This document shows, piece by piece, positions 1-64,000 of a stretch of 64,000 nucleotides of DNA. The stretch comes from Curvularia clavata. Lineage: Eukaryota. The first letter of the stretch is position 1. Each line of letters begins with the position of its first letter. A program made the position numbers and the translations under genes. Location: positions 434,001 through 498,000 of the forward strand of contig CP089281.1 of assembly GCA_023920165.1 (NCBI GenBank). Direction: 5' to 3'. The notes under the pieces were generated by a model that was not told the DNA's origin, did no database searches, and was given only the letters and a program-made list of their open reading frames with translations.

Positions 1-1517
1 CTTGAATCTAAAAGTTGAGTTTATATTTTTAAAGCTTTCATTAATTTTTCAACATCTCTAATATAGTTTTTAAATAGTTTTTTTAGAATGTCCTAGTATA
101 TTATCTGGTTATACTATTTTAAATATTCTAATGTATTTATAAACAGTATGATTAATAGCTAATTAAAAGATTACTAGTATATTTATAAGTCTAAATAGTA
201 TAACTATATATTTATATATTTTATATTCTATTTTAAATATCATTTTCTATTTATTACTTTTTTTAATGTAGATTTAGTAAAATCCTTTTTTGAAAATTAA
301 CCTTTATAAACTATTTAGTTTTTTACAGTTAATCTATAAGTTCTATCATAGATAGTAATAAATATCTATTCTACTAAATAACTATATTAAATCTTCTATA
401 ACTAATATATAGCTACTATTCATTTTTAGCTTTTTTTATCAATAGTATTAGTAAGACTATTAGTTTATAGTCTAGTTATACAGATTCTTTTATCAGATTT
501 TTAAGAAACTTTTTTAAATTTAGCGTTAAATTTAAATAATATTAATTATATTTTTTCTAAAATTAGTTTAATACGCTCTTCTAATATGATTTTTTAATTC
601 TATTTCTAGTATTTAGCTAGATCTATAACTTTATTTTTTTATAGAGTCATTTAAACTTACTTATCTAATACTCTTTGAATATCTTCAATAGTAAAAGTTT
701 ACCTTTCTTAAATATAATTTTTCTTATCTATATAACTTTTACTTACTAAAAACTTTTTATATAGATTTTCGCGATTTATATAGTAAGATTTTACTCAATC
801 TCTTCTTCTAAGATCAGCTTAGATTTATTAGGTACATCTTGTATTATACTCTAGTAACTTGATATATAAATTTATAACTAGATATATTTTTTTTTTACTA
901 ATTAATAGTAGTGTCATAAATATTCATCTAATTATACTCTATTAGTATATAAGTATCTTTTACATGTATAATACTAATATTGATATAGCTTTCTATAACT
1001 ATTATGTTAAGTAGTACCAGTTCAATTTTAAATATAATTATACTATTTCTATAAACTATAAATCTAGTTTTAGCTATTACTATTTATAATAGAATTTATT
1101 CATTCTAGTATAATATCTTATATTATTTATTAGCTTATAGTAAAATTACTATTCATACACCTCTACTATCTATAGATATTATTATATTATAACTTTACAC
1201 TGATATAATTATTTTTAATTTTATTTATTAATATTTAATGTCTTATACTTTGCTAAAAGTCATTTCAAAACTACTTTTACTAGCGTAATCTAGTCTTTAG
1301 TAGTATTCTAGTTTTTCTACTTAGCTTTAAGCTTCTTTTTTTTTCTAAAAAAAGTAACTATCACTTTAGTATATATTTAAACAAGTTTTATAATTATTAT
1401 CTATATAAAAGACTAAGTATATATTTAATTCTAGATTCATTCTACTTAGCAGTTTTAGTAAATTAATTTTCTTTATTCTATATATTATATATTTGATTTT
1501 GAAGCATTTATTTATGA

Positions 1518-2713
1518 TTTATTTCTATTTTTATTTCTCATAACTGGCTCGTCTATAGCGATTGGCCAACATTAAAAAGAAGTCTTAAAATAAAGGTAGA
1601 CCACCCCTCAGCCTACTAAAATTTAAAAGTTTCAAAAAGGACTATATCTAAAAAGAAATTCGAACGCGAGGCCTTAAGTTTCTATACTTTTGGCTTTAGT
1701 ACTTTTAGCTTTATATATTAAATCTAAAATATAGAATAGATCTAAATTAGAATAATAATAATAACTCTAATAGATAGAAGTCTATTAGGCGGCTAATAAT
1801 AGATAGAGAAAATTCTAAAGTTATCGAACTATAGTTATAATAAGAATATATAGTATTAGAGTAGTGTATACTACCTATAAATATCTACTCTTCTACTTTT
1901 ATAAATTTAATCTCTAGTTTAACAAAATCTATTAATAGCATCGCATATTTAGCTTATTCTATCTTTTTTTTTTTAGTTTTCTTTAAATTTAGATTAACTA
2001 TATCTAATTTCTCTAAATAATAAATAGTCTCTATTACTCTCTCTTTAGACGTCTAGCCTACTCTCTATAAACTACTATTAAATAAAGTTGCTATAGAGCT
2101 ATAAAAGTAGCTCTTTAAATAGCTTAACTTTCTAGATATTACTATACCTAATAATAATAACTATATTCTATACTATATATACTAGATAGATATAATATAG
2201 CTATAATAGTTATAAGGCCGGAAAATTGCGCTTATTAATAGGTAAGACGTATTAAGAATTCATAACTTCAGCTACTAGTCAATTAAGAAGAATATAGTAA
2301 GGCTGCCTACTCTGGATATTTAGTTATAGCTAGAATACAATACCTATAAGATTAGAATGGCTATTATAGATAGATATATAGATATAGAGATAGCGTTATA
2401 GTATCTAAAGAGTGTAGCTTAGATAGATGCAACGCTCTATTTTATCTAGTTAAGACTACGCTAATTGGATAATGATATGGACACGGACGCGGAGGTAGAT
2501 ATCGATAGTGATAGTAATGATGATGGCGACGTAGATGGGGACAGCGATATAGAGATAGAGGATGTTAAGATGGTAGATGTAAAAGAGAGGTTAGACGATA
2601 TGCTGATATAGTATTGCAGAAGCTAGATCTAAACTGTATTCGTTAAGTTTAATTTAAATATAAAAAATAAAACCTAAAGTGTTTCTTAAAATGTTTCGCC
2701 AAAGGCCGAAGCC
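1518..2713 (+). mobile_element. Copy A of unclassified ~1.2-kb dispersed repeat
   Basis: Begins TTTCTATTTTTATTTCTCATAACTGGCTCG, ends AAAGGCCGAAGCC; colinear with 10852-12046 over its whole length, differing mostly by transitions. Confidence 0.85.
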
Positions 2714-2772
2714 GGAGTAAATTTACTTATAAGCTTATAGATATTTTTTTTTATAAATATTATAAACTAATA

Positions 2773-3160
2773 TTTATTTGTACTTTTATTTTCTACAATT
2801 AGCTCACCTATAGCGATTAGCCTAAAATATATATTTTACAAATAAGCGATAGACTACCCTTTAGTCTACTAAGAATTAAGAAGTGAAGATAAAGAACAGT
2901 ATCTAAGTAGGAATATAAACGCGATGCTCTTTAGACTCTAGACTTTAAATACTAAATATTTTAGATACTAAAAGCTATCTAGCTTTTATTTTAAAAAATT
3001 AGTACTAGTCTAGATAGAACTAAGCTATAAAATAATAATAACTATTCTATTATATATCTAATAATTGATAGTAAAATCTATATTTAATAAACTATAGTTA
3101 TGATAAAAATATATAGTATAAAGTAGTAGAATAGCTTATAGCTATTTATAAGTATTTTAT
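2773..3160 (+). repeat. 5' fragment of the same repeat family
   Basis: AATTAGCTCACCTATAGCGATTAGCC...GACTACCCTTTAGTCTACTAAG matches the family head; truncated where copy C starts; boundaries approximate. Confidence 0.7.
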
Positions 3161-3162
3161 AT

Positions 3163-4354
3163 TTATTTATTTCTATTTTTATTTGCTATAATTGGCTTGT
3201 CTATAGCGATTAGTCCAAAATATACATTAGATAAATAAGCGGCAGGCCGCCCCTCAGCCTACTAAAAATCAAAAAGTCAAAATAAAGAATACTGTCTAAG
3301 TAGAGATTCAAACGCGAGGCCCTTCAGGCTCTAGGCCTTAGGCACTAAACGCTATCTAGCTCTTATTTTAAAAAGTTAGTACTAGTCTAGATAGAACTAA
3401 GCTATAAAATAATAATAACTACCCTATTAGATATCTAACTATAGATAGTAAAATCTATCTTTAATAAACTATAGTTATAATAAAGATATAAAGCGTAAAA
3501 TAGTAGTATAGTATATAACTTCTAACTATAAATACTCTACTTTTATAAATTTGCTGTCTAGCTTAGCAACTTAGTTAATATTACTTTTCAACCAATTTCT
3601 ATCTACTACGTATTTAAAACCTTTAAAGTCTTTTTTATTAATTAGATATTATTTGTTAGCTTTTTTCATTATCTTCCTATTATATCTATTTTATCATGAT
3701 TGCTAAATCTTCTAGACTAATATTAAATATCTATCTATATTACTTTGATCTATATTCTTATCTATTTTAAACTATCTTCTTCTATAATAGCTATAGATCT
3801 ATAAAAATAGCTACTTATCTAGATCTAATATATTACTTTTTTTAATACTAGTATAGATTACTTTAAGTTTCTTTAGAAGTAATATAATATTTAAAATATT
3901 TAAATAAAAAAAATCGATAATAGTTATATAGTTTTAGTAAGTAGCTAGAAAGCTCTAAAAGTATATAAATTTAGCTAGAAATTAATTAGATAGATTAGAC
4001 TACTATCTAGCTTAAAGACTATAGAATAGATAGAGAGTAATATAGCTAATATTTAAAAAGCTATTACTACTTATATACTAACATCTAAATAGTAGACCTT
4101 TAGAAGTTATTTTTAGAATAACTTAAGTTAGTTTTAGATAGATATATTACTATATTTCGTCTAGATAGAGTTAAAGAAAGTAGAAGAAATAGAAGATATA
4201 GAGATAGAGAATATTAATATCGCCGCTATAAGGGAGAGAGTTGATAATATATCAATCTAGCTTTATAGACCTAGATAGATTATAACTATTAGTTTAAGAA
4301 TTAAAATATAATTTATAAAAAATATTACAGAATACTGTATAAAAGGCTGAAGCT
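3163..4354 (+). mobile_element. Copy C (divergent subfamily) of the ~1.2-kb repeat
   Basis: Head GGCTTGTCTATAGCGATTAGTCC...GGCAGGCCGCCCCTCAGCC; tail AAAAGGCTGAAGCT at 4341-4354. Confidence 0.75.
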
Positions 4355-4699
4355 AATATGTTTAATATGTATAAATTTAGTTTTTAGTCTAGTAAATCTA
4401 TTAATATTACTTTCTTTTTAATTTCTATTTCTTATATAACTAATAACCTTTTTTGAAATTATAATCTAACTATATTATTATACTTTACTAATATATCTAA
4501 GTAGTAAAAAATTATATTTATCTTTATTCTAAATACTATATTTACTTTTTGTAATAAGATAAATATTAATATTTTTTGAAATTTCTAGAAATAGCGTTCT
4601 AACTAGCTAAAGTATCTTAGCTATCTATTAGCTAAAAACTACTTTTTCTTTATTTAAAAAGTACTAAATTTATAAGATTTAACTATATAAAATGTTAAT

Positions 4700-6983
4700 A
4701 TTCTATACTATCTTTATTGATAGCTATAAAATTGTTTAACTATTTAAATTTACGTTTAATTTCATCTACAAGATCTAAAAGAAAATAGCTTAATTAAACT
4801 ATCTATAACTAGCTTGATAATAATATAAATGATGTTTAATAGACTATTGTAGTTTAAATATTAATTTCAAAGTAATATAAACTCAAAGTAAAACTTTAGT
4901 CTAAGAAAAGTTAATATCAGATAGAAGTATTATTATATTTTATTAGAGTAAAGTTAGAGATAGTAGAAATTAAGAAGGTAGAGATAAAAAATATCAATAT
5001 CGCTAATATAAAAAAGAAAGTTAAATATATATTAATCTAGTTTTATAGAGCTAGATAACGTGGTTCACAAGCGAGCGGCTCACCCAACCGAGCGGCTCAC
5101 GTCCCACCAGCGCGCCGACGTTGACACTACAACGCGTTATGTCTCAGCAACGCGATAATCAATTAACTTATTCTAAATTAGATCTTTAACTTGCTCTTTT
5201 TAATATCTAATTATAACGTGTTTAAAGCTAAAGATGTACTGTCTCTATCTATAACGTACCTTAAAGAACTTTATCTTACTAATGCGCTAGAAGACGCTCT
5301 TAACGCGACTATAAACCGAATTTAAAGCGTCTAAATAAGCTAGAAGAGGAGGCTATAGTTGAGCGTATTCTTAAAAAGTCTGCGTGAGGATTTGCGTTTA
5401 TAAAGGCTAACGTTTAAGTAATAGCTAATAAATTATTATATAAGTAGGAGAGTAATCTTACTAGTAAAAACTAGATTAATAACTTTATTAAGTAAACTTC
5501 TAAGATCTATATGTGCTAGAGCCGTCTCTATACTTACTAGCGAGTCGCCTATAAGAATCTAGTAGCTATCTAACGCTAGTTTAATTTAGTCTAGGCGATA
5601 AAGTAGAAGTAGAGTATTATAGACGACGATATCTATAACTTTAATAAGACTAGCTTTATAATAGATAAGATTTTATTATAGTTAGTTATTATAGGCTTAG
5701 AAGAATATAGTAAAAAGAAGTAGATATAGTTAGATAACTATAAGTAGGTTACTGCGATTTAAGACGTAGGCGCGTCAGGTCGCTAGATACTACCTTTTAT
5801 TATCTTTATAGGTAAAGTACTTATTAACATCTAGTTTGAAAATTTGCTTGCTAACTAGATTCTTAAAGTTAGTTCTAATAGCTAGATAAATAATTAGCTT
5901 AGTATTATTTAGCTAGAGCACTTTAATATCTATACAAAGAGGTATACTATAGGTAGATATTAACTACTAATTATTAACGGCTATAAGAGCTACTACTCCG
6001 TTGAATTTTAAAATCTTTATAAAGAGAAAAATATCGTTCTTCTCTATATATCTGCGCACTCGTCTTACCTATTACAGCCTCTTAATATCGCCTACTTCCT
6101 ACTGTTAAAGCGCAAATATGGCGATACTATTTTAGGTTTAGCACGTAATTATACTAACTATATTAATAAGAAGACTTTCCTACTAGCCTTTAAAGTAACT
6201 TTTAAGTAGTCTATTATAAAGAAGAATATCTAAGCTAGCTTTAGAGGCGCTAGTCTAGTTCTATATAATCTATAGGCTATGCTATTAAAGCTTAATATAG
6301 TGGTGCAGACACCATATTAATTACTGTGATAGACAGCCGTCTAAGAGGTGTAGACACCACGTAACGCGCGCGAGATTAAGACTTAAATTAGTCTTATTTA
6401 ATAGAGCGTAAGAAATTACTATAGGTCTTCTACTAATTCACTTACTAAATAGATCGCGCAGTTAAATAAAAAGACTTAGCAGATAGTATATAAGATAGTG
6501 CTTCTAATAGAAAAAATTACTACTCTTTAAACAGTTCTTAATAAGTTAAATAAGTGTAAGAGCTATAAGCAGCAATATATATAGATAGAAAAGACTCTTA
6601 CTATAGATAAAGTTTAAAAAGTATTAGTTAAATAGATAGGTAGTAGTCGTGGCGACGGTAAAAGTGCGTTAAAGAGGGTGCGAGAAGAGAGGTAGTATGG
6701 GCGTTATAAGTAGACTAGACATAATACTTATATCTATATAGTTAAGATAGATAGTATAAATAATAGCAGCAATTCTAATAATTAAATTAGTATATTATAA
6801 TAGTTTATTAACTATAATAAAAGACCGTAATAACGTATCGACGTTGGCGCGCTGGTAGGGCGTGAGCCGCTCGGTTGGGTAAGCCGCTCGCTTGTGAACC
6901 ACGTTATACTATAACTATTAGTTTGAAAATTGAAATATAATTTATAAAATATTCTATAAATTGTTCTATAAAAGGCTGAAGCT
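4700..6983 (+). mobile_element. Copy D (3' part) of the repeat family, interrupted by the pogo element
   Basis: Joining 5057 to 6907 restores TATAGAGCTAGATA..TATAACTATTAGTTT as in copy C (4262-4295); ends AAAGGCTGAAGCT at 6971-6983; left boundary approximate. Confidence 0.7.
5058..6904 (+). mobile_element. Fot1/pogo-family (Tc1-mariner superfamily) DNA transposon, full length (1847 bp), RIP-inactivated
   Basis: ~70-bp TIRs starting ACGTGGTTCACAAGCGAGCGGCT; TA duplication at 5056-57 and 6905-06; RIP-mutated DDD motifs IYNFNKTSF (from FDETGF, ~5632-5658), IINGYKSY (from DGHxSH, ~5971), HSSYLLQPLNI (from HSSHLLQPLD, ~6057), degenerate C-terminal CCHC ~6697. Confidence 0.95.
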
Positions 6984-8229
6984 AACTATTATAGTATATA
7001 AGTCTATTTCCTATATTTCTTATACATCTATTTTTTATACTATTTATAGAGATATATTATTATATTTAAATCTAGTCTATAGTTACTCAAATTTAGCTAT
7101 ATATATATATATGCTAATCTTTTCTATATGAGATAAGTAATTACTTTTTCTATTTAGTTCTAGATATCTACTTTTCTAAAAACATATCTTATTTCTTTTT
7201 TAAAGCTAGTTTTACAAGTAATTATTATTTTAGTTTTTTTTTTCTGTTCTATTTTATATCTCTTATAGAGTTATCTATATCAAACTATATTTAGTTTGCT
7301 ATTTCATCTTTTATATATATACTAGCTATAAAAATTTGATTTCATTCTTTTTCAATCTTATTAAATTTATAGTATAAGTTAATACTAGTAAGAAATATTT
7401 ATAATTTTATATGGTCTCTATTACACTTTGTAAAAATAACTATTTTCAATTTGTTAATAGATTTCTGTTTATTTAAAATAGCTTTTAGCTAATTTATAAG
7501 CAAATTTGTAATATTTTATGTAGTAGTATTTTATTATATATAAGCTGTAGCGTTTTATCTAAAATTCTATAGCTTTTATGTATCTAAATGAGGTTATAGT
7601 TAATTTTAAAAAGTATTTAGTTTTTTTATACTACTCTAATCTAGTATCTTATTATTAATTATTAGTTAGCTTACTAGTTTAGAGATTGAAACTAGTTTTC
7701 TAGTATTAGTTCAAAACTACAAGTAATTATATAATATCTTATATCTTATTTAGATAATCTATTAGTTAAACTTCTCTGTAGAATTTAGTACTAGTTTAAA
7801 TGTTATACTAAGTTAAGCTATATTTCTCTAGTATTTATTTTTAATCAGAGTAAATTAGTAGAATCGTAATAAATAGTATAATTACTAAGTAATTTTAACA
7901 AAAAAGAGTTATAGAAATATAACTAACAGTAAAAGTAATCAATTCTAATTAAAACTAAATAATAAAATATTAATCTTATTGAGTAAAGAAAGTTATAGAA
8001 AGGTATAGTATATATTAACTATAATAAATATAATAATCAAATCTATTCTATTTTTATATCTATTATTTCTACTTCTACTATTCTATCTATCTTACTTATA
8101 TAAAATAGTTAAAGTAGTATTACTATTTTTTTATATACTACTATTTTAGATAGTTAGCTTTAGTGAAATAGTATACTATATAACTACTACTCTATAGCTT
8201 TAGTACTAAAATAATATTATTCTAGGTAA

Positions 8230-10560
8230 TTTCCTTTCTTCTATAGAGGCTTAATCTTTTAGCTTATCATTTTTAATATAGAAGCTATAAAGCTATAAAT
8301 AGATAATCTAAGTAAATCTAATACGTAGAATTCAATATAAAGGCTACCTATTAAGAATAATATTATAAAAAGCTGCTAGATTTAAAATGAAAGGCTAAAT
8401 TTAGATAATACTATTAAAAGATATGACACTAGATAGGTTATAGAAACATTTTTGAAATAATATGATATAAATTATAAAGAAATCTTTATGTATTCTGATA
8501 AATTTAGTATTATTAGATTAGCATTATCTATATTCTGCTATTGAGATTAGGAAATATTTACTTAAAATATAAAATAAGCTTTTTCTAATATAGGATGATA
8601 TGATAAGATTTTACTAGCCTAACTACTGATTAGATTAGAAGTATATATTTCGACATATGCTTTAAAAACTATAATAAATAAAGCTTCAATCAAATATATT
8701 CAAGATATAATAATTATAAAACACTATAATAATATAGTCTATGGACTGAATAAAGCTTCGTTTAGATTGAAGCAAGTATCTAGATATTAATAATCATTTC
8801 TAGCAAATCTACTAAAATAACTAGATTTTCGTTTACTAAAAATAGGTAACAGTACTTATATCTATAATCAAAAGCTGATTATTCTAGCTATCTACGTAGA
8901 TGATATATTAATATTTGATAAATTTATAAATCTATTAGATAATTTATATATAGAAATATCTAATATTTCTAAATTCAAGATAACTAATGTAATAGAAATT
9001 AAAGAATTTCTTAGTATAGAAATTGTTAGGGATATAGTAAGTAAATCTATTATAATTACTTGATATAGCTTTATAAATAAAATAATATCTAAATATATTA
9101 AGCTACTAAATAAGCTAAAATCTATATCCATAGCTGTAGTCTTGTATAAAATATTTAAAGAAATAGTTTAAATATTATTTTTTATATTGAAATTAACTTT
9201 GATAAATATGATTTAGATCTAGCTTTTGTAATACTATATTAGTATATAATCTAATTTCTTTTTTATATTTATTATTTCAATATCTTCTATTTTAAATTAC
9301 TATTTTTATCTATATTATCATTATCATTATTACTATCACTATTTATATCTACTTCTCTATGCATATATATATTATCATCTATTTAGTATAGTCTTAATTA
9401 GATAGGATAAAGTATTATATCTATCTGATTATTATGTTTTACATACTATAATATTATTTCTATATTTCTATATCTATTTATAATAATTTTTCTAATTAAA
9501 TAAATTTTACATTCTAGTTATAACTGAATATCTAAAGTCAATGATATTACTTTATTTTTTTTGATTGACTAGTAGCTAAAATTATAAATTCTTAATATTT
9601 TTTATCTATTAATAAATATAAAATTTTAGTCTTATAACTATTATAGCTATATTATATTTATATACATAGTATAAATAGTATAGAATATAGTTATTATCAT
9701 TAGATATTCTTATATCTAAAAAGTCAAACCATTTAAAAAGCTACTTCTGTAGCTCTATAGTAACTTTACTTAAAAGTAGTTTATATAAAATAAATCAAGT
9801 ATCTAAAAAAAGATCTTAGGAACTATATATTATCTAGAGAGATTAGATATAATTTAAAAAAAAGACTGAAAAAGGAGCTAGAATAAGCTATATATTTAAT
9901 ATTATTAACAGATTTCATCAAGCTTTTAATGAAATTTATAAGAGAAAAAAATTCATAGATAGTATATATTATTCTAATATTATATATTTTGATTATTATC
10001 ATACTTTAATAATCTTAGAGTTTTTTCTATTTATTATTAGCTTTCTAATAGACTTCTATTTCTTTAGAGTAATTATAATTAATCTTATTTAGATCTATAT
10101 TATATTTTAGATTTAATATATAAATTCAAAAATATACAACTCTAAAATATAAAAATTAAAAACTTTATATTTCAATTTTCTTCTAAATTTAATGCTTTTT
10201 TCAATTTTTAAATTTTAGTAAACTAAAAGGCGGCCTTCCTTTATTTTAAGACTAGTTTGTAATATTAGCTAATTACTATAGGCAAGCTAGTTGATAGAAA
10301 TAAAACTAGAAATAAATATATCTATAGCTATAGGCATAAAACTAGCAAAAAAGTAAGAAAGAGTTAATATTAAATAAACTGAAGATTTTGAAAAAAAAAT
10401 GAGTAGTTTAATATATTCATCTATATTTACTTAGCTGGATCTAGTATTTAGTGTGGATTATTTAGCTAGATATATAAGTAATCTTAGCTTAGAGTATCAT
10501 AAATAACTAAATAATATATTTAGCTATTTATCAAAAAGGAAAACCAAATATTAAATTTAA
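8230..10560 (+). mobile_element. Ty1/Copia retrotransposon reverse-transcriptase remnant, split by an insertion
   Basis: LNKASFRLKQ (from LxKALYGLKQ, ~8746), IILAIYVDDIL (YVDD 8893-8904), EFLSIEI (~9004); resumes after 10317 with a PDLxFSVxYLARYxSN-like motif (~10430-10485); many RIP stops; boundaries approximate. Confidence 0.85.
9140..10316 (-). mobile_element. Copy E of the ~1.2-kb repeat inserted in the Copia RT
   Basis: Reverse-complement match to family tail (9140-9260) and head (10200-10316, AAAAGGCGGCCTTCC...GGCAAGCTAG); flanked by 17-bp near-direct repeat. Confidence 0.8.
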
Positions 10561-10596
10561 TATAATGATTTAAATCTCAATAATATGTAATTAATT

Positions 10597-12484
10597 GGCT
10601 TCGGCCTTTTATAGAATATTTCATAAAAAGATTTATAAATTATATTTTATTTTTAAACTAATAGTTATAGTATATCTAGCTCTATAAAGGTAGATTAATA
10701 TATTATTAACTTCTTCTATCATATTAGCGATGTTAATATTTTTTATTTCTATTTTTTTAACTTCTACTATCTCCAACTCTACTCTAATAAGATATAATAA
10801 TATCTCTATCTAATCTTAACTTTTTTGAAACTAAAGTTTTACTTTAAATTTATTTATTTCTATTTTTGTTTTTTATAACTGGCTCGCCTGTGGTAATTGG
10901 CCAATATTAAAAAGTAGTCTTAAAATAAAGGCAGGCCGCCCCTCAGCCCACCAAAATTTAAAAATTCAAAAAAGGACTATATCTAAGGGGGGATTCAAAC
11001 GCAAAGCTTTAAGCTTCTATATTTTAGACTCTAGTACCTTTAGCTTTATATATTAAATCTAAAATATAGTATAGATCTAAATTAGAATAACAATAATAAC
11101 TCTAATAAATAGAAGTCTATTAAACAGCTAATAATAGATAGAGAAAACCCTAAAATTATTAAACTATAGTTATAATAAGGACATATAGTATTAGAGTAGC
11201 ATATACTATTTATAAATACCTACTCTTCTGCTCTTATAAATTTAATCTCTAGCTTAGTAAAATCTATCGATAGTATTATATACTTAGCTTATTTTATCTC
11301 TTTCTTTAGTCTTCTTTAAATTTAGATTAACTATATCTAATCTCTCTAAATAATAAATAGTCTCTATTACTCTCTCTTTAGACGTCTAGCCTACTCTCTA
11401 TAAACTACTCTTAATTAAAGTTGCTATAGAGCTATAGAAGTAGCTCTTTAAATAGCTTAACTTTCTAGATATAACTATACCTAATAATAATAACTATATT
11501 CTATACTATATATACTAGATAGATATAATATAACTATAATAGTTATAAGACTAGAAGATTACGCTCATTAATAGATAAAACGCATTAAGAATTTACGACT
11601 TTAGCTACTAGTTAATTAAGAAGAATACAGTAAAACTACTTACTTTAGATATTTAGTTATAGCTAGAATATAATACCTATAAAATCAGGAAGACTATTGT
11701 AGATAAGTATATAAATATAGAGGCAGCGTTATAGCATCTAAAAAGTATAGCTTAGATAGATACAACGCTCTATTTTATCTAGTTAAAACTACGCTAGTTA
11801 GACGACGATACAGACACAGACGCGGAGGTAGACATAGATAGTGATAGCAACAACGATAGTAACGTAGATAGAGACGGCGATATAGAGATAGAGGATATTT
11901 AGATAGTAGACGTAAGGAAGAGGTTGGACAACATGCTAATATAGCGTTGCAGAGGCTAGATCTAAACTATATTTATTAAGTTTAATTTAAATATAAAAAA
12001 TAAAACCTAAAGTGTTTCTCAAAATGTTTCGCAAAAGGCCGAAGCCGTAGCTGAATATATAATACTATTAATAAATTTCACTAAGCTAGAGATTAAATTT
12101 ATAAAGATAGCAAAGTAAATATTTATAAATAGTATATACTATTTTAATACTATTTATTATTATTATTCTTATAATTTAATAATTTTAAATTTTCTTTATC
12201 TATTATTAGCTATCCAATAAGCTTCTATTTATTAGATCTATTATTATTATTCTAATTTAAATCTATACTATATCTTAGATTGAACATATAAAACTAAAAA
12301 ATACTCAAGTTTACAATATAGAAGTCTAAAGTCTTAAATTTAAATCCTCTTTTAGATATAGTCTTTTTTTAAAATTTTCAATTTCAGTAGACTAAAAGTC
12401 GGTCTATCTTTATTCTAAGACACCTTTTCATATTAGCTAATTACTACAGACGAGACAGTTATAAGAAATAAAAACCGAAATGAG
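10597..12484 (-). mobile_element. Copy F of the repeat family (minus strand), split by copy B
   Basis: GGCTTCGGCCTTTT at 10597-10610 is the reverse tail; 12047-12484 is the reverse of the family 5' third. Confidence 0.7.
10852..12046 (+). mobile_element. Copy B of the ~1.2-kb repeat (close to copy A)
   Basis: CTGGCTCGCCTGTGGTAATTGGCC...GGCAGGCCGCCCCTCAGCCCACC head; tail AAAAGGCCGAAGCC 12033-12046. Confidence 0.85.
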
Positions 12485-12489
12485 TACTA

Positions 12490-13555
12490 ATACTTGATTA
12501 GTAGACTTTTCAAAATTATTTTTAGAGTAGGTTAAATTAGTCTTAGATAGAGATCTTATCATATTTTATTATAATAGAGTTAGAAATAGTTAAAGTTGCA
12601 AAACTAGAAATAGAAATTCTTAATATTACTAACAACAGAGAAAAAGTTATTAATGTATTAATTCAGCTTTATAGAGCTAGATAGATTATAACTATTATTT
12701 TAAAAATTAACATACAATCTTTAAAATATTATATACAAGACTAACGCTAATGTTTTCTTGTTTATTATTTTTTATTCTAATTTTACCATCTTTATACAAT
12801 AGCATTTATACTTTCTACAATTTTTAGAGATATTTAGTTATGTACGTTCATATCCTTATATACTAGTAAAGTATCTTAGTTTTAGCCTAAAGTCTATTCT
12901 ATAATCACTACTCTATAGAGATTATTACTTTCTAATATGTTGTCTAATGGTTTATTACCTATAGCTATTGTCAAGGAGAGATCCTTTGCTTATTATCTAT
13001 AACATATAGATAAGCGACTTATAGGAATAAATCTATAAATCAAGATTCTAGATTTCATCTCCAAAATTAAGAATATTAATACTCGAGAATTACAAATTTG
13101 ATAATCTATATTTAGATTTTTTTTACATTTAATCTTTTCCTCTTAAATTCTTAAATCTTAGTAGACCAAACCGTTGTCTATCTTTATTTTAAAATTAGTT
13201 TTTAATATTAGCTCATTGCTATAGACGGGCTAGTTATAAGAGATAAAAATAGAAAAAGATTTAACTATCTATAGCTAGATATTTAATAGAGTAGCTATTA
13301 TTATTTTATAACTCAGTTCTATATACACCAGTACTAGCCTTTCAAATTCAAAACTAGATTATTTTTTCTACTTGAGATTTAGACTCTAAGATTTCATATT
13401 TAAATTTCTACCTAGATAGTGTTTTTTTATTTAAACTTTTTAATTTTCAGTAGACTAAACGATAGTCTACTACTCATTTATGTGATGTATATTTTGGACT
13501 AATTCCCGCAGGCGAGCCAATCATTGGAAATCAACATAGAAGTAAATAAAATATT
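12490..13555. repeat. Further fragments of the repeat family (3' piece on +, two 5' pieces on -)
   Basis: 12490-12750 matches copy C 4080-4354; head motifs in reverse at ~13160-13260 and ~13440-13555 (CCGCAGGCGAGCCAATC). Confidence 0.65.
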
Positions 13556-13709
13556 ATATAGATGACTGAAGCCAAAAATTATAATATATGTGTATAGTAG
13601 TGAAATAGTACAATATATTTTTCTTCTAAATAATAATTATATACTAGAGTATATAGATATAAGTCTATTTAATATTATATCTATTATTTCTTTAACGTAT
13701 ATATTCTTA

Positions 13710-14126
13710 CTTGAATTTACTAAGCTAAATAAGATTGTCTATAGATAGAATCCTAAATTTATGCCTAGATAGGTAGATAGTCTACTACGCAGAATTTCAC
13801 TAGTTACTAAGTTTACCACGTCATCCTATCACAAGGATAGTCTAAGACCTGACTTTCAAGACATTATACTTATATAATTACGTATAGAATAGATAACTAT
13901 AAATTTTAATCTTATCTTTAAAATTGTTATAATATTATCGATTATAGAGATCCAATTTTATAACAAAATAAATTTATCATTTTTCAAACTTATATAATTC
14001 TATTCAAATTTACTTAGCTAAGTAACATAGCTTATAGACAGAATATCAAAGTTTTGTCCAGGCAGCTAGATAGTCCACCACACAGAATCTTACCAGTTAC
14101 CAAGTCAACCACGTGATCCCGTTACA
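13710..14126 (+). repeat. Two diverged direct repeats resembling LTR 3' ends
   Basis: 13710-13833 and 14003-14126 align (GATAGTCyACyACrCAGAAT...ACCACGT.ATCC..TyACA), both ending in ACA like TG...CA LTRs. Confidence 0.55.
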
Positions 14127-15022
14127 ATAGGTTCATCATAGTTACACAATAACTATATATCGGAACAGTATTAGACTGTAGAGGAGAGGTTTGAGTAAGG
14201 GCAATAGCTATAGTGACCCACAAATCCATGAGGTACTTTAAACCATTGTGAATCAATTTCGCTGAGAGTCGTATCAGGCTGAGTGGAATGCGCAGCTGAC
14301 TGATCGGCGCTGCTTACTCGTCCTGCTCCTTAGTTATTAGGTATTTCGTCTTAAGCTGCGTAGAAAAACAGAACGGCATCCCCTGACCCCATGGAAGAGG
14401 TACGTTCCAGCATCTTGGCATCTTTTGTTTCACGGAGTGAAAACAAAAGTTCTGTCAGCCTACCAAGAATCGTGGTCACAATCCTGCAGATTCTCGAGAT
14501 TACTCATGAAGAATACATGAGTAACTAGCTGATGTTGAACGCCTGAGATTAGCTGGCTCAACAACAACTGGCAAAGGGTGATGTGTGCTACTATTCGGAT
14601 CATGTCTGGGGAGATTCATTTGCCTAGGGAAGTTTCATTGCTTGATCCATGTAACTTACCTAGACTGCAATCAGGATCTCCACATTTAGCCGAATGCATT
14701 GCGCTGAATCTTGCCCCTGCTCTAAATACACGTTTTGCCGAGGTCTCGTAGTTTTACTATTGAGATTACTAATCTTATGCTTTGAAATCCACTTCTGTAG
14801 ACATACTCCTCCAGTCGGGTTAATTCGTCTCTATTCAGCTTCTGCTTAATAATTCTTGTCTTTTGATTCCTTGTTATATAAGCGAGAAGAGCAGTGGGTG
14901 ATAGTTAGCGCTTCACCAATACTTAAATAAGAATGCCCCAATCGAAAGATCAAATAAGCCACGCACTGCTCCTTCTTCCGCTCACGGCTGTCATTTATTC
15001 CTTTTTTGCAAAGCCCTCGAAA

Positions 15023-16075
15023 ATGCCAAATCAAACTGCACTTGTCGTGTCCGAGATTGGCGGACGTGTATCAGCAATGACAGACTGGCCCATCCCTAAA
15101 CCAGGAGACAAGCAAGTTCAGATACGCGTAACAGTAGCAGGCCTTAATCCACATGACCAAAGAGCTCGCGATAACGGCCTTTTTATCAAAGACGCTCTAC
15201 CAGCCATCCTCGGGCACGACATCACTGGCGTTGTCACAGCTGTCGGATCTGACGTCTCCAAGTTCAAGACAGGAGACAGGGTTGTCTCACAATCACAACT
15301 TGTCGGATATCATCAGAAAGCACTACAGCAATATGCAATAGTAGATGAGAGTTTCTCCTCAAAGATCCCAGAAGGCTTCACGGATCATGATGCTGCAACA
15401 ATCCCAACCAATGCAGTCGCAGCACTCGTAAGTCTTTTTGACGCGAGTGGACTGGATATTCCTCCGCCGTGGAGGAAAACAGATGCAGCCTTTGACTATG
15501 CTGGAGCTTCACTGCTCATATTAGGTGGGGGGAGCAACTGTGGGAGATTTGGTGTCCAGCTTGCCAGAATGGCTGGTATTGGGAAGATTGTAGTTGTCGG
15601 CGGCTCTGAGGAGGAACTAAAAGGATGGGGTGCGACACACGTTCTGGACAGGCATGGTGGTGATCAAGCAGTCATCAATCGCATCCGCGATGTTGTCGGA
15701 GATGACCTTATTTATGCTTTCGACGCCATAAACGTACCTAGAGACCAGCATCTTGCCATCAGCGCACTTTCTTCGAGCAAGGCTGGGAGAGTTGCTCGCC
15801 TGCGCTTCTCTACTGGGGCTATTGATGAATCGAAGATCATTGGAGAGAAAATCGCGGGATACGAGATGCGCAACGTGCTCGGCGTATCCCATATGAAACC
15901 AGATACTGCAGAGCCATTCTGGAATCAGCTGGAAGAGTACCTGAAGAACGAGAGTCTGGTGCCGTTGAAATACGAAGTTGTTAATGGACTCGATGCTGGA
16001 AAAGTCAATGAAGTGTTAGATCGGTACAGAGACGGTATGAAGGTGGTCCAGACGCACTTCGAAGTGTCCAAGTGA
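15023..16075 (+). CDS. Medium-chain dehydrogenase/reductase (enoyl-reductase/quinone-oxidoreductase-like, GroES fold)
   Basis: Intronless ORF; PKPGDKQVQIRV, GLNPHD, PAILGHDITGVVTAVG, GGGSNCG nucleotide-binding loop; ATG at 15023 preferred over 14933. Confidence 0.85.
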   Translation: MPNQTALVVSEIGGRVSAMTDWPIPKPGDKQVQIRVTVAGLNPHDQRARDNGLFIKDALPAILGHDITGVVTAVGSDVSKFKTGDRVVSQSQLVGYHQKALQQYAIVDESFSSKIPEGFTDHDAATIPTNAVAALVSLFDASGLDIPPPWRKTDAAFDYAGASLLILGGGSNCGRFGVQLARMAGIGKIVVVGGSEEELKGWGATHVLDRHGGDQAVINRIRDVVGDDLIYAFDAINVPRDQHLAISALSSSKAGRVARLRFSTGAIDESKIIGEKIAGYEMRNVLGVSHMKPDTAEPFWNQLEEYLKNESLVPLKYEVVNGLDAGKVNEVLDRYRDGMKVVQTHFEVSK

Positions 16076-18416
16076 GTTATGGCATTTGCAGAACCAGCAA
16101 ATATAGTACCGCTCTAATCTGCGCGTCGCTTTCTGCGTACAGTATTAGGCTAGCGATCTGTTCGCTTGCGCGCGGGCTATGCAACACCAACATGATCAGT
16201 GCAGACCTATATTTCCCTCAACCCTATATAAATGTTTTCCTAACACTACATAGCTCTATCTAAATAAACTCAATTCTTACCACAGTCTCAACCATAGATT
16301 CAGTTAATTGAAAGCGCGAATGTGAACGATCAGAAGCCCAGCGTATGTATGTTCTATCTCAAGATAAGGCTGGTGTATCCACTGCGGAAATCGCAGACGA
16401 GCTGCGCGGCGCTGCTCACAACGCTGGATCTAATTAACAGTATCGCAATATAATAGCTATAATTCAATAGTGTCACTAATACAACAGGCCGAGCGCCCTT
16501 GAGACAGCTCCTCGATAGAATCTCGGTTGTTTTACAGAATTGGGGTGCTACCTAGAGCACCTGTGTTCTGTACATCGCCCGACCAGCATTCAGGCAATAC
16601 GCTTAGACAATCGGCGGAACCTGTCTCTGACAAGTAAACCAAAACCATACGGACAGGGTAGATAGCTACTTATTGAATACAACCTCTTGTATTTTCGTGG
16701 TTACTCCTTTAGCGCAGCCCCTTATATCGCTCAGTGGCGATTAGAGTACCGTGCAACATCTATTCCTCGGGTATGTATCAAGATTCGAACGCCTTTGCGG
16801 AAATCATCAAGGAGTCTAAGTTTTGGGCATTTAGTTAGTTGAACCTACTTTAAGGTGGTAATACATCCCATTTCTCAACAAATGCAATGGCCATGGCGAT
16901 AGCACAGTTTTCTTCGTTTCAAGACTGAAAAAGAGGTTATCCTCGTTGCTAATACTACCTTGTGCTGTGTAGGAGAGTGCGTGTGAACGTAGCTAAGCTT
17001 CGTTCAGCGTCGCTGCAATGTCCTCCTTAGTAAGACGACTAATCAAAATAAGAGTTGCAACAGTTCGATAGTTATTAACCTGAAACACGATCACGTGTTG
17101 GACAATATTTGTCATCTGTAGCTCGATGGTATGAACTGCTATTTCTATGTCCTTGTTAAAATTACAGGCGTACCGATAAGGTTCGTAATCACAGTAAAGC
17201 GTCGCTGTTGAGTCAATCAGTATTATCAATAGACGTGATAAGGGTAAATGCAATTGATAAGACGATTTTTATGGGCGCAAAGGTGCGTTTTCCATGTTTC
17301 TTCAGGGGAATGGTGCTTCCATATACTGATCTTGCGGTTGAGCTCGAGGCGAAATCGCTTTCGCTAGCATTTGACAGCGAGAAGGCGCCATGATTCCAAA
17401 GACGACGTAGTAATAGATGATTCCACACATTTAAATCAATAAGAATGGCTCTACCAGATATTTACCTTTCCGAGCTGTCGTTGTACATAGAAAGACAAAA
17501 TCGCTGTAGATACAATAGTTGCTTGGAACAATTTGAGCAGCATTCTAAACGAATATAGAGCAAACGCTAGTGCAAGTTAGTTATGATATGCTGCGATATA
17601 GCGGCGGCCCAAGCTCTTCTTCTTCCCCAGAAAAGTCAAAAACACCATCTGGAGTACCAACATTGACAAGCATCGGCAGCATAGTCGATAGCTAGGACAA
17701 TATAAGAGTAGGAATTTTGATCAGTTATGGATTCTGTGAGCACCACTGATTGCTTTAGCGGTTACGAGGGTATACATGCTCTTTAAAGGTGATTCAAGAG
17801 CGTTGTCATGCTCTATGAAAACTTCTGGGACGCATTTATCACTGCACATCAAGATCGTGTAATACGTAGTAGTTTCGCCAGTCTAGTAATTCTTTTCATT
17901 CTGGGATCTGTCAGTTGAATTAGGAAACGAAGTCTTGCTCATTAGAGTTTGTAAATTTTAATTTCTTTTTCGAAAAATTCTTGGTTTTGGTAAAAGTATC
18001 TTGTACGAAAATCTAACTTAACTTGGCTCTAGCCTCTTAAATACCATTCTATCAAATGTTTTATAGATTGACTTTTCGACTCCATACAACTAAGTACTTC
18101 TCAAAATGGTTCTTAAAAGGTATATCAACATTCAAAAATGATACTCTGTTTTAATGTTTCTCATTTGTTTTATTGTTTTCAATGTCTATTGATTGTTACT
18201 AAGTCTCAGCCTGTACATCCCTCACTACTCTGATTCTGGAAATCCACATAATGTTAGATCTCAAGTTAGCGTCTTAGGGAGTATTACACAGTACAAAAGC
18301 CATCTTTTGTTCAGTTTTAATTTTGCCCGCTGGCTACCGTGGCTTACGATTCGATTGCATGCAAGCTACAAGCTATATACTCCTCAGTCAGCTGCAACAA
18401 CACGAAGATAATAGTC

Positions 18417-19384
18417 TTAATCTTTTAAGCGTTCGATAGTCGCTTTAATCTCTCTTGCTGAGTATAGCAATTCCTGCTTCTCACTGGGTACCAAGGGTAT
18501 TGGTAGCGTGCGCTCAATCCCCGATCTTCCAAGCACGGCAGGCATGCTCAAAGAACAACCAAGTTCTTGCTGCATATGACTAACGGGATATACTTGTCGC
18601 CGATCCAGAAGAATGGACGTACAGATTGTGGATATGACGGAGGCAATACCGAAGGTAATAGCACCCTTCTCTTCAATGATACACTCCCCTTCACGCTTGC
18701 ATTTCAAAGCAATTCCAACCTTGTCAACCCCATCTGAACCCGCTATGTCATCTATTGGGACGCCACCGATCTCCACCAGAGACCAGGGTACAAACATGGA
18801 TCCACAATGCTCCCCCAGTACCATAGCATCGATCGAGCTTGCAGCAACCTAGAAAACCATCAGTGTTACCTTTAACTGAGGGTAAAATGTTCATGATTTA
18901 CCCCAAATTGATCGGAAAGCATCCCTCTTAGCCTGACAGAATCAAGGAACGTTCCTGTGCCAATGACTTGGGTAGGTGGAAGACCAGATAGTTCCTGAGC
19001 CAGCGACGTCAGTACATCGACTGGATTCGTTACTATAAGTAAGATCCCGTCTCGTTTGAATGGCTTCATTGCTTCGATGATGTTCCGGAGCGTTGCCGTG
19101 CTTCGATGAAGGTATTGTAAACTCGTCTCTCCTATCCCCCTTTTAGCTGCGGCCATAATGATAACAATGTCAGCTTGTGCAGCTTCCTTGTATGTTGCGG
19201 CTTGAACGTGAGCCCCGTTTTGTTCCTTAAAGGTTGAATTTTTGAGGTCTCTGACTTGACCATCTCGGTGGGATGATCGTTTATCAACAAGGAGTAATGT
19301 GGCACAGATATTGTGGAGGATCAATGCATAAGCTGCTGCTCCGCCCACCTCTCCAGCGCCTATGATCGCGATTTTTGGAGACAT
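18417..19384 (-). CDS. ldh: L-lactate/malate dehydrogenase family protein; exons 19384-18902 and 18848-18417
   Basis: KIAIIGAGEVG Rossmann motif, VTNPVD, IGTGTFLDSVRL, LGEH, KGAITFGI; 53-bp GT-AG intron 18849-18901 joins the two ORF-track pieces in frame. Confidence 0.92.
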
Positions 19385-19911
19385 GATAAAACTTCCAGTG
19401 AGATAACTGATCTTTGGGTAGAGACCTGCCCACTGCCCTGGAACGCTTTGTATATAATGAGATGGACTGGGGGTAAAGTGATGGGAGTATGACAAGAGAG
19501 CTTTAGACCCTGCATAGCCTAGAGGCGCTAGTTAGAACGTATGGTGGTGCCATGGCGTGTTGGGGATAATGGTTTTCAAGTGAACCCCGCCTGAACAAGG
19601 AATATCCCTTTAGCTCATCAAGCTGCTGATGATCACCAAATACTATGACTAAAATCTGGGTAGAGCTGAATATCAACTATAGCTGGTCATTCGATCTAAC
19701 CATATGATTTGAATCTGGTCGTCATGGTACGATGGAACGATCATGCCATAAGCATCAATGTCTTCAGCTCGAAGGCCATTGGGTTCATCTTCTGCTTGTA
19801 TCCTACAAAGCCATCCCAGTTCTATCCCCTAAGCATTCGACGAGTCAACTATGCGTTCACTCTGAGATTAAGACCTCTCCACTTCTATTTGTTTATAGCA
19901 CCTTTCCTACC
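19385..19911. promoter_or_regulatory. Shared divergent promoter of ldh and ppsA
   Basis: 527 bp between head-to-head ATGs; TATA-like TATATA ~19451-19456; CreA-type SYGGRG at 19467-19472 (+) and 19585-19590 (-). Confidence 0.55.
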
Positions 19912-22350
19912 ATGACAAGCGACAAAACTCACTCAAAACTATCAAACGATGGTACTTGTCTGGTCCATGACTTCGAAAACGTTACACGCAGTGACATAAG
20001 CGTTGTCGGTGGTAAAAATGCGTCCCTAGGCGAGATGATAGGGGCATTAAAGACCGAAGGGGTTGCTGTACCCCCCGGTTTTGCGACTACAGCCCAATGC
20101 TACTGGCAATTTGTAACATTCAATAAGATCAACGATAGGCTGGAGAAGTTGATCTTGGACTGGCAGATGGAAAAGATCAGTCTTGCGGAAACTGGAAAAT
20201 ACGCTCGAGACCTATTCCTCAGAGGAGACTGGCCGGATGAAGCCAAGAACGCGATCGTTTCGGCCTATCATCGGCTATCAGTCAAAACGGGTGTCGAAAA
20301 TCCCAGTGTTGCCGTTCGTTCCAGTGCAACGGCTGAGGATCTACCGGACTCAAGCTTTGCTGGCCAGCAAGAGACATTCTTGAATGTCTCAGGTGAGCGG
20401 GCGCTGCTAAACGCTTGCCGAAAGTGCTATGGCTCGCTGTTCACTGACAGAGCGATATTCTATCGACAGACAAGAGGATTTAATCACCTGAAAATTGCAC
20501 TATCTGTTGGCATTCAGCAGATGGTTCGATCGGATCTGAGTGGTTCCGGCGTTATGTTTTCCATCGATACTGAGAGTGGTTACGACAAGATCATTCTGAT
20601 CAATGCGGCTTGGGGCTTAGGCGAGAATGTAGTACAAGGTGCTGTCAATCCAGATGAGTACCAAGTCTTCAAGACCTTTCTCAATAAGCCTGGCGTGATA
20701 CCAATCATCGAGAAGAGGGTGGGAGGCAAAGACAAGAAGATGGTTTACAGCAAGGGTGAATCATACACTAGAAATGTCCCTACCTCGAAAGCAGAACGGT
20801 CGGCTCTAGTGCTCAACGAATTGGAAATTCTGCAACTTGCGCGTTGGGCTTGTACGATTGAACATCATTATGGCTGCCCGATGGACATGGAATGGGCCAA
20901 AGATGGTATTACCAATCAACTCTTCATCGTCCAAGCTCGGCCAGAGACTGTTCACTCGACTCGAAAAGTAGGGAAGTTCCATGAATATTCCGTAAGCTCC
21001 AAAGGTAAGACATTGACTACAGGCTGCTCTGTCGGCAATGCAGCTGTAGCGGGACGCGTATGCATGATCGAGTCCCCTACGGAAATTGATTTGTTCATCG
21101 ACGGATCGATCCTGGTAACCGAAACCACAGACCCTGATTGGGTTCCCATCATGAGAAAAGCGACAGCTATTGTGACTGACCATGGAGGTCGAACATCACA
21201 CGCTGCTATCGTAAGTCGAGAACTTGGAATCACCGCTGTTGTCGGCACAGGCAATGCCACGTATGTCTTGCACAGCGGGCAAGACATCACCGTCTCCTGT
21301 GCAGAGGGTGAGACAGGTTATGTCTACGATGGTACAGCCAATATCACCTCAAAGACCATCGATGTCTCAAATCTTCCACGTACGAGCACAGAGGTAATGC
21401 TGAACCTAGCGGACCCGAGTGCAGCCAATCGTTGGTGGCGATTGCCTTGCGACGGCATCGGTCTGGCGCGAATGGAGTTCGTGGTGAGCAATCATATTCG
21501 CATCCATCCGATGGCACTCCTGCATTATGATCTGATAAAAGACGAATCTATCAAGAGGGTGATCGAAGATCTAACCGTGGGCTACAAAGACAAGTCACAG
21601 TACTTTGTAGATAAATTAGCACTCGGCCTTGCTCGCCTATGTGCTGTGGCATATCCAAAGCCAGTCATCATTCGACTGTCAGATTTTAAAACCAACGAAT
21701 ATGCGAATCTCATCGGTGGTGCCCAACACGAGCCGAAGGAGGAAAATCCAATGATCGGCTGGCGTGGAGCTTCCCGATACTACTCCTTGGGTTACAAAGA
21801 TGGGTTCACTTTGGAATGTAAGGCCATCAAGCGACTGCGAGAGCAACTGGGATTCAAAAACGCAGTGATTATGGTTCCATTCTGTCGCACCGTTGGAGAG
21901 GCGGTCAAAGTGCAGAACGAGCTGACGAAGAACGGACTGAAACGCGGTGAAGATGGCCTGCAAATTTATGTCATGTGTGAGATTCCATCGAACGTAATAC
22001 TGGCGCATGAATTTGCGAAGCATTTTGATGGTTTCTCTATTGGATCCAACGATCTTACACAGCTCACGCTTGGTATTGACCGTGATTCAGAAGAGCTCGC
22101 ACCTCTGTTCTCCGAACAAGATGAGGCGGTCAAGTGGATGATTGCAGAAGCCACATCAAGAGCACGCAAAGCTGGACGCAAAATCGGACTGTGCGGACAG
22201 GCTCCCAGTAACGATCCATCGTTTGCATCGTTTCTTGTGAAGTGTGGAATTGATTCTATATCCGTCAGTCCTAGCAGCTTCCTTGCGGTGAAATATAACG
22301 TTGCGAAGGCGGAAGAGGAAATCAAGCGGGGCCTTAGAGCGGTCTCTTAG
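19912..22350 (+). CDS. ppsA: Phosphoenolpyruvate synthase (pyruvate, water dikinase), intronless
   Basis: VGGKNASLGEM, VAVRSSATAEDLPDSSFAGQQETFLN, DMEWAKDG, phospho-His motif GGRTSHAAIVSRELG, EENPMIGWRGASRY, DGFSIGSNDLTQL, GLCGQAPS; ~812 aa from ATG 19912. Confidence 0.96.
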   Translation: MTSDKTHSKLSNDGTCLVHDFENVTRSDISVVGGKNASLGEMIGALKTEGVAVPPGFATTAQCYWQFVTFNKINDRLEKLILDWQMEKISLAETGKYARDLFLRGDWPDEAKNAIVSAYHRLSVKTGVENPSVAVRSSATAEDLPDSSFAGQQETFLNVSGERALLNACRKCYGSLFTDRAIFYRQTRGFNHLKIALSVGIQQMVRSDLSGSGVMFSIDTESGYDKIILINAAWGLGENVVQGAVNPDEYQVFKTFLNKPGVIPIIEKRVGGKDKKMVYSKGESYTRNVPTSKAERSALVLNELEILQLARWACTIEHHYGCPMDMEWAKDGITNQLFIVQARPETVHSTRKVGKFHEYSVSSKGKTLTTGCSVGNAAVAGRVCMIESPTEIDLFIDGSILVTETTDPDWVPIMRKATAIVTDHGGRTSHAAIVSRELGITAVVGTGNATYVLHSGQDITVSCAEGETGYVYDGTANITSKTIDVSNLPRTSTEVMLNLADPSAANRWWRLPCDGIGLARMEFVVSNHIRIHPMALLHYDLIKDESIKRVIEDLTVGYKDKSQYFVDKLALGLARLCAVAYPKPVIIRLSDFKTNEYANLIGGAQHEPKEENPMIGWRGASRYYSLGYKDGFTLECKAIKRLREQLGFKNAVIMVPFCRTVGEAVKVQNELTKNGLKRGEDGLQIYVMCEIPSNVILAHEFAKHFDGFSIGSNDLTQLTLGIDRDSEELAPLFSEQDEAVKWMIAEATSRARKAGRKIGLCGQAPSNDPSFASFLVKCGIDSISVSPSSFLAVKYNVAKAEEEIKRGLRAVS

Positions 22351-24604
22351 GTTGGTTAAGGGGATACAGTCGAGAGTCAAATGTTTGTTCGCGCCAACGC
22401 TTGGACTATGATCACCGCTTTTGACCAAAATTTCAAGTAACTCCAGGACATCAAAGCCGAATTCCAATTTGAAATAAGAAAACTCTAGCTACACACTCCA
22501 GTATTTTATTTGTATCAATTTGTTCTATTCACAGCGAGACGATGGCGCGGTATGCTTTTGATTAGCTAGGCAATTAAAAAATCGGTCAACAAAGCATAAG
22601 CTTCTACTAACCGGCAGGACCATATTGTGACAGCGTGAACTATCTTACACGGAAAATCAAAGTCAAGCAGAGACTGAAACATGTTGGTTCCCAGCAATGC
22701 GTACATAAACACCTTATTGATGGTTCCGGTCTTTAATATAAAAAGGTTTCCTGTTTAAAGTTGCAGCATCGCTATGGCTCATAGTAACCGCTTTGCTTAG
22801 AATAACCCAAAATATGCAATGGTAAATTTGTGTACAAGTCAAAGTCAGTCATAGCTCCGGCTTCCAAGGCAATCACCATGGGAAATAAATTCTTGTCAGC
22901 CGAGGAACCTTTTGCTGCTCCCTGTGAATTGAAAGCTAGTACAAACGTGTCTATCCTCTGCTCCCTATGTTGAGTAATACAGTCCTCGCTGCAAGCAAAC
23001 TGGGACTTGCTGAGAATTACACACCATGACTTCGAACAGTCCCTTGATCATCGTGATACTTGCCTTCAGTTACAAAGATCTTTCCTCAATGGTTGTCATC
23101 CTCTTGCTTGCATAAACTTTCCGTAATGTATCCTGTTATCGGTAGTGCATACTTGTCCCAGTCACATCCGAAGATGTCGTCCCAAGTCATAGTAGGAGAT
23201 TCTAGAGCAACCAAGGGGAAAAGTAGGCGTTGCAAACTCGATTATAGGAATTGTGATGCTATTGGATATAGATAACGATCAGAACGCAAATAATAACAGC
23301 GAGAAAGACACAATTTGAATACCCCCTTGTATGCGGCTCCTGAGCATTTCCTGCAACTTATCAGCGTGACATGAGCTTCGCAAGTGCTCACAAAACCAGG
23401 ACTGAGCTTTTCTTTATAGCACACGATAGTGACTTTAGATATTCCCCAGGTGTATTTCAACCACACACACAGACGCTAGAGGAAGGGAAACTGGCGTTCG
23501 AAGAAGATCATCTGGTTACATTTCAAGCCCCCGATTGTTCAAAAATTGCATTTCTGGCTGTGGCAGTGTGCGGCCGAAGCAACTATTGCGGTACATCACA
23601 ACTGAATCGAACGACTATTCATCAGCCTCGGGACGGGACATCCCTATTTTAGGAGCTTAGTTTCTTCTCTTGTGCGCCGTGGCCTTATTTCAGTGTCAAA
23701 TGCTATTTTCCCCTAAGCCTATACCGTGGGAGTTAAGTTGGGGAAGCGAGAGCAGGAAGAGCTTGCCTGATCTGGCTCTGTTCAGCCCGATCCTCGTGCT
23801 GAGTCTACTAGGAATACTGGCGATTATGGAGATACAGGCGTGTATTGAGTATACAATTATACTCTAAAGTGAAGTGATACCCATTAAGTATCACCTATGT
23901 GAATATCATGGAAGCAAGGAAATGATGTGACTGGCGAGCATTTGAAGTTGCCGACATGAGCCAGAAAAAAGTGGCTAGATCTGTAGCAACGAGGCTTTGT
24001 TGTAGGCTGGCAGTTGAAACGTATGATCGTTGCACGGACACGATGGCTGAAGGCCTATTCCACTTGGTTGCCTGCCATTCTCTACAGTGTCCGTGGGCGA
24101 AACGCCTCGATCAGCGTGTTTGGATGGTGTGTTTTCTGCCAATCGGCATGGCCAATTTGGCGTTGTTACTAAGATCGGTTGGCTTCGGAAACAGCATCTT
24201 CCAAGGCAGGCTGACCAAGAACTTCAACGATTAATTTCAGCATAAATTTCGGAGTGAGCCAAAGCCACATACGCTGATCAGCTAGCTGGCCGCTTGGCTG
24301 AGGTGGGGGCCAAGCAGGAAGGCATTATTCCTCTCGTTTGTGTGCAAAACATCGTTCTTTTTAATTGTATTCTGTGAGTTCTATATCTGTATTTTGAAAA
24401 AAGAAAAAAAAGAAAAAAGAAAACAGGGGGCGACTACATCATGTATCAGATGTGTCGGTGTTCCATTGGATAGTGGGTGAGAAAACAATATGTTTGGAAG
24501 CATAACACTGTATACGTACATATGAGTCGGCCATGTCTTCCACCAATTGTGGCTAGGCTGATACCTGATTGTGGGCACACACACGATATTAAATACCCGT
24601 TCCC

Positions 24605-25630
24605 TCACTGCCTTGCCGCATCCCTCTCGATCATTTTCTGGAAAGTATCCTGCCACACCTTTTGCACAGATTCAGGTCCCTCATCCCAGAATTTACCATG
24701 CAGCGCATGTATCCCCGCATCGAAATCTCTCTGATTGACAAAGTTCGAACTCCACTTCCAGTGTAACTCACGCCAAGGCATTGGGCCCTTTCTGCTAAAG
24801 ACGTAGTTTAGCAGGTCTTGCTCCATGAATTGCGTTCTGAATCGGTCCTTGATGTTTAGGACGCGCATAAGGTAATCAAACATTCCCTGCTGCGGTGCGA
24901 TCATCAAGAATCCACCGTTTGCGTAGTCACCATTTAAGGGTGGTACAGGGTGCTCATACCCGCCCATTCCACCATTCTCAGGACGCGCAGCGAAGAGCCA
25001 TTCTTCCGGCAATGGCTCTTCGTCTTCCTTAATCAAATCTGTGCGGTCTTGAAACATAGTCCTAGTTAGGTCGGCGACGTTAGGCTCGTTGAAAATGCCG
25101 TCCATTCGATTCATAATGAGATAATCAGCGTCAAGGTAAAGTATACGAGAGTATTGGGTTTGCTCGAAGATGCGCAGCTTAGTAAATTGCTCGGTCCACC
25201 TTTCCGTGGGTGTGTGAATCCATGGTGGTACAAGGACGTCTTCAAATCCAATTACAGTTGCGCCATCTTTGCGTAAGATTTCACGCATCGTCTCTGGTAC
25301 CTGTTTACCACAGAATACAACAAAGTCGATATCTGGGTCTTCTATTCGCGTTTCAGGTGCATATAGAAATTGGTAAGTCAACAAACGAGTGGAGTTGAAA
25401 TAATTATCGTTGCTAACTTGGCCAGTCAAGAAAGTCGCGACAGCGACAGCTGGATGTAGTTGCGAAGAACCTGAATGATAACTTTGGAAGCGAGGACCAT
25501 CGGCAGAAACAATTCTCCACGAGATTCCACGAGTGAGGTAGAAAAATATCGCATAGAATAAGGATAGACTGAGGGCTGTGAGAACACTGACAATGTAGAA
25601 TCTTTGCTTTAAAAACATTGTTGATATCAT
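24605..25630 (-). CDS. Glycosyltransferase family 8 protein (type II membrane, glycogenin/Gnt1-like)
   Basis: N-terminal TM helix, FTKLRIFEQTQYSRILYLDAD (DxD), ANGG, EQDLLN; start codon uncertain. Confidence 0.88.
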   Translation of the reverse strand: MISTMFLKQRFYIVSVLTALSLSLFYAIFFYLTRGISWRIVSADGPRFQSYHSGSSQLHPAVAVATFLTGQVSNDNYFNSTRLLTYQFLYAPETRIEDPDIDFVVFCGKQVPETMREILRKDGATVIGFEDVLVPPWIHTPTERWTEQFTKLRIFEQTQYSRILYLDADYLIMNRMDGIFNEPNVADLTRTMFQDRTDLIKEDEEPLPEEWLFAARPENGGMGGYEHPVPPLNGDYANGGFLMIAPQQGMFDYLMRVLNIKDRFRTQFMEQDLLNYVFSRKGPMPWRELHWKWSSNFVNQRDFDAGIHALHGKFWDEGPESVQKVWQDTFQKMIERDAARQ

Positions 25631-25988
25631 TTGAAAAAGTGATTGCAAGTAAACAAAGGCATATCAGCAAAGACACAAGGAAGTTCTGTTGATATAATTT
25701 ACTATTGACTTGAAAGCGAACACTACGGACGCAAGTGATGGCTCGAGTATATAAGAGTTTGGCTTATATCAGCGCTAACTGCTTCTATATGAGGAATTAC
25801 GAAAGTCTCGATTATAAGTTTTATCCCGACGGCACCAGTACTATCTTACATCAGCACTAACTACTGTGCGGCGTGAGTTGGCTGGGTACATTGCGCTCCC
25901 AATTGCTCCATGTTAAACGCAGACGAGAATACAGTGGGCACGTAAGTGAATTGATCCAAGAGCATCAAAAATGAAGAAAATACACATT

Positions 25989-26716
25989 CTACCACCACCG
26001 TCTTGAGTTTCTTCCAGTAGTTGCGCATTGTAAGCAATGTCTCGTGGCTGAGACTATGGCACAAGTCCCACAGACGTTCCTCCCACAGTCGTTGCAAGCA
26101 AATGGGCTGCAATCAGCAATATCAGCATATTCTGTATCCATGTCTATGTCCATGCTGTCGTTTTCACTCTGCAGCGGTGCGTCGCAATCTTCGCAACGAG
26201 CCAATTGCAATGATCTCTGGTCTTGTTGTGCAGGGGCTGAGAAGATGGGTTGGACTGGCGGGGCAGGCAGTTGTTTCCAGAAAGAATGCAGCGTCGACTT
26301 CTGTGGCTTTGAGGTGACAAGCGTAGAGGGCTGAGTTGGCAAGGATAGAGATGTTGTGGTTGGGACATCGCGTTGATTACGTTGGGCAGCATAAAGTTTA
26401 TTGAGCGTGTTCACTGAGCCGCAATTGTGAGTGCGTGTTTTACAACTAGGGGGTTGAACGTACCATGTATCGCACGCTCGTCTGGTCGGTTGTCGCGCAC
26501 TCGTTTGCATGTGCGGTTGCCCCAGTCCCCACTCTTGACTCGGCTCGCACTCATGAAATCCCAACCGTTGGATCGCGGTTGCGCATCCAATTCCATGGGA
26601 GCATACTGGTTGAAGGAGGAACATGGCGGCGATTGAGTGCCGGGGGTAGAGACGGCACCAAAGCTGGAAATCGATAGCGGCGAGTCGTCAGACGAATGCT
26701 TGCGTTTGCAGCCCAT
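25989..26716 (-). CDS. Hypothetical protein with C-terminal Cys-rich Zn-finger; intron 26414-26463
   Basis: Two ORFs joined by a 50-bp GT-AG intron; four CxxC pairs (CEDC, CNDC, CGTC, CLQC). Confidence 0.75.
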
Positions 26717-27191
26717 GGTCCTGGAAATACGATATTGAGCCTATAGGTGGTGGGTGTGATGACTTTTCAGTCGATCGAGCTGGTTGTTGGTGCGCGAAGC
26801 GACAGTTTGCAGAGAGCGATATCAAGAGGAGATGGTATGGGGTCGATGATGCAAAAGGGCTGCTGGCCAGGGAACACGCGACCTGGCGTCGCGAGCGCGT
26901 CGCGTGTGCCGGATCGGAATGCGGCTGCTTTAGGGCCACTACGTCACGTGGGGGGGATGTGCATCAGCTATTCAGCGCGCGAGTTTGCATTCGTGGCAGA
27001 GGAGGCGGATAAGAGGAAACTGGTCTGATTGGACTTATTTGCTGTGTACATAGTTTATAATTGCCGGGTGTTGACGCGCAAAGACAGCATTACGTCGATC
27101 ACACGAAACGTCCGCCGACCCATGCCCCGCATCGCCGCCCACCACCACAACCACCCTCTCTCTACGCAAACGCACCACGCCCTGGGCAGCC

Positions 27192-28299
27192 ATGGTTACC
27201 CGCAAAGCTTCCCACGCCGGCTCCTGGTACACGGACAATGGCCAACTTCTCTCACAGCAACTCGACGGCTGGCTCGAAGCAGTTCCTGCTTCCACCACTC
27301 CCATAGGCTCAGCCTCCTCTCAGCGGGGTCAAGTGTCGATACCTACGCCCGATGCTCGGGCTATCATCGCTCCGTATGCACCATGAAATGACTTCAGTCA
27401 GCATGTGAGGGCTCATGGACACGCAGGCATGCTGGATACTCATACTCTGGGCCTGCCGCTGCCTGGGCCTACAAAAGCGCCGACTGGGCAAATGCGTGCG
27501 TCAAGTTTCATGAGACTTGTGTTGGTATATGTTTCTAATGACTTATAGAAAACGCGTCTTTCTGCTCGGTCCATCACACCACTACTACCTAGCAGGTGCC
27601 GCAACAACGGGCTGTGACAAGTATAGCACTCCTCTGGGCGACCTAATTGTAGACACAGCCCTAGTCCAGGCCATTCAGCAGGAATGGGACCTTGAGGTCA
27701 TGTCAAAGAGAACAGACGAGGATGAGCACAGCTTAGAAATGCACTTGCCATATATCTACAAGATGCTCTCGCTGAAGAATGCGAACTTCCAGAACGACCC
27801 GTCCTCGGTCCCTCTGATCCCCATCATGGTCGGCAACACTGACGCAGCGGCCGAATCTCGCTACGGTGCCCTTCTCGCCCCCTATCTTACTGACCGAGCC
27901 AATGTCTTCGTCATCTCTTCTGACTTCTGTCACTGGGGCTCTCGCTTCCGTTACACATACTACCAGCCTGCTGACGGCGCACCAGCCACCCAGTTGAGAT
28001 CATCTTCGCGTGTCCCAAGCGACTACCCCATACACAAAAGCATCGCCGCTATCGACCACGAGAGCATGGACGCCGTCGAGAGTGGATCACACAGACAGTT
28101 CTTGGATCAGCTGAGGAAGACGGGCAACACTGTGTGTGGAAGACATCCCATCGGCTTGTTCATGGCTGCTGTAGAAAGTGCCGAAGGACTGGAACAGGGA
28201 AAGGGCAGGTTTAGCTTCTTGCGATACGAGAGGAGCAGTCTTGTTGAAGACGTTAGGGACAGTAGTGTGTCGTATTGTAGCGCTTTCGCAGTGCTGTAG
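27192..28299 (+). CDS. memo1: MEMO1/UPF0103 family protein (spliced)
   Basis: [65 protein letters not shown]. Confidence 0.93.
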
Positions 28300-28489
28300 G
28301 CCCGACCGCGACTCTTACTTCCCATGTGGAAGACGAGTCATACAGTAAGAATACGGACAAGAAAACAGCTACATCTGCGCTATCCACATGTCTAATGGTT
28401 CGCCTCTATTACAAACAACCCAACGCCTACCAATGCAATGCAATGCAGATACTCGTGAGATGTCCAGATAGCCCTAAGACATATACTCC

Positions 28490-31400
28490 TCATGATGGAC
28501 GTGGCTTGGGCATGGAACTGTGTTTCACGCTCCATGGCTGCATGCTCCTTCGGGTACCCAATGTTCTTCTCTGTGCCTGACTGATGGAGGTCGTGTGAAA
28601 TGTGGAAGCTGAGCGGAAGCCTGAGCCTGAAGTAAAGTGAGTGGTAATAGGTACCTTTCGTACAGGGCTCTGGGGCTCATCCACCTCTTCCACCTGCTCA
28701 CGGGGGTCCATTGCATCGGGCTTTGTCGGTGAGCTTGAAAGAAGCACATATCGGCTGTTGCTTGTCTCGCTCTCTGCATCGCTCCTCTTCGGTCTATTAA
28801 GTATTGGTCGACTAGTCACTTTGTGCTCTGCTATCGAGAGTGGCTGGAAGGGACGAGAGGGGCGCGGCGTTGAACATTGTACATTGGAAATGTCGTGTAG
28901 TGGTGTGCTGCTGGACAAAGTTGATTGCGAGCGCTGCAGAGACGATGCAGGGGCAGATGCTGCATGTTCCGTTTGCTCGGACAGCGCGCTATTGGAACGC
29001 TTGAAGAAACTCGTGATAGCACCTTGGCCTGTCGCTCGCGGTTTGGCAGCCCTCAACTTGACAGGCTTAGCTTCTGCCTGGCTGCTATGCCTATCTCGGA
29101 CACTGGCCAGCGTACGGATATGCTCTGCTTCTCTCTGCATTGCCTGCAGGTCGCCTAGATCCCGGGCGCTCGTGAATCCAGCGTTCAGCTTCTGCATTGT
29201 CGTTGTGGCGGTAGAGAAGCTAGAAGTGCGATTCATCGTGACTGACGCAGATTCCCTGGAGAAGGAGCTCATAGCATCAATCTTCCGTCGCTTCGAGGCT
29301 TGACTCGGTACGTCACTACATGGTCGAGAACTCATGCGCTTCTCGTCCCACGATGCGGCCCACGTAGGCTCGTCGCCGTCAATCTCTTCTCGTGTTGCTG
29401 GATATTTATCATCTTCTGGTCTCTCCAATCTATCACGAGCGCTGTCTAGCTCGGTAGCAGAGGGACAATCTCTTCGCAGGATTCGGGCTAGATCGCTGAT
29501 AATACTGCGTTTGAACGCTAGATCTGGACCTCGGTCACTGAACAACTTCTGCACTTTACAGTCGGAAACAAATCTCGAGAGCGTTGTTTTCTCATGCCCT
29601 GATTGTTTCACCGGACAACTGAGGTAGAGCAATGCTTGTGCGCGTGTCATGCCCACATACAGCAATCTCCGTTCTTCATCCTGGTCGTCTGCCCGCGAGT
29701 GAGGAATTGACCCATCGTATATGGCAGGCAGGAAGACGACAGGCCACTCCAGACCTTTGGCTGCATGGATAGTAGAAATAGTGACTTGGTTCTGTTCGCT
29801 GCCTTCCTGATCTGCGGCGCTTGACAATGTCACGTTGGCGAGAAATTTCGAGAGGATATCGGCGGCACTATCGGTTCGTTGTTCGATACCCTCTGCTACA
29901 GGCAAGACGTCGTCGGATATCTCTTCTCCGTTAGCAACAGCCGTGGCCATCTGCGTTGCCTGATTCACGAGCTCTTCGACGTTGGCCCAGCGGTCTTGCC
30001 AGTTCTCCTTGTGCGTCTGCTTGAGATACGATTGAAACGATATTTTGTTTGTTATGTGCGTTATGAGGCCAAATAGATCACACACGTTGTCTTTGACAGG
30101 GATCAGCTTTTCTCGAGAACTAAGAATGACATTGACAAACTGCTCAATGCCTTTCTGCGCTGGTGTTGACACTTTGCTTCTTGGCCTTTTTCTTCCTTGG
30201 GCGATATCAAGAACCAGCTTCCAAAGCGTGATCTTGCTAGTCTCGGCTTCTTCCAACAGAGCCTTTACGGTGATATCACCAACTTTTCGACTCGGTGTAT
30301 TGATCACACGCGCCACTGCATCGTTGTGCTCTGGTTGACTGACAACACGCAAATAGTCCAGAAGTATCTTGATCTCGGCACGATCAAAAAACTTTGTACC
30401 AGCCACCATGCGGTAAGGAACCCCAGCTTGCCCCAGCGCTCGTTCAATCTGGAGGGTCAACGGAGACGAACGTACCAATATGGCGTAATCACTGAAGTTC
30501 AGCAGTCCGGCAGTGAGTGTCCTTGTGCGGCAAATTTCTTCAACGATCCACTTTGCCTCCACATTGGCGGATACCAGATGGCGGAGAGTGGGTTGCTCGC
30601 CAACACCGTGAGTTGCAATTAATGACTTCTGTGGTCGGCTCTCATCTTGCTCGATTACAGCCATGGCTGAGCTTAGAATGCAGCCGGAAGAGCGGTAGTT
30701 GTTCTCTAGGTTGATGACGACTGACTCCGGATAATCAGTACGCATGCGAAGTAAATTCTTGATCTCGGCAGAGCGAAAGCTGTAGATACTCTGGTCTGGA
30801 TCCCCGACAATCGTGATACGTCTGGTTTTCTGGGCCAACAAACGCATGAGCTCGTACTGGATGTTGTTGGTATCCTGGTATTCATCGATAAGAACAGCTT
30901 GTATCGTCGAGACGCACGATGGGGACTTCTTCAGCAGATCGACGCATCGTATCAAGAGATCGTCGTAATCCAGCAAGTTGGATGCAGCGAGATGCTCTTG
31001 ATAAGAAGCGTATATCATGGCAAACTCGTTATCGTTAGCATTTTTGGCACTTCTGCGAAAATCGTTTGCAGAGACACCCTGGGCCTTTAGCTTGGAAATC
31101 CTCGAACGAGCATGACCTGGCTCTATGGTGTATTGGTAACGAGTGACGATACGTTTGAGTATAGCCGCGCTATCACTGGTGTCGGCAATGCCGAAATTCT
31201 TGTCAATTCCAATCTCTTGGCCATAGCGGAAAAGGAAGCGACGAGCAACTGAGTGAAAGGTACCCAGTATCAGCTTGGCCTCCAACTTGTCGCCAACAAA
31301 TCCCCTGATCCTCTCCTTCATCTCCCGAGCAGCTTTGATGGTGAAGGTGCACACGATGATGTTCCATGGTTGCAGTCGCTCGTGGTTGATGTGGTACGCG

Positions 31401-31522
31401 ACGCGTGCAGTCAGTGTTTTCGTCTTGCCTGAGCCAGGGGGAGCAAGCACCTGCACGACATTTGCAGGGCTCGTGACGGCGCTCTTTTGCGCATCGTTCA
31501 GACCATCCAGCAATGCGTCCAT
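28490..31522 (-). CDS. srs2: UvrD/Srs2-family ATP-dependent DNA helicase
   Basis: APPGSGKT Walker A, TFT, IDEYQDTN, VGDPDQSIYSFR, NYRS, STIHAAKGLEWPVVF, EERRLLYVGMTRA; long low-complexity C-terminus. Confidence 0.95.
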   Translation of the reverse strand: MDALLDGLNDAQKSAVTSPANVVQVLAPPGSGKTKTLTARVAYHINHERLQPWNIIVCTFTIKAAREMKERIRGFVGDKLEAKLILGTFHSVARRFLFRYGQEIGIDKNFGIADTSDSAAILKRIVTRYQYTIEPGHARSRISKLKAQGVSANDFRRSAKNANDNEFAMIYASYQEHLAASNLLDYDDLLIRCVDLLKKSPSCVSTIQAVLIDEYQDTNNIQYELMRLLAQKTRRITIVGDPDQSIYSFRSAEIKNLLRMRTDYPESVVINLENNYRSSGCILSSAMAVIEQDESRPQKSLIATHGVGEQPTLRHLVSANVEAKWIVEEICRTRTLTAGLLNFSDYAILVRSSPLTLQIERALGQAGVPYRMVAGTKFFDRAEIKILLDYLRVVSQPEHNDAVARVINTPSRKVGDITVKALLEEAETSKITLWKLVLDIAQGRKRPRSKVSTPAQKGIEQFVNVILSSREKLIPVKDNVCDLFGLITHITNKISFQSYLKQTHKENWQDRWANVEELVNQATQMATAVANGEEISDDVLPVAEGIEQRTDSAADILSKFLANVTLSSAADQEGSEQNQVTISTIHAAKGLEWPVVFLPAIYDGSIPHSRADDQDEERRLLYVGMTRAQALLYLSCPVKQSGHEKTTLSRFVSDCKVQKLFSDRGPDLAFKRSIISDLARILRRDCPSATELDSARDRLERPEDDKYPATREEIDGDEPTWAASWDEKRMSSRPCSDVPSQASKRRKIDAMSSFSRESASVTMNRTSSFSTATTTMQKLNAGFTSARDLGDLQAMQREAEHIRTLASVRDRHSSQAEAKPVKLRAAKPRATGQGAITSFFKRSNSALSEQTEHAASAPASSLQRSQSTLSSSTPLHDISNVQCSTPRPSRPFQPLSIAEHKVTSRPILNRPKRSDAESETSNSRYVLLSSSPTKPDAMDPREQVEEVDEPQSPVRKVPITTHFTSGSGFRSASTFHTTSISQAQRRTLGTRRSMQPWSVKHSSMPKPRPS

Positions 31523-32073
31523 GGCCAGATGGTGGATGTGTTGCAATCAGTAGAGTGGTGCCCGCATCCGGCATGAGTAGTGTGGATGGTGGCGTAGCGA
31601 TTGAAAACGCGCTAGAACCACGTATCACGTGATTGGCCTTCTACCAGCCCCTTCGCAGTGCCGAGTCCTGCCCCAATGATTTCCAAGTCTTTGTACCACG
31701 CAACAGGTTCGCCGTCCCCAGTTGTCAAGGGGTGTTCCCTGGTCGGGCAGGTCATTACTCCAAATAGCGTAAGACTTCCGCCGCAAAACCATGCTGGCCG
31801 AAAGCAGCATCCTTCGCCAAGCACTAGCTCGTCGTATTTTCCCCCGCAATGTGGAGGTGGACCTTGCTCGGCCTGTTTTTATCCGTCAACCGGGCTAGAA
31901 AGCAAGAATGATCAGCATTCAAGTTGCATGTATTGAGCAAGCCTGCCGATGCACCAGGAGGTTCTTCGCAACTAGCCGAATCGATCGGATATACCGAGGG
32001 CTTATAAAAGTCCTCATGTACCCCCGATGATGTACAGCATCCAAGAGACCACTCGGTGCTGCATCTTGAGGCT

Positions 32074-33544
32074 ATGTTGGGACCACGTCTGTTTCTCACT
32101 GCAGCCCTTGCCGGGACTTTTGTCTCGGCAGGTTATCTGCCAGAAGTACCAGGCGCAGCTACTTTGCAGTACAATGCACGAAGACAGGCTGCAAACAGCT
32201 CATCGCCGTCGTTCCATGGCCCGTACAGCACTCGCGGACGAGACATTGTCGATAGCAATGGGGAGAAAACATCCTGGGCCGGTGTCAATTGGCCCATGAG
32301 CGGTATGTAGCAGCTCTCTTGCCTGTCAAATCTAGGACAGAATTGTACTTACTCTCTCCACAGGCGAGACTATGATTCCAGAAGGTCTCGAGTGGGCATC
32401 TGCCGACGAGATTCTCGAAGATATTGCGAGTGTCGGCTTCAACTACATCCGTATGGGCTATGCTATTGAAATGATTGATCAAATCTATGACCGGAACGGA
32501 AAGGATGTGCCCTTGGAAGTTGCCCTCGTCAATGCTCTTGGCTATGTCAACGGCACCAAGGTTACAAACGAAATCATTGCAAAAAACCCTGGGTGGACTG
32601 CGCAGACCACTCGTTTCGAAATCTGGGATGACATTGCGCGCATCGCCGCTACCAAGGGTATCTTTATTAGCCCAGACGTGCACACTGGCAAGGCGCAATG
32701 GTGCTGCTCCCACATCGACGGCGCCTCCTGGTTTGACGATCTCAACTTCAATGCCACACATTGGCGTCGTGGTCTATCCTACGTCGCAAAATGGGCCAAA
32801 GCACACCCAAATATAGTCAGCATGTCTCTTCGCAATGAGCTACGCGAAAGCTGGAATCGCACCGACTTGTACTACAATTGGGACACATTGGTCGGAAACA
32901 TGACTGCTGGTGCCGATGCAATCCACGAAGCCAACCCCGACATTCTTATCCTCTGGGGTGGTATGCAATACGGCCAGGACCTTTCAGCTTTGACTAGTGG
33001 CAAGAACATCCTCACCGCCCCATGCTACAAGTGTACGGCTATTCGCGATGCAGCGAGACGCAAGCCAGTCTACTTCAACCTTGACGACCATCCATGGGCC
33101 GACAAGCTCGTCTGGGAACTCCATCTCTACAGTATGAGCGAAGACATCGACACCGGCACATGTGACATTGTAAAGGCCAATCTGTACCGTAATGGATTCA
33201 ATGCCTTGGGTATTGAAGCGCCATCTGCTTGTAACATCACGGGCGACTGTCCGAAGGCTGTGCGTGAGACACCAGTCATTCTGAGCGAGTTTGGCAGTGC
33301 TCAGGACGAGACGCTTTTCAACAACACTCTGCAGAACTGCTTAAAAGACTTTACTATCGACAATGGCGTGAGCTGGATGATGTGGGCCATCGCTGGCTCG
33401 TACAGAATCAGATCTGGAGTGCAAGGATTCCCCGATACGTGGGGTATGACCAACTACGATTGGTCAGGATGGAATTATGAGCGGGGCATCGAAGAGTTCT
33501 GGAAGCCATGGGTAAAAGCGATGAACACGACTAAAATTGTTTAA
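32074..33544 (+). CDS. Secreted glycoside hydrolase family 5 protein; intron 32303-32363
   Basis: Signal peptide MLGPRLFLTAALAG; GVNW, GFNYIRM, acid/base RNELR, WELHLY, nucleophile LSEFG. Confidence 0.9.
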
Positions 33545-35064
33545 AATGTGGATAATCTTATTACTGGTTCGCAAGGAGCTCCGGCTACATCATCATCGAA
33601 TGAATTAATATCTACATTGCATGTGGGATAGGATTCGTCTGTTTGTTCGTATGAGATGTTTTGCATGTAGTGATGATCAAATCATCAATAGCTTGAAAAA
33701 TGGCTTTCTAACTGATGTTTCAACTCTCTCAAATGCAACTCTCCATTTCCATCCAGCCCTCATTATTCCCTTCACTGTCGGAAAGCTTTACGGGAAACGA
33801 GGTACAACCAATGAGAAGGATAATATGGTCTGCTCAATTGATGGAAGTTGACATAGGAAGTTGACAGAATTCCGCCCATGGGAAGGCGCCGATTGCTGTA
33901 ATGCCGACCGCGAACCTCCATTTCTATCACGTCATAGTCTGTACACGCGCAGTGCAAAACCCTGCGGCTTCTTCTCAGTGTCATTTCGATTACATCTTAC
34001 TGGCGGACAAAGGCATTTCTTGTTTCTTTGCGCTTGGTAACTTACGGTAGGCTTAACGTGAAAATATAGCACTTTGCCACGTTCACTTCATGGTAGCTTG
34101 TGACCTGTAAGCGCTACAGGGTTCGGGATCTTGCCTTGCGGTACTAGGTGCGTTTATCGAAGGATAAAAAATACCATGTCATGCTCATCGGAGATGGGCT
34201 AATGGCATCGTTGCTTACTAACTTTGTCTCTTAGCAACAGACTATCTGCAAATATGTTATTGTTTGCAGAAGAATTAGCTTCACATACTCGCCTTGTTGT
34301 CGGATTCAGGTTCGACAGCGATAAACCCTTGCATCGTCGCACACTTATGTTGCTTCCTTGTACAAGAAGGATAAGCACCAAAGAAAATTTCCGATTGATA
34401 CAGCCAGCACACCAAGGGTCGGCGTCACACTCGTTCTCAAGAGCCCCGGACCTTCGGCTGAAGGATTTCCATCATGTCGGCGCGGACCATCTGACTTCGG
34501 AACAACCGGTAACCGATAGATGATTGCCTCGCCTGTTTGGCAGCCATAGCCGCCGACACGTGACGAATACTTCCATGTGAAATCTAGTAGGTCGGGGATA
34601 CCTGTGCAAGGGAATTTATGCGCATCAGTTGTCCATTGTCAATGCTGAGGAGAATGCTGAATGGTGAAAATAACCTAAAATCGTTACATGGATCTGTCTG
34701 CTCAAGGTAATGTGTGGGTCGCCGCTCTCCCCAGATTTTCCTAGAGCCGTGCATTGATGTGGAAATGACCAAGGGTAAAAAAATGTTTTCATTTTCGAGA
34801 TAGCATATGCCGTACAAGAGGAAGAAGCAAGGCTAACCTTCCGGGTGATGACGTTGCGCTTCGGCCATTTGTCGCCTTGCCTAGTCAGCACTCCGGTGCT
34901 TCCACAGTTGCCGGCACTGGGTCCTGAATGCATCCCTTGCGCACGCACTGTACTTCGTACGAACTGCCGCTATCTTGCGCTATTTGATTTGAACATTTCG
35001 CCTGCAAAGGCCTTTGGGTCTCACCTATGTCAGCAACAGTTCGTCGCTCAACGCTCTTGCAGCC

Positions 35065-38000
35065 ATGTCCTCATGCTTCTCGGTTCAGTCGGAGCGTATG
35101 CACTTCCGCAATCCGTTGTCACAGGTTTCCAGCAAAGTGAATACATCTGGTCAGGTTGCCGTTCGATTCCATCATAATCCAAAGCGACTTGAGCACTGGT
35201 TTAGAAATAAGCAACGCAGTTCGGTGGACAAGAAAGATGAAGCAAGTAAATCGCAGCCTTTAGGTCCCCAAAACCAATACTCAACACTGCCTCGGCCACA
35301 ACTCTGCATTGCAATTCATATTTGTGGTTCTAGAGGAGATGTACAACCGTTTATTCCGATAGCCAAGCTACTTCAAGCACCCCCACATAACCACCGCGTA
35401 CGAATATGCACACATCCAGCCTTCAAGGATTTTGTCGTAAGTAGAACAATCCTCCTCCTTGCAGCTGCACCATGCCAGAGCAACTCACGTGCTGAAGGAA
35501 AGCAATGGACTTGAATTCTTTTCTATTGGAGGCGACCCAGAAGCGCTGATGGCGTACATGGTGAAGAATCCAGGCTTGCTCCCAGGTATGGAGAGCATCA
35601 AAGCTGGGGAAATAAGTAAGAGGCGAAAGGAAATGGCTGCGATACTCGAAGGCACATGGCGTAGTTGCATCGAGGCCGGAGACGGACTAGGACCCAAGAT
35701 CACTGCATTGGACGTGGACAGCCCCAAGAGCCTGTTTCTTGCGGATGTTATCATTGCCAACCCGCCATCCATGGGCCATATCCATTGCGCGGAAAAGCTC
35801 GGGATACCTCTACACATTGTCTTCACCATGCCGTGGTCACCAACAAAAGCATTTCATCACCCGTTAGCAGCTATGGAATACGGCGACGTCGACAAGTCCA
35901 TTGCAAACTACACCAGCTTTGCTGTAATGGAGCTCATGACCTGGCAAGGGTAAGAGTTCAACTGCATTGACTCTGGCACACGACTCGGGATTCGAGATGC
36001 TGACTATACTAGACTTGGAGATATCATTAATAAATTCAGAACTCACACTTTGAAGCTCGACATAGTATGGACCATGGCACCTGTTGCAGTTTTACTTGTG
36101 CTGACCGTTTTACGATCTATAGATAAGCCCATTATGGGGTTTCCAGCTACTTCATAGGCTAAAAGTGCCTCACTCTTACCTCTGGTCCCAAGCCCTCATT
36201 CCTAAACCAGTGGATTGGCCTGCAAACATCAATGTGACAGGTTTCTCGTTTTTAAAGGCTGGTTCATTTTACACCCCGCCCGATGACCTAGTGGCATTCC
36301 TTGACAACGGACCTACTCCTATATACATTGGGTTTGGATCTATCGTTGTGGATGACCCTGCGCGCCTGACTGAGCTCATCTTTGAAGCCATCAAGCTAGT
36401 TGGAGTACGCGCCATTGTTTCAAAGGGCTGGGGAGGCATAGGTACTTCCAGGGTGCCTAAAAACATCTACATGATTGGAAACTGCCCTCACGTAAGTATA
36501 TCAAACTCACAAACCAATATCCTGTAAAATGGTGACTCATGCATATGAAGGACTGGCTCTTCCAACAGGTTTCCTGTGTTGTTCACCATGGAGGTGCAGG
36601 CACAACAGCAGCTGGTGTCGCGCTCGGGAAACCCACTGTTGTCGTACCATTCTTTGGCGACCAGCCATTTTGGGGGCAAATGATAGCCAAAGCTGGCGCT
36701 GGTCCAAAGCCCATTCCCTATAAGCAGTTGACATCGCAAGGCTTGGCCGAATGTATCAAGTTTGCGTTAAGACCTGAAGTTGGCATTGCTGTCAGGAACA
36801 TGGCGTCTCGCATTGCAGAAGAGGATGGAGCGGCCGAGACAGTGCGTGACATTGAGCGTGCACTAAGGATAGATGAGATGAGATGTCACATCTGCCCTGA
36901 TCGCCTCGCGGTGTGGAAAGACAAGAAGTCTGGGCTCCACCTCAGTGGCCTCGCCGCATGTGTGCTGGCTAAGCAACGACTTATACATCCGAAACAACTA
37001 CGCCTGTAAGTAGCACATAGTAGTTCTTACGTCTGGGGAAATTCACTAAAGGCTGACATTTTCTAGACTTCGCCATAGACACTGGTGTACGACCGCATCT
37101 ACAGTTTTCGAAATACACATGCTAACAAGAGTAGACGTCCACGAAGGCGCCGAAGCACCTCTCATCGGTGCGGCCGCGGCAGCTTCCAGCTTCTTCACTA
37201 ACCTCGCCATCAACACTTCGGACTTTTCCCACCGTCTGCAAAGAAAATCCACTCAAATCACTCACCCAGAAACAACAAACAACAATGCAAAGAAAGAGCA
37301 GATGGATGACCAAGCTCTAGAACAAGTTCTAACTTCTGCTCATCTGGCCAAACTAGCAAACAGAATGGCCTGTAAATCATATGAGGACGATTGGCAAGCA
37401 AATCTTGAAACGGGACCTGAACTACGAGGGACCGCAAAGATACACGCTCTCCTAGCCGCAAGGGAGGCCGACCATGGACGTGTCTCTCAAGTAGCCAGTG
37501 CAACGCTTCACTATGCCGGAGACCTGACCAAGACGGGTCTGAAAGGTAAGTTTCGAGTGTGTTTGAAGAGGGGTATCCTTTGGCGTCAGAAATGCTCATT
37601 GCAATCAGCCCCAGTAGCATTCTTCTACAACGTAGCCAACGGCTTTCGCAACCTTCCCTCGTACTATATAACCACCGAAGAGCATCGTCGACGCGACGAG
37701 ATTGCCGGTCTAAGCAGTGGACTCAGTGTCGCTGGAAAGGTTCGCCTCATTCCTTCTCACCACCAAAGATACCGGAGCAGCTTTTCTAACAGGAAACCCT
37801 CAATCTTCTAGGAGCTCGGGCTGGGGATATACGAAGCTTTCAGCGGGCTGGTAAAGCAACCTTATCTCGGTGCCAAGCTTGAAGGGCCACTGGGCATTCC
37901 AAAAGGCCTGGGGCGAGGTGTGTTAGGATTTGGTTGTCATACGTTAGCTGGTAAGCCTCTACGCAATTACAAAAGCTTCGAGCCCTTCGTTCTCAAGAAC

Positions 38001-38224
38001 CGGTTTTCCTGACGTGGTGTATAGCAATATGGGGTTTACCTGGTTATGCGCTCAAAGGTGTCGAGTGCGCACTGTCGAAAAACAGTCTTACTACGCTTCA
38101 AGCGGAACTGTATCTCATCAGGCTGCGGCAGGGCGCCCATGACTTGATGGAGGCGACACCGCAAGAAAGAGACAAAGTGATCACTACGTGGACTGCTTTG
38201 CAAAGCTCAAACCAGAGCAACTAG
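35065..38224 (+). CDS. Glycosyltransferase family 1, sterol 3-beta-glucosyltransferase-like (multi-intron)
   Basis: [66 protein letters not shown]; start codon uncertain; stop TAG 38222-38224. Confidence 0.9.
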
Positions 38225-39377
38225 GGGGAGCTTGCCATTTTGTATTTGAAGTTCTTGGGTAAGATTAGATGGTCTCAAGCTACTACATAATGATAGGATA
38301 ATTGGCGATCAAATACGATCAGAAAATCAGCACAGTAGATAGACAACTCACATACTTACTCGAATGAGAAAAAAAGCACATTTGCCAGTGCGACTCTCGT
38401 GCCGAATCAAGCATGCACAATTCGCAACAAGATGACAAGTGATAGGCTCAGTTGAGAAGAGATAGATGGATACTACTCGGAAGGCCTATCCTAACTATGA
38501 TATATATTCACGTTCATCTCTACCTTCGATTATCTCAGAGCCTATTAATGCAACATGCTCTAAACCAAGCCTAGTCATGGCGGAATAGGAAAAAAAGAGA
38601 GAAGAGTAAAACAGTTGAGCTGGCAGAAGCTCCTGTGCAAAATAGACCCAAGTTGACGCCTACGCCTACGCCTACTGATGCGTAAGTCACGCAAGGAAAG
38701 GAGGAAGAAAAAACAACAACAAAAAACTGTGGTAGGGTAGCACAGACAAAGTCATTACTGAATCGTCCATCACAGCTCCGAGATAATCAAGTTGGATTAT
38801 CAATTTCACGATGAAAGCCGATGAGAATGTCCAGAGAAGGAAGAACAGTCGTCAAGACATACCAGATGCTAGTCGAGTTTAGATCATGCCTGAGGTACAC
38901 ATGGCCGATGCGGAGTCCAGAGTCGGAGAAGCCGATATAATTTAGAAGAGGCTTAGGGAGCATAGGCTCCTCAAGTGCTCCCTGCCCTTCCAATTCCTGC
39001 TCCTTTGGTCTTCGCTCGACAATGCAGCACCATGCAGACACATGATCTGCAAAAGCAACAACCCGCTCAGGTTGGTGGATAATGTAGTAGACTCGCCTTT
39101 GGTGTTTCCCCAAGTGATTGATCTACCATTTCCACATGTCTTGGAAGGGGGCATGACGGCACTGTTGTCTCGACTGCTCAGTTCTTTCCATCTGGATTTC
39201 TTCCATACACAGCGAGGCTGTTGGCTGAGGTCGCGTGTGTCCGACTCGTCTGTCTTCATGGCATCATTTGCAAGATTAGAAGATATACGCGTTTGCAGTA
39301 CCAACGTAGTTCTCGCCAAATTTGCAAATGAAGAGGACGGAGTACTACAAGTACCCTTTGCGCGAGTAAAAAAAAAA

Positions 39378-41114
39378 TTAGTAACTTTGAGGTGCATAGT
39401 GTGCAGGCTGTGAGGTGTGTCAGTATGGCTACATGTACGATATGGAGTCCTGAATGGCACAAAATTTCAGGAATCCTGAGTAGGATACGTACCGGTGAGT
39501 TGAGCATGCTTTGGCGCTTGTTCCTGCTCTTTTTAATGTGGCTCTTCAGTGCACTCGAGTCGAGAGGCTTGAGAAGCTCAAAACTGCAGAGCAATTCGCC
39601 CGAAACCGACATGACGGCACCCCAATTGTCGAATTCGCCGCAGTACTGTCACAGGTCAGCCGTGTTTTCTTAATCGAGTGGCTATAAAAATGACTTACGT
39701 TTGGTGCTGAAAACACAGTCACCAATACCCGGTCGGTAAAAAACTCGTAGCCGTCTTCTACAACCATGTGGGCTCTGCAAACCAAGTCGAAATCGTGTCG
39801 GGCGAGGAACTCCATAATGACCTTTTTCCCAAAGCAGTAGCTAACTCCCCGTTCGTTGGATTCCCAATCATTCTCCATGTCGGCCGGATCGCTCCACAAC
39901 AAGTCGTTGAGCAAGCCATAGTCTGGTACGTCTGTAGGTCGGGCAATCTGCCTGATGTCATCCATGTGAGACAGACTGGGGGACAGTCCTCCATGTACAC
40001 AGAAAATCTTCTGTGCTACAATGGCCGCAATGGGCAGCGTATTGAAGGTATCAACAAAGGCTTTCCAAACCTTGATGTTGCACCTCCTCTTGCATTCGTC
40101 GTAGAAACCGTAGACGCGAGTCACATTTGCGCATTCGTGGTTGCCACGCAGGAGGAAGAAGTTCTCTGGGAACTTGAGCTTATAGCAGAGGAGTAAGAGA
40201 ATGGTTTCCAGACTCTGCTTGCCGCGGTCGACGTAGTCGCCCAGAAATAGGTAGTTTGAGTTTGGTGGGAAGCCGCACATTTCGAACATGCGGATCAAGT
40301 CGGTGTACTGTCCGTGGATATCGCCCACAATCTTGACCGGGGCGGCGAGTTCGAGCAAAGCGGGCTGGCTTAAAAAGACCTCGCGGGCTGCTGAACAAAT
40401 GGCGAAGATCTCTGCGTTCTTCAAGCTGACCGTCTTGGTGACCTTTCCAGCATAGGCAGCGTCGAGCAGTCGCTGAATCATGTCGTCAAGATCCATTGTT
40501 TTGAGGGCGCTAATTTCCATGGGCGAGCCCGAGCCATCTGCGGGCGCGGCTGGCTCTGGCAGCCTGGGAATGGGTTGATCTTTCTTCTGCAGAATCGACT
40601 CGCCCGGCTGAGCAGAGGCTGAAGGTTGTACAGTTCCAGTCGGCGGAACATCGGAAACATGGTCGACCTCGCCAGTTCGCTGAGCTTTTGTCACACCTTG
40701 GTGACCTGTGCCAACGGTTGCACCATGGACCGGCGAGGGCGGTGCTTGGGGTTCGTCGGCGTCGGATTCGGGCTTTTCCGTGGGTTCGGTCGAGCCGTCG
40801 GCGGGGGGAGAGGCGGGAGGCGGGGCGGGTGCTGAAGCTATGGAGTTGCGCCGTGAGCCCTTTGACTTTGTCGAAGCAGCATCCGACTTGTCCAGCTTGC
40901 CGTTGGCGTCGCTGATGGCGGAAACCGAGTTTCGTGGGCTGTCGGATTTGGCGGTGCCGGGGATCTTGTTTCGCAGCGAGTTGCGCAGCGAGCGAGTTGA
41001 GTCCTTTGTGTCTGATCTCTCAAAAGAACGGTAGTATTCGCGACCCAGGGGAACGCCGTCGGCACCGGCCTTGTCGCCCTTCTTATCCTTGGTGCTGGAC
41101 TGCTGGTTACCCAT
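39378..41114 (-). CDS. ppz1: Serine/threonine protein phosphatase PP-Z
   Basis: Myristoylation-type MGNQQSS, low-complexity N-terminus, GDIHG, GDYVDRG, RGNHE, FSAPN/YCGEF across an intron; last exon 39407-39378 PAHYAPQSY. Confidence 0.95.
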
Positions 41115-42284
41115 GGTGGCTGCGAGGGTAACGAGGCAAAGGAAAAGAGCGTGTTGAGGTAGGTCGTGGGGGGGTTTGAAACCAAGAAGAAGTGCAGCGG
41201 CAAGGCGATGGTAGCGTGGCTGCGTGTGTCTCGGGTGGGCAGGAGCGATGACGGCAGGCGTCGAGGCAGATAGCGGGGCGGTTGTGTGGTGCTATGTGTC
41301 GTGGGCGGCAAGAGGCTGAAGTCGTGTTAAGGCGGCCGGTAGAGGCGAGCGAGAAAAGAGAGGAAGCGGGCCTCCGTCGGCGCAGTCGTAATCTGCCTGG
41401 ACAAACCGGGGCAGATGAGGCTAGGCAGGGCGACGGGGGAGTGGTTGTCTTCCAGCGTGCGCGCCAGAGCGGTGGTGGGTAGTGGCAGCGGCAGTGGGCG
41501 TGTTCGTCTTGGTGGGCAAGCAAGCAAGCAAGCAAGCAGGCGTGGGCAGCGGCGATAACAATGGTTTGGTTTGTACTAGTAGTAGGTTGGCTAGCAGGGC
41601 GGGGGAAGCGATGTCAGCCGCAACGTCCAGTCGACGTAGCCTCTGCCGTGTGGTTGAATGGCAGGCGAAGGCTGCTGACTAGTAGCAGCTCCGACAGCCG
41701 CGACGGCGCCGCGATAATCCACGCAAGCGGGGCTGTAGCACGGTACGGACCAAGCACAGTGGCGTCAGCAGACGTCGAGAGACGAGCGTGGGCGAGAGAG
41801 GGCGAAAGAGGGCGAGGCCGACGACGAGACCAAGGCGGAGAGAAGAGAAAATCCCAGCCCAGCCCAGCCCGGCCCAGCTTCGACCGCGACACCGCGCCAA
41901 GATTTTGGGCCACGCCTTTGCATCACAGAGTACTACATACAAGCACAATATACCGCATGGCTCCACCGTCACCAGTCCGCACGAGCTGCTTGCTTCCCAC
42001 TCGACAAGTCGTGCCGTTGCGGCAATTTTGCCATGCGCTGCCCAAAGGGGGACTGGTCATCAGGCTGCTCTTCACGCACACACCACCACATGTTTCAAGC
42101 GAGCCGTTTTTTTTTTCTCTTAACGTCGCTTTCACACCGACATTTTGTATTCATGACACCATAACCCCCTCCAACTCTGGCCTCAGGTCGCCCGTCCAAG
42201 CCGTGGCGCCAAGGGCGGAACTCTTGGGTGCCCTGACCCCTCTGCTCTCTCTCTCTCTCTCTCCAACCGTGCATGCTCCGACTT

Positions 42285-44003
42285 TTACAGCTTGGTACCT
42301 AGATTGACATGGATGGCCTGGCCCCATTGTTAGCACCTACATGATACAACAAACGGTCCGACTTACCTTTTTGTGTGTATATGCCTCGAGCCCAGCTTCG
42401 CCTAGCTCCTTTCCAATTCCGCTTTGCTTGACCCCTCCAAATGGAACCCGCAAATCAGAGTCGTTGCTCGAATTGATCCAAACCATGCCTGCTTCGATTC
42501 GTCGCGCCACGCGGTGCGCCTTGGTAATGTTCTCCGTAAATACCGCTGCCCCGAGACCGTACGTGGTATCGTTGGCACGTCTAATTGCCTCTTCCTCCTC
42601 CTTGAACGAGCTGATGACCACAAACGGGCCAAACACCTCCTCACGATAGATGGACATTGTGTCCTTTACGTCTGTGAAAATAGTGGGTGCAATGAAGAAG
42701 CCCTTGCCCCCCACGTTCTTGTACGCCTCTCCACCAGCAACCAGCGTGGCACCCTCTGATTTACCTGCCTCAACGTACGAGAGAACGCGATCAAACTGCG
42801 CCTTGGTCACCTGTGGTCCCTGGAACGTCTCGTCCTTGAACGGATCTCCAACCACAGACGTCGTCTTTACATGTTGCTTGAAAGCTTCGACAAACTTTTC
42901 GTAAATTCCCTCCTGCACCAGTACCCTCGATGTCGCCGTGCACACTTGGCCTTGGTTGTACCTGCACCCATTAGTAAAAGACAATACCATCACCAACCCC
43001 GCTTACATGATGCCAGTATGTGTCCACTTGACTGCTTGGTCCAGGTCGGCGTCATCGAAGATGATCAACGGTGACTTTCCTCCAGTTTCGAGTGTGATGT
43101 TCTTCATGGTGCCAGCAGCCATCTTCATAATCTCTTTCCCCGTTGCCGTGGATCCAGTAAAGGCAATCTTATCCACATCAGGATGCTGAGTTAACGCAGC
43201 ACCGGCTTTCCTACCCTCTCCGTTGATGAAGTTGACCACACCAGGAGGGAAGCCAGCTTCCTTGACAAGGTACCCCAGGTACAAGATAGAAAGGGGCGTC
43301 TGTTCAGCCGCCTTCATGACTACCGTGTTACCAGTGCAAAGGGCAGGTCCAAGCTTCCAGGCCGCCATAGCTAGAGGGAAGTTCCATCTGGACAAAGTCA
43401 ATCTTTTTTCTTCGTCTGGGGTTGCTTGTACACGGAGGACAAGATAACATACGGAATAATCTGGCCACAGACACCGACTGGTTCTCGGATAGTGTATGCT
43501 AGCTTAAGCGGTGATGTGTTAATGACGGTACCGTGGATCTTGTTGGCATATCCTGCATAGTACTTGATGACGCCGACAACCTCACTCAAGTCATCGTTGA
43601 GCGAGACTTGGTAAGGCTTGCCATTGTCCCACGTCTCAATCGTGGCCAAGGTCTCTCTGTGCTCATCAATCAATTGCGCAAATTTGTACAACATGTCGGC
43701 ACGAGCATTCGAGTCCATGTCACGCCATTCAGGGTTATGGAGAGCTTTGCGTGCGGCTGCTACCGCAATGTCGACATCTTCTGGGCCAGCCGCATAGACG
43801 GAGACAATCTCGGTCTCATCCCTGAGCCAGCATTAGCTCATCTTAGACAGCAAAGACGGAGGGAAGAGGCCGTACGTGGGATTGATGGTGGAGATTGTCT
43901 CGCCCGACTTGGACTTGACAAACTCGTTGTTGATGAAGAGGCCTCTTGGCTGCTTGTATTTGCGGCCATTTGGCGCAGTGAGGTCGGCAAAGAGGTCAGA
44001 CAT
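42285..44003 (-). CDS. NAD-dependent aldehyde dehydrogenase (multi-intron)
   Basis: [37 protein letters not shown] catalytic Cys, [15 protein letters not shown]; final exon [10 protein letters not shown]. Confidence 0.95.
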
Positions 44004-44786
44004 GTTGTTTTGGGTAGTATAAAGCCTCCAAGTCGGACGCAGACTAGTTCTCGGAACCCTGTGTACAGATGGTCTGGGGAAAGAAAGCAAAGTGTGAGGG
44101 CGAAGGGAAAGCCGGGTCAAGGCAGAGTAGAGACAGGACATGTCTTATATGGGCGAGGGGCTTGGCTGGCTGGCTATCTATACGCTGCAGACGTGTGGTT
44201 GCGCCTACCCTACCCTACCTGTGATGATTAACGGAACTGCTATCGGCACCTGTGGACCCCGCGATGAAGCCGCTGGGGCTAGCCCGACCGCATACAACTG
44301 CCTCTTTTAGACGAGTGCCTGGTATCTGGCTTCCGCTGTGGCTTCTCGGTCAGCACTATGCGACTACACTGCCAGACTGTGCGCCATCACACGCTGCAAT
44401 GAGCGCACCCTCGAGCACGCTGGTCGGATAACGCTTCCAGCAGTCGTGGTGCTCAACCGCCCGCCATTGGCAGACAGCAGCGGAAGCTACCCCACCTTGC
44501 TTCCGCCGCGCGTCATTGTACATGTCGACCTTCAATCTCTCTCCCCGCACGCCGATCTCTGTGCACAGAAGAAGAAAAAAAGAAAAGAGAGAGAGAGAGA
44601 GAGCAGCCCTGTTAGTGGCCACCTGCCTAGCGCCCAGTCAGATCCAGTGAAGCCTTTGGAAAAGAAACCCACGGAACCACCAAAAATGTCAGCAATCACA
44701 AAGAGAATCATAAAGGTCCGCGTGCTCAATCATCGCAGATTCTGTCCAAGCTGCCCCTCCTAATTCACCCGTATCCTATACTCGAC

Positions 44787-45563
44787 ATGGCCAACGACCC
44801 ACCACCTGCCTCGTCCCACGACGCCGAACGCCCCGATGCCTCAATCGACGTTGCTCACTCGCTCCAGTATTGGAATAGCGTCTCGGCCGATGTGAACGGC
44901 ATGCTTGGCCTTGCTGGCTTCCCCCAAACCTCACGCATCGATTTGCAAGGCTCCTCCAACTTCCTCACCAAACTGCGCCGTGGCAGAATGCAGGCCGCAT
45001 CCAAAGACCCACTGCCACCGTTGCAGCGTGCCGCCGACTGCGGCGCGGGCATTGGTCGTATCACAAAGGGTCTGCTGCTGGGCGTGAGCGAAAAGGTTGA
45101 TGTCGTTGAGCCGGTCAAGAAGTTCACCGACGAGCTGGCACAAAGCTTGGCCAACGAGGAACAAAAAAAGGGAAGCGGCCAGTTGGGCCAAATCATCAAT
45201 CTGGGTCTGCAGGATTGGGTACCAGAGCCCGGCACGTACGATCTCATTTGGAATCAATGGTGCCTTGGACACTTGACTGATGCACAATTGGTTGTGTATC
45301 TGCAGCGGTGCAAGCAAGGACTCAAGCTAGCAATAGAAGGAGATAACGCAACCAGAAGCTGGATCGTAGTCAAGGAGAACATGTCGACAAACGTCAGGCA
45401 CCAGGACATTTACGACGACGAGGACTCAAGCGTTACCCGCTCAGACACAAAGTTCCGCACCCTCTTTCAGAAGGCAGGACTGAAGGTTGTTGCTACAGAG
45501 CAGCAGAGAGGACTGACAAGAGGGCTGTTTCCCGTGCGAATGTACGCACTCAGGCCAGAGTGA
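44787..45563 (+). CDS. tae1: Alpha N-terminal protein methyltransferase 1 (NTM1/Tae1)
   Basis: YW...VNGMLG, DLQGS, DCGAGIGRITK, DLIWNQWCLGHLTD, VVKEN, DDEDSSVTRSD, LFPVRMYAL. Confidence 0.95.
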   Translation: MANDPPPASSHDAERPDASIDVAHSLQYWNSVSADVNGMLGLAGFPQTSRIDLQGSSNFLTKLRRGRMQAASKDPLPPLQRAADCGAGIGRITKGLLLGVSEKVDVVEPVKKFTDELAQSLANEEQKKGSGQLGQIINLGLQDWVPEPGTYDLIWNQWCLGHLTDAQLVVYLQRCKQGLKLAIEGDNATRSWIVVKENMSTNVRHQDIYDDEDSSVTRSDTKFRTLFQKAGLKVVATEQQRGLTRGLFPVRMYALRPE

Positions 45564-45677
45564 CCGTACCTCATGCAATTTTGATACCCAAACATGTATG
45601 TATTAAACGTGCAATAGCGCTCCCACCAGACATTAGCTCCCGTCACCGTGAATGCCATCAATTCTTTCATGACCAGC

Positions 45678-46951
45678 TTACACCTCGCCTGTCTCTGCAA
45701 ATCTTTGCACCACTCCCAGCGAAAACACGGGCACGCCTTGCACAGGTTGGTGAACAGGCAATTTCCCCACCACAACCTTCTTCTTCTTCATCAACACCTT
45801 TGGCTTGGTAGCATCATCATCCCCTGCTCCCTGACCTCCAGATGTGTCCATGACATCCTCAAACTCCTCTTCTTCCTCTTCCTCCTCATCCCCCTGTTCC
45901 TCGTCTTCGTCCTCTTCTTCCTCGCCATCATTGGCGTCTTGCGCATCTTCTGCAGGGAAACTAGCTGGATACGTTCGGCGCAGGTATTTCATATCAAACA
46001 CTTCTTGATGTGCATGCTGCCAGAGATCCTTGATCGCGTCTCCCGAAAGCACATCCTTGACGCGCTTTGTAGGTATCGCTTCTGAATCTAGCCTCTCCGA
46101 CTCTGCAACTTCATCCTCATCTTCTTCATCTTGTTTTTCGCCCTCTTGCTTAGTATTTGCATTGCCCTTTTTCATGTCAATTCCCCATTCTTCTGGGACG
46201 TATAGCCACTCTCCTGCTTTCCTAATCTTATCTTCTACCCACGCTTCCTCCATGGGCTCTAGCCTCTTCCTCAGTAACGTCCCCGCCATGCCCGCCGCCA
46301 TGCCGCCTCCAGCATTCATTGGGTACAGCGGATTCGGGAATGGATGCAGGGCTTGGAATTTCTCCGTGTTGGTCGGCAAAGGCTGTGTTGCAATCAGTCG
46401 CCGCCTGACGTCGCGTTCAACAAACACCTCGTTGCCGCCTGCATCGAGAACAGGGTTGCCAGCCGCATCCTTGGATGGCATGCGCTGTTTCTGGGTAACA
46501 AGTTTGTTCTGATGGCGAAATCCCCCGTTGATGAGAAGGTGGATAGAAGTAATATAGTTGGTCACCATGGTGGTAGCACGATGGATTTGAGGCCTTCAAG
46601 CGACGTATTAGCTGTCCTGTTTGATTGCGCCTTCTCAATAGAACAAACACGCTGGAAAATGAGAACTATTTTTGGGAGGTTTTTTTGTGCGTTTGCGCGC
46701 AGAAAGCACGTATCTAGTGAAAGAAACGTGTATGACATACGCCCCAACTGGACAGTGACACCGCTTCGAGAATCCCACCAGGACAACAACACCCATACTT
46801 ACCAATTCACAGCCTCTCCTCGGCTCAGCTTAAATTGCATCTCAACTTGCAGCCGTTCCATGGTCGAAATCATCGGCATCAGCTGACTACGCAACTGATC
46901 TAGTAGTCTGATATCATCTCGATCCGGCGCGCCCTGGAAGTTTGCATTCAT
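45678..46951 (-). CDS. med8: Probable Mediator subunit Med8; intron 46594-46802
   Basis: N-terminal LDQLRSQL helix, HPFPNPLYP, GTLLRKRLEPMEEAWV resemble fungal Med8; acidic C-terminus. Confidence 0.65.
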
Positions 46952-47664
46952 CTTTGTCTCGTTTTCCCGCTCTTGCTTCCTGTACAAACTTCGACTTGCT
47001 GGTGCTCTGGTTAAGGACTTTCTACGCCAGAGCTCAATCGTATTTTGTCGAGGATATGAGTGGTTAGATGCAGCAAAGAGTGGAGTAGAATGAAGGTAGA
47101 CGCCCCGAGGGTGCTGGAAGCGGATTGGTTAGAGGTCTGAGCAAGCTGCGCTTAACGGGATTTGGGTTAGTTCGCTTGGCAGAGAAGAGAGGGCTTGCAT
47201 GAAGAGATAGAAATCCATACTAGTTGGAAATTATTCATTCTTCGTATCAGTTTGGCCGTTGAATATCGTATCTACATATATCAAGTTTGTCCGTCGTATG
47301 AACATGCCTGGGTATTATGTCCACCAATCCACCCTTTCCTCAGTCACCCCGAAAATTGTCCATTGCCAGCAAGTTCCAATCCGGCCAAAGAAAAGTTCAA
47401 ACAGAGACCTTGTCGAACACACTGATTATGTACCCAGGCTTGCGCCATTCTGTTGTAGTAATTGTAATGGTGTTAAGTTGTCGTTTTGTCATGCAGAGTT
47501 CGAATCGAACGAGGGAGGGTATAAGGAAATGTCAGTCGCTTGAACGCAGCAGAACACTGAAAAGGAAGAAGCCCCCCCAAAAAAAGATGAAACTCATTAT
47601 GAGTAGTAAAGTTGTAACAGTCTCCGGGACCTTGGGAGCACAGCTCCAAAGAAACGAAGAATGA

Positions 47665-50600
47665 TTAGACGCTAACTGTGCGTCGAACGCCCATTTCAGG
47701 CTTCTGTGCATAGCCTATGAGAAGTTTGAAGCTCGTGCCACGCTTCTCACATTCTTGAATGAGGCTTTCGTCACGCCAGATACTGGTCTCGAGCATAGTA
47801 CCAGAGGTAGCGGCCCCAGGTTCTCCGGCTTCGGGCAGAACAAGGGATTCGTAGCAGCGAGAGTACCACCATCGACCCACGCGTGCGACCATGTTAGTGA
47901 TGTCGTTGTTGGTAGACTCCGATGCCGAAGAGGCATTGAGGAGTTCCGAGAAGGAAACCTCGGGCTTGGGTTGGCTGGGTGGCGCCGTGGGATTAGTTGT
48001 CTTTCCCGTTGAGCTCATTGTACTGTCTTTTCTGATGGTGGAAGTGGGCTTCATGTCATCAAGACCAGGAAGCTTTCCAGCAACAGGAACACCAACAACA
48101 CATCGGCTGCACTCAACAAAGCCTTTGCGGCCAATGCCGGCCATGACCTCGTCGCTGATATTGCGGAGTGAGATGTTTTCATCAGCAACTTGCATCCTCA
48201 TCTTCAGGCCACGAACAGCACGGCGAGCACGGTTGCCCATGTTGACGAGATCCATATCAAGGACGCTGAACTCGAGGTAGCCACCAGGCCGTAAGACCCG
48301 CTTCGCTTCCGAAAGGACGAAGTGGTGTTCCGACGAAGGAAGTGCAGTCGGGAATCGAAGCACAACGCATGCAAAGAAGTGCATAGGGAAGGGGAAAGCC
48401 TTGCTAAGAGAGGGGTGGCAGATGTGGCGATGGTTACCAAGAGTCGACCAAGCTTCGGCTGTGCCCTCAGATGACGTCGTCGGAGATGGATCGGGTCCCA
48501 TATCATACACGGTTGCCTCGGGATAGGTCAATGCGCAGTAATAGGACCAGTCTTTGCCAAGACCATCAATGACTAAGACACGGTCCTCGTTTGGATTCTT
48601 GAGCTCAAAGTGAATCGGGCTAAACAGGACACGGCCGAAAGAAAGCCATTTGCTGATCATAAGGGCGCCAAAACGAAGGTTTGCCATGGACAAGAGGCCG
48701 TCAGTTTGACTCTCGGCTATGTCCATCAATCGCGAGTCTCTGTATCGGTTTGTGGCCGCGCTATCACGGTCTCTGCTTGACTTGGACGCAACAGTTCCTC
48801 TTGATTGTCGTGCACTCTGTGAAAGGCTGGCTGGAAGACTGGAACGGGTTGAGCGCTTGGCAGTAGATCCAGTGGAAAGACGAGGACTGGCGGGTAAGCT
48901 CAATCTTCCAGTGACGGGATCGACGACACTGATTTTGCGCTCGCCGTAATCCGAGATGAATTCCGAGAAAGATACTGACGAAGTTGGGGACTGGTTGGAA
49001 TGCAGGACGGCTAGCAGACGAGAGCGACGAAGGTGTAGAGACGGATTCGTAACCTCGTCGTCGTCGTCGTGCTCTGAAATAGGCACGTTGATCGGTGCCT
49101 TGGGTCTTAGAGGCATCGGTTCAAGAGAAGGGTGACTGCGAAGGCTCCTCCTAGGTTCGGCGGTGCGAGTAGTGCCAGGCGAGAGAACCTCGTCAATCAA
49201 ATCGTCATACTCGTTCCATAGCTCATCTTCCGATAGCGGTGCTCCAGGGCTAGGCACTACAGCAGTGCTTGCAGCCGGAGCAAAGCTCCAGACGCCTGAG
49301 CTACTCGAATAGGATACTTCGGAGTCTTTGCGAGGTGGAAACTTGAAGAACTCGCTTCTACGGTTGGCCTCATCCTCTCCGGGACTAATAGTTGCAATAG
49401 CAGACCCGTGGCTAAGGGCACTCAGACCTTGAAGGATTGGATATGGCTCAACCGGCCCTGCTGTTGCAACTACAGAGCCGATCGAATCAAAAGATGTACG
49501 CGGCAGAGCTGTTGGACGAGGTTGATTTGCAGCAAAAGGGCGGGAGAATGACCGAGAAGACGGGCGGCCGGGTTGGCGACGGGTGGAGACGACTTGAGGG
49601 ATACGACCAACTTGAGCTAGGCGACTAGGCCGCGGAGGTAGATTGGCAGGTGGCGGACCAGGCGATGGGATATCCTGAGGAAGAAAATAGGTGTCTTGGC
49701 TGGGCCCGATATTGCTAGGTGTTGGTTCCGGTTCTGATTCAGGGATTTGAGCAGGAATTGTTGCATTTGATGACGCAAATTCGTTGTCCTGTACTGGAAA
49801 CGAATCTGCGAAAGGAGACGAGGACCGTGAAAGATCAGTCACGGGCGTCAGGTCTGCTGGTGAATAACGTTCCGGTTCGTAAGGAACCTGAACATTAGTG
49901 TCAATGACCAACTTGCTAGGCTGTTCAGACTGTTCAGACTGTTGTGGTGGTGCTGCCTCTGAACGCAAGAAGACCTTAGGTGAAGCAGGGCGTGCCATCG
50001 GTACAAGACTAGGCTCGAGAATTGGCTTGGGTGGCAGCAACATAGATAGCATTCGCTCCTTCCTTCCGGGCTCATCGTCAGAGAGAGCGCTCTCGGTCCC
50101 TTCATCGGCCTCCTTCATCAGCTGCTCAATATCGTCAAGCCCAAGGCCCGACTGATCCATCAAAGCATAGTGCGCGACAGAACGAGAAGTGGTCGTTTTG
50201 TTGCTAGGGCTAACTGCAGGGCCTGCTGGTGTGTCTGCACGAGGTCCTGCGTGGGCGCGCTGGAAGAAGTTCCATCTCTTGGATGGCTTCGATATCTCCT
50301 TCTCAGCCTTGTTCTTCTTCGATGATTTCAACCATGAACCCTCTTTGATCTCAGACGCAGCTTCACTAATAGAATTCTTGCGAATTCTTCCGGGCATGCG
50401 GCTTGAGGACGAAGAACCACCAGGTAGGGACGATTTTCTCGTTTCGTCGTCGCTTTCTGAAGGCCTTCGCAATCCCATAGTCATTTTCTTCATTGGGGAT
50501 ACCCCACGCATAGTGTCCGGCAGTGCAGAAGGCAACAGTATCGGTTGATTCTTCTCGATTGACATACTGCCCTCTATCTTGTTTGTTCTCGCTGTTTGCT

Positions 50601-52437
50601 GAATAGACACGTCGAGGCTGCTGGTACTCTGCATTGGTTCAGGGCTGCGCGAGAGCTCTGTGCTGCTTCCCGTGCCCCGAATGACCACTGGAGCGAGTCG
50701 ATTCAGAAAGAAGTCGTCCATTTCTCCGCTTGTTGTACTTGTCATACTGCTCTTGCGGGTAGAGGGCGTCTTGTCCAGACTCTCAGTGGTTGTGCCGGCG
50801 CTGGCGGAACGTCCGATACTATTGCTGCTGATCGAGCTGCCACTGCGACCCCTGACTGCATAGCGTCCATATCCTTCATGACCAGTACCGGCCGCTGGCC
50901 CTCTGCGGTGTAACTTGCCATCTGACTTGGTGGGAACGGCGGGCTCGGTTTTTGTGCGACGTGTGAAAAATCCAAATCTAGAGGTTTTGCTCGGGCTCGG
51001 GGCCGTTGTTGGTGCAGGTCCGCTACTAGTTCTTCTTGTTTTCCGATCGAGCTGCAAGTCCGGTGTAGGCCCACGGGATACCGATCGAGCAGGTGGTGGC
51101 AATGCTGAAGATGGATTTGGTGATGGAAGCCTCGAAGGTTGTTTTGCTGGAGTGGTCGTCTTAGATCTCAATGTGGATGCCATGGCTATCTTGGATTCAG
51201 ACGATGTACTTCGCTTATGATGGGATGGGAAGTAAGGCATGTTACTTTGGATGATTGGCGATGGGCCTCGAAGTCCTGATAGTTCTGGAGCACCATCTCT
51301 GCTGGGCCTCGATGGTCTTCTTGTTGATGGCATCGAAATAGGTGATTGGTTTGCAAGATGAGCAAACTCTGGGGGTGCCTGAGGTTGTGGTCTCTCGTTT
51401 TTGCTCGATACTACGTCTGATGTTCGAGGACTTTGAGGAAGAGTGGCTAGCGTGCTGGGCGACGGTTTGTCTTTGTGCTTTGTGCCTTCGGTGACAACCG
51501 TAGAGGTTGATGATGAGGATGTGGAAGATTCTCTAACCGTAGAAAGTGCGTGCGGGTGGCGACTGTTTGTCTCATCCGGAGTCTTATGTCGAGTGACAGG
51601 CGGTCTGCTCTGTAAGGGGCTCGCTTGCCGTGTCCGGTTCGAGGCCCTCGAAAGAGTCGCTGCTGGTGAGTAGGACGACATCGACGTAGGGGTTGATGAG
51701 ACACTGAAAGGCCCCGGAGACTCTGAGCAGCGGGTTGATGGAGTTGCAGAGAGCGCATATTGTGGAGCTGGAAGAGGAAGAACGTCTGTGGGTCCAATCT
51801 CATCATCGTAAAGCGGATTGTTGTACGGCTCGACATGGGCTTCAGAACTAGCCAGTATTGTTGAGGATGGTGGTAGCGAAATTCCCAAAACAGTCTCGGA
51901 GAAAGGGTCCTTGTAGCCACCAGGTATCCCTTCCATCGGTTGAGCATCGTCTTGAGATGACATTGAATCATCCCTGATCCGTATTGCCTGCCGAGTAGTA
52001 GTGGTAATCCCAACACTCGTTTGCTTTCTCCGGAGAACATTCGATCGAGGGCTCTCGATAGTCGATGCTGATGACCCCGATGCGAGCGAAGGTGTTCGTA
52101 TACTCTGGGGAACCTCGAGCTTTGGTAACCGCGATGTCGAAGTTTGAGATGTTGGTTTCGAGCTTGAAGCGCTTGGGTGCTGAGGAAACATGGGCGTAGA
52201 CCGGCTGGTAGTCCTGTGGCGCAAGCTGAATGTTGAACCCGACCCTGCTTGGCTTACATGTCCTCTGTGCTGCGCCTCTTCATCTCTTGAAGTCTTCCTC
52301 TTTTGCAGCTTGGATTGGCTGGAGGCAGGTAGCTGCGATGTGCCTGTAGTGGGAGTAATGGATCGTTGAGGTAACCGGGTGATGGGTGCTCTGTCCTCCC
52401 TTCTTGAGAGAGGGTTTTGTGACTTATAAGAAGCCAT
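47665..52437 (-). CDS. Large Ser/Pro-rich protein with C-terminal SAM-dependent methyltransferase-like domain
   Basis: 1590-aa ORF; WLSFGRVLFSP, RVLVIDGLG, EAKRVLRPGGYLE. Confidence 0.88.
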   Translation of the reverse strand: MASYKSQNPLSRREDRAPITRLPQRSITPTTGTSQLPASSQSKLQKRKTSRDEEAQHRGHVSQAGSGSTFSLRHRTTSRSTPMFPQHPSASSSKPTSQTSTSRLPKLEVPQSIRTPSLASGSSASTIESPRSNVLRRKQTSVGITTTTRQAIRIRDDSMSSQDDAQPMEGIPGGYKDPFSETVLGISLPPSSTILASSEAHVEPYNNPLYDDEIGPTDVLPLPAPQYALSATPSTRCSESPGPFSVSSTPTSMSSYSPAATLSRASNRTRQASPLQSRPPVTRHKTPDETNSRHPHALSTVRESSTSSSSTSTVVTEGTKHKDKPSPSTLATLPQSPRTSDVVSSKNERPQPQAPPEFAHLANQSPISMPSTRRPSRPSRDGAPELSGLRGPSPIIQSNMPYFPSHHKRSTSSESKIAMASTLRSKTTTPAKQPSRLPSPNPSSALPPPARSVSRGPTPDLQLDRKTRRTSSGPAPTTAPSPSKTSRFGFFTRRTKTEPAVPTKSDGKLHRRGPAAGTGHEGYGRYAVRGRSGSSISSNSIGRSASAGTTTESLDKTPSTRKSSMTSTTSGEMDDFFLNRLAPVVIRGTGSSTELSRSPEPMQSTSSLDVSIQQTARTNKIEGSMSIEKNQPILLPSALPDTMRGVSPMKKMTMGLRRPSESDDETRKSSLPGGSSSSSRMPGRIRKNSISEAASEIKEGSWLKSSKKNKAEKEISKPSKRWNFFQRAHAGPRADTPAGPAVSPSNKTTTSRSVAHYALMDQSGLGLDDIEQLMKEADEGTESALSDDEPGRKERMLSMLLPPKPILEPSLVPMARPASPKVFLRSEAAPPQQSEQSEQPSKLVIDTNVQVPYEPERYSPADLTPVTDLSRSSSPFADSFPVQDNEFASSNATIPAQIPESEPEPTPSNIGPSQDTYFLPQDIPSPGPPPANLPPRPSRLAQVGRIPQVVSTRRQPGRPSSRSFSRPFAANQPRPTALPRTSFDSIGSVVATAGPVEPYPILQGLSALSHGSAIATISPGEDEANRRSEFFKFPPRKDSEVSYSSSSGVWSFAPAASTAVVPSPGAPLSEDELWNEYDDLIDEVLSPGTTRTAEPRRSLRSHPSLEPMPLRPKAPINVPISEHDDDDEVTNPSLHLRRSRLLAVLHSNQSPTSSVSFSEFISDYGERKISVVDPVTGRLSLPASPRLSTGSTAKRSTRSSLPASLSQSARQSRGTVASKSSRDRDSAATNRYRDSRLMDIAESQTDGLLSMANLRFGALMISKWLSFGRVLFSPIHFELKNPNEDRVLVIDGLGKDWSYYCALTYPEATVYDMGPDPSPTTSSEGTAEAWSTLGNHRHICHPSLSKAFPFPMHFFACVVLRFPTALPSSEHHFVLSEAKRVLRPGGYLEFSVLDMDLVNMGNRARRAVRGLKMRMQVADENISLRNISDEVMAGIGRKGFVECSRCVVGVPVAGKLPGLDDMKPTSTIRKDSTMSSTGKTTNPTAPPSQPKPEVSFSELLNASSASESTNNDITNMVARVGRWWYSRCYESLVLPEAGEPGAATSGTMLETSIWRDESLIQECEKRGTSFKLLIGYAQKPEMGVRRTVSV

Positions 52438-55400
52438 AATGGGTAGCCTTGTGTAACGCGGCTAGATGTACGACAGATGCTTGTGTGCACCGAGTAACTC
52501 ATGAAGGCATGTGCTTACCCTCCTGTAAGACGCTTCAGGTGAAAGTTTTGAGCCAAGGGTAAGCGGAAAACCGCGATCCGAAACCGTTAGCAAAAGTGAG
52601 CTTGGAAAAAAACTCCGTAGAGCGAATTGATAGTAGTAGGTTCAGCTGATGGCGGGAGCGCTAGAATAACCGGACGGGGGTGGCGATTCGGGACTTGTTG
52701 CAGCGACTGAGATTGCAAGTCCATCCATATAAGTCATCCGACCATACGGTACGTGCAATACTGCGTATCCGTGCAGACTTTCGGTGAGGTTGTCAAACTC
52801 TTGCTTGTATGCCACATCTATCGGCAAGTCCGAAAACGACTGGTGGGTGTGGCGCAGTCGGCAAAGCCCGAGAGGAGGCTGTGCCCAGGGTACGGCAAGA
52901 TGGGACGAAAATCGACCACGTCGCTCGCAAGGAACAACGAGATAATGACGGGTGTTATACTCAAGCCCTGACGGAAGCTCACGCGTCCCGTCTCGTCTGT
53001 TCTTACCTCAGGGTCGACTGTCCAAGCGCGGGGCTTCAACCGACAGTCGCCTCAGTGGGGCTTTTTGCGGATGAGCCGTCTCAAAAACGGAGGACCAGTC
53101 CAGAGGCCGCTTTCGAGTAGGCCTGGGGTATTCGGGAATGTACTCTGTCAGTTTCGTAAGCTCAGCGATGGGATCTGTTGGATGTGATCGCTTCAGCGAT
53201 CGTTGCTGTTGCGGGGTGCGTAGGCTTGCATATGTACGACCTCGCGACGTACGCATCTTGATGCGAAGACATGTTCGACAGAGCCATCGCCGGCGGCCTT
53301 GCGATATTGGGCTTGTTCCGGTACGGCGACATCCTGGTCCATCACGGGCGCTTGGGCTTGGATAGGTGGGTGGAGGCCTCTGGCTCGAAGGGGGAGGACA
53401 GCCAGTCGAGTTGCTGAATGATGGTGGTGGGCGGTGATTCGCAGACAGACCTTGCGCGGCGGCAGCCAAGTACAGAGTCCAATTGGCTGTGAGGCCGCCC
53501 CCATCCGACCCTTACCCACCAACATTATGCCGTTTCAAACGCCCAGCAACCCTTTCCACAAGCCTCGCGTTTACTATTACTTTTTTGAGACATTACTCGT
53601 GGCAGGGCTCCTGTTTTGAGAGCTGAAGAGTCCTATTCTTCTCAACAAGAGGTCTTGAACAAGCAGCAGTGACATCGCAAAGTGCTCACTTGTCCAAATC
53701 CGCATCTCCAGCTACACCTGCTACACTCAGCTCATCATATCTGCCTGACTATCAGCCATCGGTTGTGCAATCGAGCTCAAAAAAGGACCGACATGGCTAT
53801 CAACGGCTCGTATGCATCTGCCTCAATCAGGCCGGGCAATAGATTCGTTGAGAAGCCTTCACCGTCGAGGGTTGTCTGACTGTTCAATCAGGACTTGCAG
53901 GGCAACAGGCCGCTTGTGTTTCCCATGCAGTAACAGTCATATGGCTTTATGAGCGATTTTCGCGATGTTTACCCAATGTGTCTCTCAATTTTCGTCACTG
54001 CTCTATTCTCGTGACCATTGCATGCTCTGACCAGGAGCCTGAGGATCTACTCCTTAGGTGGTGGCATTATGCCGTAGGCCGGAGGGTCCGTCTCCAGGAT
54101 GCTCCAGTGTGGCTGAGTGCCTCGATCCGGTCTAGCTGCAGGCGAATTTGAGGCTGAGCTGTCGATCTACCTCGCCACAGTGACAACGCATCAAAAAGCT
54201 GCGCAACTCACCGTGGGCGTACAGTTTTTCCATTTTTTCCTTTCCTCTACGATGGCAAAGACGGTCCTTCTTGCTATCTGAACGGTTTCATCTACGGCTC
54301 GGAGCAAGGAGGGTCTGGTCGAGGGTGCGATCCACAGTCCAGGTCGCACCTAAGCCGCTTTACCTGCTGACCCCGGCTTTGGACGCTCATTCGTGCTCTG
54401 TCAATGTGAAAAAAACGGCCGCCCGCATGGCCATATGGTCATGTGACGACGCCATACCGGATAGAGGAGGGCCTGGTGAAGAGCTACGGCCAATAAGAGA
54501 TTGAATTGGGCCGTTGACGTTACTACTGGTCGCGGCTCGATACAGGGATTCAGTGAGCTCATCCATGGATACCGCACATATGGGAAGCTACGGTAGAGGT
54601 GTTCAACAAGTTGACCCAAGGTTTACTAGTTCTCCAGAGTGGTGTTGGGATCTGAGACACTTCAGTAAGTGTTGCAACCCATACGGCAAGTCTTCCCTGC
54701 CCATTTTAAATGCTATGCAGACCCGAGCCAATGTGTAACATTTGAAGCCATAGTAGTGCTACATACAGCGCAAACTCTTCAGCTCACACTGTCGATGTTT
54801 CGTATCTATATTTTGCTAGCCCTAGTATTCAAAGTGCCAACATTCGAGTCCAGTGCTTGCTCATGTTAACCGCCCAGTTAAAGGATGCATGACATACTCT
54901 GTCGACATCGGAACGAGAAAGGGCCCACCGCGGACCTGTCTTGCTCGCACACCGATTCGCGCGATGACCCCACTCGTTAGTCGAATGGAGAAGGGAGGAA
55001 AGGGAGGGCGGCACGGCGCGACTGCGTCAGTGTCTACGAATCACTTGCTGTAGACACTCGATCGCCCTGTGAGCGCCGGTGGAGCCCGGCCCGCGGCGGT
55101 ACGAACAGGAAATAAGTTCTCGTGATACCAGTTCGTGGAAATGACGACTTCTCGGCCAATGTGTGATTTGGTTGTGTCGCCATCTGGCCGTCAAGCCGCC
55201 CAAGCACAAAGTTCTGTCAGGCAGTAGAGCAGCAGTAGCGCGGGATATAACAGAAAGAGGGCGCTTCCATCACCTTTAGCTTCCGGTTTTCGGAGTTCCT
55301 ACTCTTTCGAGTCTGTTATGCACAGTGACTCATCTCATCGCACGAAATCTGTGTCTCGTCGGCAGAGAGTAAATTCGCCGGCAGGAAACGCTGATGTAGT

Positions 55401-55928
55401 GACAAGGTTGGGGATTGATAATTTACCATAATCATTATCAGAATCTCCACATATTCCAGTGACTATGAATATAAGAGTCCCCTGTCGATTGAAGTGTCAG
55501 TGATTCTCGGTGTACCAAGGATAGGCCTGGCCTCTCAACTTGTCAGTAGTAGCGACGCATAGCCATGTAAGACATTGTTGACGTTTTTTTGGGTCTAGAT
55601 TTCTTGGCGAGCTCCCTTCCGAGTGTGAGAGATTTGGATGGTGGCGTCAGCAAGTATGGAGATCGCTCAACGCCTCACTTATGTTCTGGCCGCTCGAAAG
55701 AACTGCTGCTACTCAACAACAAGATGCGTCTAAATGGAAACAGCCGCGGTACACTCGCATGATGTTAAGGTAAACAGCTGCTTTCCGCTGTTGTCGACAA
55801 ATTCATCTACTTGGCTAGTTATATGCAGATGTACAGGAGTGGTCAGTTTGAAAGCATGTCACGTGACTGCGCGTCAGTTTAACAAGACACGCAAACTTTC
55901 CCACATAGAGATACTGTCGCATCGCATC

Positions 55929-56337
55929 ATGTCTCAGCAGAAAGTTACGAAATATCAGGAGCGCGTATATGCGGCGCTCCAGCAGATTCCAGAAGGTCGT
56001 GTCACGACATATGCCGCCATGGCAAAAGCTTTGAACAGCTCTCCGCGAGCCGTGGGAAGCGCGTTACGCGTAAATCCGTTCTGCCCAGCAGTACCTTGTC
56101 ATCGGTGCATCGCCAGTACCGGGGTGTGTACTCCACAGTGGGAATCGACGCAGTTTGTACTGACTGATATAGTTTATTGGTGGCTTCAAGGGTGACTGGG
56201 AGAAGGCACCGAGCGGACAAAACCAAGAGTCGAAACTGCAGCTACTAAAAGAAGAGGGCGTGTCGTTCAATGAAGAGGGATTCTTGGTTGATCGTAGCTT
56301 GCTTTGGGATGACTTCAACAAAGAGAAACTGAATTGA
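55929..56337 (+). CDS. O6-alkylguanine-DNA alkyltransferase (MGMT) family, single domain; intron 56124-56172
   Basis: IPEGRVTTY, RAVG, active-site VPCHRC, FIGGF, LLKEEGV. Confidence 0.9.
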
Positions 56338-56622
56338 ATGCTGTAAAGGTTACAAGGCTGATCGAAGTGGGGCAAGCGGAAGTGGGGTGGTTAAGAAGTT
56401 TCGCATCCTAAAGCAGTGCGGCTAGGAGACAGCTTTATACATCAATCGCCTTCAGAGCGAGGAGAGTTGCATGGTGTTCAGTAGAATTTGCTGAGAAATC
56501 AGACCTAGTAAATTGAGCTTGTGCAGATTTGCCACTCGCACTCTGCCTGTCGCATACTACTTGACACAACCAAAACCAAGACCAAGACCACCGTCTACTT
56601 TCTGTCACGCCCCTTCATCAGA

Positions 56623-58342
56623 ATGCCGCCCAAGCGAAAAGAGTTTCTCAAACCAAAGCCAAAGGGCAAATTGAAACCGCAGGAACCGCAGACCGAAAAC
56701 GACTTTTTAGAAGCCGCAGATGAGTTTGAGCAGGCGGCGGGCAAATGGCGCGCTGGGGATGCTGCGAAGGCCGCTCGCTTCTTCAACAGAGCGATCGACA
56801 TGTACAATCAGGGCTTACAGCTTCACCCCAAGTCGTTCGATCTTGCGTACAATAAGTGAGTGGATCGAGTATCTGCGTTTGCGCCAAGTACTAACGATGC
56901 CCAGAGCAAATCTGCAATACACTATTACCGAGGATGAACGCATCATCTCTCAGTTTGGAAACAGGGTTGCACTACTTGAAGAAACTTTGGCTTCGCATCG
57001 TTTTGCAATCTCATTGAACCCAACCAATACCGACATTCTCTTCAATACTGCCCAGGTACTTACTTCGCTCGCAGAAGCTGGTCTAGAAACCGGTACGCAA
57101 GCAGCGGGAAAGCAAGATGCCAGACCGCTGCTTGAAGAAGCCACTGAAATCTTCACCAAGTGTCTAGAAAGTCAGCAGCAAGAGTATACGCAGGTGCAAG
57201 CCGAAATCGCCAAGGCACAGGCCTCTGCTGAGAACCAGGAAGCGTGGGAAGGAGAACGACAACAACAGCCAGAAGCTCAGGAAGAGGACGATGAAGACAT
57301 GGGGACAGGATCGAGTGATTCAGAAGCACCAGGAGATTGGGCCACTATTGAAGAGCCCTTGACACCTGAATCGATCCTAGAAACATGCACCGCACAGCTG
57401 AGTGCTCTGACAACGCTCCTTGGTCTCTACAACCCAGCACTGGACCTATCGAGTATAGAAAAGAAAGCCCAAGACGGCCTCGACACAGCAACGAATAAAA
57501 TCCCCGCTCTCATTTCACTCATCGACCAGTCCCCCACCACAGCCTCCACCGACACACCCAAAGCTGGTCCTACTTTATCCATTGGCCTCACATCCGCCGA
57601 AGATGAAGCCACGACAACCCCCAAAGACGACGCTCTCCTCACGGCCGCCACCTTCCAAACCAGCATTGCAGAAGTCCAGTACCGCAGTGGCCGCACCACA
57701 TCAACTGAGTACGCTGCTGCCGTTGAGCAAACCTTCACCAACCTCCTGCAAACCGCGCCACAGAACACCACCAGCCCGGACCTCGCCGTCGTCAACATCC
57801 AGTCCGCCTATGCGGACGCCCTCATGGATCTCACCTCCGCCCTCGCAGACGGGACTCAGTACACGCCTTCTGCACCGACATTTACCACCGATACAAACAT
57901 ACAATGGACGGCGTTAACCCAGACGCAAAACATTCTTACCCAGCTCGCTTCCGCGCCGCATTCAGCACTTCTCTCGCCCTCACGGCTGGCAGACGTCTTC
58001 ATCGCGCGCGGCGACACCGATCTCTTCCGCTTCCGTATCTCAATGTTCGAAGGTGCAAAGCCCGGCTGGGCGAAAAGCGGCGCCACGCTCGTGGCGAACG
58101 CGGGTGTCTTTTACCGTGGTGCGAGAAGTTATGCAGACAAGGCGGGTGCGATGCAAGTCTGCGCTGTAGCTGATGCGAAAGCCATTGTTGCGGAGATACT
58201 AAAGGAGGTTGCGAGTGGGCAGGCTAAGGTAAAGGATAGTTGGAGGGGGAGAAGGGGGGATGTGGAAAAAGTGTTGGGGCAGATGGTGGAGGAGGGGATT
58301 GTTGGGTCGGAGAATGTTGATGGAGTGTTGGGGATGATGTAG
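56623..58342 (+). CDS. Hypothetical helical/TPR-like protein (one intron near 56856-56905)
   Basis: Exon 1 ends SFDLAYNK at GTGAGT donor; exon 2 long ORF with DILFNTAQVL TPR-like repeats. Confidence 0.8.
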
Positions 58343-58996
58343 GGGGTGGAGTGGAGGAGATGGCTGGGGGAGTAGTCGCAGGTTTATTGGGCTTGCGATT
58401 TGTCTGGTTGTGAAGAATGTCTCATCTTCAACCAGTCATCTCATACATGAACGCTTTTCGTCTTTTCAGCCACAGGAATAAACTTGGAAAAAGCAACATA
58501 AATGTGATAGATTCCGACTAGAGTTGTTCTCGTATTGGACAGCTCAGACTCAGTAGTGTTTTGACATGTAACGAATTTACATCCATGTGTAACTCGAGAC
58601 AGTGATGATGTGGAATCGGGGCTCAGTGCCAATCCCACACATTTCCTCATGCGCCGCCTCATGATTTTCCAAGCAAATATGACGGGAAAGAATAGTGCGA
58701 CTCAAACTCAAATTACTCAACAGTAAACCTGCATGACCAGCCACACTTCACAACAGGGAAAGAGCAGACAATCAAAATACCAAGCATGGGGACTTGCCGG
58801 GATCGCAGTGAGCCCAGCCTAGTTTCTAGATATTGATCATTCAACAGGCATAATATACAATCGTACGTCTTATTGTTGTATCCTCTTTTTTCCACAAACC
58901 GGAGCAATATAGTGAACTCCCCACGATTCCCCGCTAGCTCCTCGTCTTCCATGTTCAAAATGAATTGTATTTTCCCAGTTTCCAGCTCAGCCGACC

Positions 58997-59977
58997 TCAC
59001 CTCAAGCCAGCCAGTCGGCGCTCCTGAACTTCGGACAGGGCTCGGCTACCACTCAAAAAGGCAACGGCTCCCACGACAGCGGCTGCAGGCAGGGTCTGGA
59101 AGAGGTTCCAGGATGTATAGTACAGGAAAAATATGCCCTCCATAGCCAGTATGGAACCATAGAAAAGTGCGTGTGACACAGGTGCATTTCCCAGGGCCTT
59201 GCCCAAGTGGCTAGCATTCGCGCCCAGAGTAGCCCATGCTCCAAGCAGGATTGGAAGCGCGGCAGCAACGGCAGCCGCAAATACCAGGGTTATGACCTTG
59301 GGTGGAGACTTGGGGTCGCTGCGGAAGATGTGGTGGATCTCGGGTGAAGCGGCGAAGCGGACAGGCGGGTCGGGAATGCTGAGGGGAATGCTGGGGTCGC
59401 GGGTGATGGCCAAATCAAACACCTTGCTTTTATAGGGTTTGGACGAACCGAATGAGCCGATGACGAGGGAGGCAGCAATTGGTTTCTCAGCCGTGAGGAA
59501 TTGATGGGGTAGGTCCTTCTGGGACTGCAATGGTCAGGGATGCTGGCAGCAGCCATTGAAAAGCAATACGTACGAGATCGACCTTGCCCTTTCCACTCTC
59601 CTTTACGCTGAGTAAGAAAGAGTCTTCCACACCCGTGTCTGGATCGGTCAGGGTCAGGGATGCCTGGTGTGGGCGCTTTGCAGTTCCTCCATCGACGGTG
59701 CTGAGGACCAGCTTCAACGTGTCGGTCGGGCCTAGTGATACAGACTTTCCGAGCGGTGTCGACGGGCTCAGCCTAAAGGAACCGTGTCAGTGGCTTGCTC
59801 ATTGAACGAATACAGAGCTTCGGTTTGAGCTTACTTGGCCTTGGAACCACCACCTACACCAGCACCTTTGCTTGCAACCGACACAGTAGCATCTTCAAAG
59901 CTCCACGAAGAAGCAGCAGATACAATTGCTGCGCTCGATAGTAATAGCGAAGAAACAAAGCTGTCGAAAACCCTCAT
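58997..59977 (-). CDS. swp1: Oligosaccharyltransferase delta subunit (ribophorin II/Swp1), two introns
   Basis: Signal peptide, AKRPHQA, PEIHHIFRSDPKSPPK, three C-terminal TM segments, WNLFQTLP, GSRALSEVQERR. Confidence 0.92.
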
Positions 59978-62900
59978 TGTTGCTGATCCGAAAAGAGAGA
60001 ACGCGCAGCTGGTGATGTTGCGTAGAGACGGACGTAAGCGTGTCCTTTGCCAAGACCTGCGTCGGCATTTCCCGGCCCGCCGTCTCATGCCATATGCGCC
60101 TGCTAGACGACCACGCGACCAAATACTACCAGAAACTCCATTTTCGGATTTGCTGCTCTCTCTGTAGAAATAATTCGTTCAGATCTTTCAAAAAGGCATT
60201 GGCAGTAGTCTTAGACGATGATCCACAGATTAGATTCAATTTACATGATTATTCAGTGGAAAGGTGCTCGTGACTGTAGTATCCAAGAACACAATAGAGC
60301 GGTCTGTAAAGCAGGTGTTGCCTTGTATTCAAGGCATTTATTTTTAACGAACACCAAGATTTATATTATAACTATGAGCATCTGCGCCTTTGGGAGCAGA
60401 ATCAGTATCAGAAGTAGCAATTTACTTTCTAGCCACGATGGTGTTATGAGCCTTGGGAATTATCGTTGTGAAATGCAGTGGAGAATGGGAGCTGCCAACC
60501 TTGGAAGTATCAGGTGGTTTATCAAAGTTATTGTGATTGTGAGATAGAAGCGTACATTACGTGCTAGTGTAAATATGGAGGTGCGTCGTGCACTAGTAAT
60601 CCAAGGCATAGGAAGTATGTGGGAAGGTTACATAACTTTCAAGCATTGTTTGATCTTTTTTCTCCAAAGGCTCCCAAAAGAGCGGTTGTATGCATATAGA
60701 GCAGAGTAATGCACCAAGTCCAGTAGTATCAAGTGCAAACCATCTCCTTGAAGGACTGTAAATGCTACAACCTGGGGATATCTGTATGAGACACAGACGT
60801 GCTCACGGCCGCTTTGATGCCGTTCTCAAGTCTGACTAGGATAAGCAACTGCGATATATGCACTGTATGCGTAGTCTTAGCCATGTTGCCTGCATTTGAA
60901 GCGAAGAGCATCCAGGTTGGACTCATGACAAATTTAGCGAATATTCAGTAATGAACAAGGCCTACTTCTATTGACAGGGCTACCCAGTGCCGGGTAAGAA
61001 GGCGGGAGGCTTGACCAACCCTTACCCTGCATCATCAATCCTGCTTGTTCTAACAATTAACCAGTCCTAGAACTCGACATCTAACTGCACTGATACGTTT
61101 CTAGAATACAGACATGTGGCTGTTCTAGCGCTCTTCTGTAGTACACCGCCTTTTCAGGCGCTTCTCTGCGTCTAATTGGACTTGTCTTCACGTTTTAGTG
61201 CAAGGATTCCCTTGAACTAATACATAGTCTAGCAGACTCTACAAAGTGCTACCAGAAGAAAACACATGACACGTTGTGCGCAGCGAATGCAGTGACAGCG
61301 AAGACAGCAAGCCGCATCCTGGGCTTGAAGCTGAGGCTGGATTGAGGTCATGGGGAGGTCAGAATTTTGAACTTACAACAGTTGTTAGGCGAAAGTCGAA
61401 TGGGGTCACTGGATCACTGTTGTCAATAGTGGCTGGAGCAAGCAGCGGTCGGCGTTGGGCTCCTATTGCAACGCGTCAATCTATATCATTTAGTAGAATT
61501 GTTGGTTGGGCTCTTATTTCCTGTGTCCATCTCGATCTGATAGTCGTCAAGCCGCCTACGCGCCGTGCCAATTTGAACAGTTCCGAGGAGTCATGGTCGA
61601 CCTATAATTCCTCCACAAAGCCCTCGTCAGGTGCACCATGACTGCAGCGCTGCAAAGATCGAGTCTAGAAAGACAAACAGCGTAACCCTTGAGTTATTCA
61701 GTGCAATTTAGGACTCTTCCAGCTTTCTCTGACAGGCATCGGTTGCAGCATTAGCCATGTCAGAAGACGTCTCTCGAGTTAGTTACTGAAAGTGAAAATT
61801 TGATGACTTGAATGGGGAGTACCGCCATAGAGGGGGCAGCATGTACAAAGCCATTGCCATTGTCGGGATGGCTGACGAGGTAGCTGTAAGCGCTTTGCTG
61901 CCCCGGGTTCCCACACACACGACTGCTCTCCGTGCCATTTACTGCAGCATGGAGCTCTCTTTCGGCTTGTTCTGGACAGGATCAACAGGAATCAAGTCTG
62001 ATGACGCGTCGCGAATCAGCCCGAGGAATTTCTATACTGCGGCGGAGTGCTTTCCCGACTCACTTTGGATGACTTCAGTGGCAGCACGAGTCGCCCTCTG
62101 TCGGGATTGGGCGCGAGCTGCATCCTTTCTCCTTAACGCCATATGCTTGATGAGTGGACCGTGTACTCGATTAGTGGACCATGACAAAGAGCTGACATAG
62201 CTCGAGGCAGCTCCGAAAAAAATAATCTTCAAATTCGAAGTGAAACATGCGCAAAGGAGTCAGACTGGTTGCGGATTCCTCTCGTATAGGCAAATGCTAT
62301 GCGGTATCTTGCCGTGTGCAAACCCTAAAAGTGTTGGCACTGAGGTTGTGCCTAGGTGGAAAGCGCGGCTAATGCTCTAGGGTACTGTTCCGTGGAACAT
62401 GACCTTTCAAACACCTGTTACTGAGAAGAATAGTCTTTACATATTAAACTGAGGCTGGGTCCAGACCAGTATTGCGACAGCAGAGAGCTTCTACGCGTCC
62501 AATGGAAGCAAACGACATGCTTCCTCATGCAGTAGCAGACAGCTGACGCTGGGTATCCTTGTTCGCGTACACGCCGTTCTCGTGCTACTCAATCTTTACA
62601 CAGAGGTCGTACCACCTACCGCATTATAACACGGATTGTCCGGGGTAGGCGAATGATGATGCATATTGGTATTTTGCGTGCGAATCAGCGAAGTGAAGCA
62701 AACCGACAGGAGAACAAGGGTGGACAATACGAGCCGGGTCACACAACCGACCCACGGAAAATTGCAGCGTCGAAGAGTTAAAACCCACACACAGCCCCTG
62801 CGCCCCAGTACTCGCTTGATGAATTTGGATTACTTGCATATCCTGACTAGAAGCCGCAGTAGGATGTTGCGCAATTGAGAGGATGGGAGAAATGGAAGGG

Positions 62901-64000
62901 GAGCAAGGCATGACTCGACTTGTGTGTCTCATCACACCACTGGAAATGCGCTTCGGAAAGGCTATTGCCCGGAAGATGCTATTGTCAATAACGAGGTGGG
63001 CAGCGAGATGGTCCTTGGTCGAGGGTCTCCGGGGAGGATGACATGCTGCGCTGGCGCTGATCGCGTAGTTGGACCAGCCAATCCAGTCAGCATAAGCGGT
63101 GCGGGCCAGCATCAAGGCTCAATCGAGTACGCTGGGGGAATGACCGAAAATTCGCATCAGGCCAGTTTGGAGATACCGGTTTTGTTGTTGTGCATAACCG
63201 TTGGCCAAGTGTTTCGGCCTACGAGGTACCGAACTTGCGCACGTATCGTGTGGTGCTGATTGGCAAGCGGAGGTTATCCCCGCTTGCTTCTTTGAAGAAG
63301 CAGTCAGCGGGTAATGTTCGGAGTAGGGATAGGGCGGTAAGTGTGGATTCTCTGCGGCTGAAGCAATGTGTAGTGCATGTGCACAAGGCATGAAATAGCC
63401 GCTATTGCCGTTTGCCCACATCGCGATGGTGGCAGCGTGGGAGGTTTGAGGGGCGAGAGGTGGAGACACAAATGTACGAGTTGGCAGAAACGCCAGCCAC
63501 CAAGAACCTAATATTGTTGAGCTAGAGAAGTGGTGACTCTAGTGGGACTTGATATTCATGCAACAAGTAACGACGTGGGAAGAGGGCCAAACTAAGCAAG
63601 AACACGTGTAGCAGGATGACTAGAGAAAAGTATAGAGGACGCAGAAACGTCTCGAGGACAGATGAGATGGAGGGACTTGAAGGAATGCTTTGCAGTAGCG
63701 GCATGGCCAGGGTAGTAGTGCCTGCTGATGGACGTTGCATGCTTTAGTCCAAGCCAATGACGGGCATGAGCACGCTGTACGGGCCGAGTTTTGGGAGCAT
63801 GTGTATACTGTTTGCTTGTAATGTCATGGAGAGAAGTCGATGCCTGGTAAAAACGTGTTTTGTGTGTGTCGTGGGGCTACCTAAGCAGATGGTCAATGGT
63901 TCGCGCCAAAGCCCTACGACTACCGCACCCCAGCTTGGGCCCTCCGGTGACCCACAGTCGACGGCGTAGGCGCCACAGCTTGAAGTTAATCATGGCTGGT

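What the first reader, a model, noticed from the sequence alone, without database searches (positions are those of the whole stretch)
18417..22350. Head-to-head LDH-family + PEP synthase module: candidate two-gene lactate/pyruvate-to-PEP pathway in a fungus
Seen: the two genes share a 527-bp divergent promoter and sit isolated between long noncoding stretches beside a TE block. Known: LDH converts lactate to pyruvate and PpsA converts pyruvate + ATP + H2O to PEP in bacteria; fungi normally reach PEP through pyruvate carboxylase plus PEPCK. Inference: a co-regulated cluster giving a bacterial-style gluconeogenic shortcut or a hypoxia-recovery route. From memory a similar pairing may exist in Aspergillus fumigatus (unverified), so it may be a conserved but little-studied cluster rather than wholly new.
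Basis: partly seen in the sequence, partly recalled or inferred. Interest (0 to 1): 0.75.

Follow-up and report, generated by a model that had tools for sequence, protein, structure and literature searches.

The report
Conserved fungal PEP-synthase/LDH-like gene pair
A bacterial-type PEP synthase gene and an altered lactate-dehydrogenase-like gene sit side by side in this fungus and in many other moulds, pointing to a little-studied shortcut around the pyruvate step of sugar synthesis.

Summary
An intact 812-aa PpsA gene (19912-22350, +) and a one-intron LDH-family gene (19384-18417, -) lie head to head, 527 bp apart. Both are transcribed.

The pair is not a local accident. PpsA and this LDH-like gene are adjacent, or within 3 genes, in 9 further named species of four Pezizomycotina classes and on 6 metagenome contigs. 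On all 6 contigs the genes are tail to tail, so what is conserved is linkage, not the shared promoter.

Fungal PpsA forms one clade nested among Rhizobiaceae sequences, which fits a single bacterial acquisition. It passes the PEP-synthase equivalog cut-offs.

The partner descends from fungal L-LDH but belongs to a remodelled clade:
- none of 62 members keeps Gln102;
- 60 of 62 lack Arg109;
- the three members tested score below the L-LDH equivalog cut-off.

"LDH makes pyruvate from lactate" is therefore unproven. In Fusarium pseudograminearum the adjacent pair is down-regulated together with PEPCK and FBPase (PMC10791928).

My best reading is a cytosolic 2-hydroxyacid/pyruvate-to-PEP gluconeogenic bypass, at moderate confidence. 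The rivals are a fermentative direction, or a changed substrate or role for the LDH-like partner. I found no description of the linkage in the literature searches.

The parts
19912..22350 (+). PpsA (pyruvate, water dikinase / PEP synthase) CDS, 812 aa, no intron
   Evidence: Pfam finds PPDK_N, PEP-utilizers and PEP-utilizers_C. NCBIfam scores 1075 bits for NF005057 (cut-off 598) and 1047 bits for TIGR01418 (cut-off 739.75). It aligns end to end with Neisseria PEP synthase 2ols, E 1.6e-246, and keeps the GGRTxHAAI and CGQ motifs.
18902..19384 (-). LDH-family gene, exon 1 (residues 1-161: Rossmann fold and substrate loop)
   Evidence: Pfam finds Ldh_1_N. The product is identical to P0121. The loop reads ..AAAKRGIGETSLQY.., with Arg at position 102 and Ser at position 109 by alignment to Thermus LDH.
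18849..18901 (-). 53-nt intron (GT..AG on the minus strand)
   Evidence: The model is. Contigs in X1, X3 and X14 skip exactly these 53 nt (table 5). Intron-like breaks occur at the same residue in L047, L058 and L074.
18417..18848 (-). LDH-family gene, exon 2 (residues 162-304 plus stop; His195 region)
   Evidence: Pfam finds Ldh_1_C. The GEHCGS motif keeps His195.
19385..19911 (.). 527-bp divergent intergenic region; both 5' UTRs reach into it, leaving at most about 254 bp (19491-19744) uncovered by RNA contigs
   Evidence: Based. It holds no CCGN7CCG site, and its 3 SYGGRG sites match background density.

Best explanation
This is one copy of a two-gene metabolic module conserved across Pezizomycotina. 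One gene is an intact bacterial-type PEP synthase (ATP + pyruvate + H2O -> AMP + Pi + PEP). Fungi appear to have acquired it once from a Rhizobiaceae-like alphaproteobacterium. The other gene is a fungal paralogue of NAD-dependent L-lactate dehydrogenase. It keeps the NAD fold, the carboxylate-binding Arg171 and the His195/Asp168 dyad, but its substrate loop has been rebuilt, with Gln102 and usually Arg109 replaced. I infer that the two enzymes work together at the cytosolic pyruvate node. The LDH-like enzyme would interconvert a 2-hydroxy acid (most simply L-lactate) and pyruvate, and PpsA would pull pyruvate directly to PEP for gluconeogenesis. That would bypass the usual pyruvate carboxylase plus PEPCK route. 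Shown here: gene structure, transcription, conserved linkage, the origin of each gene, and the altered active site. Inferred: substrates, direction of flux and physiological role.
For: Anatomy and expression are established.

PpsA identity: it passes the equivalog cut-offs and keeps the catalytic motifs in alignment to 2ols.

Linkage in named species:
- consecutive locus tags or accession numbers in Aaosphaeria arxii, Chaetomium sp. MPI, Thozetella sp., Fonsecaea monophora, Penicillium maclennaniae, Paraphaeosphaeria sporulosa (two assemblies) and Pseudogymnoascus australis;
- 3 accession numbers apart in Cladorrhinum;
- HYE68_008620/008621 in Fusarium pseudograminearum (PMC10791928, passages).

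Linkage in DNA: 6 of 80 metagenome LDH loci carry PpsA next door (L002, L003, L020, L047, L058, L074). All 6 belong to the fungal type. Two paralogous pairs occur in Fusarium-like contigs.

The association follows the LDH subtype. The 5 linked loci whose loop is covered lack Arg109, and the 3 unlinked fungal loci with enough flank (L004, L060, L080) have it.

Origin of PpsA: fungal sequences are monophyletic and nested among Rhizobiaceae, with support 99/99 (FastTree, 125 rows) and 100/100 (IQ-TREE quick, 53 rows).

Origin of the LDH-like gene: its clade (65 rows, support 99) lies inside fungal LDHs and apart from bacterial ones. Only 1 of 80 prokaryote PpsA loci has an LDH-family gene within 4 kb, and that one is canonical.

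Co-regulation: PEPs (-2.14) and LDH (-2.43) fall together with PEPCK and FBPase in F. pseudograminearum (PMC10791928, Table 3, passages).
Against: The partner is not a canonical L-LDH:
- Gln102 is kept in 0 of 62 clade members and Arg109 in 2 of 62, against 55 of 58 and 58 of 58 in the other LDHs;
- TIGR01771 scores are 256, 266 and 276 bits for three members, below the 303.55 cut-off, while a canonical fungal LDH scores 310.5;
- 8 of 62 clade members even lack His195.

The simple rule 'linked means no Arg109' has one exception: P0133 of Pseudogymnoascus is linked and has Arg there.

There are no activity or flux data. Orientation differs between the window (divergent) and the 6 metagenome loci (convergent), so co-regulation through one promoter is not general.

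Bimuria, Westerdykella, Orbiliomycetes and Trichoderma appear in the PpsA list, but no LDH-like of theirs is among the 120 listed. That list is truncated, so this is not proof of absence.

In A. nidulans delta-gprD, pdkA is down while lactate is up (PMC3641053, passages), which is ambiguous as to direction.

No whole genome is held, so the presence of pyruvate carboxylase, PEPCK and PSRP could not be checked.
Confidence: 0.5

Rival explanations
1. The module runs in the fermentative direction. PpsA would convert PEP + AMP + Pi to pyruvate + ATP, gaining more ATP than pyruvate kinase. The LDH-like enzyme would reduce pyruvate to regenerate NAD+ under low oxygen.
For: The PpsA reaction is close to equilibrium and is used glycolytically in some archaea (recalled, not from a call). 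The same linkage and expression evidence fits either direction.
Against: In F. pseudograminearum the pair falls together with PEPCK and FBPase while hexokinase, PFK and pyruvate kinase rise (PMC10791928, passages). An enzyme lacking Arg109 is expected to reduce pyruvate poorly (recalled mutant data). No hypoxia expression data were found (one search returned 2 papers, neither informative).
Confidence: 0.2
2. The LDH-like partner no longer handles lactate/pyruvate. It would be a neofunctionalised dehydrogenase for another 2-hydroxy or 2-oxo acid, or a partly or wholly non-catalytic partner of PpsA, so the module makes or controls something other than lactate-derived PEP.
For: Active-site lining positions 102, 109, 112, 194 and 236/237 are replaced in a coordinated way. 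New clade-specific residues (Arg40, Gln43, Cys211, Cys259, His252, Gln254) are conserved at 89-100%, which points to a maintained new function rather than decay. Scores fall below the equivalog cut-off. Eight members have lost His195. The remodelled subtype, not the canonical one, is the one linked to PpsA.
Against: Arg171 (62 of 62), Asp168 (59 of 62) and His195 (54 of 62; 9 of 9 named linked members) are kept. The chemistry therefore remains that of a 2-hydroxyacid dehydrogenase. Pyruvate is the only 2-oxo acid that PpsA is known to use. No alternative substrate is suggested by any neighbour gene.
Confidence: 0.25
3. The adjacency has no functional meaning and is only a neighbourhood inherited by descent.
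For: The extended neighbourhoods differ between loci, and no third conserved gene was seen.
Against: Linkage survives across four classes, through an orientation change and through duplication of the pair, although the flanks are not conserved. It tracks one LDH subtype. The two genes are co-regulated in Fusarium (PMC10791928).
Confidence: 0.03

Closest known systems
Bacterial PEP synthase PpsA (EC 2.7.9.2), e.g. Neisseria meningitidis 2OLS and Rhizobiaceae PpsA
   Same: Same three-domain architecture and the same phospho-His and Cys motifs. It is 67-70% identical to Rhizobium and Ciceribacter PpsA and passes both equivalog models.
   Different: It is encoded in a fungal nucleus, and the fungal sequences form their own clade. 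Whether the bacterial regulator PSRP (PF03618) accompanies it is unknown: the 120 rows shown were all bacteria or unnamed, and the list is truncated. Its conserved neighbour is an LDH-like gene, which is seen in only 1 of 80 prokaryote loci.
Canonical NAD-dependent L-lactate dehydrogenase (EC 1.1.1.27; TIGR01771), including the fungal LDHs of chytrids, Mucoromycota and Verruconis
   Same: Same fold and domains, with Arg171, Asp168 and His195 kept. The best solved relative is Thermus LDH, E 7e-49. The clade descends from within fungal LDHs.
   Different: Gln102 becomes Arg, and Arg109 becomes Ser. Thr246 becomes Ile in the window protein by the alignment. Across the clade, positions 102, 109, 112, 194 and 236/237 are replaced. 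The three members tested score below the equivalog cut-off.
Aspergillus nidulans AN5843 (pdkA), annotated as PEP synthase
   Same: It is a named fungal member of the same enzyme class. It is reported 3.5-fold down in delta-gprD together with gpdC and phk (PMC3641053, passages).
   Different: I did not see its sequence or its neighbours. No enzymology or mutant phenotype was found (AN5843 in this one paper, AN5842 in none of the 25 papers listed of 36 found).
E. coli ppsA-ppsR divergent pair (recalled, not from a call)
   Same: A PpsA gene is divergently paired with a dedicated partner gene.
   Different: The partner here belongs to the LDH family, not to the kinase/pyrophosphorylase family. 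The divergent layout is not conserved among fungi.
HGT-derived PEP synthase and PPDK in anaerobic gut fungi (bioRxiv 10.1101/487215; search listing and start of abstract only)
   Same: A bacterial pyruvate-node enzyme acquired by fungi.
   Different: It concerns a different fungal phylum and lifestyle. I did not read the paper's text, so relatedness of the genes is unknown.

Membership tests
PEP synthase / pyruvate, water dikinase (TIGR01418, NF005057) | Three domains in the order ATP-grasp (PPDK_N), phospho-His mobile domain, PEP/pyruvate-binding domain | tested here: met
   PF01326 at residues 90-415, PF00391 at 457-526 and PF02896 at 548-861 of the long ORF.
PEP synthase / pyruvate, water dikinase (TIGR01418, NF005057) | Whole-protein score above the curated equivalog cut-off | tested here: met
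   1075.3 bits against a cut-off of 598, and 1046.9 bits against 739.75.
PEP synthase / pyruvate, water dikinase (TIGR01418, NF005057) | Catalytic His (with the Thr two residues before it) and the C-terminal Cys motif | tested here: met
   GGRTSHAAIVSRELGI aligns with GGRTCHAAIIARELGI of 2ols, and GLCGQAPS with GICGQGPS. The roles of these residues are recalled.
PEP synthase / pyruvate, water dikinase (TIGR01418, NF005057) | PEP-forming activity | not testable with these tools
   This needs an enzyme assay.
L-lactate dehydrogenase, NAD-dependent (EC 1.1.1.27, TIGR01771) | Ldh_1_N plus Ldh_1_C fold | tested here: met
   for the domains. One search gives 160 solved relatives, the best at E 7e-49.
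L-lactate dehydrogenase, NAD-dependent (EC 1.1.1.27, TIGR01771) | His195/Asp168 dyad and Arg171 | tested here: met
   In the clade, Arg171 is kept in 62 of 62 members, Asp168 in 59 of 62 and His195 in 54 of 62. The window protein has all three.
L-lactate dehydrogenase, NAD-dependent (EC 1.1.1.27, TIGR01771) | Arg109 on the mobile loop | tested here: not met
   The window protein has Ser. Arg is present in 2 of 62 clade members and in 58 of 58 other LDHs.
L-lactate dehydrogenase, NAD-dependent (EC 1.1.1.27, TIGR01771) | Gln102 (pyruvate specificity) | tested here: not met
   The window protein has Arg. Gln is present in 0 of 62 clade members and in 55 of 58 others.
L-lactate dehydrogenase, NAD-dependent (EC 1.1.1.27, TIGR01771) | Score above the equivalog cut-off | tested here: not met
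   256.4 bits against a cut-off of 303.55. P0128 scores 266 and P0150 scores 276.4. The canonical fungal P0173 scores 310.5 and passes.
LDH-like malate dehydrogenase (NF004863, TIGR01763) | Arg102 together with Arg109, and a score above the cut-off | tested here: not met
   Arg102 is present in the window protein, but Arg109 is absent. Scores are 200.7 bits against 283 and 142.5 bits against 351.85. Position 102 is His, Tyr or Trp in most of the clade.
Fungal metabolic gene cluster (co-located, co-regulated genes of one pathway) | Linkage conserved across distant species | tested here: met
   Nine further named species in 4 classes, plus 6 metagenome contigs (PMC10791928).
Fungal metabolic gene cluster (co-located, co-regulated genes of one pathway) | Co-expression | tested here: inconclusive
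   Both genes are present in the same four RNA-type runs, but contigs cannot rank expression. One published table shows joint down-regulation (PMC10791928).
Bidirectional-promoter gene pair | Divergent layout conserved among relatives | tested here: not met
   The window is divergent. The 6 metagenome loci are all convergent, with gaps of about 290-600 bp.

The most novel reading that the evidence does not exclude
After an ancestor of the Pezizomycotina took up a rhizobial PEP synthase, a duplicate of the native L-LDH was recruited as its dedicated partner and rebuilt, losing Gln102 and the otherwise invariant Arg109. The partner would now do something no canonical LDH does. Either it acts on a different 2-hydroxy or 2-oxo acid that feeds PpsA, or it serves as a PpsA-specific accessory or regulatory subunit in place of the bacterial PSRP. 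This would define an undescribed hybrid (foreign plus native) two-gene module of fungal central metabolism.
Probability: 0.3. Interest if true: 0.75.

Novelty: new variant of a known kind. Interest (0 to 1): 0.55.

Why it matters
Textbook fungal gluconeogenesis goes from pyruvate through oxaloacetate to PEP. A direct, bacterial-type PEP synthase that has been kept for a long time in many moulds, always beside one particular remodelled dehydrogenase, would change three things:
- metabolic models of these fungi;
- how growth on lactate, alanine or pyruvate is interpreted in plant- and animal-associated fungi;
- how 'LDH' annotations in Pezizomycotina genomes should be read.

The pair is also a clean natural experiment in two respects. 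It shows how a horizontally acquired enzyme becomes wired to a native paralogue, and how an enzyme family copes with losing a residue (Arg109) usually regarded as invariant. Everything needed to test it is ordinary: two recombinant enzymes and two knock-outs in a model fungus.

Tried and rejected
- Whole-genome search of the window's assembly: none is held. Copy number, PEPCK, pyruvate carboxylase and PSRP could therefore not be checked.
- PSRP in fungi: I took the PF03618 gene of a Rhizobiaceae genome and searched the protein collection. The 120 rows shown were all at least 74% identical, and every named one was bacterial. The list is cut at 120 of 8000, so this says nothing about fungi.
- PSRP next to the closest bacterial ppsA genes: none among 37 ORFs from 6 loci.
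- Promoter motifs: no CCGN7CCG in the intergenic region (13 in the window, chance mean 11.7). Three SYGGRG sites in 527 bp match the window's background density. Both motifs are recalled consensus sites.
- Extended cluster: the neighbours of the pair in L058 are a CoA-disulfide-reductase/rhodanese-like gene and an MCRA/oleate-hydratase-like gene. Those in the window are an MDR alcohol-dehydrogenase-like gene and a weak GT8-like ORF. They share nothing.
- Co-transfer of the pair from bacteria: rejected. Only 1 of 80 prokaryote PpsA loci (Hoeflea, L122) has an LDH nearby. That LDH is canonical, and the fungal LDH-like clade groups with fungal LDHs.
- Literature: 'phosphoenolpyruvate synthase' + 'Pezizomycotina' gave 0 papers. 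Searches gave nothing on the pair apart from PMC10791928 and PMC3641053. 'Water dikinase' returned nothing on the pair in the 20 papers listed.
- Earlier notes of this scan: nothing on this pair.
- I did not run a complex prediction, because I do not claim binding. I did not fold the LDH-like protein, because sequence already places it in the fold.
Full report
**What is in the window**

PpsA is a single uninterrupted ORF.
- The long frame opens at 19732. The start at 19912 (MTSDK...) gives 812 aa and matches the length of its relatives and of the called protein in the collection.
- Pfam finds the three PEP-synthase domains in the canonical order.

The LDH-family gene lies on the other strand.
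- It has two exons, 19384-18902 and 18848-18417, separated by a 53-nt GT..AG intron.
- The 304-aa product is identical to database protein P0121, which NCBI files as 'L-lactate/malate dehydrogenase [Curvularia clavata]', on a contig of the same length as the one bearing P0001.

**Expression**

Contigs of two runs from two studies (X1, X3) are about 99.7% identical to the window.
- They are labelled 'RNA?' by the tool. I read them as transcript assemblies for two reasons: the LDH contig lacks exactly the 53-nt intron, and nothing covers 19491-19744.
- They cover the LDH gene from 18300 to 19490 and PpsA from 19745 or 19802 to about 22499.
- Two root metatranscriptome runs (X11, X14) hold fragments of both genes, and X14 shows the same splice.

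So both genes are transcribed as separate divergent mRNAs. Contig depth cannot rank their expression.

**PpsA is a genuine PEP synthase of bacterial descent**

- It scores 1075 and 1047 bits against the two NCBIfam equivalog models, whose cut-offs are 598 and 739.75.
- It aligns from residue 20 to 791 with the solved Neisseria enzyme 2ols (E 1.6e-246) and keeps the GGRT-x-H and CGQ motifs.
- The best 120 of 8000 scored relatives are all 67-84% identical. They mix Pezizomycotina of five classes with Rhizobium and Ciceribacter.

I built two trees.
- FastTree, 125 rows: 42 rows named as fungi, 6 named bacteria, and 77 of 80 prokaryote loci. Three ORFs under 760 aa were dropped.
- IQ-TREE quick, 53 rows chosen from these.
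- In both trees the fungal sequences form one clade (support 99 and 100). That clade is nested within a group of Rhizobiaceae sequences (Rhizobium alvei, Peteryoungia, Ciceribacter; support 99 and 100).

This fits one acquisition followed by descent. Inside the fungal clade some groupings do not follow the species tree: Eurotiales sit with Leotiomycetes and Sordariomycetes. Later fungus-to-fungus movement or old paralogy is therefore not excluded. GC and GC3 of the gene match its neighbours, as expected for an old resident.

**The partner is of fungal descent but is not a canonical L-LDH**

Placement in the tree (124 rows):
- The window protein falls in a clade of 65 rows (support 99).
- That clade is sister to canonical Pezizomycotina LDHs (Verruconis, P0161, metagenome L004).
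- It lies inside a fungal LDH group with chytrids and Mucoromycota, apart from the bacterial LDHs.

Active-site residues (positions and roles recalled from the LDH literature):
- By alignment to Thermus LDH, the window protein has Arg for Gln102, Ser for Arg109 and Ile for Thr246.
- Across the 62 database members of the clade, position 102 is never Gln and position 109 is Arg in only 2 (P0133, P0156). The 58 other LDHs have Gln in 55 and Arg in 58.
- Positions 112, 194 and 236/237 are also replaced. New residues (Arg40, Gln43, Cys211, Cys259, His252, Gln254) are conserved at 89-100% within the clade.
- Arg171 (62 of 62), Asp168 (59 of 62) and His195 (54 of 62) are kept.
- Three clade members score 256-276 bits on the L-LDH equivalog model, below its 303.55 cut-off. 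The canonical fungal P0173 passes with 310.5.

This is the pattern of a maintained, changed function, not of decay. It means that 'LDH converts lactate to pyruvate' cannot simply be read off the annotation.

**The linkage is conserved, and it follows the remodelled subtype**

Evidence from names and numbering:
- Consecutive locus tags or accession numbers tie PpsA to the LDH-like gene in Aaosphaeria arxii, Chaetomium sp. MPI-SDFR-AT-0129 and Thozetella sp..
- The same holds in Fonsecaea monophora and Penicillium maclennaniae.
- It holds in Paraphaeosphaeria sporulosa, in two assemblies, and in Pseudogymnoascus australis.
- In Cladorrhinum the two are three accession numbers apart.
- In Fusarium pseudograminearum they are HYE68_008620 and HYE68_008621 (PMC10791928, passages).
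- Every species for which I could match both proteins to one assembly showed the linkage. I found no counter-example, but the sample is small and was chosen by what the lists happened to name.

Direct DNA evidence comes from a metagenome scan with an alignment of 42 clade members.
- Of the 80 loci kept, 6 also encode PpsA (L002, L003, L020, L047, L058, L074).
- All 6 are fungal-type. L003's PpsA is 97.6% identical to that of Fusarium redolens. L047, L058 and L074 break at the same intron position as the window.
- In the 5 whose loop is covered, position 109 is Thr, Thr, Ser, Thr or Ala.
- Three fungal LDH loci with enough flank but no PpsA (L004, L060, L080) sit among housekeeping genes, and all have Arg109.
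- Five further fungal-type loci are too short to judge.
- L002 and L003 look like two paralogous pairs from Fusarium-like genomes, with PpsA 78% identical between them. The pair therefore seems to have been duplicated, or kept, as a unit.

**What is not conserved**

- In all 6 metagenome loci the genes are tail to tail, with 3' ends about 290-600 bp apart. In the window they are head to head. The shared promoter is a local feature.
- The wider neighbourhoods share nothing.
- Only 1 of 80 prokaryote PpsA loci has an LDH-family gene within 4 kb, and it is canonical. The pair was therefore assembled in fungi, not imported whole.

**Function**

The only functional data I found are transcriptomic.
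- In F. pseudograminearum treated with an antagonist's filtrate, PEP synthase (-2.14) and the adjacent LDH (-2.43) fall together with PEPCK and FBPase. Hexokinase, PFK and pyruvate kinase rise (PMC10791928, Table 3 and one paragraph seen).
- In A. nidulans, AN5843 (pdkA) is called PEP synthase. It is 3.5-fold down in delta-gprD together with gpdC and phk (PMC3641053, passages seen).

On this basis I favour a gluconeogenic role. PpsA would pull cytosolic pyruvate to PEP, and the partner would supply pyruvate from lactate or a related 2-hydroxy acid. Neither protein shows an obvious targeting signal at its ends by eye (inference). The direction of flux and the partner's substrate remain inferred, and the rivals above are live.

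**Novelty**

Both genes are routinely annotated. Three things did not turn up in the papers found by my searches:
- the conserved linkage;
- its restriction to a remodelled LDH clade that lacks Gln102 and usually Arg109;
- the single rhizobial origin of the fungal PpsA.

Subscription-only literature and bioRxiv supplements were not searchable, and HGT surveys there may list the PpsA transfer.

Noticed in passing
window 1-14000: AT-rich block (GC 0.23) with RIP-like indices: TpA/ApT 1.36 and (CpA+TpG)/(ApC+GpT) 0.49, against 0.69-0.77 and 1.28 in the rest of the window. It holds only 4 open frames of 70 aa or more. Thresholds are recalled, and homology to transposons was not tested.
   Followed up: partly
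window 14933-16075 (+): A 380-aa ORF with ADH_N and ADH_zinc_N domains (a medium-chain dehydrogenase/reductase). It lies between the AT-rich block and the pair and is not found beside the pair in other loci.
   Followed up: partly
window 24605-25648 (-): A 347-aa ORF with only a weak glycosyltransferase family 8 match (E 3e-4, below the Pfam cut-off).
   Followed up: no
window 19732-19911 (+): The PpsA frame is open for 60 codons upstream of the accepted start, from an ATG at 19732. The RNA contigs begin at 19745 or 19802, so this ATG is not covered, and relatives do not extend there.
   Followed up: partly
proteins P0156, P0162, P0175, P0177, P0179, P0181, P0182, P0186; locus L007: A subset of the remodelled LDH-like clade has also lost the catalytic His195 (to Gln, Glu or Arg). 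The species include Clonostachys/Bionectria, Apiospora and Purpureocillium. These may be pseudoenzymes or use another chemistry. Whether they are linked to PpsA is unknown.
   Followed up: no
L058 737-2482 and 12638-14345: On a Eurotiomycete-like contig the pair is flanked by a pyridine-nucleotide-disulfide oxidoreductase with a rhodanese domain and by an MCRA (oleate-hydratase-like) gene. Both are bacterial-looking families, so this may be an island of acquired genes.
   Followed up: no
proteins P0064 and P0366 (Pseudogymnoascus australis); loci L002 and L003: Some fungi carry two PpsA copies. P. australis has ACLOAV_010316 and ACLOAV_010262, and only the latter is seen next to the LDH-like gene. 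Fusarium-like contigs carry two paralogous PpsA plus LDH-like pairs.
   Followed up: partly
L122 7379-8374 (Hoeflea sp.): This is the only prokaryote PpsA locus of 80 with an LDH gene nearby. The LDH is convergent, about 1 kb downstream, and has a canonical Gln102/Arg109 loop.
   Followed up: yes
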